Shown here: positions 1 through 64,000 of the stretch, one piece after another
Layout of the letters: the number at the start of each line of letters is the position of its first letter
Numbering within the stretch: position 1 is the stretch's first letter
Source of the DNA: an uncultured virus (IMG/VR IMGVR_UViG_3300020048_000046)
Taxonomy: Duplodnaviria > Heunggongvirae > Uroviricota > Caudoviricetes
Virus record (IMG/VR): IMGVR_UViG_3300020048_000046
Strand: one strand, 5' to 3'
DNA: 64,000 nt
Program-made: the position numbers and the translations under genes
Notes under the pieces: model-generated
Told to the model about the DNA's origin: nothing
The model's database searches: none
Seen by the model: only the letters and a program-made list of their open reading frames with translations

Positions 1-297
1 ATGTTCAAAATATTTGAAAAAATGGAACTCACAAATGATCGAATAAAACTATTCAATTATAATTTGTCTATTGAGGAATTAGAATATAATATGCAAGAGT
101 TGTGGGGTTTTGAAAAAAATAGAAATATGCATAGATATTGGGTAGAATGTCCAAAATGTACATGTCCAAAATTAGACAACTTAGAAAGTAGAGGTTCAAT
201 ATATAGAATTTATAATTGTGAATGTCTTATTCATGGTAATATCACAAGAAAAATTATTCAGAGAAAAAGAAAATTAGAACGAATTTTATCAAAATAA
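1..297 (+). CDS. Cys-rich phage hypothetical protein (possibly 5'-truncated) with C-terminal RKRKLERIL tag
   Basis: ORF with CPKCTCP and CECLIH motifs; ends RKRKLERILSK. Confidence 0.7.
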   Translation: MFKIFEKMELTNDRIKLFNYNLSIEELEYNMQELWGFEKNRNMHRYWVECPKCTCPKLDNLESRGSIYRIYNCECLIHGNITRKIIQRKRKLERILSK

Positions 298-329
298 TTT
301 GCATATTCAAAAAAAATGTTGTATATTTG
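298..329 (+). promoter_or_regulatory. Bacteroidota sigma-A-type (early) promoter
   Basis: TTTG 298-301, 20-nt spacer, TATATTTG 322-329; matches the -33 TTTG / -7 TAnnTTTG consensus. Confidence 0.8.
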
Positions 330-508
330 TAATATAAATAATCAAAAAAAAGGAAAAAAAGTTATGTTGATACTAATTATGTTAAGCTTTTTCGTTTCAC
401 TTGGGGTTGTATTCGGGTTGGGTTGGATCGTAGATAAAATATTTTTTCGAAATTCAAAACAACCAAATCATGAACATTTCGTATAATTTATAAAAAAAAA
501 CAAAAAAC

Positions 509-694
509 ATGAATATTAAAAAATACTTAAATATGTATTTGTTTAACTTCTTGAAAGAAGTTACTCTTTTAAATAATAAAGCATTCTATGTAGAATATCA
601 AGATGGTACAACATCATTTGATATATTGTTTGAAGGTAGTAAAAAATTACCAAGAAAATCAAAGAAACATATCAGATCCCTATTAATTAAATAA
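509..694 (+). CDS. hypothetical protein
   Basis: 61-aa ORF with A-rich leader. Confidence 0.5.
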   Translation: MNIKKYLNMYLFNFLKEVTLLNNKAFYVEYQDGTTSFDILFEGSKKLPRKSKKHIRSLLIK

Positions 695-735
695 GTGGTC
701 AAATATTTTTAAATTAGTATAAAATTATAAATACA

Positions 736-1236
736 ATGGAAACAACTACTTACATTTTAACAAACAAAGAATTGCCAATTGAAATTCGAGAAAAATTAAA
801 AGATATTTTAGCAGAAATATCTTTTGTTGGATTTGGAGTTTCTAATACTCAAATCACAATAGATATTCAAGAACTACACAAACAATTTGTAATAGGAGAA
901 AATTATAAAATGAGTATAGATGATATTAGCCCCACTTATTTTCACACCGTCATCAAAAAATTACCTCATTCCGAAGGCAGAGTACCATATACATATCATC
1001 ACGATTATTTAAGGATGAATGTGAAAACATTCAATGGGTGTTCAAGAAGCGATGTAGCATCAAATCACATTGAAAATGAGGTTGAATTATATGCTGTTGC
1101 TTTAACTGAATTATTAGATGAACTTAAATTTGGGGATACGATTGATTTGAATAGTGATGATATTGCAGCTTGTAAAAAAGCCATGGATATAACCAAGAAT
1201 GTTGTTAGTCGATATAATTTTGAAGCAAATTCATAA
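736..1236 (+). CDS. hypothetical protein
   Basis: 166-aa ORF in co-directional run. Confidence 0.7.
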   Translation: METTTYILTNKELPIEIREKLKDILAEISFVGFGVSNTQITIDIQELHKQFVIGENYKMSIDDISPTYFHTVIKKLPHSEGRVPYTYHHDYLRMNVKTFNGCSRSDVASNHIENEVELYAVALTELLDELKFGDTIDLNSDDIAACKKAMDITKNVVSRYNFEANS

Positions 1237-1275
1237 TAATTAGCCAGGTTTATTAATAATTAAAATAATTAAAAA

Positions 1276-1485
1276 ATGAATATTTTTGAAATTGTAAAAA
1301 AAATATGGATTGGGGATATTAAATATCAAGCCGGTATATTAAAGAAAAAAAAGCAGATTCTTTTATCCGAATTAGATAAAACATCAGATTTAGTTAAATT
1401 ATTAGAATTAAATTCGGATATAGCTAAAATAGATGATTCATTAAAAAAATTAAGGTTTAAACAATTAATGAAATCTATGTCTTAA
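1276..1485 (+). CDS. hypothetical protein
   Basis: 69-aa ORF; stop overlaps next start (TAATG). Confidence 0.6.
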   Translation: MNIFEIVKKIWIGDIKYQAGILKKKKQILLSELDKTSDLVKLLELNSDIAKIDDSLKKLRFKQLMKSMS

Positions 1486-1817
1486 TGATAGATACTAGTA
1501 TATTAAATAAAATATTAAATATTGGATTTAGTTATGATGATATATCACATACTGAATTGGGAGTATGCAAAACTTATAGTTATTATCCAGAATATTTTAA
1601 GGAAAAACATTATGATCTAGTTTTATTTAAATATCATTATGATCTAAGTGTAGATTATAGATTATATGTGCATAAAAATTCTGATGGTAGTTTTATTTAT
1701 ACACCATTTCAATCTTCGGATATATCTTATGTTGATAAAAAATTGAATGAAATATTCAAATTAGAACTATTAAAACATCAAAGAATAAATAAATTAAATA
1801 GAATATTGGAAGAATAA
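1485..1817 (+). CDS. hypothetical protein, paralogue of 2213..2584, RINKLNRIL tag
   Basis: Shared ILNxILNIGF, YYPxYF, DGSxxxxPFQ and RINKLNRIL motifs. Confidence 0.75.
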   Translation: MIDTSILNKILNIGFSYDDISHTELGVCKTYSYYPEYFKEKHYDLVLFKYHYDLSVDYRLYVHKNSDGSFIYTPFQSSDISYVDKKLNEIFKLELLKHQRINKLNRILEE

Positions 1818-1849
1818 TTTGGATATTCAAAAAATATGTTGTATATTTG
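1818..1849 (+). promoter_or_regulatory. Bacteroidota-type promoter
   Basis: TTTG 1818-1821, N20, TATATTTG 1842-1849. Confidence 0.8.
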
Positions 1850-1876
1850 TAATATAAATCAATAAAACTTAAAAAT

Positions 1877-2158
1877 ATGTGTACAAAAGGAAAATGGATA
1901 ATAGATGGAACACAGATAGTGTCCATATATGGTGAAGATAGTATTTTTTCAAATGAAACTATTTGTGATTTTAATCCGGACACAGAATATCCATCTGTAC
2001 ATGAACGGAACAGCAGCGAATCGTTTGAAAATGCAAAAATTATATGCAAAGCACCACAAATGCACGAAGCAATTAAGGAAATTTTAGAAGAATTTGATGG
2101 TATCGGTGTAATAAACATTGAATGGATTAAAAACAAATTGACACAAGCAATTTTATAA
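1877..2158 (+). CDS. phage hypothetical protein
   Basis: TKGKW...NAKIICKAPQM resembles the common phage TPGPW...ANARLIAAAP type (recalled, not searched). Confidence 0.65.
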   Translation: MCTKGKWIIDGTQIVSIYGEDSIFSNETICDFNPDTEYPSVHERNSSESFENAKIICKAPQMHEAIKEILEEFDGIGVINIEWIKNKLTQAIL

Positions 2159-2212
2159 TTTTATATTTAATATCTAAATAATGACAACAAGCACAATAGA
2201 ACAAGCCGGATT

Positions 2213-2584
2213 ATGGAGTATAATATATTAAATGAAATATTAAATATCGGATTTAAATATATCAATAGTGAAAACACCGAAGTCGGACAAACTATCCAAT
2301 ATAAATATTATCCAAATTATTTTAATGATGTTCATTATACATTAACAATATCAACTGCGTATCCATTTGAATATACTGATTATATATTAAGTATTAATAA
2401 TAATTTTGATGGTAGTATTGTTCGTATTCCATTTCAACTAAAAAATGTAGATAATATTTTTTATGATTTTCAAAATGGACTTAGTATGTTATTTAATACG
2501 AATAACCGATTGAATAAATTATTTGAAAAAGAAATATTACAATATAAAAGAATAAATAAATTAAATAGAATATTGGGAGAATAA
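2213..2584 (+). CDS. hypothetical protein, paralogue of 1485..1817
   Basis: Same shared motifs; ends RINKLNRILGE. Confidence 0.75.
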   Translation: MEYNILNEILNIGFKYINSENTEVGQTIQYKYYPNYFNDVHYTLTISTAYPFEYTDYILSINNNFDGSIVRIPFQLKNVDNIFYDFQNGLSMLFNTNNRLNKLFEKEILQYKRINKLNRILGE

Positions 2585-2616
2585 TTTGGTTATTATAAAA
2601 ATATTTTGTATCTTTG
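2585..2616 (+). promoter_or_regulatory. Bacteroidota-type promoter
   Basis: TTTG 2585-2588, N20, TATCTTTG 2609-2616. Confidence 0.8.
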
Positions 2617-2648
2617 CAAAAAATATACTACAAACAATTAAATAAAAA

Positions 2649-3425
2649 ATGAAAATGAAAAAATTAATGATGATGGCACTAATGATGTGCTTTACAATGG
2701 TATCGTTTGGACAAAATAAAAATCTATCAAAATCTATTGATATTAATGGAATTGGTTTTTTAAAGCTTGGTATGAGTGTCGATAGTGTTATAATTGAAGA
2801 AATTAATATGTGGCGATTATATTGGTATAAAAATACAGAAGGTACAACATATAAACCTCAAATGTCTGACTCTTTGATATTCTCTCTTTTGATAAAGGAT
2901 AGATTATCATGTGAAATTATTTCAGACACATCCTTTAATGCTATTATTCATTGGTCTACATTAGATATAAATGGATTGTTTCATTATTTTGGCGAAGGTT
3001 CTCTAGATAAAAGAGTTAGATGCTTTCATATTGATGAAATTAAATTAGCAGAAACTATAATAGTTCATGACATTTATTTGAGGTTTTTTGACAATAAATT
3101 ATATAAAATCGATATTAATGAAAGTTTAAACGAAATTTTAACGATAAAATATGGTACCCCAACAACAATAGTAAAAAAATCAAATTCAAAAGGATATAAA
3201 GTAATTGAAACTTATTATACTTGGCTAACAACAAATGATAATATAATCATGGTTACAAATTTTTTGTCAGTGTATCCAAATGGAGATCAATGTTCTAATA
3301 AAAAAACAACATCATTATATAATAAAGAAATATATAATAATGTAACATTTCAAGAAAAAAATATATTAGATAAAGCAAAAAAACAGCTAGATGCAAATAA
3401 AAGAAAAGATGCAAACAAATTATAA
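2649..3425 (+). CDS. putative exported protein
   Basis: Signal-peptide-like N-terminus MKKLMMMALMMCFTMVSFG|Q (Gln at +1, typical of Bacteroidota). Confidence 0.65.
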   Translation: MKMKKLMMMALMMCFTMVSFGQNKNLSKSIDINGIGFLKLGMSVDSVIIEEINMWRLYWYKNTEGTTYKPQMSDSLIFSLLIKDRLSCEIISDTSFNAIIHWSTLDINGLFHYFGEGSLDKRVRCFHIDEIKLAETIIVHDIYLRFFDNKLYKIDINESLNEILTIKYGTPTTIVKKSNSKGYKVIETYYTWLTTNDNIIMVTNFLSVYPNGDQCSNKKTTSLYNKEIYNNVTFQEKNILDKAKKQLDANKRKDANKL

Positions 3426-3450
3426 ACAACAATAAAACATTAAAAAACAT

Positions 3451-3903
3451 ATGTGGTATAATGAAGATAAATTTATTGTAAGAATTGGAAACAACACTTA
3501 CGAAAATGTTCCAAATATAATAGTATATAAGGGTGATAATATATTTACTATAAATAGAGCAGAAAGTACCGAATTATTAGGAATTAATTTTGATATATTT
3601 GATGATATTGGTGTAAAAGTGGCTACTATTAAACAAGGTAGAATATATAATGGTAGAAAAAAGTCATATGAAATTACAATTAATCGGGATCAATATTTAT
3701 TAAAAGAGAAAAAATCCGGGCGTATAATATGTGATATAAAAAAGAGAATTCTTGCAGACGGAGTAGAACTGGATATAACTGTTTCGTTATATACAAAAGA
3801 TAGATTTTTAATTGATGCAACCCCAGAAAAAACTAATATTGGTGGGTTGAAAATAACCGGATGCCACTTTTCGAATTGTGATTCTGGTATTGTAATTAAT
3901 TAA
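3451..3903 (+). CDS. hypothetical protein
   Basis: 150-aa ORF. Confidence 0.65.
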   Translation: MWYNEDKFIVRIGNNTYENVPNIIVYKGDNIFTINRAESTELLGINFDIFDDIGVKVATIKQGRIYNGRKKSYEITINRDQYLLKEKKSGRIICDIKKRILADGVELDITVSLYTKDRFLIDATPEKTNIGGLKITGCHFSNCDSGIVIN

Positions 3904-3904
3904 A

Positions 3905-3958
3905 TATTATTATTCGAGAAAGATTAATATTTCTATCAATCTTTCTCGAATAATAATA
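3905..3958. repeat. long inverted repeat (21-bp perfect arms), possible terminator
   Basis: tattattattcgagaaagatt (3905-3925) / aatctttctcgaataataata (3938-3958). Confidence 0.75.
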
Positions 3959-4408
3959 ACAGTTTTATAATAAATAATACTATATCTATAATTGTATCCG
4001 ATATGTGAAAATATTTATTATTTAATTTTTTAATTATTCTACATAATAATTTAAATGAAATTGAGATAAGATAGTTGTTAACATTTTTTAATAATTATTT
4101 TTTAAGGTTGGAATTTTATATTCCTCTCTATATTAATTATAACAAAATTTTATATAATTATTACTTTTTCATTATAATATAAAACAGACTATAAATAATT
4201 TAAGCTCATCCGTTTTTTTATTATGCTTTTTTTATATCCAATATAACAGTAAATAATTATTCTAAAAAAATATGGAAATCAAATAAGTNNNNNNNNNNCT
4301 GATCACCTGAGTGCGGATTATGTATATGCAGTAAAAAAATATGGAAATCAAATAAGTAAAAATGTTTTTGGGCTACCTTCTTACAATACATAAAAGAAAA
4401 ATAACGTT

Positions 4409-4714
4409 ATGTAAAAACATAAATTAGAATTTAATAATGAAGATATTAAAATTGAAACTCCTGATGGATTTGAATTAAAATATAGTAATAATAGTGGGTT
4501 AAAAATTGGAGGTATATCAACAGATATAGAATTGGCTATTCTAATTTTGTTAGAAAATACAAAAGAAGGTCAGTTAAAAATTAAAGAACAAAATGATACT
4601 GACAATATAAAACCCGGAATTAGTGTTATGCAATTAGTACAATGTGAAGGTATTTTAAAAAATATTTTAGAAAATGGGAAAAAAATCCAAGTAAAAATAA
4701 CAAGAATTAAATAG
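4409..4714 (+). pseudogene. hypothetical gene with stop at codon 2
   Basis: ATG 4409 followed by TAA, then an open frame (KHKLEFNNEDIK...) continuous with ORF 4532..4714. Confidence 0.45.
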
Positions 4715-4771
4715 TTAGGTTAAACAAGCATATAGTTCCCTAAAAATAATATAATTTAATAAAAAAAAGTT

Positions 4772-5086
4772 ATGAATCAAATAAATGGAAAAAGAATTGA
4801 AGATTCTAAAATAAAGATAGTTTTTAACGAATCTGATGTAGAAATTATTAATGACGTGGTGATTTATTATAAACGTGAAAAAAATATAAACAATGGGAGA
4901 TTTGAATATTATTTAGAAATTTTAAATATTCATGATTATTTTAATATTTTTCAAAAAAGAAATTCAAATATTTTAGAATTAGTGTTTGATATTATCATTA
5001 ACTTCCAAAATATTGAACATAAACTTAACAGATGCGGTTTTATTGACTCAAATGGATGTGAAATGAATGTTTTTAACATTAGCTAA
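4772..5086 (+). CDS. hypothetical protein
   Basis: 104-aa ORF. Confidence 0.55.
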   Translation: MNQINGKRIEDSKIKIVFNESDVEIINDVVIYYKREKNINNGRFEYYLEILNIHDYFNIFQKRNSNILELVFDIIINFQNIEHKLNRCGFIDSNGCEMNVFNIS

Positions 5087-5092
5087 ATTAAA

Positions 5093-5875
5093 ATGAAAAA
5101 AGGAATTTATATTTCATATGATGATGCTAAGATTTTTGTTTGTAAACAAAATTTAAAAAGTATAAAAGATTGGGGTGAATATAGTAAGTCTGGTAATAAA
5201 CCAAATAATATACCTAACGACCCATATGCTGTATACAAAAGAGATGGTAGTTGGGTTGATTGGGGGGATTTTCTTGGTAGTGGTAATGTCGCACATTTTA
5301 ATAAAGTGTATAAAACTTTTGATGATTGTAAAAAATTCGTATCTAATTTAGGTATAACTAGTTTTGAAAAATGGAAAGAATATTGTAAATCTGGCAACAA
5401 ACCAGATGATATACCAAATACTCCTAACAATTCGTATAAAAACAATGGTTGGATTAGTTGGGCTGATTTTTTAGGTTCTAAAAATAAAAAAGGTGGTTGG
5501 CTATCATTTGATGAAGCAAAACAGTATGTACAAAAACTTGAAATAAAAACATCTTTCAAGTGGAAAGAATATTGCAAATCTGGTAGCAAACCAGACAGTA
5601 TGCCTAACAACCCATGTAGTGTATATAAAAACAACGGTTGGATTAGTTGGTCAGACTTTCTTGGTAGTGGTGTAACAGCTAATCAATATAATGTTTATAA
5701 ATCATTTGAAGATGCCAAAAAAATTGTCAATAGCTTAAATTTAAAAAATTTAAGAGAGTGGGAAAAATATTGTAAATCTGGTAATAAACCAGAGGATATA
5801 CCAATATGTCCAAATATAGTGTATAAAAACAAAGGTTGGGTTNNNNNNNNNNACCAGCGATTTTTTAGGTTCTAA
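5093..5875 (+). CDS. N-terminal part of repeat protein (phage-integrase-repeat-like units), broken by N gap
   Basis: Tandem units EAKxFV..L....W..YCKSGNKPxxIPxxP..xYKxxGWxxWxDFLG; continues after gap at 5843-5852. Confidence 0.75.
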   Translation: MKKGIYISYDDAKIFVCKQNLKSIKDWGEYSKSGNKPNNIPNDPYAVYKRDGSWVDWGDFLGSGNVAHFNKVYKTFDDCKKFVSNLGITSFEKWKEYCKSGNKPDDIPNTPNNSYKNNGWISWADFLGSKNKKGGWLSFDEAKQYVQKLEIKTSFKWKEYCKSGSKPDSMPNNPCSVYKNNGWISWSDFLGSGVTANQYNVYKSFEDAKKIVNSLNLKNLREWEKYCKSGNKPEDIPICPNIVYKNKGWVXXXXQRFFRF

Positions 5876-5921
5876 AAATAAAAAAGGCGGTTGGATATCA
5901 TTTGAAGATGCAAAACAGTAT

Positions 5922-8849
5922 GTGCAAAAATTTGGTTTAAACTCTCAAAGCGATTGGTTTGTATTTTTAAATTCAAATAATAAGCCAGATAATATACCTA
6001 ATGACCCATATACTTATTATAAAAACAAAGGTTGGGTTAGTTGGGGTGATTTTCTTGGTAGCGGTATTGTTGCTACATATAAAAAAAAATTTATTACATA
6101 TAATGAAGCAAAAAGCTTTGTAAAAAAAATGAATCTCAAATCAAAAACAGAATGGGAAGAATATTGTAAATATGGCAATAAACCAGAAAATATTTCAGTA
6201 GACCCTTCACAAACATATAAAAATGAATGGAATGGTTGGGCTGATTTTCTTGGTTATCTCGGAAATGGTAATTCTTGGAATAAAAAAGCTTTAATCTCAT
6301 ATTTAGAGCAAATTAAAGACTATTTACATGTTTGTAATATCCCACAACTAATGACAATTATTGAATCTAATGGGCTATTTAATTATCTTACAAAAGAAAA
6401 AATAAAGAAAATTCAAGATACAAAACCTAACTCACCAGAGCGTAAAACAATTATTGATGAACTCACCAAAGAGATTACTTCTCAGCAATCAGAAGAATTA
6501 GAAATTGTTAATGACACAATCAAAGATATTACAGATACAGAAGTAAGTGATATTATTAATGGGACACCAGAAGCAACTGATGATTGCTCTGATAATACAG
6601 AAGTTCGTGAAAAAGAATTAAGGTCTTTGGATAATACTATTATTACTGCTTCCTTGGATGATGAGCGAGTTAAGTTTTTAATGTCAGATTTCATTAACAA
6701 TTTATGGTATGATGTATTAAACCATAAATTGGATGTTAGTAGAATTAAAAGTTTAGAATTTGAAACCGATTTACCAGAAATAATCAAAGAACAATTCATT
6801 GTAGAGTATGATACGGTTAATAATTTACCATTACCAAAAGGTTGGACATATCAATATGAACCACTTCTTATGCAGAAGCTGATTACACATAGATTAGCCG
6901 AACATAGAAGATATGGAAATTGGTCTGGTGTTGGTGCTGGAAAAACTATTGGGGCTATTTTGGCTGGTCGTCACGTTGGTGCTAAAAATACTTTGATTAT
7001 TACTTTTAATTCTACCATTGGAGAAGAAGATAAACGTGGTTGGTCAAAAGAAATCAGAGACTCTTTTAAAGATTCGAAGATTTATACCAAAATTAATAAA
7101 CATGTTACATTTGACAATAACCATAACAACTACTTAATTCTTAATTATGAAACATTTCAACAAAAAGGTTCCGCTAATTATGTTATTGACCTATTGGAAA
7201 GAAATAAGTTTGATTATATTATTTTAGATGAAGTACAAAGTGTTAAACAAACTGGTAATGATGAAAGCAAACGTAGAGAAGTGATATTTGGTCTGATTGG
7301 TAAAGTTCGTGAATTAAATCCAGATTATTACTTGTTAGCTATGTCTGCAACACCAGTAATCAATAACCTTACCGAAGCTAAATCCCTCGTAGAATTGATT
7401 GAATTTAGTCAATTAGATGATGTGAACACAAGACCAAATGTACCTAACTGTATTGAGTTATTCAGACGATTAACCAATTGTGGTATTAGACATAAAAACA
7501 TTGAAGATAACATTTTAATAGATAATCAATACACTTTGGTGGATATCGATGCTGATATGTTGCTTGATGAAGCCGAATTAGTACGTTCAGACGATTTTCT
7601 TTCAAAAGACAAGTTAGTACTTGATGCAAAATTAGAAGCTATTAGACCTTATATAAATAGCTCAGAAGGCAAAACAGTTATTTACACTTATTATGTAGAT
7701 GGTATTGAAGATTATGTCTATAACTATTTAACAAATCTTGGATATAAAGTTGGTGTTTACACAGGTAGCTCAAGTAAATTGAGTAGAGAATCAACGCTAT
7801 CTGAATTCATATATGGTAAATATGATGTGTTGTTAGGTTCTAAACCAATAAGTACTGGAGTTGATGGGCTACAGTTTATTTCAGATAGAATCATTATTTT
7901 ATCATTGCCTTGGACAAATGCTGAATTAGTTCAATTGGTTGGTCGTGTAAATAGAAAAGGTTCTAAATTTAAACAAAAGGGTGTTGACGTAATTATTCCA
8001 CTTGTTTCAATAACTGGTGGTAATCGTTCATTTAAATGGGATTTACATAAATACAACACAGTAACATACAAGGCAACTATTGCTAATGCTGCGGTTGATG
8101 GCATAATTCCAGATAAATTGATGCCATCTAAGGAAAAATTCATTAATGATGCTAATGATAACTTACCAGAGTGGATTGAACGTCTTAAAAATGGTGATGT
8201 GTTAACAGTTAATCGGAAAGAGTTAGAAGTTAGGTTATATCCAGATATTGATGATGAAGAAATTCGTAGAAATATGATTAATTCAGAGTTGTCAGAATTC
8301 AATAGAATGGGTAAAACAACCAAATCATCTACAATGAATAAAAAGTTTAATGATGACCCAGAATCTTGGCATCGTTACCATAAACTTCGTAGAGAATCTA
8401 TGAAAGATTGGGGCGAAATCCCATACAAAGTAATAGCTAATAACATTTTATATGAAAGTGATGAAGTTATTGATTTTGGCTGTGGTGATAATCAATTCAA
8501 GTTGGAAATTCCAAACAACAAAGTAACATCTGTTGACCACGTTGCTTGTGATGATTTAGTTATTGCATGTGATATGTGTGATTTGTCAAATTATGTTGCT
8601 AACGAATCTCACGATGTCGCTGTGTTTAGTTTATCTCTTTGGGGTACAAACTACAAGGATTATCTTAACGAAGCCTATAGAATATTGAGAAGAAAAGGGT
8701 TTATTTACATTGCCGAACCAAGCAAACACTATGAAACAATTGAAGAACAAAACAATTTAAAAGAATTACTTATAGAAGCTGGATTTAAAGTTGTTGGTAA
8801 TATTGATGTAAGAGAAAAATTTATTTATATAACTGGAATAAAAATATAA
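5922..8849 (+). CDS. repeat + SF2 helicase/ATPase + SAM-dependent methyltransferase fusion (probably one gene from 5093)
   Basis: GVGAGKT (Walker A), ILDEVQ (DExx), SAT, TGVDGL, QLVGRVNRKG; C-terminal IDFGCG...VFSLSLWGTN...EAYRIL...G.IYIAE resembling Rrp8-type methyltransferases. Confidence 0.8.
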   Translation: MQKFGLNSQSDWFVFLNSNNKPDNIPNDPYTYYKNKGWVSWGDFLGSGIVATYKKKFITYNEAKSFVKKMNLKSKTEWEEYCKYGNKPENISVDPSQTYKNEWNGWADFLGYLGNGNSWNKKALISYLEQIKDYLHVCNIPQLMTIIESNGLFNYLTKEKIKKIQDTKPNSPERKTIIDELTKEITSQQSEELEIVNDTIKDITDTEVSDIINGTPEATDDCSDNTEVREKELRSLDNTIITASLDDERVKFLMSDFINNLWYDVLNHKLDVSRIKSLEFETDLPEIIKEQFIVEYDTVNNLPLPKGWTYQYEPLLMQKLITHRLAEHRRYGNWSGVGAGKTIGAILAGRHVGAKNTLIITFNSTIGEEDKRGWSKEIRDSFKDSKIYTKINKHVTFDNNHNNYLILNYETFQQKGSANYVIDLLERNKFDYIILDEVQSVKQTGNDESKRREVIFGLIGKVRELNPDYYLLAMSATPVINNLTEAKSLVELIEFSQLDDVNTRPNVPNCIELFRRLTNCGIRHKNIEDNILIDNQYTLVDIDADMLLDEAELVRSDDFLSKDKLVLDAKLEAIRPYINSSEGKTVIYTYYVDGIEDYVYNYLTNLGYKVGVYTGSSSKLSRESTLSEFIYGKYDVLLGSKPISTGVDGLQFISDRIIILSLPWTNAELVQLVGRVNRKGSKFKQKGVDVIIPLVSITGGNRSFKWDLHKYNTVTYKATIANAAVDGIIPDKLMPSKEKFINDANDNLPEWIERLKNGDVLTVNRKELEVRLYPDIDDEEIRRNMINSELSEFNRMGKTTKSSTMNKKFNDDPESWHRYHKLRRESMKDWGEIPYKVIANNILYESDEVIDFGCGDNQFKLEIPNNKVTSVDHVACDDLVIACDMCDLSNYVANESHDVAVFSLSLWGTNYKDYLNEAYRILRRKGFIYIAEPSKHYETIEEQNNLKELLIEAGFKVVGNIDVREKFIYITGIKI

Positions 8850-8955
8850 AAAATAATACTTGCTTAATTTAAAAAATAAATGTACCGTTGCGGATGAATT
8901 TTAATTAGGTATCCAAGTATATAGTCCTAAATTAAATATAATATTGGAAGAATAA

Positions 8956-8987
8956 TTTGGATATTCAAAAAAATAGTTGTATATTTG
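8956..8987 (+). promoter_or_regulatory. Bacteroidota-type promoter
   Basis: TTTG 8956-8959, N20, TATATTTG 8980-8987. Confidence 0.8.
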
Positions 8988-9023
8988 TATTCTAATTAAC
9001 ATATAAATCAAAAAACAAAAATT

Positions 9024-10208
9024 ATGAAAACTTTTAAACATAAAAACATTTTTGTATTGTTTACAATGCTTTTTGCTGGGTTAAATGTATTTTCTCAAAA
9101 TGATGTTATAAAAAACATTGTAATATCTAATGTAAAAAAAACAATGTATTTGCCAGAAACATTTAATTTGAAAAAATTTGAAATATTAAATGTAACAAAA
9201 ACATATACTGATAAACAACAGATTTTAATTGATAACTTTCAATCTGATTCTTTATATTTAATAGAGTTAAATAATGAACTGATTAAATTAAATGAGTCGT
9301 TATTAAATGTGAAAAAAATAAATACCGATTCAATAATAGCTAAAGATGTTGAAGATTCTTTGTTAAATTTAAAAGAAATGTGTAAATATAAATTAAGCCT
9401 TTATTTATCAAATATTTTAGAGTTTGAAAATTATTGCCCATCAGATAAGTTAATTGCTATCAATGTTGATTCGTTAAAGATTTTAAATGAACAATTAAAG
9501 TTTTATTGTAATAAAGAAAAAGAGATATTATATAATATAGGGAAATCATCTAGGAATTATAGTCCATGTCTTTTTATAATTAGTCCTATTTCATTATTTT
9601 TTTTCATTTCGGATGGAATTGCTTCAAAAAAAGAACATAAAAAATTAACAACATGTAATGAAAATATTTTCAAATTAACAACTTTAATATATAATAAAGA
9701 AATGGAATTAACACAATTAGCCGTAGAAACAGCAACAGAAGATTTTTTTAATAAAAAACCAAAAAAAATATTAAAATCAATACAATACTCTTGTTTTTCT
9801 AATAAATATAATATTGATGAAGGTGGTTCTAGTTATAAAAAAGTTGAATTAGATAAAAAATATAAAGAATTTTTAGATACTAATGCTTTTTTTATTGCTA
9901 AATTAAATACTCTAACTGATTCAATAAAAGAGATAATAAAATTACGTGTAAAAGTTAAAATAGAATCAAATGTAAACAAAAAAATAGATGAAATTGTCAA
10001 CAATATACAAGAAAAAAACATATTAATAAACAATATTTCAAAGAAAACAATAACCCCAAATTATAAAAAAATAGAAACAGAATATTATGTAAGAATAGTT
10101 TATTTGTGTAAAGCTCCAAATGGAATGGGTGAAATAAAAAGTTGGTGTTTAGATAAGACTTTTACATATTGTGTTGTAAGTAAAAAACTAATACCGAATG
10201 AAGAATAG
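9024..10208 (+). CDS. putative exported/membrane coiled-coil protein
   Basis: Signal-like IFVLFTMLFAGLNVFS|Q and an internal hydrophobic segment. Confidence 0.6.
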   Translation: MKTFKHKNIFVLFTMLFAGLNVFSQNDVIKNIVISNVKKTMYLPETFNLKKFEILNVTKTYTDKQQILIDNFQSDSLYLIELNNELIKLNESLLNVKKINTDSIIAKDVEDSLLNLKEMCKYKLSLYLSNILEFENYCPSDKLIAINVDSLKILNEQLKFYCNKEKEILYNIGKSSRNYSPCLFIISPISLFFFISDGIASKKEHKKLTTCNENIFKLTTLIYNKEMELTQLAVETATEDFFNKKPKKILKSIQYSCFSNKYNIDEGGSSYKKVELDKKYKEFLDTNAFFIAKLNTLTDSIKEIIKLRVKVKIESNVNKKIDEIVNNIQEKNILINNISKKTITPNYKKIETEYYVRIVYLCKAPNGMGEIKSWCLDKTFTYCVVSKKLIPNEE

Positions 10209-10471
10209 ACATCATTTTCAATGGATTTGCTTTATACATATGTTGTGGGTTAATAAAAAATCGTTTTATGGTATTATATTTATTGTGTTTATGCTGAAAT
10301 AATCCCCAATTTATCACATAATTAAATTTGTGTGTATGAAACTATAATTTTGGATGAAACGTGCCAATCATAAAAACATTAAATTATAAAGCAATTATAA
10401 ATCCATAAAACTTAAAAACTTGATATTTCAAAAATTAATATTACATTTATAAAAATAAAAAATTAAAGATT

Positions 10472-10723
10472 ATGAAAATTACATTAAACGAAATTACATT
10501 TACAAAAGAAGAAATGACTTCTTTTTTACAAGAAAATGGTTATAAAATTGAAACTAACTATGAAGTTACAAGTATAATTGCTGATGTTCCATTGCATGGA
10601 TATGTTGACTATGCTATACCATCAGAAGAAAATTTTGATAAAAATAAACATAAAAGCATTGATGAAACTTTTGAGGATTTAATTCAAAATGGAGTTAAAA
10701 AATTTATATTATCACTATCTTAG
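10472..10723 (+). CDS. hypothetical protein
   Basis: 83-aa ORF. Confidence 0.6.
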   Translation: MKITLNEITFTKEEMTSFLQENGYKIETNYEVTSIIADVPLHGYVDYAIPSEENFDKNKHKSIDETFEDLIQNGVKKFILSLS

Positions 10724-10774
10724 GTTAAATAGATATATCGTTCCCACAATAATTAATAAAATAAAGAAAACAAT

Positions 10775-12052
10775 ATGAGCAATAAAGAAAAAGCTGAACT
10801 TTACCTTAGACACAAATATTTATATTATTGTGTTGGTAAACCTATAATCTCTGATTATGATTTTGATTTGTTTGAAAACGAACTCAAAGATAGTGGGGAT
10901 CCATTATTACTAAAAGTTATAGATTTGGTGGATTTTCCAAGTTTAGAAACAATAAAATCATTGGGTCTTAATATCGAAAATATCGCACCAAATTTAAAGG
11001 TCAAAAGGGATGATGTTGATTATCAACACCTTAGCCCAATGCTTTCAACTAAAAAAGTTCAAATACAAATAGAAACAGACTTTTCTGAAAATCCAGATTA
11101 CAATGATTTGATATTATTTTTCAATAAAGCAAAAACAGATTATTATATTGCGGAACCAAAATATGATGGTAATGGGTTAGAACTTATTTATATTGATGGA
11201 AAATTGAATAAAATATTAACAAGAGGTGATGCTGAAACTGGTAAGGATAAAACAAAAAAATTAAGCATATTACCCAGTATACCAACAAAAATTGATATGC
11301 CTGGAACAGTTGAAATTAGAGGGGAAATAATCATAAAGCAAAAAAAATGGGAAGATAAATATAAATCCGTTGATAGTAATAAAGAGACAGGTTCAAATTC
11401 AAGAAATTGGGTTGGTGGAATTGTTTCAAAAGAAGATTATTATATAGAAGAATTACTTGATTTAGATTTCATAGCTTTTTCATTAGTAAATATAAACAAC
11501 AATAAAGTGGAATATATTAACAATGAAAGTAGTGAACTTAAAAAATTAGGGTTTAATGTGAATGTCGATTTTTTCACTAAAAAAATAAAAGATATATCAG
11601 AATTTAGAGATTTATATTTCGAATATAAAAATTATAGAGAAAATATTAGTGAGTATCAACTAGATGGAATTGTGTTAAAATATAAAGAAGAATTAAGAAA
11701 TAACTTATCGACAAATAAAAAATACCCATTTTGGAGTTGTGCTATAAAATTTCGTGCGGAAATTGCAACAGCAGAAATATTATCGATAGAATGGAATAAT
11801 TCAAAGACCGGAGAAATCACACCGGTCGGTATAATTTATCCGACCACCATGTATGACGGGAGAATTTTAAGGCGTGTTAGTTTGTGTAATCTGGGAACGA
11901 TATACAGACGTAAATTTTACGTTGGGAGCACTATAAGCTTGAGACTTGCCGGTGACATTATCGGACAAGCAGTTGATGTAATAACACCATCAGAACATGA
12001 ACGTGAATATGATCAACAAATAAAAGATTTCATTAAAAATCAGAGTAAATAA
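10775..12052 (+). CDS. ligA: NAD-dependent DNA ligase, short form
   Basis: YY...PIISDYDFD (domain Ia), EPKYDG (motif I), TRGD, EIRGE, DGIVLK, AIKF, TGEITPV, LAGDII; ends after the OB fold. Confidence 0.9.
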   Translation: MSNKEKAELYLRHKYLYYCVGKPIISDYDFDLFENELKDSGDPLLLKVIDLVDFPSLETIKSLGLNIENIAPNLKVKRDDVDYQHLSPMLSTKKVQIQIETDFSENPDYNDLILFFNKAKTDYYIAEPKYDGNGLELIYIDGKLNKILTRGDAETGKDKTKKLSILPSIPTKIDMPGTVEIRGEIIIKQKKWEDKYKSVDSNKETGSNSRNWVGGIVSKEDYYIEELLDLDFIAFSLVNINNNKVEYINNESSELKKLGFNVNVDFFTKKIKDISEFRDLYFEYKNYRENISEYQLDGIVLKYKEELRNNLSTNKKYPFWSCAIKFRAEIATAEILSIEWNNSKTGEITPVGIIYPTTMYDGRILRRVSLCNLGTIYRRKFYVGSTISLRLAGDIIGQAVDVITPSEHEREYDQQIKDFIKNQSK

Positions 12053-13447
12053 TTACTCTGATTTTCTTTTTATCATGTGTGAACATATTTTACCCAACCA
12101 ATTATTTTTTATTGATTGTTGATAACATCCACCAGAATTTGATTTAAAATCCATTTTTGTGTTATATTTTTGTGCTTCAATTTCACAATTCTCAAATGTC
12201 CAATATCCAGCAGGTTTTGATTTTTGTTTTTCCATATGTGAACATATTATATCCATTATTTTTCTTTTCTTTGAAACATTATAAATTTTTGAACTATTTT
12301 TTCTAAAATCTATTCTTTTCCCATACTTTAATGCTTCTAAATGGCAAATTTCGTTTGTGTATTTTTTCGTTTTCCCTCCACCTGTCCCGCCTGTTTTTAA
12401 AATATTTAACATAGTCCAACCGCTATTTTTATACTCTTGAAAATAATATTCTTCTTTTAATACAGCCTCATCAATTAAAATATAATCTGTTAATTTTATT
12501 AATTCTGGTTTATCATTTGTTTTTATAAAATGTTTATAAACTGAACCTCTCTTAAAATGTTCATTATTTCGTTTATTTATGTTATATGTTAATCCAACAT
12601 AGGCATGATTATCAGAAAATTCGTAAACATAAATACATCTTTTATATAAATTTCCTTTTTCTTCCATGTGAGAACAAATTTCGGCAATCCATTTTTTTGA
12701 TAGACATTTTGAATATGCTGATGGGCAATTATTCATAAATTCTGTTTTAGTGTTATATTTTGATGCTTCTTCTTTACATATTTCAAAAGAAAAATAACCA
12801 TTATTTTTTCTTATTTCTTTCATGTGAGAACAAATTTCGTTAAACCATTTATTTCTACATGCTTTTAATGATGCCTTTTTTGAATATTTTTTAAAATCTT
12901 TTCTATTATCATATTTTAATGCTTCTTCTTGACATCGTTCTTTCGTCCAATAATTTTTTGACTTTTTATTATCATTCATATGAACACATAAATCATTTAA
13001 CCATTTATTTTCTAACATAGAACCATATGCACTACCAAATTTTTTATATAATTCTTCTTTTGTTTCACAGGTTAATGATATTTCTTTACATTTTTCATAT
13101 GTCCAGTAACCACGTGGTTTATTTGGTTTATTTTTCATATGATAACAAATATTATTTAATATTTTTGTCTTAACTGCAAATTTATACATTCCATTACAAT
13201 TATTTTTAAAATCTTTTCTATTATCATATTTTAATGCTTCTGTTAGGCATATATCATAGTTATATTTACTTCCTCTCTGTTTCTTTTTACCCATATGTAT
13301 ACAAATATCATCTAGCCATTTTTTTATTCTAGCTACACAATATGATACAGAATTTAATCTATATTCATTCCTAGTATTATATTTCAATGCTTCTTCTTGG
13401 CATCGTTCTTTAGTCCAATATCCTTTCGGTTTTCTTTCAGTTTCCAT
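12053..13447 (-). CDS. GIY-YIG homing endonuclease with tandem helical repeats
   Basis: CIYVYEF...AYVGLT...R..EH...E...LN...GG core flanked by repeated YWTxExC..EA.KY...W...IC.HM units. Confidence 0.75.
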   Translation of the reverse strand: METERKPKGYWTKERCQEEALKYNTRNEYRLNSVSYCVARIKKWLDDICIHMGKKKQRGSKYNYDICLTEALKYDNRKDFKNNCNGMYKFAVKTKILNNICYHMKNKPNKPRGYWTYEKCKEISLTCETKEELYKKFGSAYGSMLENKWLNDLCVHMNDNKKSKNYWTKERCQEEALKYDNRKDFKKYSKKASLKACRNKWFNEICSHMKEIRKNNGYFSFEICKEEASKYNTKTEFMNNCPSAYSKCLSKKWIAEICSHMEEKGNLYKRCIYVYEFSDNHAYVGLTYNINKRNNEHFKRGSVYKHFIKTNDKPELIKLTDYILIDEAVLKEEYYFQEYKNSGWTMLNILKTGGTGGGKTKKYTNEICHLEALKYGKRIDFRKNSSKIYNVSKKRKIMDIICSHMEKQKSKPAGYWTFENCEIEAQKYNTKMDFKSNSGGCYQQSIKNNWLGKICSHMIKRKSE

Positions 13448-13449
13448 AA

Positions 13450-13611
13450 TTATAATATAATATTTTTTGTGTCAACGCCATTATCTTTAATATACTGAAG
13501 TAAAATATATTCAACTAATCTACTTCTATTTGTTGATAATTTCTCTATTTCATCTAAAATATCTTTGTTGATGCTCACAGATATAATTTTTTTTGTTTTA
13601 TTGTCTTTCAT
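13450..13611 (-). CDS. ribbon-helix-helix-like DNA-binding protein (53 aa, not in ORF track)
   Basis: MKDNKTKKIISVSINKDILDEIEKLSTNRSRLVEYILLQYIK...: beta strand plus helix-RS-helix pattern. Confidence 0.65.
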   Translation of the reverse strand: MKDNKTKKIISVSINKDILDEIEKLSTNRSRLVEYILLQYIKDNGVDTKNIIL

Positions 13612-13739
13612 ATAATACTTATTTGTTTTATTGTATATATTAAAGTTTTAAAGTCAAAAAGTGTATTTTTTACAAATACTTATATTTTTTTATGAAACAT
13701 TTTTATATTTTTCATCTTTAAAAAATAAAAAACAAATTT

Positions 13740-13904
13740 ATGTCACGTAAAAAATTAAAAGATGAAGAAAAAAAACCAAAAATTAATCTAAAGATAAATG
13801 AAAATTTGTTGGATGAATTTGATAAATTGATTGGTGATAAAAAAAGATCTAGAGTAATTGAAGAATTACTTAATGATTATATTAATGAACATAAAAATAT
13901 ATAA
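13740..13904 (+). CDS. ribbon-helix-helix-like DNA-binding protein (54 aa, not in ORF track)
   Basis: MSRKKLKDEEKKPKINLKINENLLDEFDKLIGDKKRSRVIEELLNDYINEHKNI. Confidence 0.65.
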   Translation: MSRKKLKDEEKKPKINLKINENLLDEFDKLIGDKKRSRVIEELLNDYINEHKNI

Positions 13905-13924
13905 AAAATATTACTTGAAATAAA

Positions 13925-14086
13925 ATGAAAAAATTAAAAGATTTAACATTTGATGATTTATCTAAATTAACAGATGAATATTTTGAAAGAAATTTAAGAA
14001 AAACTGAAAAAGAATTATTTGAAACAGATTTTTTTAATAAATTGAATAATCTAAAGAAAATAAATGAGAATAAAAAGCAAAAATGA
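13925..14086 (+). CDS. small hypothetical protein (53 aa)
   Basis: MKKLKDLTFDDLSKLTDEYFERN... read by eye. Confidence 0.5.
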   Translation: MKKLKDLTFDDLSKLTDEYFERNLRKTEKELFETDFFNKLNNLKKINENKKQK

Positions 14087-14124
14087 TTTTTATTTCGTAT
14101 CTTTGCATAAAAATATATGATTAT

Positions 14125-14334
14125 ATGGATATTAGAGAAAAGCAAGCCATATGGCTTATTGAAAAAAAAAATATTACCGTCACGGATTGTCCACCATTTG
14201 AATCTTTGGAAAAAACAGGCTGTGAATATTGTATTGTTCATAAATTTAATGGCAATGGATGTTCAATTGATCGTAAAATAAAAGCGGCAAATTGGATATT
14301 AAGAAAAAATAAATTAGAAAGAATATTAAAATAA
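14125..14334 (+). CDS. small Cys-containing protein with RKNKLERIL tag
   Basis: Start moved to ATG downstream of TATCTTTG at 14098-14105; C..CEYC..C. Confidence 0.6.
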   Translation: MDIREKQAIWLIEKKNITVTDCPPFESLEKTGCEYCIVHKFNGNGCSIDRKIKAANWILRKNKLERILK

Positions 14335-14366
14335 TTTGGATTTTCACTTTTTTTGTTGTATATTTG
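14335..14366 (+). promoter_or_regulatory. Bacteroidota-type promoter
   Basis: TTTG 14335-14338, N20, TATATTTG 14359-14366. Confidence 0.8.
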
Positions 14367-14394
14367 TATATGAAACAATTTAATATATACAATT

Positions 14395-14808
14395 ATGAAA
14401 AATCTAATTTATATTATCATTGGAATTTTTGGATTACCAGCATTATTTATTCATGAATTAAGTCATGTAATCATGTTTATTCTTTTAGGTAAACCAATAA
14501 AAAGTATTGAGTTTAATATTACAAATAAAGAGAAATTTTTTTATAATGCTTGTGTTAATTCATATAAATGTAAATCATTGTTTACTACGGTTCTTACATC
14601 ATTGTCGCCTTTGTTGGTTTGGATTATCCTTATTATATTATCTTTCTTCTATACTTTCCCAATTTATATTATCATTTACTTCGTATTGTGCTTCAATGTA
14701 ATGTTACCCAGTAAATGCGATTTTGATAATGTTAGATGTTTTAATGATAAAGAAAAATCTTTTGATAGATCATTTGAAGAATATTTATCGAAATATGGAA
14801 CAGCATAA
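14395..14808 (+). CDS. membrane HExxH zinc-metalloprotease-like protein
   Basis: PALFIHELSH within hydrophobic helices, PSKCD; paralogue of 15366..15875. Confidence 0.65.
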   Translation: MKNLIYIIIGIFGLPALFIHELSHVIMFILLGKPIKSIEFNITNKEKFFYNACVNSYKCKSLFTTVLTSLSPLLVWIILIILSFFYTFPIYIIIYFVLCFNVMLPSKCDFDNVRCFNDKEKSFDRSFEEYLSKYGTA

Positions 14809-14810
14809 AA

Positions 14811-14840
14811 AAAAACACAATTAATTGTGTTTTTTTTTTT
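14811..14840. terminator. bidirectional intrinsic terminator
   Basis: aaaaacacaat-ta-attgtgttttt between convergent genes. Confidence 0.7.
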
Positions 14841-14848
14841 ATTAATTA

Positions 14849-15262
14849 TTAATTTCCACCAAATGCGCCAGTTCCGCTTGATTTACTACCAGCTTGAATT
14901 TCACAAGCTCTCCAAAGATATTTGAATATTGTTTTTTCGCTTGGATCTTCAAATTTATTTATATCGTAATTTAATTCTTTTGCTTTTTTTATAACATTTT
15001 GATAATCTTCTTCAGTTGCTCCTTTTAAACCAACACCTTTATCTCCATCGTATTGTAATGCTTTTTTAATTATGGTAGGATTAATATTATCAAATTCTTT
15101 TATTATGCTTGATTTATTCATACGATCTGCAATTTTAGTCATACCTTTCCCAATTTTATCAAAAATACCCTCAGTTATAAGTTTTTCAAAGGTATTTTCA
15201 AATATTTGATCTTCATTGATTTTTTCTTGATTATGTTGCTCAAATGTTTTTAAGTGTTTCAT
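14849..15262 (-). CDS. putative virion-internal protein (MKHLKTFE N-terminus)
   Basis: MKHLKTFEQHNQEKINE...LITEGIFD; TAATATATA upstream on minus strand. Confidence 0.6.
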   Translation of the reverse strand: MKHLKTFEQHNQEKINEDQIFENTFEKLITEGIFDKIGKGMTKIADRMNKSSIIKEFDNINPTIIKKALQYDGDKGVGLKGATEEDYQNVIKKAKELNYDINKFEDPSEKTIFKYLWRACEIQAGSKSSGTGAFGGN

Positions 15263-15315
15263 ATTGTTGAATATTTATTTTTATTATATATATTAAATAA
15301 AAAAAATCGTTTTTA

Positions 15316-15347
15316 TTTGCTTTTTTGAAAAAATATCCGTATATTTG
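15316..15347 (+). promoter_or_regulatory. Bacteroidota-type promoter
   Basis: TTTG 15316-15319, N20, TATATTTG 15340-15347. Confidence 0.8.
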
Positions 15348-15365
15348 TAATAAATATTGAATAAT

Positions 15366-15875
15366 ATGAAAAATACAATTATTTATATATATCGAATAAT
15401 GTGCTTACCTAGTTTTATTGCACATGAATTAAGTCATCTAATAATGTTGTTAATATTATTTAGAAAATATTATGGTATTGGATTTAATGTGGATAATTAT
15501 AAAACTTTTGAATATAGTGGATATGTTAAAATTAGACCATCTATGAATTGTTTTAATATAGAAAGTGTAAATCATAAAAAAATAAAAATATATAATTTTT
15601 TGTTTTTTATGTCTCCATTTATGGTTTGGGTTATATTTATTGTCTTATCTTTTTACTATTTTTTTCCAATATATATTATTTGTTATTTGTTATTTACTGT
15701 GAGAATATCAATTCCAAGTAAATATGATTTTAATGGTGTTAAGTTTTTTGGAATAGATAGAGAAAACAAGTCTGATGATTATTATGATATTATTATCCAA
15801 GATTATATTAATTCTCAAAAATATTCAAAAACAAGAAATATAATAAATAATTTATATGCCTTTTTTATTGGTTAA
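15366..15875 (+). CDS. membrane HExxH metalloprotease-like protein
   Basis: PSFIAHELSH, PSKYD; paralogue of 14395..14808. Confidence 0.65.
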   Translation: MKNTIIYIYRIMCLPSFIAHELSHLIMLLILFRKYYGIGFNVDNYKTFEYSGYVKIRPSMNCFNIESVNHKKIKIYNFLFFMSPFMVWVIFIVLSFYYFFPIYIICYLLFTVRISIPSKYDFNGVKFFGIDRENKSDDYYDIIIQDYINSQKYSKTRNIINNLYAFFIG

Positions 15876-15909
15876 AAAACAACAGATTAAATAAATTATA
15901 CAAAATATA

Positions 15910-16137
15910 ATGGTTATGAATAATAAAGAAAAAGATTTTCTGAAAAATATTATTTTAGAATATTTGAAAAAATATAATACAACTGCTAGTACAGATAGTT
16001 TAGAAGAAGCATTTGTTTGTTATTATATTACTGGTAAATATTATATACACGATGAAAATATTAGTTTTGTTTGTGAAGAACTTGTAAAAGAAAACAAAAT
16101 ACAAAAAATTGGTGCAGGTGGATATAAAACATTATAA
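15910..16137 (+). CDS. hypothetical protein
   Basis: 75-aa ORF. Confidence 0.55.
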   Translation: MVMNNKEKDFLKNIILEYLKKYNTTASTDSLEEAFVCYYITGKYYIHDENISFVCEELVKENKIQKIGAGGYKTL

Positions 16138-16256
16138 AAAAATAGTTTCAGGATAGATTAAAAAATCATTTATTATGGACACACACACACAAATGATTGG
16201 ATATTAAAGATGATTTAATTAAATAAAAAAGGGAAAATAAGGGAAAATAAGGGAAA

Positions 16257-16287
16257 AGGCTGTTCAAAAATGGACAGTCTTTTTTTT
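16257..16287 (+). terminator. intrinsic terminator
   Basis: aggctgttca-aaaa-tggacagtct followed by T run. Confidence 0.65.
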
Positions 16288-16314
16288 ATATATAATACTA
16301 AAATATATATAAAT

Positions 16315-16689
16315 ATGATAACTAAACAAGAAGATTTCAATAAATATATAACAGAAGATTCAGATATTTTAAATAATTATCCGAATAGAAGAGACATTAT
16401 TTATATGTTGAGAAATAATATGGTATCCAGAGTAAATTATCCAATTATATCTGGATATATTATTGGCTCAGAAGCTAAAGGTACAGCAAGATTAGATTCT
16501 GATTTAGATATTGGATTAATTATACCAACATCAAATAATATAACATCATTAAAAAGAACTGAAAATTATCATTCGAAATTTTTAAATGATGATCAAAAAC
16601 CAAAATGGAATGGTAGAATTATAGATTTTCAGTTTTTTTATTTAGATGATCAAGAATTTAACGACTATAACAAAATAAAAATATTTTAA
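16315..16689 (+). CDS. minimal nucleotidyltransferase (Pol-beta fold)
   Basis: IIGSEAKGTARLDSDLDIG = hGS..x..DxD motif; third acidic residue in IIDFQ. Confidence 0.75.
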   Translation: MITKQEDFNKYITEDSDILNNYPNRRDIIYMLRNNMVSRVNYPIISGYIIGSEAKGTARLDSDLDIGLIIPTSNNITSLKRTENYHSKFLNDDQKPKWNGRIIDFQFFYLDDQEFNDYNKIKIF

Positions 16690-17279
16690 TGATTACCAAT
16701 TTTTCAGAGTATTTAAAAGAAAATATAGATGATAACGTATTATCTAATTTAATTGTTGAATTAAATGTTGATGTGAAAAAATATTTCCGTAAAGGAAAAT
16801 ATGGAAAGATTTATGAATTAACGGATGGTCGATTATTGAAAATAACTAAGTCTAAGGTAGAATATGATACTATATCTAAAATAATAAATCATAAATCAAA
16901 AAACATAGTAGAATATTATGCTGCTGGAGCAATATATGATGACTTATTTTATATTATAATGGAAAAAGTGACACCAAACGATGAAAAAATAGGTATAGTT
17001 ACATTGGAAAATATATTGGAAAAAAATGATATTCCGCTATTTAGTGATGGTGGATATACAACTAAAGAAAATTATGAAATGGCAGTCGAATACTTGATAA
17101 AAAATGAAAATAAAAAATATTTGGATTTGTTAACTGATATATACGAAATAGCTAAAGACTTAGAAAAATACAACATTTATAATGGTGATTATAAAGATGA
17201 AAATATTGGATATAAAAATAATAAATTAGTAGTATTTGATATTATGAATACTAATTCAAAATATTATAAAAAACACTAA
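16689..17279 (+). CDS. protein-kinase-like fold protein
   Basis: KGKYGKIY (Gly loop), LLKIT, IIMEK, GDYKDENIG (catalytic loop), VVFD. Confidence 0.7.
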   Translation: MITNFSEYLKENIDDNVLSNLIVELNVDVKKYFRKGKYGKIYELTDGRLLKITKSKVEYDTISKIINHKSKNIVEYYAAGAIYDDLFYIIMEKVTPNDEKIGIVTLENILEKNDIPLFSDGGYTTKENYEMAVEYLIKNENKKYLDLLTDIYEIAKDLEKYNIYNGDYKDENIGYKNNKLVVFDIMNTNSKYYKKH

Positions 17280-17316
17280 TTAAAATTAATATATACTAAA
17301 AAACAATAATGATTAT

Positions 17317-17688
17317 ATGATACTAAATTTTAAAAATTTCAATAGGTTAAATGAAAATGTTGGAAATGAATTAAACCCAAATATAAAAGAATGGTTAATT
17401 GATGAATTATCTTCTTGGGCTAGAACTTGGGAAGGTGAAGATGAAGAAGTATTAATGGGTGAAGAACCAAAAGCCTCCGGATTTGACAATGTTATGGCTT
17501 TAGTTGATAAATTAGAAAACAACCAATTAGATGAACATGATTATAGAGAAATAGTTTTTCATTTATATCAAATGAATTATGATGATATAGAAGAAGGTTT
17601 ACCTATATCTGAGCAAGATTCTTCTGATATTTCTTCATTCGAGGATTTTAAGAATATTGTTACTGCTGTTTATGATTATTATATTTAA
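17317..17688 (+). CDS. acidic hypothetical protein, putative virion-internal
   Basis: MILNFKNFNRLNE N-terminus; TAATATATA at 17287-17295. Confidence 0.6.
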   Translation: MILNFKNFNRLNENVGNELNPNIKEWLIDELSSWARTWEGEDEEVLMGEEPKASGFDNVMALVDKLENNQLDEHDYREIVFHLYQMNYDDIEEGLPISEQDSSDISSFEDFKNIVTAVYDYYI

Positions 17689-17704
17689 AAATATGTATAT
17701 ATGT

Positions 17705-17734
17705 AAAAAACCACTTATCCGAGTGGTTTTTTTT
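17705..17734 (+). terminator. intrinsic terminator
   Basis: aaaaaaccactt-atcc-gagtggtttttttt. Confidence 0.75.
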
Positions 17735-17753
17735 GTATTAATATGATAAAAAA

Positions 17754-17785
17754 TTTGTATATATGTAAAAAATATATTATCTTTG
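17754..17785 (+). promoter_or_regulatory. Bacteroidota-type promoter
   Basis: TTTG 17754-17757, N20, TATCTTTG 17778-17785. Confidence 0.8.
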
Positions 17786-17896
17786 CATACAATAAAAAAT
17801 ATATGAGAAAAAACATAGTTGATTTTATATTAATTGTTGCAATAATCATAGTTGCACCGTTTGAAATTGTCAGTCGAAAATTAAATAATAAATAAA

Positions 17897-18262
17897 ATGG
17901 AGATTATACAAAAATATACTCTACAGACAAATGATATTATTTATGTTGGAGATACTAAAATAGTGTTATATCCCATACAAGTAAGCATTTTGTTAGATGA
18001 TATGGGTATAACTTTTTTTGAGTGTGAATATTCAGATGAATATTATTTTATAAACGCAACAAAAAAACAAATAAATAAACTTAAAAAATGTGAATTCGTT
18101 GAATGGGTTGAATTATATGATGAGAAAGAATTTAAGTTTAGGTATATCACTACAGATATATCAACAATGATTGATAATCTAGAATATAAAAAAGTAACAG
18201 ACGAATTAATTGAGGCAATTGTATTGAAACTTAATAATTTGAAAAAATTAAAAAACGAATAA
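17897..18262 (+). CDS. hypothetical protein
   Basis: 121-aa ORF. Confidence 0.6.
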   Translation: MEIIQKYTLQTNDIIYVGDTKIVLYPIQVSILLDDMGITFFECEYSDEYYFINATKKQINKLKKCEFVEWVELYDEKEFKFRYITTDISTMIDNLEYKKVTDELIEAIVLKLNNLKKLKNE

Positions 18263-18264
18263 AT

Positions 18265-18555
18265 ATGTGTGAATCTGAAAAAAGTATGGCTCAAAAACTC
18301 AAAGAATTATTGGATAATATGTCTGAGGAGGAAACAGCTGAAATGAATGAGTTTTTTAGTGATAAAAAACCTAAAGGTTGGCTTAATATTGAAGAATATT
18401 TACCGGCAATGTATGCAAAAGATATTGAGGTTGGGTATTCCGTTTTTCTTGTTAGAGATAATAATGGAAAAGAATTTGAATCCCCATTGTCTGATCATAA
18501 TGTTTGGTATTATGAAGCTAAAAAATTAGGAATTACACATTGGTTTAATGATTAA
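18265..18555 (+). CDS. hypothetical protein
   Basis: 96-aa ORF with W...E.LP and ITHW motifs common in phage hypotheticals. Confidence 0.6.
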   Translation: MCESEKSMAQKLKELLDNMSEEETAEMNEFFSDKKPKGWLNIEEYLPAMYAKDIEVGYSVFLVRDNNGKEFESPLSDHNVWYYEAKKLGITHWFND

Positions 18556-18630
18556 TATCACCCAATATGTAACAAATAATTGCTAAAAATGTTACAGGAT
18601 AATAATAAAATTAAATAAACAAAAAACGAT

Positions 18631-20421
18631 ATGCTAAATAGAAACGAATTACCAGATGTTACAAAATGGAATTTAAAGGATATATTCAATACTGAACAAG
18701 ATTTCCTAGATACTCTTGAATCAATTAAAAAATCAATAGTTGAACTATCTGATATAAGAGAAGAATTTATTAGTTTTCCATTTGATAAAAATGAAGAAAC
18801 GGTTGATTATTTGATTAAATTTAAGGAATTAATGTTGATATCAACTAATAAAATAACAAATTGTTATGTTTATGCGAATTTACTCGTGGATAGTGAAAAA
18901 ACTATTACTCGATCATTAGAATTAAAAAATATGATAACGGTAATATATGAAGAATATTCTATAGCTACTAACTTTACATCGGTAATGAAAGATTGGAGTG
19001 ATGATTTGTTGCTATATTTAGCAAACAACCCAAAATATATTAATTGGAAAAAATCAACATTGTCTTTTATCAAAAATAAACAACGATGTTTTGATGAGAA
19101 TACTGAAACACTCATTGACTTAGCAACTATCACACAAGGTGGTTTTAGTGATGCTGCAGATAACTTGCTTGATTGTGATTTACCATCACCAAAGATTGAA
19201 ATCGATGGTGAAATTATTGATCTTGATAAGTCCGCATTTTTGAAATATATCTACCATAGTAATCAAGATGTTAGAGAACGTGTTTTTAATGATTATCATA
19301 ATAATTTGAATAAGTATCGGAATGTATTGGCAACCCTACTACATAATAATATTTTAGCGGATACTAAGAATTCAAAAATGAGAAAATATAATTCTTCATT
19401 AGAACGTTCTCTTGATAGAGATGATATAACTGAGGATATATATCCATTTTTTATCAATAAGGTTAAATCATACTTACCAAAATTACATGAATATCTAAAA
19501 GTTAAAAAAACATTACTTGGTGTTGATGAGCTAAAATATTCGGATTTATATGCCGATATGACAAATACTAAGCTGAAAGAATATGATTATAAAGAAGCTA
19601 AACAAATTATTATTGATTCAGTCAGAGTATTGGGGGAAGAATATGTAGAAGTATTTGAAAAAGCATTCAATGAACAGTGGATTGATTTATACCCAAATAA
19701 AAATAAATCCGGAGGGGCATATATGCAGGGTGGGGCATATGATATTCATCCATATATATTGATGAATTATTTAAATAGATTCAATGATGTAAGTACTCTT
19801 GGTCATGAACTTGGACATGCGGCACATAGTTATTTATCAAATAAAAATCAACATGTAAATCTTGCACGTTATTCTACATTCATTGCTGAAATTGCATCAA
19901 CTACAGTTGAAATTTTAATTAATAAAAATATGTTATTGTCATCTAATGAGAACACATCTAAGAAAATATACTCAAATCTTCTTGAAAACTTTCGCACAAC
20001 TGTATTTAGACAAACAATGTTTGCTGAATTTGAAATGTGGATGCATTCTGAAATAGAATTGGGGAAAAGTTTAAATCCAGAAGCATTAGAAAACAAATAT
20101 CTTTCTTTAGTGAAAGAATATTATGGTCATGATAGTGGAATAGTTTATGTTCAAGATTCAGCTAAAAGTGAATGGTCCAGAATACCCCATTTTTATAATT
20201 CTTTTTATGTTTGGAAATATGCAACATCTTTTTTAAATTCTGTAACTTTTTCATCAAGAATTATAGATGGGGATATAACCGGATTTTTAGAATTGTTGAA
20301 ATCCGGATCTTCCGATTATCCTATACAATTATTAAATAAAGCTGGAATAGATTTTTTAAAAAATGACTTATATGATGAATCATTTAAGTTTTTTGATGAT
20401 ATTTTAGATAAATTAAAATAA
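18631..20421 (+). CDS. pepF: oligoendopeptidase F (M3B)
   Basis: KWNLKDIF, NKSGGAY, TLGHELGHAAH, AEIAST, RIPHFY..FYVWKYAT. Confidence 0.93.
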   Translation: MLNRNELPDVTKWNLKDIFNTEQDFLDTLESIKKSIVELSDIREEFISFPFDKNEETVDYLIKFKELMLISTNKITNCYVYANLLVDSEKTITRSLELKNMITVIYEEYSIATNFTSVMKDWSDDLLLYLANNPKYINWKKSTLSFIKNKQRCFDENTETLIDLATITQGGFSDAADNLLDCDLPSPKIEIDGEIIDLDKSAFLKYIYHSNQDVRERVFNDYHNNLNKYRNVLATLLHNNILADTKNSKMRKYNSSLERSLDRDDITEDIYPFFINKVKSYLPKLHEYLKVKKTLLGVDELKYSDLYADMTNTKLKEYDYKEAKQIIIDSVRVLGEEYVEVFEKAFNEQWIDLYPNKNKSGGAYMQGGAYDIHPYILMNYLNRFNDVSTLGHELGHAAHSYLSNKNQHVNLARYSTFIAEIASTTVEILINKNMLLSSNENTSKKIYSNLLENFRTTVFRQTMFAEFEMWMHSEIELGKSLNPEALENKYLSLVKEYYGHDSGIVYVQDSAKSEWSRIPHFYNSFYVWKYATSFLNSVTFSSRIIDGDITGFLELLKSGSSDYPIQLLNKAGIDFLKNDLYDESFKFFDDILDKLK

Positions 20422-20427
20422 TAATTT

Positions 20428-20649
20428 ATGAACATAAAGACAAAAAACAAAAATAAAGATTTGAGTACAGGCTCAGTTAAATATACTTTTTTTTCTAATA
20501 TCATATTAATATTAGTTTTTATAAGTTGTTTAATTGCAATTAATTTTATAATGACTGTAAATATATATGGGTATATTGGTATGCTATTATTAATATCAAT
20601 ATTAGGAGCATCACATAACCTATTAACAAGTAAACAATATAAAAAATGA
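20428..20649 (+). CDS. small membrane protein
   Basis: Two hydrophobic segments. Confidence 0.55.
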   Translation: MNIKTKNKNKDLSTGSVKYTFFSNIILILVFISCLIAINFIMTVNIYGYIGMLLLISILGASHNLLTSKQYKK

Positions 20650-21008
20650 ATATAAATAAAAAGCAAGAATTATTAGGAATATGTTTATGGTTAAAACAAC
20701 AACCAGAATACACAAGGTATGATAAAACAAGCATAGATAATATTTGTTATCATGTGGCACCATTAACCTATGCTAATTTAATATATCGATTTATGGAAGA
20801 ACGAAAAATAACAGACAAATTCGATGAAAACGATTGGAATCACTTTCATGATAGTGTTTATGATGTGACTGAAAAAAGTTGTACACGTGAAGAATTGGTA
20901 ATCATTTTTAATACATTGCCCGAAGAAATAAAAGAAAGGGCATATGAACATGGTATGTCTGATACGGTTTGGCGAGATAATTTTATTGATTTTTATAGTG
21001 GAAAATAA
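20646..21008 (+). CDS. hypothetical protein
   Basis: 120-aa ORF, ATGA-type coupling. Confidence 0.6.
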   Translation: MNINKKQELLGICLWLKQQPEYTRYDKTSIDNICYHVAPLTYANLIYRFMEERKITDKFDENDWNHFHDSVYDVTEKSCTREELVIIFNTLPEEIKERAYEHGMSDTVWRDNFIDFYSGK

Positions 21009-21044
21009 ATATTACAAAATATATTAATAGTTAAGATTAAAAAT

Positions 21045-21462
21045 ATGATTAAAGAAATAAATCCAAAAATTAAAGAACTATTTGTCCCATATGATTTAGT
21101 TGTTGAACTTAATAAAATTGGTTTTAATGAAAGTTGTTTTGGATATTGGAGCGATTATGGGGATCAAGAACCATTTTTATTAACTTGTGAATATGATAAC
21201 GAAAAAGAATCTTGTTCTATTAGACGAAAAAACTTTTTGTTTTCTGCTCCCACAATATGAACAAATTTTTAATTGGTTCGAAAAAACACACAATCTTATC
21301 ATATATGGTAATATATATTATTCTTTTAATAAACAGAAATGGGGTGTAGTTTATACAAATTATCCAGATAGAGAGAATGATATTTTATCTACATTTTTTG
21401 AAAATAAACAAGACGCTTATATTCATGAAATTAATGAAGCCTTAAAATTAATAAAATCATAG
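21045..21462 (+). pseudogene. hypothetical gene split by one extra base
   Basis: Removing one A at 21254-21255 joins ...FSAPT to YEQIFNWFEK... Confidence 0.6.
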
Positions 21463-21464
21463 AT

Positions 21465-22130
21465 ATGTCAAAAAGATTATATTTTAATTTAACTAATAAA
21501 TGTAATGTTAGTTGTGATTTCTGCTGCATGTTCAGTGGACCAGATAAAAACACATTTTTATCATTTGATACATTTAAAGAAATTATAGATGATTCTCATG
21601 ATTTTTTTGAATTGCAACTTGAAGGTGGAGAACCATTCTTACATCCAAATTTTTTCCTATTTCTAGAATATGCAAATTATACCGGAAGATGCAAAAAGAT
21701 TATAATTTCAACAAATGGAATATTAATAAATAAAAATATTCAAAGGATAACAGATTTTTGTGATAATTCAAACATACCAATACTAATTAAAAGAAGTATA
21801 AATTATTATTTAATTGATACTGATAATAATATTTTTAAAAAATGTCGTGATTTTTATTTGGCAACAGAATTTATTGAAAATTTTAAAGTTGAATTTAATG
21901 TTAGATTGAGAAAAAATGATAATTGGATTATTGATAAATTAAAAGAATTTAAAATTTTCGAACAATCAAACGTATACGAATTGCAAAATTATGGACGAAT
22001 GGATGATGATAAATATTTAAAACCTTTTATAGTTAGAAATATAGAACATTTTTATCTATATGCCTCAGATGGTAAGTGTTTTAATGAAGATTTAATTGGT
22101 CGAAGTGAATATGAACAAAAACTAAAATAA
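21465..22130 (+). CDS. radical SAM protein
   Basis: CNVSCDFC (CxxxCxxC), GGEPFLH, STNG. Confidence 0.85.
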   Translation: MSKRLYFNLTNKCNVSCDFCCMFSGPDKNTFLSFDTFKEIIDDSHDFFELQLEGGEPFLHPNFFLFLEYANYTGRCKKIIISTNGILINKNIQRITDFCDNSNIPILIKRSINYYLIDTDNNIFKKCRDFYLATEFIENFKVEFNVRLRKNDNWIIDKLKEFKIFEQSNVYELQNYGRMDDDKYLKPFIVRNIEHFYLYASDGKCFNEDLIGRSEYEQKLK

Positions 22131-23167
22131 TGAAAACAACAAAATTTTCAAAATTAAGAGAAAAAAGACAGGAGTTATATAATGTTGAAGATTATACATT
22201 ATACCCTTTTAATTTTAATGGTGTAGATAAACAAGTTTATAGTAACGTTAATTTATCAATATTTGTTGATGATTATTGTAATGCAGACTGTTTATTTTGT
22301 GTTGCACAATTAAGATTTGAAAATAGAAGTAAAATGTTCAAAAAAGATAAAATAACTAATGATCAAGAATATTATGATAGGATAGATAGTATATTGGAAT
22401 ATTTAAAACCATTAAATCCAAGTGTTTCTATCACCGGTGGTGAACCATCAAAAAGTAAAAGACTCCCGGAAATTTTGAGAATTATAAATAAACATGGATA
22501 TAGAAAAAGAACACTTACAACAAATGGTAGTGGATTGTTCGATATTATGGACGGAAAAACAGTATTACAACATATTATTGATAATGGGTTTAGCCATTTA
22601 AATATAAGTAAAGCACATTATGATGAAGATATTAATTCAAAAATAATGAAATATCAAAGTGGTTATTGTTCGAATGAAATGATTGAAACAATTGCAACTA
22701 TATCTTTAGCTAATGGTTTAAGACCAAGATTAAGCTGTGTGCTTTTAAAAGATGGTGTAAATGATATTGAAAGTATGGTGAAATATATGGAATTTTATCA
22801 AAATATTGGTATAGATAATGTTATTTTTAGAGAATTGATGGATTTTGATGAGGAAAAAATGATCAACGAGGAAAAAATAAAATACAACATTGAAAATAAA
22901 ATTAAATTAAATGATATATGGACAAAAGTTGATCAAGATAAAAGGTTCAAACCAATTAGAAACCTTTTAGGGTATTATTATTATGTTGAAGTTTATAGAT
23001 TTGATAAAATTGATATGTGTTCTGAAGGAGCGAATTTGGTTAAATTATATGACGAAAAAGAAAAGCATAAAAATACGGTATATGAAATGGTTCTACATCC
23101 AAATGGTAATCTTAATGGTAGTTGGGTTGATGATGAAGATATTTTAAATGAATATAAAAAAAAATGA
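22130..23167 (+). CDS. radical SAM protein
   Basis: CNADCLFC, ITGGEPS, TTNGS, LNIS; no SPASM cysteines. Confidence 0.88.
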   Translation: MKTTKFSKLREKRQELYNVEDYTLYPFNFNGVDKQVYSNVNLSIFVDDYCNADCLFCVAQLRFENRSKMFKKDKITNDQEYYDRIDSILEYLKPLNPSVSITGGEPSKSKRLPEILRIINKHGYRKRTLTTNGSGLFDIMDGKTVLQHIIDNGFSHLNISKAHYDEDINSKIMKYQSGYCSNEMIETIATISLANGLRPRLSCVLLKDGVNDIESMVKYMEFYQNIGIDNVIFRELMDFDEEKMINEEKIKYNIENKIKLNDIWTKVDQDKRFKPIRNLLGYYYYVEVYRFDKIDMCSEGANLVKLYDEKEKHKNTVYEMVLHPNGNLNGSWVDDEDILNEYKKK

Positions 23168-23601
23168 TGAAAAGATATAACTTATTTTTAGATGATATTA
23201 GATTTCCATATTTAGATTCAAAAAAATATAATAAATTATCAGATGAATTCTTTAATGTGAGCACATATCATTATACTTATTATGAACCATTCAAAACAGA
23301 AAAATGGATTATTGTTCGAAATTATGATGAATTTGTTTCAGAAATAATTAAAAGAGGTATTCCATATATATGTTCTTTTGATCATGATTTGGGTAAAGAA
23401 CATCTTGAAAATGTGTCTGAAATAGATTATGATAAATATATAGAAAAAACCGGATATGATTGCGCTAAATGGTTGTGTAGTTATTGTCAAGATAATAGTT
23501 TAAAATTTCCATATTACTATATACATTCCATGAATGAAGTCGGCACAGAAAATATAGAAAAATATATAGAAAACTATAAAAAACATGTGGAAAATATTTA
23601 A
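23164..23601 (+). CDS. cyclic-phosphate-processing receiver-like domain protein
   Basis: LFLDDIR...WIIVRNYDEF...SFDHDLG...TGYDCAKWL...IHSMN..G. Confidence 0.75.
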   Translation: MMKRYNLFLDDIRFPYLDSKKYNKLSDEFFNVSTYHYTYYEPFKTEKWIIVRNYDEFVSEIIKRGIPYICSFDHDLGKEHLENVSEIDYDKYIEKTGYDCAKWLCSYCQDNSLKFPYYYIHSMNEVGTENIEKYIENYKKHVENI

Positions 23602-23634
23602 TTTATATTCAAAAGCATATAAATTATAAAAAAG

Positions 23635-23663
23635 TAAACGTTTTATATGTTTTTACATATAAA
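23635..23663 (+). promoter_or_regulatory. putative phage promoter, AAAC-N18-TATAA class
   Basis: TAAAC 23635-23639, N18, TATAAA 23658-23663. Confidence 0.55.
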
Positions 23664-23700
23664 ATAAATTATGGGTGTTTTATTATAATAATTAAAAATA

Positions 23701-23934
23701 ATGACTAAAGAACAATATTCTTTTTGTGACCTATTCTGGTCAGATCCGGAATGGGTTGAGGGAAATCTACCAAAAAAATTAGAGATAAATTCTCATGGAG
23801 ATAATTTTGATTTTATTTTCTTGAATGACGATGAAATGAAAGATTTTATGAAATTAAAAGCAAAAGAGGATCCTATAATTCTTAATGATTTTAGATATAA
23901 GAAATTATGTAGAGTATTAAATTTAGATATCTAA
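23701..23934 (+). CDS. hypothetical protein with RYKKLCRVL tag variant
   Basis: 77-aa ORF. Confidence 0.6.
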   Translation: MTKEQYSFCDLFWSDPEWVEGNLPKKLEINSHGDNFDFIFLNDDEMKDFMKLKAKEDPIILNDFRYKKLCRVLNLDI

Positions 23935-23964
23935 CATTTAATTGTATGTTTATAAAAAATAATA

Positions 23965-23993
23965 TAAACAAATCATAAAAAATATCATATATA
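23965..23993 (+). promoter_or_regulatory. putative phage promoter, AAAC-N18-TATAA class
   Basis: TAAAC 23965-23969, N18, TATATA 23988-23993. Confidence 0.5.
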
Positions 23994-24008
23994 AATAAAA
24001 AAAAATAT

Positions 24009-24245
24009 ATGAGAATTATAATAGATGATTATAATGTTGAATGTTTTGAAAATATGGTCGATTACAAATATTGGCTTACGGATAATTCTAAGGATGTTTC
24101 TTTAATAAATAATACTATTTACCATGGAGAACTTTATGGTGTACCAGAATCAATAAAAGAACTATTTAACGAACAATTACTAGTATCTATAAAGAGAAAA
24201 AATTATACGGATGTAAAATACATTCTAATACACAAAAAAATATAA
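24009..24245 (+). CDS. hypothetical protein
   Basis: 78-aa ORF. Confidence 0.55.
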   Translation: MRIIIDDYNVECFENMVDYKYWLTDNSKDVSLINNTIYHGELYGVPESIKELFNEQLLVSIKRKNYTDVKYILIHKKI

Positions 24246-24250
24246 AGAAT

Positions 24251-24493
24251 ATGAGATATCTAGCAAAATATATATTATTTGTATATAACAAATACATAAA
24301 AGAAGATTGGTCTATTATAAATTTACTGGGAAAAATATGTTTATATCCATTCTGGATTATTAGAATATTGCTTGCAATTGTGTATTCTATATTGTGTTTT
24401 CCATTAGTTTTATTACATATGAAATTGGATATGATAAATTGTTTACAACTATCCAATAAATTAGATAATTTATTTTTCAATAATAAAAAATAA
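24251..24493 (+). CDS. small membrane protein
   Basis: Hydrophobic ICLYPFWIIRILLAIVYSILCFPLVLL. Confidence 0.55.
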   Translation: MRYLAKYILFVYNKYIKEDWSIINLLGKICLYPFWIIRILLAIVYSILCFPLVLLHMKLDMINCLQLSNKLDNLFFNNKK

Positions 24494-24499
24494 TATTGT

Positions 24500-24688
24500 A
24501 TGTATGAAGTATTTTTAAAATGTTGGTATCAGGAAATTCCAAATGATATTCAGGAAGAAATTATGGAAACACGTGATAATATTGACGATGCCTTTGATTT
24601 TTTGAAAAAACATGGTGAAAGTTACATAGAAAATTACCCAATAGTAGAAATGGGGATAAGAATTAAATCAAAAAGTTTGGATAATTAA
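24500..24688 (+). CDS. hypothetical protein
   Basis: 62-aa ORF. Confidence 0.5.
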   Translation: MYEVFLKCWYQEIPNDIQEEIMETRDNIDDAFDFLKKHGESYIENYPIVEMGIRIKSKSLDN

Positions 24689-24727
24689 TATATTATTATT
24701 ACTATCTTTGTCGAAAAATATAAAAAA

Positions 24728-25297
24728 ATGGAAAATATAGAAAACTTAATGAAAAAATTACCATTTGATGAAATAAATCTAGTTGATTTAGGTGGTGGAA
24801 AATTTAGTATTGATATAATCGCAGATAATGGAAATATTGATATGTATTCAGATATTGATATCATACAAATAAATGCTACAAAAGATGATACATCAGAAAT
24901 TGATAGCTTAATTGAAATACTAAAAATATATAAATCAAAAATTAAATTGACGAGTGGGGAAGTTGCTGAATTGTGGACACCATCAATAAAAGAAATTAAT
25001 CATATTTCAACACCACAAATAAATGATCTTGGGTTGAATTCAGCTTTTAAAGTATCAATAATTGAAAGTGAAGCCGGTTGGGGAAGAAAAATTGATGATT
25101 GGATGGTGTGTTTATCCATTGAGGAGACACAAAAATTTGAAAAAGAATTTAATTCTAAAAACACATCATCTAGGACACCTGATTGGTATATGCAAGTTGA
25201 AGGAGAACCAAAAATGATATATTTAAATGATAAACAATATGAAAAACTCAAAATTGATAAGAGAGTATATTTATCAGTTTTAAATAAATTAAAATAA
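24728..25297 (+). CDS. phage hypothetical protein
   Basis: IIESEAGWGRKID...FNSKN...PDWY motif; TATCTTTG upstream at 24703. Confidence 0.65.
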   Translation: MENIENLMKKLPFDEINLVDLGGGKFSIDIIADNGNIDMYSDIDIIQINATKDDTSEIDSLIEILKIYKSKIKLTSGEVAELWTPSIKEINHISTPQINDLGLNSAFKVSIIESEAGWGRKIDDWMVCLSIEETQKFEKEFNSKNTSSRTPDWYMQVEGEPKMIYLNDKQYEKLKIDKRVYLSVLNKLK

Positions 25298-25308
25298 TTT
25301 TATAAATA

Positions 25309-25340
25309 TTTGGTAGATTTAAAAATTATTCTTAACTTTG
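25309..25340 (+). promoter_or_regulatory. Bacteroidota-type promoter
   Basis: TTTG 25309-25312, N20, TAACTTTG 25333-25340. Confidence 0.75.
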
Positions 25341-25382
25341 CAAAATATTTCAAATGATACTCAAAAAAATGGTAATAGATAT

Positions 25383-25574
25383 ATGAAAAAAGAATTAACC
25401 GAAGATCAAATAAAATTTAAAGAATATTTAGACCAATTTGTTAAAGAATCTGGGCATGGTCCTCGTGGATTTTTCGTAGAACTAAAAACTGGGGAATATT
25501 TACAAGTAGATGAATATAATGAGTGGATTACCAAAACTAAACATGAATATGAAAAAACTAAAAACTCTCAATAA
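25383..25574 (+). CDS. hypothetical protein
   Basis: ATG downstream of promoter; MKKELTEDQ... Confidence 0.55.
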   Translation: MKKELTEDQIKFKEYLDQFVKESGHGPRGFFVELKTGEYLQVDEYNEWITKTKHEYEKTKNSQ

Positions 25575-25585
25575 AAAAAATAAAT

Positions 25586-25614
25586 TAAACTAAATTATAA
25601 ATATCAGATATAAC
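25586..25614 (+). promoter_or_regulatory. putative phage promoter, AAAC-N18-TATAA class
   Basis: TAAAC 25586-25590, N18, TATAAC 25609-25614, 20 nt before the 692-aa gene. Confidence 0.55.
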
Positions 25615-25634
25615 AACTATAAAAAATTAAAGAT

Positions 25635-27713
25635 ATGGAAATGACTAAAAATATTATTCAATTAAAAAATGGCTTTATTAATTTACCTAATGGTAAACAA
25701 TCAAATTATGAAACAGCTCTTAGTGTTGTTTCAGAATTGATGCAATTTGGATATATTCTTGATGAAAAAGCCATATCTAATTTGAGTTGTGCATCTATTG
25801 ATGATATAGTAAATTTTCATAATGAAGTTATCGAATATCTCAAAGAAATGACTGGATCAAATCGTAGTTATAAACCATTTTGGAAAGGGTTTCCAGTTGA
25901 TGTTATGTCAAAAACTGAATCAGAATTGTGGATTCACCAAATAATGCATTATTTGTCAAATGGAAATTATGAGCCTTCTGAATTTATTTCAACTAGACCA
26001 ACTGCATTTGAACAACCATCATACACAAAAATTACTGCCGGAAACAATGATATGTTTTTAAACATATTTACAAAATTAGTAAGTGTGAATCAATCATTGA
26101 CAGCTGATGATATTTCTATAGTTGAATTCTATATTAATAATAATATCGAATTAAAAATGCCTAACCAAATACCATTCAAGGAGAATTTGGCATTATTGGC
26201 ATCTTTTGGATTAGATGTTCCAGTGAAAACTGTTACAGATGTGTTGAGAATTTGTGTAAAATTATCTGGTGGTGATATCTCATTACCTAAAGTTCCAAAT
26301 AAATTAACTAAACAAAATCCTTGGTCTTCAGTTAAAACCGAAAACCAAGAACGATTGAAATTTAGATTTAAAAAGTTTAATCGTACAGAACGAAAATACA
26401 TACTTGGATTACTTGAAAAAACAAATTGTGATGTTACAGAATTTGTATTAAAAGAAGAAAGATGGGTAAGATTAGGTGAAATTCTTCATCCAGGAGAATA
26501 TCATAAAAAATTTCCGAAATCTTTCAAAATGTTTAATGATATTCGAAATACTAATGTTAAATCATGGTATGGTGAAGTAGATTCAGCATTTAAGATTAAT
26601 TTTAATACGGGTATTGAAAAATTATCAGAAAGACCCGGTGAATTTATGAGAAGAATAGATTCATTAGTTAGAAATAATTCTAATGAAAATGTAATTTCTG
26701 TTTTAAGTACACTTCAAAAAGTGTCTAAGAATGTATCTAACAAAGTATTATTTGAGTCTTTTTCACACTTTGAAAAAAGAAATGTTCCTACTATTGATAG
26801 AACAATTATGATCAAAGGTGCTCGTAAAAAAACAAAATTGCCAGAATTACCAGCAATAAATAATGATATAATTGAAAAAATTCAATCAATTATTACTTGT
26901 ACTTTGTTATTTAAATTCTCAAACCTTGAAAAAATGGGTAAAGTGTTTATTCACGAAGAGTTAAAAAAACTACCTCTTCCGACAAATATGAGATCTATGA
27001 GTTCTACCTTGAAACCGGTTATGCGTGGTCAAAGAGTAGCAATAGGTAATAAAAATTCTAAAATCATAAGAGCGTTTGTTCATTGGTTTGATGAATATGG
27101 TAATCAAGATATAGATTTAACATCAACTTTTGTAGGTATGGGTAAATTTTCACATATTGGTTGGAATGGTAATCACAATAATTCATTGGGTTGTTATTCT
27201 GGTGATGTTAGACATAGACAAGGGGCGTGTGCTGAATATATTGATATAAATATAAATGAAGCCGTTAAAATGGGTTATAAATACGCTATAATCGATGCTA
27301 AAAATTACAATGGTGGTAGTTTTTCGAATATTACAGATTGTGTATTTGGATATATGGAACGAGAATTTCAAACAGAAGATAGAATGTTTATACCAAAAAC
27401 ATTAGCAAATACTGTTAGATTGCAAAATGAATCAAGTAGCACTGTTGTTGCAGCAATCGATTTAGAAAACAGGGAATATATATTCTTAGATGTTGATACA
27501 ACAGGTATTCCTGTAACATCTAATGATTTTAATAAAATATTAGATGCTATCAAACCCTATACTGAATTACCTAAATTTTCAGTATATGACTTAATAAAAT
27601 TGCATGTTGACTCCAGAGGTGAATTTGTTGAAACCACTGAGGATGCAGATATATCCATAACATTAGATGACTTTCCATCATATGTTGATATTGGAAAATG
27701 GATGGGTATTTAA
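25635..27713 (+). CDS. large helical protein with C-terminal TerD-like domain
   Basis: C-terminal FVHW...DIDLTS...YSGDV...GACAEYIDI resembles the TerD motif set; N-terminal PFWKGFP, QIMHYLS, IPFKENL, TVTDVLR, LHPGEY, RPGEFMRRID. Confidence 0.7.
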   Translation: MEMTKNIIQLKNGFINLPNGKQSNYETALSVVSELMQFGYILDEKAISNLSCASIDDIVNFHNEVIEYLKEMTGSNRSYKPFWKGFPVDVMSKTESELWIHQIMHYLSNGNYEPSEFISTRPTAFEQPSYTKITAGNNDMFLNIFTKLVSVNQSLTADDISIVEFYINNNIELKMPNQIPFKENLALLASFGLDVPVKTVTDVLRICVKLSGGDISLPKVPNKLTKQNPWSSVKTENQERLKFRFKKFNRTERKYILGLLEKTNCDVTEFVLKEERWVRLGEILHPGEYHKKFPKSFKMFNDIRNTNVKSWYGEVDSAFKINFNTGIEKLSERPGEFMRRIDSLVRNNSNENVISVLSTLQKVSKNVSNKVLFESFSHFEKRNVPTIDRTIMIKGARKKTKLPELPAINNDIIEKIQSIITCTLLFKFSNLEKMGKVFIHEELKKLPLPTNMRSMSSTLKPVMRGQRVAIGNKNSKIIRAFVHWFDEYGNQDIDLTSTFVGMGKFSHIGWNGNHNNSLGCYSGDVRHRQGACAEYIDININEAVKMGYKYAIIDAKNYNGGSFSNITDCVFGYMEREFQTEDRMFIPKTLANTVRLQNESSSTVVAAIDLENREYIFLDVDTTGIPVTSNDFNKILDAIKPYTELPKFSVYDLIKLHVDSRGEFVETTEDADISITLDDFPSYVDIGKWMGI

Positions 27714-27719
27714 AATAAT

Positions 27720-28005
27720 AATATTGGCTATACTTTTTCTTACTTCTACATTTTTTATATGATCATAGAAAAGTTCTTTCCAATATTTTAATAGAAAAAA
27801 TTCGGCTATATTCTCAGTTACTTCTAAACAAATTATGGAAAAAACACTGAAATTCTTTCCGAATAACAAAAATCGGCTATGTTATTAAGAGTTACTTCTA
27901 AACAAAAATTATGCAAACCAACTCAAACAATTTCCGATAAAATAAAAAAGGCTATAAATAACTTACTTCTATTTTTGGTATAAATTCTAGTTATTTGTTT
28001 TCCTT
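27720..28005 (+). ncRNA. array of four structured RNA-like hairpin units
   Basis: Units 27720-27787, 27800-27864, 27872-27938, 27948-28005; each xGG-CTAT-[stem]-TACTTCTA-loop-[stem']-TTT-CCx, with different but complementary stems. Confidence 0.7.
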
Positions 28006-28040
28006 AAAAAAAAACTATCAAAAATTTGATAGTTTTTTTT
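28006..28040 (+). terminator. intrinsic terminator closing the TerD-like gene + hairpin array
   Basis: aaaaactatcaaa-aa-tttgatagtttttttt. Confidence 0.75.
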
Positions 28041-28046
28041 ATTTTA

Positions 28047-28078
28047 TTTGCATTTATAAAATAAATGTATTATCTTTG
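28047..28078 (+). promoter_or_regulatory. Bacteroidota-type promoter
   Basis: TTTG 28047-28050, N20, TATCTTTG 28071-28078. Confidence 0.8.
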
Positions 28079-28082
28079 CATT

Positions 28083-28343
28083 ATGAAAGATGAACAAAAT
28101 ATTGTTTGGTTACATATACATAGTGTTAAGATAAAAGAATCTGACACGTTGCCAATAAATCCTAAAACAATGGAATTGGCTATAAAACTATGGAATAGAG
28201 AATTATCTCCTGAAGACTTGCCACCAATAAAAGTGCAATGTGATAAATTCGGAAATTATATTATTAAAGATGGTAGACATCGATATATGGCTATTAGATT
28301 GTGTGGATATACACATATAAAAATAAATAAAATAAATAAATAA
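28083..28343 (+). CDS. ParB/Srx-like domain protein
   Basis: LPPIKV...YIIKDGRHRYMA...G. Confidence 0.75.
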   Translation: MKDEQNIVWLHIHSVKIKESDTLPINPKTMELAIKLWNRELSPEDLPPIKVQCDKFGNYIIKDGRHRYMAIRLCGYTHIKINKINK

Positions 28344-28347
28344 AATT

Positions 28348-29166
28348 ATGAGTGTGGAATTAAGTTTTATGATACCAATAATGGTGGTTGTTTTTTTGTG
28401 TGGGACTTTTGTTTTTTTGGATTTTAAACACTATCTTAAAAAAAAATCTTATGCTGAAAATGAATCAAATAACACTAAATCAAATAATATGAAATCTGAT
28501 TATTTTAAAGATGGTAAATATAATAAGGCTGATTATTCTAAAGAACGTGATTATGGATGGGAAAGTTATTATGATACTAAAGATAATAAATATGATAAAG
28601 TAGAAGAATTTATTACAAATGTGTTAAATCAAGTTGATATTGATTTTTATTCGGCTAATTATATTGATAAATTTTCAACCGGTACAAAAATATTATTAAA
28701 CTATGTTTTTGAAAATGGAACAATCGTTTTAGTTACAGAAGATAATTATTTGGCAATTATACAAAATAAAAAAGGGAAAAGAGCTAAATTATCACAAGAC
28801 CAAGTTCTATATGTTTTAAAATATTTTAAATCTCGTGTAAATATTTCAAAAAGTAGACAATATTCATCATATTATAGTGATTATAGCACATTTTATGATA
28901 AATATAGCACAAATTCACACAGAAAATATAGTTCAGATTATTCTGACCATATTGCCGAAATGTTTAAAAACCAACAAAAAAAATATACCCCAGAGCAATT
29001 AAAATATCAAGAACTATATAAGAAATTAAAAACTACATATGACCGAAGAATAGAACAAATAAAAAATATTTCTAAATGTGATCCAGATAGGATTTTATTG
29101 ATAAATGAATCCAATATAGTAAAACAAAAAATGGACAGTGCTTATGATAAAAGCGGGTTAAAATAA
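28348..29166 (+). CDS. hypothetical protein with N-terminal membrane anchor
   Basis: Hydrophobic residues ~5-24; Tyr/Ser-rich body. Confidence 0.65.
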   Translation: MSVELSFMIPIMVVVFLCGTFVFLDFKHYLKKKSYAENESNNTKSNNMKSDYFKDGKYNKADYSKERDYGWESYYDTKDNKYDKVEEFITNVLNQVDIDFYSANYIDKFSTGTKILLNYVFENGTIVLVTEDNYLAIIQNKKGKRAKLSQDQVLYVLKYFKSRVNISKSRQYSSYYSDYSTFYDKYSTNSHRKYSSDYSDHIAEMFKNQQKKYTPEQLKYQELYKKLKTTYDRRIEQIKNISKCDPDRILLINESNIVKQKMDSAYDKSGLK

Positions 29167-29194
29167 AAAAAAGGAGCGTTACGCTCCTTTTTTT
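29165..29194. terminator. bidirectional intrinsic terminator
   Basis: aaaaaaaggagcg-tta-cgctccttttttt. Confidence 0.8.
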
Positions 29195-29341
29195 ATTTAC
29201 TAGTTATGTAATTTATAAGTTTTATTCCCAACAATAATAGAAAATAACCAATACTTCCAACACACATTAATATTAATCCTAATAAAAACAGAGGTGATAT
29301 TATTATATTTTTTATTTTTTTCATCATATTTATTTTATTTT

Positions 29342-30547
29342 TTAATTCCAGAAATCATCATTTTCTTCGTCAGTATAAAAACTTTCAGCATCTGTTATTG
29401 AATTATCCGGGCTTTCAATATGGGTTATGGTATTGGTTTCAATATAATCTTCAAAATCATCATACAAATCTTCTTCTATTATTACACAATCATCAGAGCT
29501 TATTATTTCAATATCATCATCATCATCTTCATCCTCTACTACGACATTTNNNNNNNNNNCATTTTTATTATATTTCTTTCCATTTACTTCAGATGAAAAT
29601 ATACTATTTAAAACAGATAATCTTTTATTTATAACTGGTAAACCAATTGGTACGATAAACCTATTTGCTATTTTTAAAAATGTTTTTTCAAATTGGGTAT
29701 CATAATCAACTTCAACACCTTCTTTTTCTACTATTTCTATTGGGTGGAAACTTCTCATATAAGAAAATCTTTCACCTAAATCATGTTTACAAAAGTAATA
29801 TTTAATTTTACCACCTCTTAATAAATCATACTTAGTTTTATATTTATCATTTTTATTCAAGAGATAATTATGTAATGCTGCCGATTTAACAGCATGGTGT
29901 GCCCCTTTAACGCATTCTACTCCGTTTTGGTCATCTAGGACCTTATTTTCATAATTACTGCAACTGGTGGTCATAGAAATATCTTCAATATCAGTCATTA
30001 TAAATTCTTTTTTCATATTTTTTATAATTTTTAGAAGATCTTGCATTTTTAAATTATCTGGATTTTTGAATAAATAATTTATAAAATCCCAAATATTTTC
30101 ACGGACAAATAACGGTGTAGAAGATTTTACTATTTCAACCCCCTTGGCACTATAATGAGATAAATCTTCATAAAAAACACCATCTTCCCAAACACAATTA
30201 TTAATATAATTCTTCTTCATAATATGAAGACCAGATTTATTAATAGTTTCAAGTTCAAAATCGTGTATGTTTTTTACACCATACGGTTTAGCATATTCTT
30301 CCAAATATTTTGTAAATAAGTGTTTAACAAATGCACCATTAAAATGTAATATCCATTTTAATTCATCTCCATCATAATCAACAGATTGCATCATTGGAGT
30401 CATAGAAATATATAAACTATTATGAACTAATATGTCATTTCCTATAAAAGTATGAGTTTCATCATCAACTTCTATATCATATACATATTCATCATTAAAA
30501 TCTCCAATACATTCTATTGTGTCTATATCATCTAAATAGTATTCCAT
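29342..30547 (-). CDS. family-B DNA polymerase C-terminal fragment with N-terminal split-intein C half
   Basis: Begins with 43-aa IntC (VYDIEV...TFIGNDILVHN), then SLYI, KKNY, KGVEIVKSSTP; acidic tail crosses an N gap. Confidence 0.9.
   Translation of the reverse strand: MEYYLDDIDTIECIGDFNDEYVYDIEVDDETHTFIGNDILVHNSLYISMTPMMQSVDYDGDELKWILHFNGAFVKHLFTKYLEEYAKPYGVKNIHDFELETINKSGLHIMKKNYINNCVWEDGVFYEDLSHYSAKGVEIVKSSTPLFVRENIWDFINYLFKNPDNLKMQDLLKIIKNMKKEFIMTDIEDISMTTSCSNYENKVLDDQNGVECVKGAHHAVKSAALHNYLLNKNDKYKTKYDLLRGGKIKYYFCKHDLGERFSYMRSFHPIEIVEKEGVEVDYDTQFEKTFLKIANRFIVPIGLPVINKRLSVLNSIFSSEVNGKKYNKNXXXXNVVVEDEDDDDDIEIISSDDCVIIEEDLYDDFEDYIETNTITHIESPDNSITDAESFYTDEENDDFWN
30419..30547 (-). mobile_element. 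split intein C fragment (IntC)
   Basis: Block F VYDIEV, block G ILVHN, +1 residue Ser. Confidence 0.9.
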
Positions 30548-30583
30548 TTTTATTGTTTTTGTGTTTTATATTTTAGTGTGTTT

Positions 30584-31732
30584 TTATTCATAAGTTTTAA
30601 TTTTTTCAACTAATTCGTCTGTTAATAATTCAATTCCTTTTTCTTTTAACTCTTTTTCCCAAACGATTATAACCTCTCTAACTTTTGTTTTGACAAAATC
30701 TATTTTTATTCTGTCTTTTTCCCATATAGTTTTTGCTAATAACTCCTTATCAAATGGGTTTGGTTTATCATATTCATCAAATTTTTCCGGATTAGCATGA
30801 AATAAATCCCCATTAAATTCAATGGCTATGTTTAATTCTTTAATATAGAAATCTATCAAATAATATTTTAGGTCATCATTAAACATTTTTTCTCGATTAT
30901 AATCATCTGCATAATAATATGTGTATTCTTTATCAATTTTTTCTTTTATTTTGTGAAATATTTTTTGTGATATTTCAGAATACCCAAACTCAAAATTGCT
31001 TTCAACTCTTTTTTCAGCAAAATTTCTATATTTTTCTCTACCGATATCTTCACCATATTCTTTTAAAAAATAATCTAATGAACATGTATATCTCTGCCTA
31101 TCAATATATTTTTTCCACATATCTTTTCCTTCAACTTCACCATGTCTAATAATAAGATTTTCTAATGTTGTTGATCTGGTTTTATTATATTCATTAAATT
31201 GTTTTTTTGTCCAACCATATTTTTCTTGTTTATATTCAAATGTATTGGTTTCCGATTGTTTCCTACAATATTCTTCCCAAGCGACCGTTCCATTTTCTAT
31301 GCCATGTTTAATAATCAAATTGTCTAATGTTATAGCGTAATTTTGTTGTTTCCATTCAGTAGAAACACTATCTGGTATATTAAAAGCATAATTTGTAATA
31401 TCACATATTCTATTAAAAACTCTACTTTTATTCAAAGTTTGGTATTCTGGGAATTTTTTTGTCAAACAATCTTCACAAACTGATAAATTGTATTTATTTC
31501 CTAATATTTCTTTTTGAGATAAATAAGATTTTTTATTAATATATAAATTAAAATCCCGATCAATAGCATAAGTTGAATCGTAATAATATATTGGACCATT
31601 ACAACATGTACATCTTTTATGTTCCGGGAAACATTCTAATAAAATATCATTATATAATTCTTTTGTTTTATTTTTCGAAAACCAGGTTGTCCACGTTTTA
31701 TTATATTTGTTGAAATTTTTTTTCTTAGTCAT
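30584..31732 (-). CDS. free-standing Vsr/PD-(D/E)xK-type homing endonuclease between intein halves
   Basis: CxxC pairs, repeated I.KHG..EG...W, IDFYIKELNIAIEFNGDLFH...D..K...IIVWE. Confidence 0.8.
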   Translation of the reverse strand: MTKKKNFNKYNKTWTTWFSKNKTKELYNDILLECFPEHKRCTCCNGPIYYYDSTYAIDRDFNLYINKKSYLSQKEILGNKYNLSVCEDCLTKKFPEYQTLNKSRVFNRICDITNYAFNIPDSVSTEWKQQNYAITLDNLIIKHGIENGTVAWEEYCRKQSETNTFEYKQEKYGWTKKQFNEYNKTRSTTLENLIIRHGEVEGKDMWKKYIDRQRYTCSLDYFLKEYGEDIGREKYRNFAEKRVESNFEFGYSEISQKIFHKIKEKIDKEYTYYYADDYNREKMFNDDLKYYLIDFYIKELNIAIEFNGDLFHANPEKFDEYDKPNPFDKELLAKTIWEKDRIKIDFVKTKVREVIIVWEKELKEKGIELLTDELVEKIKTYE

Positions 31733-31754
31733 TTTTTTCCCCTTTATAAAAGAT

Positions 31755-32111
31755 TTAATTTTTTACACATAATATTTTATCCGTTTTTAATATTTCACAA
31801 GGTTTAACTTCTATTTGCACATTGTTTCTAAACACAATCATAGAATGGTCATTAGTTACTATAATTTCTTTTCCACTTTTAGTTTTTAATATCCATTTAG
31901 CTTTAGTAACTTTATGTCTAATTATTCTTTTAACAGGCGCATAATACAAACCTTTTTCTTTATCATAATTTAATATTTTATCATAACACTTTACACTTTC
32001 GTGACCTTTTAATGTGTTTCCAGCAGAACCATTTATCATATTTCTATTGTATAATTCTTCTACTGTCAATTTGTCACTATTTGTTTGAATTAATGTGTCA
32101 TTTTGGCAACT
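31755..32111 (-). mobile_element. split intein N fragment (IntN, 118 aa)
   Basis: Block A starts at Ser right after YGDTD; block B KEIIVTNDHS; ends at stop codon without HN. Confidence 0.88.
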
Positions 32112-32756
32112 ATCAGTATCACCATAAATTATCAGAGGGGTTGATCTAACTCCTCTTGACTCATCAAATTTCTTAGATGTTGTGTCTGGATCAACTGAAT
32201 AGGTTTTTGGTATAGGTTTAACTTTGGAAAAATCGCAAATAAAACATTTGTGTACTGTTTCATATTTTTTTCCATCACATTCAAAAAATTCAATATCTGT
32301 ATCAACATAATCTGACGGACTCATATTATATGCTTCTAATATTTTTTGAATACCTGTTCCTTTATCATCATCTTTTCTTGGAAAATTGTCTATAAGTTTA
32401 CCATCTTTTCTAGTTAAATAATAACCATCATCTAATTTAGTGATGTAAATTATACCAAGTAGATCACGAATAGATTCATCTTTCCACCATTCTTCATAGA
32501 AATAATGTTCTATATGATCTAACATATAGTTAATAACTTCCCTGGATAGAGATGTTATTGAGTTAGCTATGTTCGTGTTTGAAATAGTAAAAGCCGGGTG
32601 ACAAAATGCACCGTAACTCCCATTCAGAACTAATTTTAGTCCGAGTTGCATTGCTTTAAAAAAATCTCGTTCACCCTTAACTTTATTAATTTTGCTTTTT
32701 AATTCTAAAATTTTTTCTCTTTTCTCTTTATCTGATAGATTATCAAATTTTCCCAT
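31755..32756 (-). CDS. family-B DNA polymerase middle fragment with C-terminal split-intein N half
   Basis: QLGLKLVLNGSYG (motif B), IANSITSLSR, YGDTD followed by intein SCQNDTLI...TNDH. Confidence 0.9.
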   Translation of the reverse strand: MGKFDNLSDKEKREKILELKSKINKVKGERDFFKAMQLGLKLVLNGSYGAFCHPAFTISNTNIANSITSLSREVINYMLDHIEHYFYEEWWKDESIRDLLGIIYITKLDDGYYLTRKDGKLIDNFPRKDDDKGTGIQKILEAYNMSPSDYVDTDIEFFECDGKKYETVHKCFICDFSKVKPIPKTYSVDPDTTSKKFDESRGVRSTPLIIYGDTDSCQNDTLIQTNSDKLTVEELYNRNMINGSAGNTLKGHESVKCYDKILNYDKEKGLYYAPVKRIIRHKVTKAKWILKTKSGKEIIVTNDHSMIVFRNNVQIEVKPCEILKTDKILCVKN

Positions 32757-32781
32757 ATTTATAAAATGTATTATATTTCTT

Positions 32782-32810
32782 ATTGTATTCAAAAAAACAA
32801 GAATAGTTTA
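32782..32810 (-). promoter_or_regulatory. putative phage promoter (AAAC-N18 class) for polymerase operon
   Basis: Minus strand TAAAC, N18, TACAAT, 25 nt before ATG 32756. Confidence 0.5.
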
Positions 32811-32857
32811 TTTTTTACCCTATTATATTTTATATATAATTAAGTAATGGTTATTAT

Positions 32858-32886
32858 GGAACTTTTTGTAATAATACAACTATAAT
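32858..32886 (+). promoter_or_regulatory. putative phage promoter (AAC-N18 class)
   Basis: GGAAC 32858-32862, N18, TATAAT 32881-32886. Confidence 0.5.
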
Positions 32887-32906
32887 ATAAAAAACAATTA
32901 TTAATT

Positions 32907-34502
32907 ATGATAAAAGATAAAGAATTACTAACATTAATAACAAGAAGAAATGTATCATACTATAAATCCATCGGATATAATGTAGATAAAATTAACACGG
33001 AAGTTTTAATAAAAATTGATGATATCAATCATAATTCACACCAAAAAATAATAGCAATATGTGATATTTGTGGTTGTGAAACGGAATTAAGAGTTCACAA
33101 ATATTATGAAAATTATGATAGATATAATTACTATGGCTGTAAAAAATGCTCCAGAGAAAAATCTAAGAAAACTAATTTAGAAAGATATGGTGAAGAATAT
33201 TATAATAATAAGGAAAAAACACAAAAGACTTGTTTAGAAAAATATGGTGTAAATACAACATTATTGGATAAAAAGACAAAAGATAAAATAAAAAAGACGA
33301 ATTTAGAATTATATGGTTGTGAACAAGTATTATCATCACCCATAGTAAGAGAAAAATTTAAAGACACATTTTTAAATAAATATGGTGTAGATCATTTTTC
33401 AAAATCTACGAATTTTCAAATCGTAGGATATAATAATTGGAAGAAGCAAATTTTAGAGAAATTAGAAAAATATAATATACAAGATTTTATATTAAAAGAT
33501 GATAGAACAGTGGATATAAAATGTGATTGTGGAAAAGATCATTATTTCAATATAACATCTAAAAATTTATATCAAAGGAAAGAAATTCAGGGAAATATAC
33601 TATGTACAGAATGTAATAAAATAGATACTCAAATTTCAGGTAAGGAATTACAAATTTTAAATTTTATTAAGGAAAATTATACTGGATTAATAATAGAAAA
33701 TGATAAAAAAATATTAAAGGGTAAGGAATTAGATATTTATTTACCGGAATTAAACTTAGCTGTGGAATTTAATGGTGTTTATTGGCATTCAGAATTATAT
33801 AAAGAAAAAAATTATCACAAATCAAAAACGGAAAAATGTGAGGAATTAAATATTCAGTTATTTCATATATGGGAAGATGATTGGCATCATAAAAAGAATA
33901 TTGTAGAGTCTATGATTTTAAATAAATTGAATAAAACACCAAATAAAATATATGCCAGAAAATGTATATTAAAGGAGATTAGTGATAATAGTTTAGTATT
34001 AGATTTTTTAGAAAAAAATCATATACAAGGATTTGTAGGATCTAGTATAAAAATAGGATTATTTTATAATGATGTTTTAGTTTCATTGATGACTTTTGGT
34101 AAAAAAAGAAAAATTTTAAATTCAAAAAGTAGAGAAGGTGAATATGAATTATTAAGATTTTGTAATATTTTAAATACAAATGTTGTTGGAGGAGCATCTA
34201 AATTATTTAAACACTTTGTAAAAACATATGCTTTTTCTGAAATAATTACATATGCAGATAGATCACATTCTAAGGGTATATTATATAATGCTTTAGGTTT
34301 TGGATTAATATCAAAAACAGATGTTGGATATAGTTATTATGATCATAGATTAAATAAATATAATAGATTTAATTTTAGAAAAGATGTCTTGGTTAAAGAA
34401 GGTTATGATCCAACAAAAACAGAAGTTGAAATTATGTATGAAAGAGGATATTTTAGAGTTTTTAATTCCGGTAATTTAAAATATGTATATACTTCACAAT
34501 AA
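32907..34502 (+). CDS. Hef-like homing endonuclease: Zn fingers, LE(K/R)YG repeats, Vsr-like nuclease, C-terminal GNAT-like domain
   Basis: ELDIYLPELNLAVEFNGVYWH...HIWEDDW; YARKC...NHIQG...ELLRFC...GGASKL...YADR...LGF. Confidence 0.75.
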   Translation: MIKDKELLTLITRRNVSYYKSIGYNVDKINTEVLIKIDDINHNSHQKIIAICDICGCETELRVHKYYENYDRYNYYGCKKCSREKSKKTNLERYGEEYYNNKEKTQKTCLEKYGVNTTLLDKKTKDKIKKTNLELYGCEQVLSSPIVREKFKDTFLNKYGVDHFSKSTNFQIVGYNNWKKQILEKLEKYNIQDFILKDDRTVDIKCDCGKDHYFNITSKNLYQRKEIQGNILCTECNKIDTQISGKELQILNFIKENYTGLIIENDKKILKGKELDIYLPELNLAVEFNGVYWHSELYKEKNYHKSKTEKCEELNIQLFHIWEDDWHHKKNIVESMILNKLNKTPNKIYARKCILKEISDNSLVLDFLEKNHIQGFVGSSIKIGLFYNDVLVSLMTFGKKRKILNSKSREGEYELLRFCNILNTNVVGGASKLFKHFVKTYAFSEIITYADRSHSKGILYNALGFGLISKTDVGYSYYDHRLNKYNRFNFRKDVLVKEGYDPTKTEVEIMYERGYFRVFNSGNLKYVYTSQ

Positions 34503-34554
34503 TATTTTTCACAATAAATATTTAATATATACGGATAGAAAAAACAATTAATAT

Positions 34555-35457
34555 ATGTATAATATTCAAAAAGACATAGAGAATGAGATAATTGATGCGA
34601 TAAATCCAATAATAGATGAATATCTTCAAGGTAGAACATCCGGAACCCATCATGCTTTAAATGTATTGACAAGAGATCAGTATGATAAATATTTTGATGG
34701 TAAGCTAAAAACTATATATGATGCTCAAAAGGATTTTAGATCAAATAAGAGTATATCACAATTAATTAAAGATATAAAAAATGTTGGTTATAGAAATTTT
34801 TGTAAGATAAATAATGGTGAAAATGAATTAAGTGAAAAAATGTACCGTAGTTTAGTAGTAAAATTATTAAATGATATAATTAGAGATAGAATAGCTCTAG
34901 AAAAAGATAACAATAATATTATGGAAAATAAATTAAGCATTAAGACTTTTGAAATATTTTTTGAAAGTAAATCAGAGATATTGAATGAAATGGTTCTGCC
35001 GGTTATGAAATTATCTGAAATTATAGACGATGTAACTAAAGTTACTAATGATACCTTGAAAAGAGTAATCGTTTCATTTTATAAAACATATACTGATTAT
35101 GTGGATTTACAAGATCCAATATTACATATTTATAGAGTCCATGATATGGTTGGTGATATAATGAACAATAATAGGGTTTCTTTTGATGCTTGCATATTTG
35201 AAAAAGGAGATATTCAAAGAATAAAAGAAAATTTAGTTGATTTTGCTATTGGGGAATTCCATAATGCTCTTCCAAATACTTTGAATGTATTTGGTATAGA
35301 TTTAAAACCAAATAGTTTTTTAAATAAAGAAGAATTAAAAAGTGTATTTGAAGAAGCATTTTTACCGGAAGAAGTAATAAAAATAATTACGAATATACTT
35401 GGATATAAATATGAAGGTCAATTTAATGATTTCTTCATATGGAGCAATAAACAATAA
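34555..35457 (+). CDS. hypothetical (possibly virion) protein
   Basis: 300 aa; internal IKTFEIFFESKSEILNE; TAATATATA at 34523. Confidence 0.65.
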   Translation: MYNIQKDIENEIIDAINPIIDEYLQGRTSGTHHALNVLTRDQYDKYFDGKLKTIYDAQKDFRSNKSISQLIKDIKNVGYRNFCKINNGENELSEKMYRSLVVKLLNDIIRDRIALEKDNNNIMENKLSIKTFEIFFESKSEILNEMVLPVMKLSEIIDDVTKVTNDTLKRVIVSFYKTYTDYVDLQDPILHIYRVHDMVGDIMNNNRVSFDACIFEKGDIQRIKENLVDFAIGEFHNALPNTLNVFGIDLKPNSFLNKEELKSVFEEAFLPEEVIKIITNILGYKYEGQFNDFFIWSNKQ

Positions 35458-35462
35458 TTAAT

Positions 35463-36248
35463 ATGAAATACTTAAAATACTTTGAAAGAAACATTAATAT
35501 TATGAGTAAAAAATTAACATCATTAAAAGGATTATATAATATAAATGATGATTATGTTGATTTTTATTGTTCATTTAATAAATTAACATCATTAATTGGA
35601 ACACCAAAAACAATAAAAGGTGATTTTTATTGTAGTAGTAATTTATTATATAATTTAAATGGTGGACCAGAATTTGTTTTAGGGTGTTATAATTGTTCAA
35701 AAAATAAATTAACATCATTAATTGGAGCACCTAAAAAAATTAATGTTTTTACATGTGACTATAATAATCTAAAAAATTTAAAATATTCTCCAATAAATGT
35801 TGGATGGTTTTCATGTGAACACAATAAATTAACATCATTAATTGGAGCACCAGAAACAATATCCGGTAATTTTTCATGTGAATACAATAATTTAAAAAGT
35901 TTAAAAGGTATACAAAACACTATAATTGAGGGTGACTTCAATTGTTCCAATAATAAATTAACATCCTTGGATTTCTTACCGGAAAATATAGAAGGTACAT
36001 TATTTTGTGATCATAATAATTGGACATACCCTATACCAGATCATATAGTAGTAAAATATAATATAGATTATACCAATATATATACATCAGAACAGTATGA
36101 GTATTTTGAATCTTTTGAGTTTCAAAAAAAATTCTTAACAGAATTTCCAGAGAAGTATAATGATATTTTATTATATTTTGGATATGCTGATGGTATTAAA
36201 GAAGAATTTGATTGGCTATTTAATGCAGTTGAGATGGGTTTAATGTAA
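35463..36248 (+). CDS. leucine-rich-repeat protein, paralogue 1
   Basis: MKYLKYFE, repeated CxxNxLTSLxGxP, C-terminal IKEEFDWLFNAVEMGLM. Confidence 0.85.
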   Translation: MKYLKYFERNINIMSKKLTSLKGLYNINDDYVDFYCSFNKLTSLIGTPKTIKGDFYCSSNLLYNLNGGPEFVLGCYNCSKNKLTSLIGAPKKINVFTCDYNNLKNLKYSPINVGWFSCEHNKLTSLIGAPETISGNFSCEYNNLKSLKGIQNTIIEGDFNCSNNKLTSLDFLPENIEGTLFCDHNNWTYPIPDHIVVKYNIDYTNIYTSEQYEYFESFEFQKKFLTEFPEKYNDILLYFGYADGIKEEFDWLFNAVEMGLM

Positions 36249-36263
36249 AAAAAAACAATAAAT

Positions 36264-36992
36264 ATGAAATACCTTAAATATTTTGAATTATTAAATAATA
36301 TAGATTATGAAAATGGTGTATTAACTTCATTAGATGGGCTAAAAATACCTAAACATATTGATGGTCGTTTTCAGTGTTATAATAATGATTTAACATCCTT
36401 AAAACATGGTCCGGAATATGTTACAAGTCATTATTCTTGTTCTGATAATAGTTTAACATCCTTGAAATATTGTGCAACTTATGTTGGTGGAAATTTTTAT
36501 TTTTATGGTAACATGATAAAATCATTAAAATATTGTCCTGAAACAGTCGTTGGATATTTTGATTGTCATAATAATCATTTAACGTCCTTAGAATTTTGTC
36601 CAAAAAATATTGGTGGGGGGTTCGATTGTTCAAACAATGCATTAACATCATTGGAATTTTGTCCTGATTATATTAAATATGATTTTGATTGTTCAAACAA
36701 TCTGATAACATCATTAGAATTTTGTCCAAATACAGTTATAGGGAAATTTACATGTAATAATAATAATTGGACTAATTTAATACCATATGAAACAATAAAA
36801 AAACATCATATAAAATATCATAACTTGTATAATGATTTACAAAAAGAAAAATTTGGATCATATAAATTTCAAAAGGAATACTTAACAAATAATCCGGAGA
36901 AATATAAAGATCTAGAACCAATAGGATATCTTGAAAAAATTAAAGAAGAATTTGATTGGTTATTCAATGCAATTGATATGGGATTAATGTAA
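36264..36992 (+). CDS. leucine-rich-repeat protein, paralogue 2
   Basis: Same termini; FxCxxNxLTSLEFCP repeats. Confidence 0.85.
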   Translation: MKYLKYFELLNNIDYENGVLTSLDGLKIPKHIDGRFQCYNNDLTSLKHGPEYVTSHYSCSDNSLTSLKYCATYVGGNFYFYGNMIKSLKYCPETVVGYFDCHNNHLTSLEFCPKNIGGGFDCSNNALTSLEFCPDYIKYDFDCSNNLITSLEFCPNTVIGKFTCNNNNWTNLIPYETIKKHHIKYHNLYNDLQKEKFGSYKFQKEYLTNNPEKYKDLEPIGYLEKIKEEFDWLFNAIDMGLM

Positions 36993-37006
36993 AAAAAATA
37001 TAAATT

Positions 37007-37663
37007 ATGAAATACTTAAAATACTTTGAACAAAATATATCTTATGAAGATAAGAAATTAACATCATTAAAAGAATTAAATATCCCTAAATATTTTTTTA
37101 CAAATTTTAATTGTTCTAATAATCAATTAACATCATTAGAATTCTGTCCAAAAGAAGTTGGTGGGTATTTTGATTGTGTTAGTAATCGATTAACATCATT
37201 AGAATTCTGTCCAAAAGAAGTTGGTGGGTATTTTGATTGTGATAATAATAATTTAGCATCGTTAGAATTCTGTCCAGAAAAAATTGGTGGGTTTTTTTCT
37301 TGTTCAAATAATCAATTAACTTCCTTAGAGTTCTGCCCAGAAACAATTAATGATAATTTTTATTGTAATAATAATCAATTAACTTCGTTAGAATTTTGCC
37401 CAAAAAGTGTTAGTGGTATACGTTTTAACTGTTCTAATAATCCATGGTCTAACCCACTTCAATATAATTTAATTAAAAAATTTAATATTACCGATGCATA
37501 TACTGATGAACAAATAAACTTTTTTGGGTCATATGAATATCAAAAAGAATTTCTAAATAATAGTCCAGAAAAATATAAGGACTTGATCCCAATTGGATTT
37601 TCTAAAGAAATTAAAGAAGAATTTGATTGGTTATTCAATGCCGCTGATATGGGTTTATTGTAA
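37007..37663 (+). CDS. leucine-rich-repeat protein, paralogue 3
   Basis: Same termini; near-identical 66-nt internal repeats. Confidence 0.85.
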   Translation: MKYLKYFEQNISYEDKKLTSLKELNIPKYFFTNFNCSNNQLTSLEFCPKEVGGYFDCVSNRLTSLEFCPKEVGGYFDCDNNNLASLEFCPEKIGGFFSCSNNQLTSLEFCPETINDNFYCNNNQLTSLEFCPKSVSGIRFNCSNNPWSNPLQYNLIKKFNITDAYTDEQINFFGSYEYQKEFLNNSPEKYKDLIPIGFSKEIKEEFDWLFNAADMGLL

Positions 37664-37942
37664 ATCAAATTCTTTAAATATTTCTTCTCTTGGTGGCAAA
37701 ACATAAGTATCAATATGAAATATTAAATCAATAAGATATTCATATTCATATATGTTTTTTATATTTGGATAATCAATAAAAAAATTATCATCTAAAGATA
37801 TTGTGAAATCATTATGGTTATTAAACCAATATATCATTTCATATTGTTTATCATTTAATAATAATGATAATATGACGGCAACACCATTACCATATTCTGA
37901 TTCTAATACTCCGATATAATCTATAATAGTAATACTTATCAT
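37655..37942 (-). CDS. hypothetical protein
   Basis: 95-aa ORF; TAATATATA upstream on minus strand (37962-37970). Confidence 0.6.
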   Translation of the reverse strand: MISITIIDYIGVLESEYGNGVAVILSLLLNDKQYEMIYWFNNHNDFTISLDDNFFIDYPNIKNIYEYEYLIDLIFHIDTYVLPPREEIFKEFDLQ

Positions 37943-37988
37943 TTTGATTGTTATTTTTTTATATATATTATAAAACTATGAGTTAAAA

Positions 37989-38369
37989 ATGTCAAAAATA
38001 GAAAATTATAAAGATTTCACTATAAGGTGGAATGGTCATCAAAAATATAGAAGTGATAAAATAATTGAAGATGAAGCTGTAGAAGTAATTGTTCAGAAAT
38101 TAGAAATGCTTTTATTTACTGGACAAGATGAAGTTTTTGGAGAAGATTCCGAAGGATTTGGGATTAATTTAGAACAATATTTATGGGAGACAACTGTTGC
38201 AAAAGATGTTATTAAAGGTGCTGTTGTTCAACAAATAAATAGATGGGTTCCTGAACTTATTCTAATGGGATATGAATTACAAATAGATTTATTTGAAGGT
38301 ACTGTTAGAGATATAATGGAATTGAATTTTACAATTATTGGGTATAATGTTCAATTCGTGTTTATGTAA
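37989..38369 (+). CDS. gp25-like baseplate wedge protein
   Basis: QKLEMLLFT..DEV....FG..LEQYLWE...I...INRWVP pattern of the gp25 family. Confidence 0.55.
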   Translation: MSKIENYKDFTIRWNGHQKYRSDKIIEDEAVEVIVQKLEMLLFTGQDEVFGEDSEGFGINLEQYLWETTVAKDVIKGAVVQQINRWVPELILMGYELQIDLFEGTVRDIMELNFTIIGYNVQFVFM

Positions 38370-38386
38370 AAAAATCACAAAATAAT

Positions 38387-38863
38387 ATGAAATATTTAAA
38401 AAAATTTGAAAATGATATAGTTTTATATTACCCTAATAATAAATTGACAACATTAAAAGGATTAGATATACCAAAATATGTTGATGGTGATTTTGAGTGT
38501 GATGGTAATAATTTAACCTCATTAGAATTTGGACCTGAATATGTTGGTGGAAAATTTGACTGTACTGGTAATAAATTAAAATCATTAAATTTTTGTCCAG
38601 ATTTTGTTGGGGGGGGATTTGAATGTGGTGATAATAATTGGACTAAACCGATACCATATGAAACCATAAAAAAATATAATATTGATACCGGTGTATTATA
38701 TAATCATGAACAATATGAAAGATTTAGCACATATGAATATCAGAAAAAATATTTAACAGAAAGTCCAGAAAAATATCTAGATTTATTACCATTTGGGTTT
38801 GGTTCTAAAATTAAAGAAGAATTCGATTGGTTATTTAATGCTATAGATATGAAACTGATGTAA
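38387..38863 (+). CDS. leucine-rich-repeat protein, paralogue 4
   Basis: MKYLKKFE, few LRRs, IKEEFDWLFNAIDMKLM. Confidence 0.85.
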   Translation: MKYLKKFENDIVLYYPNNKLTTLKGLDIPKYVDGDFECDGNNLTSLEFGPEYVGGKFDCTGNKLKSLNFCPDFVGGGFECGDNNWTKPIPYETIKKYNIDTGVLYNHEQYERFSTYEYQKKYLTESPEKYLDLLPFGFGSKIKEEFDWLFNAIDMKLM

Positions 38864-38880
38864 AAAAAAATAATAAAAAA

Positions 38881-41800
38881 ATGGCTCAAGTTAAAGAGAA
38901 AAAACAAGAAGAATCCATAGTATTTAGTACAAAGGTAGTTGAAGAAATTCTCCACAAAGAAAATATGGGGTTAAAGTTAAAGAACTCTGAAAAGTTATGG
39001 TTGAATAATATGAAAGGTGTTAGAAGACCAAATGTACCATTTGCTATGACAAACGATGAAATAGGGGAATACTTAAAATGTAAAATGAGCATAAAGTATT
39101 TCATTGAAAACTATGTAAATATAAAACGTGAAGATGGTAGTATTGGTAAAATAAGTCTTAGAGATTATCAAAATGATATGGTAGATATCATGGACCAAAA
39201 TAGATTTTCCATTTTTATGTTCTCTAGGCAATCCGGAAAATCACAAGATTTGGATAGTTTAGTTTGGACAAAAAATGGAAAGTATAAATTTGGTGATTTA
39301 AAAATAGGTGATGATATATATGATGAATCAGGTGAATTAACTACAGTTGTTGGTATTTACCCACAAGGTATAAAAGATATATATGAAATTGAATTTTCTG
39401 ATGGGGTTAAAGTAAGAAGTTGTTCTGAACATTTATGGGAGGTTATAAAATATAAAAAGACTAAAATCGTACAATTGTCTGAAATAATGGAGAATTATTT
39501 AACTAGTAGAGGTGACTGTATATATTATGTTAAAATGAATAAACCGGTAAATTACCCTAAAAAAGAACTACCATTAGATCCATATTTTCTTGGTTTAATT
39601 ATTGGAGATGGTTCAACTAGAAATAATAGATTAAAGATATCTACTATGGATAAAGAAGTTGTAGATTATATATACACTCTTGAAGATGATGATATAGAAA
39701 TAAAAATAGATAATACGTGTGATTATAAAATAGTAAAAAAAATAAAAAAGAATACTAATAAACATAAATATATTTCAATATTAAGAAGTTTAGATTTGAT
39801 GGAAAAATATTCATATGAAAAACATATACCAGATTTATTCTTATATGGTAGTATTGAACAAAGATTAAATTTGCTTCAAGGTTTAATGGATACTGATGGA
39901 ACATGTTCGAAAAATTGTGTAACCTATACAACAACATCAAAACAATTAAGTGATAATTTTAGAGAATTATGTCATTCATTAGGAATTAGAACAAATATTA
40001 GAGAACGAATAACCTTTTTCACATATAACGGAATAAAAAAACAAGGGAGAACATCATACACTATTAGATTACTTATAAAAAATGGCTTTGAATATAATAT
40101 ATTCAGAATAAAAAGAAAACAAGAACTCATAAATAAAAAAATAAAAAAATATGATTGGGGCACAAAAAGAGGAATAGTAAATATAACACATATTGGAAAA
40201 AAAGAAGCACAATGTATAGAGGTTAATAATGATAGTCATCTATATTTAACCGATAATTATGTACCCACACATAATACTATAGGAACTAGTATTATGATCT
40301 TACATAAGGTTTTATTTTCGAATGATAAAAACATATTAATCGTTGGTAATAATGGGAATACGGTGTCTGAAAATATAAAGAAGATCAAGGATATTTATTT
40401 ACTTTTACCATATTTTCTTAAAAAAGGTGTTTTTAACTGGGCTGAAAAAACTATATCATTAGATAATGGCTGTAGAATAAAAACAGCAAACTGTACCGCT
40501 ACTGCTGGTATTGGTAATGCTGTTGATTTTTTATATTTAGATGAGTTTGCTAAAATCCCATCAAATATAAGTGAGGCTTATTATGGGGCGGTAGTTCCAA
40601 CAGTCTCATCTATTAATAATTCAAAAATTGTAATTACCTCAACTCCGGATGGTTTTAATTTATTTCATAAATTATTGACAGATGCTGAGAGAGATGAGGA
40701 AGACCCACAAAAGAATATGTATAAATCTTTACGTGTATATTGGCACCAGGTTAAAGGTAGAATGGATGTTAAAATATTACCATTAGCATATAAATTAAAG
40801 ACATACAGCTTAACAACAGATGAAATAATAGATGAGTTAAAAAATATGGGATATGATATATATGATAAAAATATTGATAATAAAACATATTATTTTATAA
40901 AATATGATATGGACGATGAAAAAACATCAATAGCAAATGTTAGAAATTTAAGAATAAATAATATTCCACTACAAGAATTATGTATTATTACAAATTGGAA
41001 AGAAGATGAAACTAAACTTATCGGTGGAGAGAATATGTTTAATCAAGAATATGATTTGCAATTTGTTACAGGAGATAAATTATTATTTGATTCAGAACAA
41101 ATGACTAAGTTTAAATCAGATTCCATAGATTTCAAGTATATACAATTTTCAAAATTAGATAATAAATTAACATTGCCATATACCCAATTGAAATGGTTAC
41201 AGGGAAGACCTGATATATTTGATGTTAATAAAATGAAGGAATATCATATTTGTGCATCGGTAGATTTAAGTGAAGGTCTTGGACAAGATTATTCTGTCTT
41301 GAATATTTTTAGGATATTACCAAAACCAGCAGAATTAATAGAAAAAACATATCAAAATTTATCATCTATATATGAATATTTTTACTTGGAACAAATTGGA
41401 GTATGTAGAGTAAATAATTGGAATATGAATGAATTTGCAGAAATGTTTTACATGGTTATGTTTGAATTATTTGATTCAGAAAAAATTAAAGTGGCTCTTG
41501 AATATAATACATATGGTTCAACTTTTTTACTAGAACTTACAAAAATATTTGATGGTGAGCACAATTATTCGAATGGTATATTTTTAAGATATAAACATAG
41601 AAAAGATGATATTCAAGCAAAAATAGGATTGAAAATAACTGGTGGAGAGAATGAAGCAAGTAAAAAATTATTGATAAAATCATTACAAAGTGCCGTAAAA
41701 AAACAATTAATTAAATTACACTATGATATGAGTGTTAATGAAATAAGTGTATTTACTAAAAAACTAACAGCTTCTGGAAATTTCACATATCAATGCGAAT

Positions 41801-42066
41801 CCGGAAACGATGATTTAACCATGACTCTTGTATCATTATCTAGTGTATTTGATCATGTTCAATATAAGAATTTAATAGATGATATTTTTGATAAACATCT
41901 TACACCGGCTGAAAAAAGTATAATTGAAAAATATGTTTATAATAAAAATTCAGATGAAAAAGTTAATTATGAATCAACAAAAAATATGTATAAAAAAATA
42001 TATAAAGGAAATGGTTTTCAAAAACCACAAGGATTCACACCATGGAAAAGTAGTCCATGGAATTAA
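38881..42066 (+). CDS. terL: terminase large subunit (T4 gp17-like) with intein
   Basis: LRDYQ, SRQSGK|T Walker A split by intein, LYLDEFA, ITSTPDG, FNQEY, VDLSEG.GQDYS, EYN, NDDLTM. Confidence 0.92.
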   Translation: MAQVKEKKQEESIVFSTKVVEEILHKENMGLKLKNSEKLWLNNMKGVRRPNVPFAMTNDEIGEYLKCKMSIKYFIENYVNIKREDGSIGKISLRDYQNDMVDIMDQNRFSIFMFSRQSGKSQDLDSLVWTKNGKYKFGDLKIGDDIYDESGELTTVVGIYPQGIKDIYEIEFSDGVKVRSCSEHLWEVIKYKKTKIVQLSEIMENYLTSRGDCIYYVKMNKPVNYPKKELPLDPYFLGLIIGDGSTRNNRLKISTMDKEVVDYIYTLEDDDIEIKIDNTCDYKIVKKIKKNTNKHKYISILRSLDLMEKYSYEKHIPDLFLYGSIEQRLNLLQGLMDTDGTCSKNCVTYTTTSKQLSDNFRELCHSLGIRTNIRERITFFTYNGIKKQGRTSYTIRLLIKNGFEYNIFRIKRKQELINKKIKKYDWGTKRGIVNITHIGKKEAQCIEVNNDSHLYLTDNYVPTHNTIGTSIMILHKVLFSNDKNILIVGNNGNTVSENIKKIKDIYLLLPYFLKKGVFNWAEKTISLDNGCRIKTANCTATAGIGNAVDFLYLDEFAKIPSNISEAYYGAVVPTVSSINNSKIVITSTPDGFNLFHKLLTDAERDEEDPQKNMYKSLRVYWHQVKGRMDVKILPLAYKLKTYSLTTDEIIDELKNMGYDIYDKNIDNKTYYFIKYDMDDEKTSIANVRNLRINNIPLQELCIITNWKEDETKLIGGENMFNQEYDLQFVTGDKLLFDSEQMTKFKSDSIDFKYIQFSKLDNKLTLPYTQLKWLQGRPDIFDVNKMKEYHICASVDLSEGLGQDYSVLNIFRILPKPAELIEKTYQNLSSIYEYFYLEQIGVCRVNNWNMNEFAEMFYMVMFELFDSEKIKVALEYNTYGSTFLLELTKIFDGEHNYSNGIFLRYKHRKDDIQAKIGLKITGGENEASKKLLIKSLQSAVKKQLIKLHYDMSVNEISVFTKKLTASGNFTYQCESGNDDLTMTLVSLSSVFDHVQYKNLIDDIFDKHLTPAEKSIIEKYVYNKNSDEKVNYESTKNMYKKIYKGNGFQKPQGFTPWKSSPWN
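39241..40275 (+). mobile_element. intein with LAGLIDADG endonuclease (345 aa)
   Basis: Starts SQDLDSLV after GK; CSEHLW (block B); LGLIIGDGS and LLQGLMDTDG; ends PTHN, +1 Thr. Confidence 0.9.
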
Positions 42067-42095
42067 TATATACGATTATAAAAAAAATAAATTAA

Positions 42096-43391
42096 ATGAA
42101 AAATTATAATAAATTTATATTAGATAAGCAAAAAGTAGATGAAGGTTTATTTGATTTTGCTAGTAAAATGTTCAATAAAGCAAAAGAACTTATAAATAAA
42201 ACTAAGGGTGGTAAAGAAATAGAAGTAATTTATCAGAAGTATTTAAAATTGATAAATGATGAGTTTGCAAAAAAAGCTAAGGTGGAAATAAAATTAGGTG
42301 CATCTACTGAGACACCTACGGATGGGAATGCATTAAAAACTGAGAAAAAACAAAATTCCTCATTAAAAACTTATTCTAATTTTATATCTATAAATGAAGC
42401 CGATGCTTTACCAGATGCCCCAGCTAATACTCCAACAGTTGATGATAAAAAAAATTCTAACAATACTGAATCTGAAGCTGCAGACCCAAAGAAAGATGGT
42501 AAAGAAAATATTGATGACCTAAAGAAAAAACAGGTGTTAATGAAAAAAATAATAGAATTATATAAAGTAAAAGCTCTTAAAGAAATGGACAATATCCTTA
42601 AAAAGTATGGTGGGTCACAAAAAAATCCACAATTAGCAATAATAATAGATGATAAAAAAGATCAATTTACATTGGATTTTATGAATGCTGAGATAAAATT
42701 TTTACGAGATAATGGGGACGATAATTCTGCAAATAAATTAGAAAAGGATAGTAAAGAATTAATTCAAAAAATGGCGGATAATATGGATCCTAAAAATTTG
42801 GAAAATCCAAGTATTGAAATTGATGGAAAAAAATATAAAAAGAATTCACCATATAGATATAAAGATGATAGTGGCAATATAATAATAATAGAAATAACTG
42901 ATGTGGATAAAGATGAGAAACCATTATATAAAATAAAAAATGATAAAGATGGTCCATCAAAAGATGATAAAGAAAAACAATTAAAAGTGGAAAATATTAT
43001 AGAAGATGAACCAAAAAAGGGTGAAAAATATAATTATTATAGTGAAAATGCAAATGGTGTAATATCCGTAAAAATAGTCGGTAATGGAGATAAACCTGGA
43101 CTAATTAAAGTAAATGCCGGCAATGATGATTTTGATTTAAATGCTGGAACATTATTAGATAAAACAGAAGATGCAGAAGAGCAAGATAAAACTCCAATAA
43201 AAATAGATGATAAAGAATATATTCCTGGTGATAAATATACATATACTAATAAAGAAGGAAAAGAAACAGAAATAGAAATAGTAAAAGCATCTGAAAATGA
43301 TGGAAATATAATAGCTAAATTTACTGATGAAAAATATGGAGGATTAGATGATCAAGATTTTTCAGTTGAAAAAATAGGTGATAAAAAATAA
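42096..43391 (+). CDS. Lys/Asp/Glu-rich protein, putative virion-internal
   Basis: MKNYNKFI...VDEGLFD and internal LKTYSNFISINE; repeated C-terminal I.IDxKxY..xxxYxY units. Confidence 0.65.
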   Translation: MKNYNKFILDKQKVDEGLFDFASKMFNKAKELINKTKGGKEIEVIYQKYLKLINDEFAKKAKVEIKLGASTETPTDGNALKTEKKQNSSLKTYSNFISINEADALPDAPANTPTVDDKKNSNNTESEAADPKKDGKENIDDLKKKQVLMKKIIELYKVKALKEMDNILKKYGGSQKNPQLAIIIDDKKDQFTLDFMNAEIKFLRDNGDDNSANKLEKDSKELIQKMADNMDPKNLENPSIEIDGKKYKKNSPYRYKDDSGNIIIIEITDVDKDEKPLYKIKNDKDGPSKDDKEKQLKVENIIEDEPKKGEKYNYYSENANGVISVKIVGNGDKPGLIKVNAGNDDFDLNAGTLLDKTEDAEEQDKTPIKIDDKEYIPGDKYTYTNKEGKETEIEIVKASENDGNIIAKFTDEKYGGLDDQDFSVEKIGDKK

Positions 43392-43401
43392 TATAAATAA
43401 A

Positions 43402-43429
43402 GAATCCACTAATTAGTGGATTTTTTTTT
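43402..43429 (+). terminator. intrinsic terminator
   Basis: aatccacta-at-tagtggatt followed by T run. Confidence 0.75.
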
Positions 43430-43431
43430 AT

Positions 43432-43460
43432 TAAACTTTTTCAACATTTTATAATATAAA
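43432..43460 (+). promoter_or_regulatory. putative phage promoter, AAAC-N18-TATAA class
   Basis: TAAAC 43432-43436, N18, TATAAA 43455-43460. Confidence 0.55.
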
Positions 43461-43482
43461 AACAAACTTAAAAAATATAATA

Positions 43483-44277
43483 ATGGCAAAAAAAATTAGT
43501 ACAAGTACAATTACGTACAAAATATCATTAGATACACTAGAATTATTTTTATCTAAAATAACTGATTTAACTAAATTAGATAATACAGTAGTTATGAATT
43601 TTAATGATACAGATATTTTGTTATATAGTGTTGTTGGGAAAAACTTAGATAATATACATGCTTTTAAATCACATGTTTTAAAAACTAAGGATATATTTAA
43701 TACTAAAGATAAATTGGATAGAGATGTACCATTTATTTTAACTGATTCAAAAAGATTTACTGCATCCATATTATTTTTTCATAAATATATGAAAGCTCAA
43801 GGTATTGATGAAGAATTGGAATTTAAACTTTATTATAATGAAGATTTCTGTGAAAAATTATTGATAAAAAACAGTAAATCTAAAGAAGAAACTCCTGGCG
43901 GAAAACCAAATTATCATACTCATAGATTATCAGTTGAAGATATTGATGGGGTTATGGATACTACATTATCAGATTATTCATTTATTCTGAATCAAGAGGA
44001 TTTCAAATACATTAAAGCAAAAACAGGAATAGAAAAAGATAATGAAGTATTATTTTTAAATATTCTGGACGGAAAATTATCTATTGGTGAAAATAGATGG
44101 GATCACAATATTTGTGATATTGAATATGATGATGTAACAATATCTTTTCCAAAAAAATATTTTAAGTGTATAAATTATGATAAAGATGAAAATATGACTA
44201 TTTATTCAACTGAAAGATACTTATTAATTGTTGGGGGAAATACTAATTTATTAATATCAATAGAATTAAGTGTATAA
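43483..44277 (+). CDS. possible DNA sliding clamp (gp45/PCNA-like)
   Basis: 264 aa with two similar helix/strand halves; inferred from size and pattern only. Confidence 0.4.
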   Translation: MAKKISTSTITYKISLDTLELFLSKITDLTKLDNTVVMNFNDTDILLYSVVGKNLDNIHAFKSHVLKTKDIFNTKDKLDRDVPFILTDSKRFTASILFFHKYMKAQGIDEELEFKLYYNEDFCEKLLIKNSKSKEETPGGKPNYHTHRLSVEDIDGVMDTTLSDYSFILNQEDFKYIKAKTGIEKDNEVLFLNILDGKLSIGENRWDHNICDIEYDDVTISFPKKYFKCINYDKDENMTIYSTERYLLIVGGNTNLLISIELSV

Positions 44278-44478
44278 ATGGATATGTCAAAACTCATAGA
44301 ATCATTGAATAATGCTGCACAAATTATTCAAAATAAAAATATAAATGGTTCAGCAAATTATATTGTGTGTTCACCTAAAGGGGCAAATTTATTTAAAAAA
44401 ATGTTCGAGGAACAAGATTGGAAAGAAAAAAACGAATTACGGAAAAAGAAATTAGAAAGGATTTTAAATGGGTTTTGA
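44278..44478 (+). CDS. small protein with RKKKLERIL tag
   Basis: 66-aa ORF. Confidence 0.6.
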   Translation: MDMSKLIESLNNAAQIIQNKNINGSANYIVCSPKGANLFKKMFEEQDWKEKNELRKKKLERILNGF

Positions 44479-44623
44479 AAAATATGAAATTCATTTTACT
44501 GATAAATCTGATAATAGTGTGTATGTTTTTTTGAGAGATTGGTGTAAGTTAGTTGAGGAAAATAAAAACAAATTAAGAACAAAAAAATTAGAAAGGATTT
44601 TAAATGTTAAAGTGGATAAATAA
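44468..44623 (+). CDS. small protein with RTKKLERIL tag (51 aa, not in ORF track)
   Basis: MGFEKYEIHF...LRTKKLERILNVKVDK. Confidence 0.55.
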   Translation: MGFEKYEIHFTDKSDNSVYVFLRDWCKLVEENKNKLRTKKLERILNVKVDK

Positions 44624-44930
44624 TATAAGAAATAAATACAGAAAAAATAATGTATTAATTAGAGTATGTGTAGGGTGTGTTTTACCATATAATGCTAAAT
44701 TAATAGGTACTGGGACATATCAAATAATAAATATTAATGGAAAAATAAGTGAACAATATTATGATTATATTATTCATGATGAAGATTTAGAAGATTTTCT
44801 TAATATAAATAAAGAAATATTAATAAAATATAAATTATTAGATGAAGAACCGCAAGAAAATAAAAAAGAAAATAAAAATCCTGTTGAACCTACAACATTA
44901 AGAGGATGGGACAAAAAAAATAATCAATAA
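44604..44930 (+). CDS. hypothetical protein
   Basis: 108-aa ORF. Confidence 0.55.
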   Translation: MLKWINNIRNKYRKNNVLIRVCVGCVLPYNAKLIGTGTYQIININGKISEQYYDYIIHDEDLEDFLNINKEILIKYKLLDEEPQENKKENKNPVEPTTLRGWDKKNNQ

Positions 44931-44961
44931 AGAATTATTAATAAATAAAAATACAATAAAA

Positions 44962-45249
44962 ATGGGAATGTCAACAAGAATTACTGGTTTTGTTTCACCA
45001 GAAAATGAAAAATATAAGAAACATGCTAAAGTTTTAATTGCTTGTATAGAAGCAAGTATTTCAGAACTTCCAAAAGAAACTGCTGAATATTTTGGTAGTA
45101 AATATCCGGAACAATATCTTTTAGAAGAAAAACTGGAGATTAAAATACCAAAACACGAGTATCATGAAGATATGATAGAGGGTTTTGAAATTATTGTTTC
45201 GGAAATACCTGATGGTGTACATAAAATTCGATTTGTAAACTGTTGGTAA
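44962..45249 (+). CDS. hypothetical protein
   Basis: 95-aa ORF MGMSTRITGFVSP... Confidence 0.65.
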   Translation: MGMSTRITGFVSPENEKYKKHAKVLIACIEASISELPKETAEYFGSKYPEQYLLEEKLEIKIPKHEYHEDMIEGFEIIVSEIPDGVHKIRFVNCW

Positions 45250-45294
45250 TATTGCACATAACGATTGTTAACAAATGTTAAATTAATGATTTAA

Positions 45295-45326
45295 TTTGCA
45301 TATACTTATATTTATACTTATCTTTG
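45295..45326 (+). promoter_or_regulatory. Bacteroidota-type promoter
   Basis: TTTG 45295-45298, N20, TATCTTTG 45319-45326. Confidence 0.8.
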
Positions 45327-45330
45327 CATC

Positions 45331-45852
45331 ATGAATAATTTTATAACATATAAAGGGATTATACATTTTGATCCTGTAGATAAAACAAAAAAACATAAAA
45401 ACCAATCTAATTGGAAAAGAATTGCTATGGTTTTAATAGATGGCGATTTATGTGAATATTATGCTTGGTTCATTAAAAAAAGATACAATTTAGAGCTAAA
45501 TAAGCCAATTAGAGGTGCCCACATCACATTTCTGAATGATTCTGTTACGGATATATTAAAAGGGCTTAAATGCACCGAAAATGAATTAGAAGTTATATGG
45601 GAATCTGTAAAGAAAAAATGGGAGGGTGTCGAAATAGATGTTGTTTTGGATCTTGATGTTAGAGGAAATGTTAAACATTGGTGGCTAAATATTCCAAATG
45701 AACATAGAGGATTATTACATGATATAAGATCTGAACTAGGTTTAGATCGCCCATATTTCGGACTTCATTTGTCGATTGGATATGCCAATAATAAAAATAT
45801 ACAACATAGTGAATATATTATAAATTGTATTCAAAAAGGTTTAATAACATAA
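45331..45852 (+). CDS. 2H phosphoesterase-like protein
   Basis: Two Hx(T/S)h motifs, GAHITF and GLHLSIG, about 80 aa apart. Confidence 0.65.
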   Translation: MNNFITYKGIIHFDPVDKTKKHKNQSNWKRIAMVLIDGDLCEYYAWFIKKRYNLELNKPIRGAHITFLNDSVTDILKGLKCTENELEVIWESVKKKWEGVEIDVVLDLDVRGNVKHWWLNIPNEHRGLLHDIRSELGLDRPYFGLHLSIGYANNKNIQHSEYIINCIQKGLIT

Positions 45853-45855
45853 AAT

Positions 45856-46645
45856 ATGACTGATAATTTCCCATATAAATATTATTTTTATGGATCTGAT
45901 GATTCCATAGATGAAGATGTTATTATTGAAATCCCATCAGATCTAATGCCAAAAGTTCAAGAAGATAGAAAAATATTTTTGAAAAATATTGAAATACAAT
46001 ATGGGGATAACATATAATACTAATCTTGTAGTTATAGAAAATGGCGTAGTAATAGATACTATTTATCCTAAATCCTGGATAGATTCAGTCAATAATTCTG
46101 TTTTTTATACATATAAAAATCATTTACACAAGCAAGTATATGAATTACCTATAAAGGAACCAGTTAAAAGGCATAAATTATTGGCTATTTATAAAACTGT
46201 ACGAGTTATTATGGCTCATTTGAGTAGAACGCATTATAGAACATTAGTTAAACCGGTTTTAAGTGGATTTCATGACTTTGATCTTAAATTAAAGACCCTT
46301 CCAAAAATTGACTTCTCAACTATAATAAAATTTGAACAAAGAAATACTACAGATATTGATATCTGGAAAATTCTAGCATTCTATATCGCTCAAAATATAT
46401 CACTTGTAAAAGATGATGTGGAAATATATTCGAAAAAAGATTTAATAAAATATCATCCAACATTGTATAATTTCATATATAGAAAAGAATTGACAAAAAA
46501 TGATATAACCGAATTAAATAGATACTTGTCCATAGAAATTGATATGATAAATAATTATGGTGAATATAAATCAGTAAATAGTATATTATCCTGCGGATCA
46601 GAACAAATAAATATGAAAAATGAAGTATCTATAAATATTTTTTAA
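45856..46645 (+). pseudogene. nucleotidyltransferase-fold gene with +1 frameshift
   Basis: ATG 45856 MTDNFPYKYYFYGSDDSIDEDVII (hGS...DxD); removing one G in GGGG 46003-46006 joins ORF 45989..46645. Confidence 0.55.
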
Positions 46646-46989
46646 AAATATTTGCATATTATATTTTTTTGCCGTATATTTGCAGTATAAATATTAAATA
46701 TTAAATATTAAATATTAAATATTAAATATTAAATATTATGAAAATAGATATAAATAAATATGCCAAGCGCAAACAAGCAACAATACTGAAAGATTTGAGT
46801 GGTCACGGCATACGTGACGGTAAAATTGTAAAAATATTAGATGTCGGAAATGATGGCAAAGAAGATTATGTGAAGGTTCAATATAAGAATAATATTGAGT
46901 ATATATATTATGAAGAAGAAATTGAATAATTATAAATATTTGCATATTATATTTTTTTGTCGTATATTTGCAGTATAAATATTAAATAT
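46646..46989 (+). repeat. 56-bp promoter-containing direct repeats flanking one gene, plus (TAAATAT)7
   Basis: 46646-46701 vs 46934-46989 with one mismatch; each has TTTG-N20-TATATTTG; tandem 7-mer 46688-46736. Confidence 0.85.
46738..46929 (+). CDS. small hypothetical protein
   Basis: 63-aa ORF between direct repeats. Confidence 0.6.
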   Translation: MKIDINKYAKRKQATILKDLSGHGIRDGKIVKILDVGNDGKEDYVKVQYKNNIEYIYYEEEIE

Positions 46990-46996
46990 CACAATT

Positions 46997-47443
46997 ATGG
47001 AGAAATTAAAATTCGGTGATCGTATCACTATCAGAAGCATAGAATTACAAGTTTTAACAGATACGTATGAAAATGAACAATACTATTTCTTATCAAAAGG
47101 TAGATCTTTACTAGACACTTTAGGAATTATGAAAGAAGATGAATATGAATTAGCAAACAGATTCTCACAAGTTCCTAGACCCATGGTTGAACGAAATCCA
47201 ATTGGAGCAACTAGTCTTATCAATCTTCAAACATTCGTTGATTATGTTATTGAGGCTTCAAATTTATTACCGTTAACACCTGATGAAATAAAAAAAATAA
47301 AAATGATGGAATTATATAAAAAAATAGATAAATTCCATCCAACTAGTTTATTTTATGAACTATTTGAAGCTAATGAAAAAATGTTAATGAAAGTAACTGA
47401 ACTAGAAAAAAAAGTATTTGAATTAGAGAATAACTTAAAATAA
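46997..47443 (+). CDS. hypothetical protein
   Basis: 148 aa, C-terminal coiled coil. Confidence 0.65.
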   Translation: MEKLKFGDRITIRSIELQVLTDTYENEQYYFLSKGRSLLDTLGIMKEDEYELANRFSQVPRPMVERNPIGATSLINLQTFVDYVIEASNLLPLTPDEIKKIKMMELYKKIDKFHPTSLFYELFEANEKMLMKVTELEKKVFELENNLK

Positions 47444-47448
47444 ATATT

Positions 47449-47775
47449 ATGAAAATACTTGATGTAATTAAAGAAACATTAATTGGGAAATCTCTAAATA
47501 TTAAAGTTAAACATGAACCTATTATTGAATTTTATGATGATATTGTAAAGAAAAGTAATAGTGTTACGAACAAACAATTTGAAAGTGGTGATCCAAAATA
47601 TACAATGGTTGCTCACCGGAGAAGAATTACCGGATATGATACAGTATATCAACATAAAAAAATAATTGATATTATTGATACTGGTGGAGATGATTATGGT
47701 GGATATATCATTGTTAAATTTGAAGATAATACCACATATAATATAGATCTAATGGATGATATTGAACTTTTTTAA
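47449..47775 (+). CDS. hypothetical protein
   Basis: 108-aa ORF. Confidence 0.6.
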   Translation: MKILDVIKETLIGKSLNIKVKHEPIIEFYDDIVKKSNSVTNKQFESGDPKYTMVAHRRRITGYDTVYQHKKIIDIIDTGGDDYGGYIIVKFEDNTTYNIDLMDDIELF

Positions 47776-48037
47776 AAAACATTAATTATGATAACAGCAG
47801 AAACAATCAGACAAGCAAAACAAAACATTGAAGAGCAAAATGCTAAAAAATATTATAACTCAAAACCAACGTTTCACTTTAAAAGCTTTTCTATTGGTTT
47901 AGCGATAGGTTTAATTGTATGTGGTATATTATTGAGTATATATTTTTAAAATTATAATATAGTTTCTTGGAACTTAAATCCAAGTGGTGGTTGAATAGGA
48001 TTNNNNNNNNNNTTCACTCCTTGCATTAAAAGGTTAA

Positions 48038-49312
48038 GTTGCTATACTAAAAGTAGAAAAAAAATTACAAGTATTTAAAGCGGGAGAACCCGCAAATGCT
48101 ATTGAAGTTATTAGACTTTGTGATGATAATGGAGATTCTTTAGAATTTAATATTATCGCAGGTAAAGACTTAAATGAAGTTGGAGATTATGGTATTTATA
48201 TCATGCCCGATTTTTGTTTGTCTGAGCGAAATTATTTTATGGAATATCTTGCACCTGGTGGAGATCCATCTAAATGCAAGTTAGGCAAAGGAAACAGAAT
48301 TAAAGCAATTAAATTTAATTTCTCTTTCGAAAGAGAAATGGATCCAATCTATTCTAATGGGATTTTTATTAATTTAAAATTCTTACCAGAATTTGATCAT
48401 AATCAAAATCTACAAGAGTTTTTCGGCATTACTAAATATGTTGCTGCAGATAATGCAGAATCTATGAAATCTGGATTGACCAAAGGAGATTTACCAGATT
48501 TTCTATATGCAACAGATGAAACTAGAATTGAAACTATCAAGAAACATGTAAATATGGTTTTTGAAGAAGATGAGGAAATTGCATTTACTCTTAAAAGAGA
48601 TGGTTCATCAATCACGAATTTTTATAAAATTGAACCGGAAGGTTCCAGGGTTGGTGTATGTTCTAGAAATCAAGAAAAGAAACTTGAACAAGAAATGACA
48701 ACTAACTATATTGATAATGATGGTGTTCAATTGCATAGATACTTCAATAGAACAGAAAATGGGAATATCCATGGTTGGTTTAATGATTCTTCTCAAAAAT
48801 TCTACACAGAAGAAGAAGTTGAAGCCTTGGGTCTGAAACCAATCATTGTTGAAATCAGAGATTCTTTTGTTGATACAACTAAGAAACACGGATATTTAGA
48901 TAAATTGACTAAATATTGCGAAGATAATAATGTTCAACTTGCTCTTAGAGGTGAATTAATCGGTGGAAGCGGTGGTTCTAAAGGTTCTGGTAATAAATTG
49001 AACCAAGATTGTAAAGGAGATTCTAAAGTTGTTTGGTTTGGTGTTGATGATTTATCTCTTGGTAAAGCAACAAGGATTCACTATGGTTTACCACATAATT
49101 TAAAAGATGTTTGTGAAACATTAGACCTGGAATATACTAAACCCGTATATATCGGAAAATTAGATTATGATGAAATTATTAAAAAAGGTAATGAAATCTT
49201 TGCAGAATATAAAAAAAATAATCATATATTAGAGGGTATTGTTATTAGAACAACAAAGTCTAATCGATTGTCCTGCAAGTACTTAAATCCAGACTATGAT
49301 AGTCGTAAATAA
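48038..49312 (+). CDS. RNA ligase, DRB0094-like (start codon not found)
   Basis: TLKRDGSS (motif I), CSRN, LRGELIG, EGIVIR, KYLN; frame is open upstream of 48203 (ANAIEV...VGDYGIYIMPD) back to a TAA at 48035. Confidence 0.8.
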   Translation, partial: VAILKVEKKLQVFKAGEPANAIEVIRLCDDNGDSLEFNIIAGKDLNEVGDYGIYIMPDFCLSERNYFMEYLAPGGDPSKCKLGKGNRIKAIKFNFSFEREMDPIYSNGIFINLKFLPEFDHNQNLQEFFGITKYVAADNAESMKSGLTKGDLPDFLYATDETRIETIKKHVNMVFEEDEEIAFTLKRDGSSITNFYKIEPEGSRVGVCSRNQEKKLEQEMTTNYIDNDGVQLHRYFNRTENGNIHGWFNDSSQKFYTEEEVEALGLKPIIVEIRDSFVDTTKKHGYLDKLTKYCEDNNVQLALRGELIGGSGGSKGSGNKLNQDCKGDSKVVWFGVDDLSLGKATRIHYGLPHNLKDVCETLDLEYTKPVYIGKLDYDEIIKKGNEIFAEYKKNNHILEGIVIRTTKSNRLSCKYLNPDYDSRK

Positions 49313-49323
49313 TTTTTACTTAA

Positions 49324-49353
49324 AAAAGAGATAGGTGTCTGCCTATCTCTTTT
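49324..49353 (+). terminator. intrinsic terminator
   Basis: aaaagagatagg-tgtctg-cctatctctttt. Confidence 0.75.
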
Positions 49354-49371
49354 CATATCAGACCATTTATT

Positions 49372-49785
49372 ATGATATATATATTCTCTCCATTAGCTAA
49401 TAATAATTTACACATAGAAGTAGATAACATTATATCTTTTTATATAAATCATGAAAGTTATAACAATAATCACTTTAACTCATTCGGTGATAGTTATGAT
49501 TTTTTAGAAAAAAATAGAAATGATATAACTCACATGATATGGGAATATAGTGATCAATTTCATATAAAAAAATATGAAATATTCTTAAGTCATGAAAAAT
49601 TACATAATTTAGTAAATTATGCTATGATAATACAGGAATATTTTACATGGGGAAATGATAAAATTAAAGGTGGATTACTTGAAGAGTATAAATGGTATTA
49701 TATTGATGATGAAAAAATAAATGATCGAGATTTTTTAAATAAATCTAGGATAGCTAAATTAAAACGAATATTAGATGAAACTTAA
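49372..49785 (+). CDS. hypothetical protein with RIAKLKRIL tag
   Basis: 137-aa ORF. Confidence 0.6.
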   Translation: MIYIFSPLANNNLHIEVDNIISFYINHESYNNNHFNSFGDSYDFLEKNRNDITHMIWEYSDQFHIKKYEIFLSHEKLHNLVNYAMIIQEYFTWGNDKIKGGLLEEYKWYYIDDEKINDRDFLNKSRIAKLKRILDET

Positions 49786-50047
49786 AGCCGGAGAAAAATA
49801 TACACATATATATCCAGTGAATGGAGAATGGGTTATATGTACAGTTATTAAAGAAGAAGTATATGGGTATTTAAAAGATGGTATTTATATTTTATCTAAC
49901 TTAAACGGATATGCTTTTAAAACAAATATCATTGTTGATGATCCATATGTATATGCTATTGATGGTGTAATATGTGAAAACTATAATGATTTCTTACGAA
50001 AATCAAGAAAAATTAAATTGAAAAGAATTATTTTAGAAGATTTTTAA
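49775..50047 (+). CDS. hypothetical protein with RKIKLKRII tag
   Basis: 90-aa ORF. Confidence 0.6.
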   Translation: MKLKAGEKYTHIYPVNGEWVICTVIKEEVYGYLKDGIYILSNLNGYAFKTNIIVDDPYVYAIDGVICENYNDFLRKSRKIKLKRIILEDF

Positions 50048-50063
50048 AAAATATTTTTTATAT

Positions 50064-50092
50064 TAAACTTTATAATAATATTAAACTATAAA
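50064..50092 (+). promoter_or_regulatory. putative phage promoter, AAAC-N18-TATAA class
   Basis: TAAAC 50064-50068, N18, TATAAA 50087-50092. Confidence 0.55.
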
Positions 50093-50116
50093 AATAAAAC
50101 AAAAAATAATAATATT

Positions 50117-51241
50117 ATGAGTGTAATTAATGTAAAAAGTCAAACAGAACTTTCAGGGTTCCATATTTTATTCCGTGGTGGAATACAAAAAGAAAGAAAA
50201 GGTTTCTTCGGGGTACAACATTTATGTGAGCACATTTTTTTCAAGTCTTTAGAACCATTATTAAATGATTTTGATAGATATGGTATAAGTAATAACGCAT
50301 ATACTTCTGAAAATGAGGTACTTGTATATTTCTATGGTTTAGATGAAAATTTGTCAAATTATAGAGAAGAAATTTTGAGTAAATTATTATCGTTTGATGT
50401 TACAGAAGAAGATTTTAACCGTGAAAAATTAGTTGTGATTAAAGAATATCTAAAATATTTTAATGTTCAAGAATATTCACACGGTTTAAATTTAAATAGA
50501 AAATTATTTGGTAGTTTTGGACCAATAGGCTTAAAAGAAGATTTAGACAATTTATCTTATGATGATTTTATGATCTACTTTAGAGATAATTTTTCAAAAC
50601 CACACACTATAATTAATGTTTCGAAAAATAGTGAATTTTCAACAGATATTGAATTTTCAACAGAATCTTTTGACGATGTAATTCATTATGGTCAATATGA
50701 TGTCCCATATGAACCATATGAAGGCAGAAATGGAATATCAAGTATAATTTATTTATCTGAAGTAATACTAGATGATTTCGCTCATGTTGATTTTATTTGT
50801 GATATGTTAGGTAGTGGATTACAATCTCCATTATATAAAATAATAAGAAGCGAAAAAAGTTTATGTTATTCTCTTAGTTGCTCATTGGATAGAATGACAA
50901 ATAAAAGCGGTCTAGTATGTATATCATCAGAAACAACTGATGAAAATGTTGAAGTATTTCAAAAAACAGTTGAATATATCTTATCTAATCCGGATATATT
51001 TATGACACAAGAAAGATTTGATATTGTTAAACAGGCATTAGAAATTAATATTAAAAAATCTGAAATCAACCGGTATAGTAATGTAAACAAATATATTACT
51101 CCTAAAGAATGGTTAATAGAACCTATCCTTAAAGATTTGACTTTGGAAAAAATCATGGAAGTATATTCTAAATATTTTGATTTTTCTAAATATTATAAAT
51201 CGATTGATGTTATTGAATTTCCAGAATCGATTAAAGAATAA
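50117..51241 (+). CDS. M16 (insulinase) family zinc peptidase
   Basis: GVQHLCEHIFF (HxxEH), NAYT, REKLVVIKE, SPLYKIIRSEKSLCY. Confidence 0.88.
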   Translation: MSVINVKSQTELSGFHILFRGGIQKERKGFFGVQHLCEHIFFKSLEPLLNDFDRYGISNNAYTSENEVLVYFYGLDENLSNYREEILSKLLSFDVTEEDFNREKLVVIKEYLKYFNVQEYSHGLNLNRKLFGSFGPIGLKEDLDNLSYDDFMIYFRDNFSKPHTIINVSKNSEFSTDIEFSTESFDDVIHYGQYDVPYEPYEGRNGISSIIYLSEVILDDFAHVDFICDMLGSGLQSPLYKIIRSEKSLCYSLSCSLDRMTNKSGLVCISSETTDENVEVFQKTVEYILSNPDIFMTQERFDIVKQALEINIKKSEINRYSNVNKYITPKEWLIEPILKDLTLEKIMEVYSKYFDFSKYYKSIDVIEFPESIKE

Positions 51242-51244
51242 TAT

Positions 51245-51571
51245 ATGAAATATATTTATTTTGAAATTCATAGTGTTGAGGGTGGATTTTCTCCAGAAGA
51301 ACCACACATGCAGAACGAAAATATACTTTTTTTAAAACCAAAAACAAATAGCGGGGGTTATTGGGGATATAAAAATATCACTATTCTAAATAATACAAAT
51401 TATACACCAAGAATATGTAGTATAGTAGAACAAAACTGGATAGATTTAACAAAATATAAACCAAAGGAAACATATGACAAATTAGATAAACAAGTGCAAG
51501 AATGTTTAGATAAAATAAATATAAAATTAAGAGAAGAAAAATTAAATAGAATTTTAGATGATCATATGTAA
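51245..51571 (+). CDS. hypothetical protein with REEKLNRIL tag
   Basis: 108-aa ORF. Confidence 0.6.
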   Translation: MKYIYFEIHSVEGGFSPEEPHMQNENILFLKPKTNSGGYWGYKNITILNNTNYTPRICSIVEQNWIDLTKYKPKETYDKLDKQVQECLDKINIKLREEKLNRILDDHM

Positions 51572-51605
51572 TCCGAGAATAAAAAAATAAAACAAATAAG
51601 AAAAT

Positions 51606-52652
51606 ATGAAGAAAATAGAAATGAAATTTGATTGGGATGATATTTTAATTCCTGCAGACGTAATAACAGATATTGTACATCGTAAAGATGTAAATATTTT
51701 TGATAATAATGGATATTTGCCATTATTTACTGCACCAATGGATACAGTTATAAACAAAGAAAATTTACACATATTCGAAGAAAATAAAATTATTCCAATT
51801 TTACCAAGAACAGAAAAGATAGATAATTATGATAACTGGTTTTCCGTAGGTTTAAAGGACTTTGAAGATATTATTAATGAATCCCCTATTTGTACAATGA
51901 AAGTACTCTTAGATGTCGCAAATGGGCATATGAGTCAAGTTTTAGACTTAACTAAGAGAGCTAAAGAAAAATTCGGTGATAATATGACATTAATGGTTGG
52001 AAATATTGCTAATCCAAAAACATATGAAGTTTTATCTAATGCCGGTGCAGATTATATTAGATGTGGGGTGGGTAATGGCGGTGGTTGTTTAACAACTGAA
52101 CAGAGTGGCATTGGCTACCCTATGGCATCATTAATTAGTGAAATTTATGAAATTTCTTGTACCTTATTAAATCCAGCAAAAATTGTAGCTGATGGTGGTT
52201 TTAAAAAATATGCTGATATTATAAAAGCACTTGCATTAGGAGCAGACTATGTTATGATTGGAAGTATCTTTAATAAAGCATTAGAAAGTTGTGGTGACAC
52301 ATTTAGAGAAATAAAAGTTCATAATAGTTGGTCAGAACCCGGGGAACTAGTTAATCAATATAATATAGATATTAAGAATATGTTTAAAAACGGTACAAAT
52401 TTTTATAAGAAATTTAGGGGTATGAGTACAAAAGATGTTCAAAAATCTCTTGGAAACACTGAATTAAAAACATCTGAAGGAATTAGTAAAATAAATAAAG
52501 TTGAATACACATTAGATGGATGGGTGGACAATTTTAGTCACTATTTAAGAAATAATATGTCATATACTAATTGTTTTGAATTAAATGAATATATTGGGAA
52601 AGTCGAATATGTTATGATTACACCGAATGCTTTTAAAAGATTTAATAAGTAA
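51606..52652 (+). CDS. GMP reductase / IMP dehydrogenase family enzyme (no CBS domains)
   Basis: APMDTV, DVANGH, GVGNGGGCLT (catalytic Cys), VADGG, GADYVMIG, FRGMS, SEG. Confidence 0.85.
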   Translation: MKKIEMKFDWDDILIPADVITDIVHRKDVNIFDNNGYLPLFTAPMDTVINKENLHIFEENKIIPILPRTEKIDNYDNWFSVGLKDFEDIINESPICTMKVLLDVANGHMSQVLDLTKRAKEKFGDNMTLMVGNIANPKTYEVLSNAGADYIRCGVGNGGGCLTTEQSGIGYPMASLISEIYEISCTLLNPAKIVADGGFKKYADIIKALALGADYVMIGSIFNKALESCGDTFREIKVHNSWSEPGELVNQYNIDIKNMFKNGTNFYKKFRGMSTKDVQKSLGNTELKTSEGISKINKVEYTLDGWVDNFSHYLRNNMSYTNCFELNEYIGKVEYVMITPNAFKRFNK

Positions 52653-53032
52653 TGAACATAACTTTGAATCAACCAATTACAAATATTAAAAAATTATCTA
52701 AATTAGATTATATTAATCGCTTAGATGACCATAGCAATATATCATTATATTATATTATTTGTAATGAAATTCAAAAATATCATTATATGTTTTGGGATTT
52801 AGAAACAATTTTAAAATTAAAAAATACGGTATATCAGATTATTATCTCATTTTACCAAGAATATAGTCAAACACATATTGATGATATTATTGATGTAGAT
52901 ATTGATATATTATCAATAGTTTTTAAAAATGGATATTTAAATAATATAATTTATAATCCAATAGATAAACATAAAATTATTTCAGAATTTAGAGAAATAA
53001 AATTAAAAAGAATTTTAAATAAACATTTTTAA
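52652..53032 (+). CDS. hypothetical protein with REIKLKRIL tag
   Basis: 126-aa ORF. Confidence 0.6.
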   Translation: MNITLNQPITNIKKLSKLDYINRLDDHSNISLYYIICNEIQKYHYMFWDLETILKLKNTVYQIIISFYQEYSQTHIDDIIDVDIDILSIVFKNGYLNNIIYNPIDKHKIISEFREIKLKRILNKHF

Positions 53033-53048
53033 TTATTTCAACTATAAT
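53020..53048 (+). promoter_or_regulatory. putative phage promoter (AAAC-N18-TATAA) for the MKIRNG array
   Basis: TAAAC 53020-53024, N18, TATAAT 53043-53048. Confidence 0.55.
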
Positions 53049-53085
53049 AAAAAAAGCAACATATAAATAATAGGAGGAAATAAAA

Positions 53086-53439
53086 ATGAAAATTAGAAAT
53101 GGTTTTGTAAGCAATTCAAGTTCAAGCAGCTTTGTTATTTTTGGAGCATGTTTGGATAAATCAGAATTATTTGATTTGGTTAAATCAACATTAACAGAAG
53201 AACAAATTAAGTATATTCAAGAAGATGGTGAAAGTCTAACTGAATTTTTGGACCCAACCACAAAATTAAAGATTAGAGAAGATTATGAGTGTGAAGAAAT
53301 TTATATCGGAAGAGATTGGTCTTCTATTGGTGATGATGAAACCGGTAGACAATTCAAAGAAAATGTTGAATCTGAGATGTGTAGAATATTAGGGAAAAAT
53401 ATAGATTGTAGAACACTCGATATAACAATAGGAGGTTAA
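53086..53439 (+). CDS. MKIRNGFVSNSSSSSF-leader protein 1
   Basis: Shared 16-aa N-terminus. Confidence 0.8.
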   Translation: MKIRNGFVSNSSSSSFVIFGACLDKSELFDLVKSTLTEEQIKYIQEDGESLTEFLDPTTKLKIREDYECEEIYIGRDWSSIGDDETGRQFKENVESEMCRILGKNIDCRTLDITIGG

Positions 53440-53440
53440 T

Positions 53441-53818
53441 ATGAAAATAAGAAGTGGTTTTGTAAGTAATTCATCTTCAAGTTCTTTTATCATATTATTA
53501 CCAGATAACTTCAATGTTGATAAACATGTTGAAGAACATTGGGATGAGTTTGACTCCAATAGTATTGGTGATATTATAGATGAGTTTGAAGATGAATTTG
53601 AAGAAGGTATGGATGAGGACATTTTCGCAAAAGAAAAGGTTAAAGATATGATTAACAAATTTATTAAAGATGGTTATGTTGATCAAGAAGGATTATCATA
53701 TTATATTATTGATAGTTGTTTGGATGATTATTGTATTGCCAGTGTTGAAGTTTCAAGCGATTATGGAACAGGCACATTAGCGAATAAAGAACAAATAAAA
53801 AAAATATTAGGGATATGA
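53441..53818 (+). CDS. MKIRSGFVSNSSSSSF-leader protein 2
   Basis: Shared N-terminus, acidic body. Confidence 0.8.
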   Translation: MKIRSGFVSNSSSSSFIILLPDNFNVDKHVEEHWDEFDSNSIGDIIDEFEDEFEEGMDEDIFAKEKVKDMINKFIKDGYVDQEGLSYYIIDSCLDDYCIASVEVSSDYGTGTLANKEQIKKILGI

Positions 53819-54270
53819 AAATAAGAAATGGTTTTGTAAGTAATAGTTCAAGCAGTTCATTTGTGTGTAATGTTTGTGGTTCTGAATGTAGTGGGTGGGA
53901 TATGAATCTGAATGAAGCAGAAATGATGGTATGTGAAAATGGACATATTTTTTGTGATACACATGCAATATTGAACAATAAAGAATTATCAATATTACTA
54001 TTGGAAAAAAATTCAAAAGATAATGATCTATTAGAAGAAGTTAAAAATTCAAATATGTGTAATTATGATTATGATGATATTTTGGATAAATATGATTCAA
54101 GATATGAATGTCCTAAAGAGAATTGTCCAATATGTTCAATGGTAAATATATTAGATAAAGATATGCTCAATTATTTATTGAAGAAATATAATATTTCAGC
54201 CGTTGAAGTTAAAGATAATATTAAAAAAGAATTTAATTCTTTTGAAGAATTTAAAAATTATATAAAATAA
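53815..54270 (+). CDS. MKIRNG-leader protein 3 (Cys/His-rich, likely Zn-binding)
   Basis: CNVCG, CENGHIFCDTH, CPKENCPIC. Confidence 0.8.
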   Translation: MKIRNGFVSNSSSSSFVCNVCGSECSGWDMNLNEAEMMVCENGHIFCDTHAILNNKELSILLLEKNSKDNDLLEEVKNSNMCNYDYDDILDKYDSRYECPKENCPICSMVNILDKDMLNYLLKKYNISAVEVKDNIKKEFNSFEEFKNYIK

Positions 54271-54271
54271 C

Positions 54272-54556
54272 ATGAAAATAAGAAATGGTTTTGTAAGTAA
54301 TAGTTCAAGTAGTTCATTCATTATCCTGGGGGTTAAATCAAATGAACAATATGATGGTCCGGGTATAGATTCAATATATATTGAAGAACCTGATTATGAT
54401 TATGTCAACGGAATTAAAATAATTGATAGTGATTATTTTGATGAAATTGAGGAATTGTCTTTAGATACTATGAATGAATATGTTGAAAAAATATCAACAA
54501 CCCTAAATGTTGAAAAAAGTGAAATAAAATTAATTTATGGTTGTAGACAATGTTAA
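54272..54556 (+). CDS. MKIRNG-leader protein 4
   Basis: Shared N-terminus; ends YGCRQC. Confidence 0.8.
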   Translation: MKIRNGFVSNSSSSSFIILGVKSNEQYDGPGIDSIYIEEPDYDYVNGIKIIDSDYFDEIEELSLDTMNEYVEKISTTLNVEKSEIKLIYGCRQC

Positions 54557-54573
54557 AATGAAAATAATAAAAT

Positions 54574-54931
54574 ATGAAAATAAGAAACGGTTTTGTAAGT
54601 AATAGTTCAAGTAGTTCATTCATTGTACATGGTACAGAATTATCATTAGAGGAATCTTCTAAATTATTTGTGGATGATGATTATTATACCTTTTCATACA
54701 AAAATAATATTATAATAAAACAAAATAGATATTATTTTGGTGGAGAATTAGACGGATATATTATTGGTATATCTGGTGGAGAATTATCTGATGGTGTAGT
54801 AACAAAAAATAGATAATTTAACTGATGAAGATAAACAAGAAATTGTAGAGAAATTGAGATTTTTGGGTATTGATAGAACGATAGATGATATTTTTGTTTA
54901 TGCACAATATGTAAGTAATGATAATTATTAA
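54574..54931 (+). pseudogene. MKIRNG-leader protein 5, +1 frameshift
   Basis: Removing one A from A6 at 54804-54809 extends the ORF (...KIDNLTDEDKQEIV...YVSNDNY) to TAA 54929-54931. Confidence 0.65.
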
Positions 54932-54947
54932 AAAATAAAAATAAATT

Positions 54948-55340
54948 ATGAAAATAAGAAATGGTTTTGTAAGTAATAGTTCAAGTAGTTCATTTTTGAT
55001 TTTATCAAAAAATGGTGAGTTATCAAAAGAAATTTTGTTGAATAGTTTTAATGTAAGTGATAAATCTCCATTATATCCTATGGTTAAACAAATGGTAAAA
55101 GAAATCATTAATTCATCTGAAGAATTATCGATTGATGATTATATTCAAAATTATTATCATGATGAAGAAGATATGAAAGAAATTGATCCAATAAGATATG
55201 AAATGATTGAAAAAGTAAGAAATAATAATTGGAAAATTTACATTAGTGATGCTGATAGTTGTGATCAACCGGCATTGTGTGAAATGGAATTGAATTATGA
55301 AGATGATAATATTTTAATTGAAAAAGAAGGAGGTTATTAA
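54948..55340 (+). CDS. MKIRNG-leader protein 6
   Basis: Shared N-terminus. Confidence 0.8.
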   Translation: MKIRNGFVSNSSSSSFLILSKNGELSKEILLNSFNVSDKSPLYPMVKQMVKEIINSSEELSIDDYIQNYYHDEEDMKEIDPIRYEMIEKVRNNNWKIYISDADSCDQPALCEMELNYEDDNILIEKEGGY

Positions 55341-55341
55341 T

Positions 55342-55719
55342 ATGAAAATAAGAAATGGTTTTGTGAGTAATTCAAGCTCAAGTAGTTTTATTTTAATTGG
55401 TGTTAAAATAATGAATAATAAGAATATTATCAAAGAATTATGTCAGAAATATTTTAACAATGAAACAATTTTATCATATGGTAATCCAGAAGATTTGAAT
55501 TTTGATTGGTATGAACTATTTTTTGAAAATAACGATAAATTTAATTTTGATATCATTTATACTGATAATATTTTATATTTGGGTGAAAAATTATTTGACG
55601 GAGATGAATTAAGTGATGGTATAATTAAAATAAATGATATTGTTTCGTGCACCGAAAAAATGAAAAAATATTTTCCGGATGATGATTGTGGTATACATTA
55701 TGGAACATATTATTGTTAA
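55342..55719 (+). CDS. MKIRNG-leader protein 7
   Basis: Start at ATG 55342; ends YGTYYC. Confidence 0.8.
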   Translation: MKIRNGFVSNSSSSSFILIGVKIMNNKNIIKELCQKYFNNETILSYGNPEDLNFDWYELFFENNDKFNFDIIYTDNILYLGEKLFDGDELSDGIIKINDIVSCTEKMKKYFPDDDCGIHYGTYYC

Positions 55720-55796
55720 ATGAATGAAAAATCTCTTAGGAGATTTTTTTTATAATAATAAAATACCTATCTTTGCAAAAAAATAAGAAAAAACAT

Positions 55797-56468
55797 ATGA
55801 AAATAAGAAATGGTTTTGTGAGCAATAGTTCAAGTAGTTCATTTATTGTTATTTGGGATAAAAAGCCGGAATCAATTGATGAGATACAAAAAATATTATT
55901 CAATGATCAAAAATTTATACAGCATTATTCGGATAAACATAGTACAGCATTATTATCAAAAAGAATTTTGAATGATACATATGGTGCATCAGAGGAAGAT
56001 ATATTAGATTTTATTGGTGGGTTATTTGATTTTTCAGATTACGGAGGTTTTAAATGGTATAATAAGGGATATAAACCAGATCAGTTATTATTAGATCAAT
56101 TTGAGGAAGAACACCCAGTCATAAAAAAATTATTAAGCGATAGCTGGGATATTGTGAAGAAATATTCGGATAAGGATAGAATTAGAATAAATAGGATATT
56201 GAAGCTTAAAACAATATTAGATGATAAAATATCTGACTATGATAAAGAATATATCACAGCCGAAAAAAATATTGATTATTGTAACAGGATATTATACGGA
56301 AAAGAAAATAAGCACACATTAGATTCATATCAAAAATTTATGACGGATTTTAAAGATAAGTTTATATCCATATATGAGTTTAGTGATAATAGTGGTTCAT
56401 TAGAATCTTGTTTAGAACATTACGGTGTATTTGATAATTTAACTTATTTTACCATTAGTCAACATTAA
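55797..56468 (+). CDS. MKIRNG-leader protein 8
   Basis: Start at ATG 55797 after a hairpin (~55727-55751) and TATCTTTG 55768-55775; internal RILKLKTIL. Confidence 0.8.
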   Translation: MKIRNGFVSNSSSSSFIVIWDKKPESIDEIQKILFNDQKFIQHYSDKHSTALLSKRILNDTYGASEEDILDFIGGLFDFSDYGGFKWYNKGYKPDQLLLDQFEEEHPVIKKLLSDSWDIVKKYSDKDRIRINRILKLKTILDDKISDYDKEYITAEKNIDYCNRILYGKENKHTLDSYQKFMTDFKDKFISIYEFSDNSGSLESCLEHYGVFDNLTYFTISQH

Positions 56469-56469
56469 T

Positions 56470-56647
56470 ATGAAAAAAAGGGTATCTTATTCCGAATTTG
56501 AATATTGCTAACAATAAATTTTGGGATTTGTGGCGTAGTATTCCTAATAAATCTCCGGTAATATATACTGAATATGAAAAATATAAAACTATATGTGATT
56601 TATATAGAAAACAAAAATTAAAGAGAATATTAAAAATAAAAATATGA
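56470..56647 (+). pseudogene. small RKQKLKRIL-tag gene with +1 frameshift
   Basis: ATG followed by A7; removing one A gives MKKGYLIPNL...YRKQKLKRILKIKI. Confidence 0.5.
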
Positions 56648-56853
56648 TATATTTTATTGTTTGGATGGCTATTGGATTATTATTTCATTTGCTTTCCTTT
56701 ACCATAGTTTTAAATAGAAATAAATTATTGGATGATCCGTTATTAAACGATTTTACGAATGATATAAGTATTTTTTTAATTACCGTGATTATGTTTATTT
56801 TATTAGGTCCTTTAGTATTATTGTTTCTAATAAAAAAAAGCACATCCAACTGA
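56644..56853 (+). CDS. small two-helix membrane protein
   Basis: Two hydrophobic segments. Confidence 0.55.
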   Translation: MIYFIVWMAIGLLFHLLSFTIVLNRNKLLDDPLLNDFTNDISIFLITVIMFILLGPLVLLFLIKKSTSN

Positions 56854-56866
56854 TGTGCTTTTTTTT
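56832..56866. terminator. bidirectional intrinsic terminator
   Basis: A8-gcacatc-caact-gatgtgc-T8 between convergent genes. Confidence 0.8.
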
Positions 56867-57344
56867 ATTTTTGTTTAATTATATAATTTTTCCAGGTTAA
56901 ATTATTTTGATTTGGTATATTTATATTTTCTATATTCACATCTAAATCAATCCCTTTATTTTCACACATTTTTATTAGTTTTTTGACTAATGGTTCAGAT
57001 AGTTCATTTGGTGAGGTATATACCGTATAATCATTTTCGATTTTACTAATAGCATAATTTAACCATATATTCATATCCGAGATATCTTCTCTATTCATTT
57101 TTCCAGATAATGTAACGGCACCGAGTATAATTAATAATTTGTTTCCCTCACAATAGTTTATTAAAAGATTTCCACTATCTGATTTTTTTGTAATTGCTTT
57201 TCTGGATGGTGTCATTCTAAGAGCCATCTGATCACCTTGTTTAATCATGTTTAAGAGATTATCATCATAGTGTAAAGACACAGCATCATAATATTCATCT
57301 ATATTTGCTTCTTGTTCTTCAAATAATTTAAATGTTGTTATCAT
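56865..57344 (-). CDS. hypothetical protein with MITTFKLFE N-terminus
   Basis: 159-aa ORF. Confidence 0.65.
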   Translation of the reverse strand: MITTFKLFEEQEANIDEYYDAVSLHYDDNLLNMIKQGDQMALRMTPSRKAITKKSDSGNLLINYCEGNKLLIILGAVTLSGKMNREDISDMNIWLNYAISKIENDYTVYTSPNELSEPLVKKLIKMCENKGIDLDVNIENINIPNQNNLTWKNYIIKQK

Positions 57345-57361
57345 ATATTAATTTATATTTT

Positions 57362-57595
57362 TTATGGTAGTGATGAATAAAAAGTATCTCTATCAGATGA
57401 TGATAAAAAACTAAATATTTGTGTATGATTTTCTATAGTACATATTACCATATATACCGTTTCAAAATTAGTTACAATATCTCTTTTAAAATATGATGCA
57501 ATTTTATCCATATTATATTTTATATCATACCCAGATGTTGTTCCAGTTGTAGGGTATACACATCCTGTTATACCACTTAATGCAAAAAATGCCAT
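57362..57595 (-). CDS. hypothetical protein
   Basis: 77 aa; TAATATATA upstream (57618-57626, minus). Confidence 0.6.
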   Translation of the reverse strand: MAFFALSGITGCVYPTTGTTSGYDIKYNMDKIASYFKRDIVTNFETVYMVICTIENHTQIFSFLSSSDRDTFYSSLP

Positions 57596-57629
57596 AATTT
57601 GTTTATTATTTTTTATTTATATATTAAAT

Positions 57630-58997
57630 TTATAATGTCTCTTTTTTTGGTGTAAAATTATCAAAATCTTGTGATCCTTTTTCTGGTATTTTTCCTTTTA
57701 TATCTTTTCCACCTTTTTTCTTTTTCTTACTTTCGCCTTCTTCAAATTCTGAATAAACATCAGGAAAATATTGATCACCGGCAGCATCTACTTCATAATT
57801 TAAATTAAAATAATCTCTGAAATTTTTTAGATCACTTTTTGTCAAATTTCGTTCTCTATTTATTTTTAAATTTCTATCTATAATAATATCTAATTTTTCA
57901 ACAAAATCATTAAACAGAGTTAGTGTAGTATCATTAAATACCCCAATAGCTTTCTTTTTCTTTGAACTAAATGATCCCAAAATAGATTTGAATATATATT
58001 CTATTTTTTCATCACCTTTAACATGTTCTATGGTTTCTTTATTGTTTATTAAATCTGTATTTATTTTAAATTTATCTTCTTTAAAAAAAGATGGTATAAT
58101 TAATTCCCAGGATAAAAGATTTTTTTTATTCGATTTAAGATATTCATTAAAAAGATCACTAATAAATTCAATATATAATTCTTCTTTTGTAACTTTACCC
58201 AATTTAAATTTTTCTAAATCTATTAATTGACAAAATTCTAAAAATTTTAATAATATAATTGAGTATGTATCAACATGTTCTGTATTATTATTTAATTCCA
58301 TTTTTCTATACATCGGGTTTAATATTTCGAATGAATATTTTGATTTTCCATCAATTTTTATAACTATTTTTTCCAGGTTATCATTAAATTCATTAGTATT
58401 CATTAAGAATGAATTTTCTATCCTTGGGTTTAATATTTTATAAAAGAAATATGCAAAATTATCCTCATCAAAAATATATTTCAAATCATTTTCTGCGGTG
58501 TTTAAATATAGTTCGATTATTTCTAATTGTTTTTCAGATAATTTACCTTTAAATACGACTGGTAGAACGTCAACATCAAATAATTTAGAATATTCGAATA
58601 TTTCATCATAATCATAAATATATTTATTTCCTTTTAGTATACAAGAAAGAATAAGATTATTTTTTGGTATTCTATTATATGATATGTTTGCCGGAGATTC
58701 ATCTGGAAAATATTCGAAACAGAACCACCAATTTGTGTTCATTAATTCTGTTATGTAATCTGGTCTAGTGTGAAAGTAAATATATGCTTTATTATAAAAT
58801 TTTTGTATTGCTAGATCCACAAAATTTAATGGATCCATATTAACACTTTTTGGTTTAATTATAAATTGTGTTCCTGACCAATTTACATATATTTTACTTC
58901 CTTGAACATCTTCATATATTAGAAGGTCTTTATCTTTTAGAATATCAACAAATTCATCAGCATTATCTAATGTTTTTATTTTTGCTATTTTAGTCAT
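57630..58997 (-). CDS. RNA-ligase-like protein, possibly catalytically degenerate
   Basis: IYEDVQGSKI at motif I position, FCFEY, LPVVFKG, LEKIVIK, FEILNP follow Rnl2-like motif order without the KxDG lysine. Confidence 0.45.
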   Translation of the reverse strand: MTKIAKIKTLDNADEFVDILKDKDLLIYEDVQGSKIYVNWSGTQFIIKPKSVNMDPLNFVDLAIQKFYNKAYIYFHTRPDYITELMNTNWWFCFEYFPDESPANISYNRIPKNNLILSCILKGNKYIYDYDEIFEYSKLFDVDVLPVVFKGKLSEKQLEIIELYLNTAENDLKYIFDEDNFAYFFYKILNPRIENSFLMNTNEFNDNLEKIVIKIDGKSKYSFEILNPMYRKMELNNNTEHVDTYSIILLKFLEFCQLIDLEKFKLGKVTKEELYIEFISDLFNEYLKSNKKNLLSWELIIPSFFKEDKFKINTDLINNKETIEHVKGDEKIEYIFKSILGSFSSKKKKAIGVFNDTTLTLFNDFVEKLDIIIDRNLKINRERNLTKSDLKNFRDYFNLNYEVDAAGDQYFPDVYSEFEEGESKKKKKGGKDIKGKIPEKGSQDFDNFTPKKETL

Positions 58998-59082
58998 TAT
59001 AATTATTATATTTTTATGTATATATTAAATTCGATATGGTCCATTTATGATTTATATATAAATAAAAAATAATGATAACGAA

Positions 59083-59403
59083 ATGCAAAAAATGACAAGA
59101 CTTTTATATGCTAATGGTATGGATCCAAACAAAGCAAAAATATTAAATGTTGAGACAACACATGGACAAAGTGTAGTATATGTTGAATATGAAAACATCA
59201 CATATTCATTAGATGGTTTTTCAAAGACTATTGTTGATTCTAATGATGTGAAAAAAACTTTTGATACTTCTGTATCACTTAATACAAAAAAACAAAGAGG
59301 GTGGCATTTCATGGCTGTTTATGTTGATCAAAGTGGTGTAGTATATCATAGGGGTATTGAACAACCAGAATTATTTGGTACATTGGAGCCAACAACACTA
59401 TAA
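59083..59403 (+). CDS. phage hypothetical protein
   Basis: RGWHFMAVYVD..G.VYHRGIEQPELFGTL.PT. Confidence 0.65.
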   Translation: MQKMTRLLYANGMDPNKAKILNVETTHGQSVVYVEYENITYSLDGFSKTIVDSNDVKKTFDTSVSLNTKKQRGWHFMAVYVDQSGVVYHRGIEQPELFGTLEPTTL

Positions 59404-59748
59404 ATTTGATATTAATTCTAAAAATTCAAATTTACTAACAACATAATAACTTTTAAAATAATTATTATATTTGGTTCTATACATTTTAGAATATTCTAAA
59501 AAATATTGTCTATGTTCTATTCGATATTTTTTATAATATTCTTTATTTTTTTCCCGATATATTTTATTTTTTATACTTATATCAATTTTATTTTTTTCTT
59601 TATAATTTTTATTTTTTTCTAATATTATTGATTTGTTTTCGGAATAATAATGTGAAGAATTATTTTTTAGACAGTCTTTACATGTATTTTTATAGTTATA
59701 AAAATCATCATCATTTTTTTCTATTTTACATTTATTACAAAATTTCAT
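59398..59748 (-). pseudogene. truncated homing-endonuclease-like ORF
   Basis: CNKC..EK...FY...CKDC plus YRExNKE repeats, with no nuclease domain. Confidence 0.5.
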
Positions 59749-59828
59749 ATAATTAATTGGAAATATCCGTTTTTTTTATAATACTATATATTAATAACAA
59801 TATATATAATAAAACAAACTATAAAATT

Positions 59829-60509
59829 ATGAAAAAATGGAAATTAATTAGAACCATGCTATCAAATGTTGGTTATTCCACAATTGATTCAGTGAGTGAT
59901 ATCGTTATCACTAACATAGATTCGGATGGATATATTTATTATACTGACGAACACGGAAATGCTGTAAAAGCATTATATAACAGTACTACACCTATTGTAG
60001 TTAATTCAGATACTACTTCAATATCATTTGCAACATCATTATATTTAGCCGGTTCGAGTGCTTATACTTATGCTTATGCTGTAACAAATCAAGACGGATT
60101 ATTAGTAACAAGTGAAACCACTTTCACAAGTAATAACCCTGCTATTGTTGCAACTGGTGCAACTGGAACATTAACAGCTGTTGCTTCTGGAACAACAACT
60201 ATTAATGTTGTCCATAATGATGGACCATCTGGTGTGACAAGTGTTACTGTTGGACCATTTGTTGATACTTTAAGACATAATCCAAGTGCAACTACTATGA
60301 CAACAGCTGCAACATACACTGCTAATATTTGGATAAATTCATTAGGTCAAAGTATTCCTGTTAGTCAGTTAACATTATCCGCAACAAACGGTACAATAAA
60401 TGCTGCTGGGGTATTTGCTTATACATCAACCGGAACTACAATTATAACTGCAACAGATAAAATTAAAACGTCTGTTTCTGGTACATTAACAGTTACGACA
60501 ACAAAATAA
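59829..60509 (+). CDS. Ig-like (Big_2-type) domain protein, likely virion surface
   Basis: TFTSNNPAIVAT..TGTLTAVASGTTTINV and a second GTTIITATD...GTLTVT. Confidence 0.7.
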   Translation: MKKWKLIRTMLSNVGYSTIDSVSDIVITNIDSDGYIYYTDEHGNAVKALYNSTTPIVVNSDTTSISFATSLYLAGSSAYTYAYAVTNQDGLLVTSETTFTSNNPAIVATGATGTLTAVASGTTTINVVHNDGPSGVTSVTVGPFVDTLRHNPSATTMTTAATYTANIWINSLGQSIPVSQLTLSATNGTINAAGVFAYTSTGTTIITATDKIKTSVSGTLTVTTTK

Positions 60510-60525
60510 TTTTTATATTAGAAAA

Positions 60526-60559
60526 TAAAATCTATCATATTTTTATGATAGATTTTTTT
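60526..60559 (+). terminator. intrinsic terminator
   Basis: aaaatctatcata-tttt-tatgatagatttt. Confidence 0.6.
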
Positions 60560-60571
60560 ATATATAGTAGT

Positions 60572-61006
60572 ATGATAACTAAATTTAAAATATTCGAATC
60601 AAATATGGTAGTTAATGTAAACCTACCAAATGATATTTTATCAATGATTATTGATACATTATCCATAGTAGCATACAAAGGTAAAAATAAAAATAACCAT
60701 AAAAATTTCAAATCAATACGAATAAATCATATTGATGGATACTATAATATGAATAAAGTGATAAATAAAGAAAAAACAGAAGAAACATTTTTAAATATTA
60801 TAATGACAAATAAAGACCAGATTGAAGCCAAATATACTAGAAGCATTGAAATAGATAATTTAATTGAAAATTCTATATCAGTAAAAATAAATGACGAATT
60901 AGTATATCATTTGGATAATGATCAATATGATATTAATAGTTTTATTGAGATGATCGGTTCTCAATACAAAAAATATTTAGAAAAAAAATGGAAAATAAAA
61001 AACTAA
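60572..61006 (+). CDS. hypothetical protein with MITKFKIFE N-terminus
   Basis: Start at ATG 60572 after TTTATATATA. Confidence 0.65.
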   Translation: MITKFKIFESNMVVNVNLPNDILSMIIDTLSIVAYKGKNKNNHKNFKSIRINHIDGYYNMNKVINKEKTEETFLNIIMTNKDQIEAKYTRSIEIDNLIENSISVKINDELVYHLDNDQYDINSFIEMIGSQYKKYLEKKWKIKN

Positions 61007-61107
61007 TAAAAAATTCTTGTAATGGTACCCGTGGATGTAGAATATATATCTTACCAAATGATCGCAAATTAAACCCTGTTTATACAAAAATAAAAATAAA
61101 AAAATGA
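60988..61107 (+). CDS. 39-aa basic peptide (not in ORF track)
   Basis: MENKKLIKNSCNGTRGCRIYILPNDRKLNPVYTKIKIKK; ATGA overlap with next gene. Confidence 0.4.
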   Translation: MENKKLIKNSCNGTRGCRIYILPNDRKLNPVYTKIKIKK

Positions 61108-61421
61108 TTATTTTTTTAATATTTGCCATTTCTTTTATGACTGCAGGTTTAAGTCTGTTTATTAAAAAATGTTTTGAATCTGGAATGATATTTAGACGAT
61201 GGTATTTATATCTAACATATTGGTGGATAAAATGGCATAAGAAAAAAGATAGAAGGAAAAGACCCATATTAAAAGTATTGGGATTGTGTATATATTGTTT
61301 CTCCACCTGGGTAGCAATATTCTTTTGTTCCGTTTTTATATCTATTAATCCATTAATAATATTCCTATTTATTGGGGTTAATTATATATGGTTAGAAATA
61401 TTAATGAAAATAATAAAATAA
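61104..61421 (+). CDS. membrane protein with CxxC (DUF1360-like pattern)
   Basis: Hydrophobic helices and LGLCIYCFSTW. Confidence 0.55.
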   Translation: MIIFLIFAISFMTAGLSLFIKKCFESGMIFRRWYLYLTYWWIKWHKKKDRRKRPILKVLGLCIYCFSTWVAIFFCSVFISINPLIIFLFIGVNYIWLEILMKIIK

Positions 61422-61424
61422 AAT

Positions 61425-62147
61425 ATGAAATACTTAAAATATTTTGAAAATAATAATAAAAATCAATTTTCATTCATGGAATTAACATCCTTAAAGAATT
61501 TAAAAATATCTAAAAATATTATTGGAGATTTCTATTGTACCGGTAATAAATTAACCTCATTAGAATTTGGACCAGAAACCATTAGTGGAAATTTTAAATG
61601 TTCTGAAAATAGTTTAACATCCTTGAAATATGGTCCTAAAAAAGTTGATGGTAAGTATGATTGTTGTCACAATTATTTAACATCATTAGAATTTATACCA
61701 GAAAATATTAGTAATATTGGTTGTAGTTATAATTTTTTAACAACATTAGAATTTAGTCCAGAAATATGTGATTTTGTTTATTGTAGTCATAATTATCTAA
61801 CATCTTTAAAAGGTTGTCCAAAAAAAATTAATGGTATTTTTAGTTGTTCTCATAATAAATTAACTTCTTTAGAATATTGTCCAGAATATGTTCGTGAAAT
61901 GTTTATTTGTAATGATAATAATTGGACTAATCCTATACCACATGATCTAGTTGAAAAATTCTCGTTTACTATAAATGATCTTTATACATTTGAACAAAAG
62001 AAAAAATTTAGATCATATAAATTCCAAAAACAATTTCTAACTGAATACCCTGAGAAATACAAAGATTTAATACAGATAGGTTATCATAAAAAAATAAAAG
62101 ATGAATTCGATTGGCTTTTCAATGCTGCAGATATGGGTCTAATGTAA
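61425..62147 (+). CDS. leucine-rich-repeat protein, paralogue 5
   Basis: MKYLKYFE, LRRs, IKDEFDWLFNAADMGLM. Confidence 0.85.
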   Translation: MKYLKYFENNNKNQFSFMELTSLKNLKISKNIIGDFYCTGNKLTSLEFGPETISGNFKCSENSLTSLKYGPKKVDGKYDCCHNYLTSLEFIPENISNIGCSYNFLTTLEFSPEICDFVYCSHNYLTSLKGCPKKINGIFSCSHNKLTSLEYCPEYVREMFICNDNNWTNPIPHDLVEKFSFTINDLYTFEQKKKFRSYKFQKQFLTEYPEKYKDLIQIGYHKKIKDEFDWLFNAADMGLM

Positions 62148-62165
62148 AAAATAATATATACTAAT

Positions 62166-62492
62166 ATGGAAACAAAGTTTAATAAATATAAAAATGATAA
62201 TCACCTTAAAGATGAGAATGAAATAGATAAATATGAAAAAGAACAAGAAGTAGAAATTGTTCAAATAACTGGTGTGATAAGCCAAGAAGAAGCTGCTAAA
62301 ATTGATGAAAATTTTGTGGTTAATGCCGGTGATTTTTCAGGAAAAAATATTAAAAGAGGTGATATTATTTGGTTAAGTTGCTTAATGAAAAAACCAGGAA
62401 CATCTTTTTCAGCAAATCAACAAGGTGTTTTAAAATGTAGAGTTAGTGATATTTACTTGGGATTATCAAAATTAAATTCTTTAATGAAATGA
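62166..62492 (+). CDS. hypothetical protein
   Basis: 108 aa; TAATATATA at 62152-62160. Confidence 0.65.
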   Translation: METKFNKYKNDNHLKDENEIDKYEKEQEVEIVQITGVISQEEAAKIDENFVVNAGDFSGKNIKRGDIIWLSCLMKKPGTSFSANQQGVLKCRVSDIYLGLSKLNSLMK

Positions 62493-62932
62493 GATATTTA
62501 AAATACTTTGAAAATCACTATAATATTACCACATCAGAAATATATAATGCCTTGGAAGATTCTATTGAAGAATTTAATAAAAATCATGATAGTGGATGGT
62601 ATATGCAAGGAGGATGTTATGAATTTGCATATTCTTTAGTATTGGTACTTAAACATTTTAATGAAGATTATAAAATTTGGACAATGGGTCAAGATATTCA
62701 TATAGTTGTAGAATTCAATAATAAATATTGGGATATTTCAGGACCAGAAGAAACATTATATGATAAAGAATATGATTTTTATACGGATGTCGATGAGGAT
62801 AGATCTTGGAAAATAATATCAGATAATGATCTTAAAAATTGTATTCACAAATCCGGACATCTATCCGGATATGAAAATGCGATTGAACTTATAAATTCAA
62901 TATCTAATGAATTAAATATACCCCCACAGTAA
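62489..62932 (+). CDS. MRYLKYFE-tag protein with possible Cys-His-Asp triad
   Basis: GGCYEFA...HIVV...YWDISG. Confidence 0.55.
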   Translation: MRYLKYFENHYNITTSEIYNALEDSIEEFNKNHDSGWYMQGGCYEFAYSLVLVLKHFNEDYKIWTMGQDIHIVVEFNNKYWDISGPEETLYDKEYDFYTDVDEDRSWKIISDNDLKNCIHKSGHLSGYENAIELINSISNELNIPPQ

Positions 62933-62995
62933 TATTTTTTACAAATATATTTTTTTATATCAAAATAAGTTTGTATATTTGCAAAAAAATAAATT

Positions 62996-63274
62996 ATGGA
63001 TAAAATAAATAAACTTATTAATAAATGTAAATGTGGTGTCCACATAACAATAAATAGTCATCGAGATTATTATGAAACGGTAGAACAACATTTTAAATCA
63101 AATCCAATTATTCAAGAAGATTTGGAAGATATACCTAAAGAGGTTTATGAAAAAATGATAGAACTAAACACTATAATAGAACTTCAATTTTATCCAGATA
63201 CACCAATTGGATCTTATAAAATTTATCATTATGATTTAGAAATGGCTATTGATGAAGCACTAACTATTATTTAA
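62996..63274 (+). CDS. phage hypothetical protein
   Basis: LQFYPDTPIGSY; TATATTTG upstream at 62974. Confidence 0.65.
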   Translation: MDKINKLINKCKCGVHITINSHRDYYETVEQHFKSNPIIQEDLEDIPKEVYEKMIELNTIIELQFYPDTPIGSYKIYHYDLEMAIDEALTII

Positions 63275-63325
63275 AAAGGTGCCACATTATGATATATATA
63301 TAATATATACTTATAAATAAAGAAA

Positions 63326-63697
63326 ATGGATGATGTAAAAAAAGCTAAAGGATTGAGATCTCAAGTTAATTCGATGTCTGTGGATGCAGAAGTATTAAGA
63401 GTAGAAATCGAAAATAAAAAAACCGAATATAATCAAAAACTCCAAAAAATTAAGAATATTAATTCTGAAATTAGGAAGATTGAAAATAACAAAAAACTTA
63501 AAGTATCAGAACATGCTATTGTAAGATATTTTGAAAGAGTTAAAGGATTCAATATAAGTGAAATAGAAAATGAAATTTTAAATGATTCTGTTTTAGATAT
63601 GGTTGAAAAATTGGGGGATTCCGGAAGATATCCAAATAGTAATAATTATATTGTAGTTTTAAAAAATTCAACAGTAACAACAATAATAACAAAATAA
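63326..63697 (+). CDS. coiled-coil hypothetical protein
   Basis: VSEHAIVRYFERV...VVLKNSTVTTI. Confidence 0.65.
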   Translation: MDDVKKAKGLRSQVNSMSVDAEVLRVEIENKKTEYNQKLQKIKNINSEIRKIENNKKLKVSEHAIVRYFERVKGFNISEIENEILNDSVLDMVEKLGDSGRYPNSNNYIVVLKNSTVTTIITK

Positions 63698-63699
63698 TC

Positions 63700-64000
63700 A
63701 TGAAAAAAATATTATCTATTTTATTTATTATATTATCTATGAATATAAGTGCTCAAACATATTCAGCTATTGGTATACTAGAACACAATAAATCTAATTT
63801 TATTGATACTATAAATGTTGTTTTAGTATTAGATACTATTGAAAATAATATTGTTATTGAAACATTAGAATCGGAACCAGAATATTATTCATGGTTTGAA
63901 CAAAAACATTCTAATTCAAAAATTAGGAAATATGTTTTATTGGATGTCAATGATGTAGAAGGAATAATAATATTTAAAAAAGATGAAATTATTATTGTTA
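63700..64000 (+). CDS. putative exported protein, runs off the window
   Basis: MKKILSILFIILSMNISA|Q signal-like N-terminus. Confidence 0.55.
   Translation, partial: MKKILSILFIILSMNISAQTYSAIGILEHNKSNFIDTINVVLVLDTIENNIVIETLESEPEYYSWFEQKHSNSKIRKYVLLDVNDVEGIIIFKKDEIIIV

What the first reader, a model, noticed from the sequence alone, without database searches (positions are those of the whole stretch)
53020..56468. Eight tandem genes sharing the leader MKIRNGFVSNSSSSSF on divergent bodies
Seen: starts at 53086, 53441, 53815, 54272, 54574, 54948, 55342 and 55797; 15 of 16 residues are invariant while the bodies (94-223 aa total, acidic, one Zn-finger-like) share little. Serine codons switch between TCN and AGY among copies, so selection is on the peptide, not a DNA repeat. 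Seven form one tightly spaced operon under an AAAC-N18 promoter; the eighth has its own -7 element. Inference: the leader is a recognition or processing site (enzyme-modified leader, autoproteolysis exposing an N-terminal Ser, or a polymerising strand) for a family of variable effectors. I recall similar motifs in uncharacterised proteins but know no function.
Basis: partly seen in the sequence, partly recalled or inferred. Interest (0 to 1): 0.82.

Follow-up and report, generated by a model that had tools for sequence, protein, structure and literature searches.

The report
Shared N-terminal tag on phage proteins
Eight neighbouring genes of a large AT-rich phage all begin with the same 16 amino acids although the rest of each protein differs, and in related phages such gene arrays usually sit beside a radical-SAM enzyme that may act on this shared tag.

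Summary
Eight same-strand genes (53086-56468) start with MKIR[N/S]GFVSNSSSSSF, with different Ser codons among copies. They match PHROG 7397, function unknown. A profile finds 9,650 cluster representatives, in virus-dominated clusters. Tandem arrays of 1-13 tagged genes are usual in large viral contigs. With the tag removed, 89 of 91 subfamily pairs show no profile similarity.

In two AlphaFold models, residues 1-12 are low-confidence and residues 13-20/24 form the first beta-strand. I read the tag as a portable docking or modification site.

The best partner candidate is a radical-SAM/SPASM enzyme, "R" (PHROG 7293). It lies within 8 kb of the array in 43 of 64 tag-baited loci, on the same strand in 39 of 39. 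Conversely, 64 of 80 R-baited loci hold tagged genes. A fold of R with a tagged protein gave only weak support.

Against this:
- The window has no R in 64 kb.
- One complete genome has a tagged protein but no radical-SAM gene.

Gene 5 is frameshifted. No modification is shown and no paper was found. Confidence is 0.45.

The parts
53020..53077 (+). Upstream region of gene 1. It holds a sigma-70-like match (53020-53048), TATAAATA (53062-53069) and AGGAGG (53072-53077).
   Evidence: Neither promoter-like motif is more frequent than in shuffles, so this is only a candidate. The AGGAGG was read by eye.
53086..53439 (+). Tagged gene 1, 117 aa, pI 4.45. 'YIGRDWSSIGDDETG' subfamily, with 21 members in 19 loci.
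   Evidence: AlphaFold model: pLDDT 77.4, residues 1-12 under 50, strands and helices in beta-alpha-alpha-beta-beta-alpha-beta order.
53441..53818 (+). Tagged gene 2, 125 aa, pI 4.14. Its subfamily has 10 members in 6 loci. Tag position 5 is Ser.
53815..54270 (+). Tagged gene 3, 151 aa, with 9 Cys. Zn-ribbon-like subfamily, 16 members in 13 loci.
   Evidence: C21, C40, H44, C47, C104, C107 conserved. Pfam RING-like hits only at E 0.14-0.31.
54272..54556 (+). Tagged gene 4, 94 aa, ending ..LIYGCRQC. One clustered relative.
54574..54931 (+). Tagged gene 5, interrupted. Frame 0 runs 54574-54816 (80 aa). The +1 frame runs 54809-54931 (40 aa) after an A-run.
54948..55340 (+). Tagged gene 6, 130 aa, ending ..EKEGGY. 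Its subfamily has 9 members in 9 loci.
55342..55719 (+). Tagged gene 7, 125 aa, a paralogue of gene 5 (E 2e-07).
55720..55753 (+). AU-rich hairpin followed by a U-run, between genes 7 and 8. It looks like a terminator.
   Evidence: -9.5 kcal/mol, z -2.5. The terminator scan did not list it because it has too few G-C pairs.
55797..56468 (+). Tagged gene 8, 223 aa. This is the most widespread subfamily, with a conserved C-terminal motif ..EYSDNxG..LEHG..F....ISHH at the very C-terminus.
   Evidence: PHROG 7397, 2.3e-12; pLDDT 92.5.

Best explanation
The eight genes belong to a very large, phage-restricted superfamily (PHROG 7397). In it an invariant 16-residue N-terminal tag, M-K-[ITV]-R-x-G-F-V-S-N-S-S-[ST]-[STA]-S-F, is joined to many unrelated small acidic bodies.

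Shown here:
- the tag;
- its strictly N-terminal position;
- the unrelatedness of the bodies;
- the tandem arrays of distinct, individually conserved subfamilies;
- the genomic coupling to a radical-SAM/SPASM gene in relatives.

Inferred:
- Residues 1-12 form a flexible tail that docks to one shared partner.
- The partner is most likely the radical-SAM/SPASM enzyme 'R' (PHROG 7293).
- R modifies the Ser-rich stretch post-translationally, before or during folding, because residues 13-20 become the first beta-strand.
- One enzyme would thus mature a whole repertoire of small acidic phage proteins, in the way one RiPP maturase serves many precursors that share a leader.

The chemistry and the function of the bodies remain unknown. 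In this window no R gene is visible, so R would have to lie in the unseen part of the genome, be replaced by another enzyme, or be dispensable.
For: 1. Tag invariance in homology-defined alignments. In 48 gene-8-type proteins M1, K2, R4, G6, F7 and S9-F16 are invariant, against 26% mean column identity. In 21 gene-1-type proteins the pattern is the same except R4 (90% or more) and positions 13-14, which vary S/T/C.

2. N-terminal position. The S-N-S motif sits at offset 8 in 234 of 242 distinct proteins.

3. Unrelated bodies. The bodies form 86 BLAST clusters. In hhalign of the 14 largest subfamilies with the tag removed, only 2 of 91 pairs exceed 80% probability. The third best is 26% and the rest are under 5%. 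Gene 3's subfamily puts a Zn knuckle directly after the tag.

4. Low-confidence tail. Residues 1-10 have mean pLDDT 48 in the gene-8 model (overall 92.5). Residues 1-12 are under 50 in the gene-1 model. Strands start at residue 13.

5. Coupling to R in tag-baited loci.
- R has CX3CX2C in most members, a SPASM domain (PF13186, 3.2e-05) and matches PHROG 7293 at 2.7e-108.
- It lies in 43 of 64 tag-baited loci, a median 307 bp from a tagged ORF.
- Of 39 loci with both, all 39 have R on the same strand. 17 have no intervening ORF and 8 have one. R is upstream in 33.
- 8 of the 21 other records hold R elsewhere.

6. Reverse bait. 64 of 80 R-baited loci hold at least one tagged ORF within 10 kb. Of the 60 that share no sequence with the first set, 45 do.

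7. Cultured phages.
- Vibrio phage D479 has R and 5 tagged genes within 12 kb on one strand.
- Cronobacter phage GAP161 has R and 2 tagged genes.
- R is found in 173 phage records, and the two tagged proteins in 175 and 174, in the same genera. This is essentially one clade.

8. Fold of R with a native tagged protein, with 3 4Fe-4S clusters and SAM. The verdict was 'weak support'.
- The score was 0.42 (three runs: 0.24, 0.42, 0.65). The best of 3 controls scored 0.02.
- The mark was reached by 116 of 157 solved complexes and by 2 of 215 mismatched pairs.
- At 0.60 or under it was reached by only 18 of those 157, and by both mismatches that passed.
- The runs agree in at least 37% of contacts. 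The partner's pLDDT is at least 36.
- My own alignments and riding ligands lie outside the tool's calibration.

9. R's nearest characterised relatives, all at weak scores, include peptide and protein maturases: SkfB, MftC, PqqE, StsB and GeoRSP.
Against: - No R in the window. tblastn gives a best E of 0.47. With the R profile, only the unrelated radical-SAM ORF at 21465-22130 matches, at 4e-06, which is superfamily level. The rest of the contig could not be fetched.
- One complete 224.8-kb virus record (G007) has one tagged, gene-8-type protein. It has no R, and no Radical_SAM match at E <= 0.001.
- Two records that are 79% and 88% complete hold 6-7 and 3 tagged genes, other radical-SAM genes, and no R.
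- In GAP161 the tagged genes lie 20-24 kb from R.
- The second half of the tag is a core strand in both models. A folded protein would bury part of the Ser run.
- The complex score is weak, and no contacts were given.
- R's weak relatives also include small-molecule enzymes: BtrN, NirJ2 and GDGT-MAS.
- No modification, binding or expression has been measured.
Confidence: 0.45

Rival explanations
1. The tag docks to a different shared partner. This could be a host protein, a phage assembly, or other tagged proteins by beta-strand pairing. R would then be linked to the arrays for another reason, such as acting in the same pathway or sharing a gene module.
For: - The tag is just as invariant in genomes without R and in this window, which lacks R.
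- The tail is low-confidence in monomer models, as expected for any docking motif.
- The bodies are small and acidic: median pI 4.77, and 81% are under 5.5. This is typical of phage inhibitor proteins (from my own knowledge).
- Distinct subfamilies recur once per array, which would also fit a multi-subunit set.
Against: - No other neighbour recurs as R does. The next most frequent is a GMP-reductase-like gene, in 11 of 65 regions counting the window.
- The adjacency of R is same-strand and often without any intervening ORF.
- Oligomerisation was not tested.
Confidence: 0.25
2. This is one ancient fold family. All bodies would be diverged versions of a small alpha+beta domain whose first strand and N-terminal loop form a conserved active or ligand site. 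The motif would then be structural or catalytic, not a tag.
For: - In both models residues 13-20/24 are the first strand, and the protein ends with a strand.
- The gene-1 model has beta-alpha-alpha-beta-beta-alpha-beta order. Its weak Foldseek list is rich in ferredoxin-like domains, but all rows are at E above 0.1.
- Each subfamily has a conserved extreme C-terminus (..ISHH..WYDG..GGY..YGxRxC). These could meet the Ser run.
Against: - 89 of 91 subfamily pairs show no profile similarity.
- The Zn-ribbon subfamily starts its metal site right after the tag.
- Residues 1-12 are the most conserved part but are not packed in either model.
- 100% identity of 12-14 residues across bodies with no detectable similarity is unlike ordinary divergence of a fold.
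- Only 2 of 86 body clusters were modelled.
Confidence: 0.15
3. The tag is a capsid-targeting or packaging signal like that of the T4 internal proteins. It would send diverse proteins into the prohead and then be cut off by the prohead protease.
For: - The phage has a T4-type large terminase.
- A short shared N-terminal sequence on unrelated bodies in variable loci is how the T4 internal-protein signal looks (recalled).
Against: - No conserved residue or Glu sits at a fixed place after the tag; positions 17-30 have no residue above about 40%.
- Cutting there would remove the first core strand.
- The proteins are acidic, whereas T4 internal proteins are basic (recalled).
- In GAP161 the tagged genes and R sit among small genes whose annotation notes cite NudE, Frd.1, gp39.1 and Vs.1. 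In T4 these are early or middle genes (recalled).
Confidence: 0.07
4. The repeat is a nucleic-acid element, such as a translation or regulatory signal or a recombination site, and the peptide is incidental.
For: Five of the eight copies share nearly the same 48 nt.
Against: - The other three copies, and relatives in other phages, encode the same peptide with different Ser, Gly, Phe and Val codons.
- The motif is always in frame at the start of an ORF.
Confidence: 0.02

Closest known systems
PHROG 7397 (tagged proteins) and PHROG 7293 (the radical-SAM/SPASM neighbour), both labelled 'unknown function'
   Same: All eight window proteins match the first 18-44 positions of phrog_7397, at E 2.3e-12 to 3.3e-03. 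R of locus L033 matches phrog_7293 at 2.7e-108.
   Different: The PHROG entries carry no function, and no link between the two is recorded in them. PHROG 7397 is a 170-position model that fits only the gene-8 type beyond the tag.
RiPP precursor families with a conserved leader and variable core, matured by one radical-SAM/SPASM enzyme. Examples recalled from the literature: subtilosin SboA/AlbA, SCIFF/ranthipeptides, the Nif11 and nitrile-hydratase-like leader families, and prochlorosins.
   Same: - An invariant N-terminal segment sits on divergent C-terminal parts.
- Several tandem genes occur together.
- A radical-SAM/SPASM gene lies directly beside them on the same strand in relatives.
   Different: - The bodies are 60-250 aa. 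The two that were modelled are predicted to fold (pLDDT 77-92), and they fall into individually conserved subfamilies rather than being short cores.
- The tag is only 16 aa and its second half is part of the fold.
- No recurrent peptidase or exporter is present.
- No recognition-element domain is evident in R, which has only about 50 residues before the cluster motif.
- The system is viral, and R is absent from this window.
Capsid-targeting sequence of the phage T4 internal proteins IPI, IPII, IPIII and Alt (recalled)
   Same: It is a short shared N-terminal sequence on unrelated bodies, encoded in variable tandem loci of T4-type phages.
   Different: - There is no conserved cleavage motif after the tag.
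- The tag contributes a core strand.
- The proteins are acidic.
- In cultured relatives the genes sit in what look like early-gene neighbourhoods.
Anaerobic sulfatase-maturating enzyme acting on Ser or Cys of sulfatases (recalled)
   Same: A radical-SAM/SPASM enzyme modifies a Ser in a conserved motif of whole proteins rather than of short peptides.
   Different: - The sulfatase motif (C/S)xPxR is absent from the tag.
- The maturase family is not among R's listed NCBIfam matches.
- The bodies are not sulfatases.

Membership tests
PHROG 7397 | A significant match to the family profile | tested here: met
   8 of 8 proteins match, at E 2.3e-12 (gene 8) to 3.3e-03. For genes 1-7 the match covers only the N-terminal 18-33 residues.
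RiPP-type leader/maturase system (radical-SAM/SPASM) | A maturase gene is encoded beside the precursor genes | tested here: not met
   This holds for the window itself: no R in 64 kb. It is met in relatives: 43 of 64 tag-baited and 64 of 80 R-baited loci.
RiPP-type leader/maturase system (radical-SAM/SPASM) | The precursor is a short peptide with a disordered leader and a short core that is released | tested here: not met
   The proteins are 80-223 aa. The two models are folded, with pLDDT 92.5 and 77.4. No recurrent peptidase is a neighbour. The window's M16 peptidase gene has no counterpart in the 64 loci.
RiPP-type leader/maturase system (radical-SAM/SPASM) | The enzyme binds and modifies the conserved segment | tested here: inconclusive
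   weak support. Score 0.42, best control 0.02, partner pLDDT at least 36, no contacts reported. Any modification cannot be tested with these tools.
T4-type capsid-targeting sequence | A conserved protease site directly after the shared N-terminal sequence (recalled as Leu/Ile-x-Glu) | tested here: not met
   positions 17-30 of 242 proteins have no conserved Glu or other fixed residue.
T4-type capsid-targeting sequence | The proteins are packaged in the virion | not testable with these tools
   No proteome data were found. The one paper read on KP15/KP27 (PMC5219037, passages only) has none of the search terms 'mass spectrometry', 'ESI-MS' or 'structural proteome'.
Radical SAM superfamily with SPASM domain (for the neighbour R, not a window gene) | A CX3CX2C cluster motif and a C-terminal Cys-rich SPASM domain | tested here: met
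   (PF13186, 3.2e-05). C56, C77, C256, C281, C299 and C348 are invariant and C74 nearly so; CX3CX2C was read in most members. The representative L048 has wider Cys spacing.
Zn-ribbon / treble-clef (gene 3 body) | Paired CxxC/CxxH knuckles conserved in the family | tested here: inconclusive
   The Cys and His residues are conserved in 13-16 of 16 members. Pfam zinc-finger models match only at E 0.14-0.31. No model was built.

The most novel reading that the evidence does not exclude
A dedicated phage radical-SAM/SPASM enzyme reads a 16-residue N-terminal tag and installs an as yet unknown modification in its Ser run. It does so on dozens of unrelated, folded, acidic phage proteins. This would be a virus-encoded, leader-guided maturation system that works on whole proteins instead of peptides. 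It would be spread over thousands of large-phage genomes, including cultivable T4-like phages of E. coli and Vibrio.
Probability: 0.35. Interest if true: 0.9.

Novelty: new variant of a known kind. Interest (0 to 1): 0.8.

Why it matters
The tag defines one of the larger uncharacterised protein sets of big phages. A profile finds 9,650 cluster representatives at 50% identity, and single genomes carry up to 15 copies. The tag is invariant across bodies that share nothing else.

If the coupling to the radical-SAM/SPASM gene reflects enzyme and substrate, two things follow:
- It would extend leader-guided radical chemistry from small peptides to whole viral proteins.
- It would give one biochemical handle on dozens of orphan phage gene families at once.

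The system is directly testable, because cultured phages carry the enzyme and two to five tagged proteins. These are the RB43/RB16/GAP161 group and Vibrio phage D479.

If the partner is instead a host factor, the tag would mark a large repertoire of host-directed effectors.

Tried and rejected
Family libraries
- Pfam, NCBIfam and PADLOC scans of the eight proteins gave nothing at or near the cut-offs.

DNA and protein searches in the phage collection
- blastn of the region found no match.
- tblastn of gene 8 found no match. Relatives in cultured phages were found only via R and then by pattern.

Fold searches
- Gene-8 model: Foldseek against PDB and BFVD gave no row at E <= 0.001. VIA-align wide gave a best Z of 5.5, and only on the helical insert 90-174. 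The beta core was barely tested.
- Gene-1 model: VIA-align wide gave a best Z of 4.4. Foldseek against PDB gave a best E of 0.19.
- These results show no match. They do not show that the folds are new.

Other structure and sequence look-ups
- Profile searches of PDB sequences with A2 and A4 found nothing below E 0.2.
- The ESM Atlas listed mostly unnamed viral clusters; the few named rows had TM of 0.32 or less.

Getting more of this genome
- No whole genome is held.
- A 40-nt string from the window's end is absent from viral contigs and from metagenome contigs.

Other rejected ideas
- T4-late-type TATAAATA and sigma-70-like promoter motifs are not above chance.
- The M16 peptidase gene 1.8 kb upstream as a leader peptidase: it has no counterpart in the 64 loci.
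- A link to the unexplained restriction resistance of phage KP27: KP15 and KP27 both carry a tagged gene. The paper puts the restriction difference down to homing endonucleases unique to KP27, not to shared genes (PMC5219037, passages read).
- The +1 tail of gene 5 against gene 7 by BLASTP gave no alignment. The frameshift rests on other relatives.

Literature
- Four motif strings, matched anywhere, gave 0 papers.
- Searches on phage radical SAM, SPASM and RiPP terms gave nothing on this family.
- PMC5332604 (passages read) only notes T4-like marine viral genomes with up to 12 radical-SAM genes.

Earlier findings of the scan
- Look-up by sequence gave one unrelated note.

Full report
**What is in the window**

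The 64-kb window has 24.8% G+C. It carries the genes of a large tailed phage:
- a T4-type large terminase interrupted by a LAGLIDADG intein (38881-42066);
- a family-B DNA polymerase in intein-bearing pieces;
- an NAD-dependent ligase;
- an SNF2 helicase-methyltransferase fusion;
- two adjacent radical-SAM genes (21465-23167);
- M3 and M16 peptidases.

The terminase is closest, at 39-46% identity, to 'uncultured phage' records of 635-735 kb.

Between 53086 and 56468 lie eight + strand ORFs that begin MKIR[N/S]GFVSNSSSSSF. Fifteen of the 16 positions are invariant. A 23-nt pattern for the first codons hits these eight places and nowhere else, and none of 100 shuffles had a match.

The serine codons differ among copies and differ much more in relatives. 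The conservation is therefore on the peptide. All eight products are acidic, pI 4.1-5.4.

The genes are packed with 1-17 nt gaps or a 4-nt overlap, with two exceptions.
- The 131-nt 'gap' after gene 5 is the displaced end of gene 5. The gene stops at 80 aa just after an A-run. The +1 frame opens two codons before that point and runs 40 codons to 54931. This tail matches the extreme C-termini of two family members, at E 0.005 and 0.009 among 242 sequences. One of them (L011_4925) is also a top match of the 5' part. Gene 5 is otherwise a paralogue of gene 7.
- A 10-bp AU-rich hairpin with a U-run separates gene 7 from gene 8.

Sigma-70-like and T4-late-like motifs occur upstream of gene 1, but neither is above chance in this AT-rich DNA.

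**The family**

Pfam, NCBIfam and PADLOC give nothing. PHROGs places all eight in phrog_7397, 'unknown function', through the N-terminus.

Gene 8 has 70 relatives in the 5.8-billion-protein collection, none named by its source beyond 'hypothetical protein'. In an alignment of 48 of them the tag is invariant. So is a C-terminal motif..EYSDNxG..LEHG..F....ISHH, whose last His is the last residue.

A profile of that alignment finds 9,650 cluster representatives at E <= 0.001, of which 803 are at <= 1e-30. The nearest ESM Atlas clusters are 80-100% viral and carry no Pfam family.

A scan of IMG/VR returned 64 loci on contigs of 6-548 kb.
- With the window, they hold 283 ORFs that carry the motif.
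- All lie on the bait's strand, in arrays of 1-13.
- Four loci had none by my regular expression.

Among one genome for each of 185,579 prokaryote species, only 144 stretches match the peptide pattern. The 10 confirmed loci are metagenome bins or phage-like contigs.

A caveat on invariance: my collection regex fixes S9-F16 by construction. The invariance of M1, K2, R4, G6 and F7 and the N-terminal position rest on the homology-built alignments and.

**The bodies are not one detectable family**

After the first 20 residues are removed, the 242 distinct proteins fall into 86 BLAST clusters.

| Subfamily | Members | Loci |
|---|---|---|
| Gene-8 type | 33 | 32 |
| 'MDNFDM' type (absent from this window) | 24 | 23 |
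| Gene-1 type | 21 | 19 |
| Gene-3 Zn-ribbon type | 16 | 13 |
| Gene-2 type | 10 | 6 |
| Gene-6 type | 9 | 9 |

- The gene-8 count is biased upward, because that type was the bait.
- Each type mostly occurs once per array, so the arrays are sets of old, distinct paralogues and not recent duplications.
- In profile-profile comparison of the 14 largest subfamilies (91 pairs), two pairs are related (92% and 86%). The third best is 26% and all others are under 5%.

**Structure**

| Model | Mean pLDDT | Tail | Secondary structure |
|---|---|---|---|
| Gene 8 | 92.5 | residues 1-10 mean 48 | strands 13-20, 189-196, 216-222; long helical insert 96-184 |
| Gene 1 | 77.4 | residues 1-12 under 50 | strands 13-24, 62-66, 71-77, 109-116; helices 25-35, 38-47, 87-102 |

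The gene-1 order is beta-alpha-alpha-beta-beta-alpha-beta.

So in both models the second half of the tag is the first strand of the body. The first half, the most conserved part of the protein, is not packed.

No fold search gave a convincing match. The weak Foldseek rows for gene 1 are mostly ferredoxin-like domains, at E above 0.1.

**The conserved neighbour**

I clustered all 1,603 ORFs of the 64 loci and the window's last 20 kb. One non-tagged family stands out. It has 46 ORFs in 43 of 64 loci, a median length of 354 aa, and lies a median 307 bp from a tagged ORF. I call it R.

What R is:
- It is a radical-SAM/SPASM protein, with a SPASM domain at 3.2e-05.
- CX3CX2C is present in most members, behind a conserved N-terminal YNYxF..GFFxRWGKTxxDDP segment.
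- Further invariant Cys residues lie in the C-terminal part.
- It matches PHROG 7293, 'unknown function', at 2.7e-108.
- Its characterised relatives match only weakly: SkfB 4e-04, BtrN 7e-04 and GDGT-MAS 2e-03 in the PDB. In NCBIfam it matches a tungsten-enzyme maturase, MftC, NirJ2, GeoRSP, PqqE and StsB, all far below their cut-offs.

How R sits relative to the arrays:
- In the 39 loci that hold both, R is on the same strand in all 39.
- 17 loci have no intervening ORF, 8 have one, 4 have two and 10 have three or more.
- R is upstream of the array in 33.
- Of the 21 loci without R, 8 records hold it elsewhere.

The reverse test:
- Of the best 80 of 178 R-baited viral loci, 64 hold at least one tagged ORF within 10 kb.
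- Of the 60 that share no sequence with the first set, 45 do.

Cultured phages:
- R is in 173 of 50,697 records. These are the T4-like phages of about 178 kb that infect Klebsiella, Enterobacter, Cronobacter, Citrobacter and E. coli (GAP161, Margaery and the like), plus Vibrio phage D479.
- GAP161 has two tagged genes (155 aa and 170 aa, the latter of gene-8 type), 20-24 kb from R.
- These two proteins occur in 174 and 175 records, among them RB43, KP15 and KP27, of the same genera. This is one clade and counts as little more than one event.
- D479 has R and five tagged genes within 12 kb on one strand.

A fold of R with a native gene-1-type protein from the same locus, with three 4Fe-4S clusters and SAM, gave 'weak support'.
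- The score was 0.42 (runs 0.24, 0.42, 0.65) and the best of three controls scored 0.02.
- The mark was reached by 116 of 157 solved complexes and 2 of 215 mismatched pairs.
- At 0.60 or under it was reached by only 18 of those 157, and by both mismatches that passed.
- The runs agree in at least 37% of contacts, the partner's pLDDT is at least 36, and no contacts were reported.

**What speaks against R as the partner**

- The window has no R. tblastn gives a best E of 0.47. The R profile finds only the unrelated radical-SAM ORF at 21465-22130, at 4e-06.
- In related loci a GMP-reductase-like gene, R and the array follow one another. In the window the same GMP-reductase-like gene (51606-52652) is followed by an orphan 126-aa ORF and then the array.
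- The contig is longer than the window. The cluster record names a longest contig of 121,139 nt. I could not fetch the rest.
- One complete 224.8-kb virus record has a gene-8-type tagged protein. It has no R, and no Radical_SAM match at E <= 0.001.
- Two records that are 79% and 88% complete have 6-7 and 3 scattered tagged genes, other radical-SAM genes, and no R.

The coupling is strong but not obligatory.

**Reading**

An invariant, strictly N-terminal, unpacked 12-residue tail on bodies that share nothing else is best explained by one common external partner. I hold this general inference at about 0.8.

The only candidate the genomes offer is R. By analogy with leader-guided radical-SAM/SPASM maturases, the likeliest mechanism is docking of the tail and modification in the Ser run, before the strand folds in. 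I put this at 0.45.

The rivals are:
- another shared partner or hetero-oligomerisation (0.25);
- a single diverged fold with the motif as its active loop (0.15);
- a T4-like capsid-targeting signal (0.07);
- a nucleic-acid element (0.02).

**Known or new**

Neither the motif strings nor phage radical-SAM or RiPP terms retrieve any paper on this family. The two papers I opened (PMC5332604 and PMC5219037, passages only) do not treat it. Supplements were not consulted.

The family exists in PHROGs without a function. The closest known logic is the RiPP leader with its maturase. This system departs from it in acting, if at all, on whole folded proteins of many families, in a virus.

Noticed in passing
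window 54574-54931: Tagged gene 5 is split by a one-base frameshift in an A-run. It may be a pseudogene, a homopolymer sequencing error, or programmed slippage.
   Followed up: yes
window 38881-42066 and 29342-32792 (- strand): The large terminase carries a LAGLIDADG/Hom_end intein insert. The family-B DNA polymerase appears as three consecutive ORFs. The two outer ones (29342-30547 and 31755-32792) have intein-splicing-domain hits; the middle one (30584-31732) has no Pfam hit.
   Followed up: no
window 21465-23167: Two adjacent radical-SAM genes, one of 221 aa with a maturase-like N-terminal half and one of 345 aa that is MoaA-like. Neither is the R type associated with the arrays.
   Followed up: partly
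window 51606-52652: An IMPDH/GMP-reductase-like gene (phrog_9582, 'dehydrogenase') recurs near the arrays in 10 other loci, with up to 62% identity. In seven of those loci R lies between it and the array or next to it.
   Followed up: partly
window 50117-51241 and 18631-20421: M16 (insulinase-like) and M3 peptidase genes are present in a phage. The M16 gene lies 1.8 kb upstream of the array but has no counterpart in the 64 related loci.
   Followed up: partly
window 5922-8849: A 975-aa fusion of an SNF2/ResIII helicase with a C-terminal Methyltransf_8 domain.
   Followed up: no
window 56829-56869: A strong 18-bp hairpin with T-runs on both sides lies between the convergent gene blocks downstream of gene 8. 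It is probably a bidirectional terminator.
   Followed up: no
L074 (genome contigs record titled Flagellimonas marina, contig of 178,077 nt): This contig carries two tagged proteins of 170 and 155 aa, the same lengths as the two of Cronobacter phage GAP161. The 170-aa one is identical over the printed first 40 and last 25 residues; the 155-aa one differs at a few printed positions. The contig is probably a T4-like phage genome inside a bacterial assembly.
   Followed up: partly
L021, L051, L059 (viral loci): In these loci the R gene appears in two pieces. One piece in L059 begins with a sequence that ends ..LVHNC before the cluster motif. This suggests an intein or a homing-endonuclease insertion in R.
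   Followed up: no
L048:1926-2990: This R homologue has a CX7CX6C spacing where most R proteins have CX3CX2C.
   Followed up: partly
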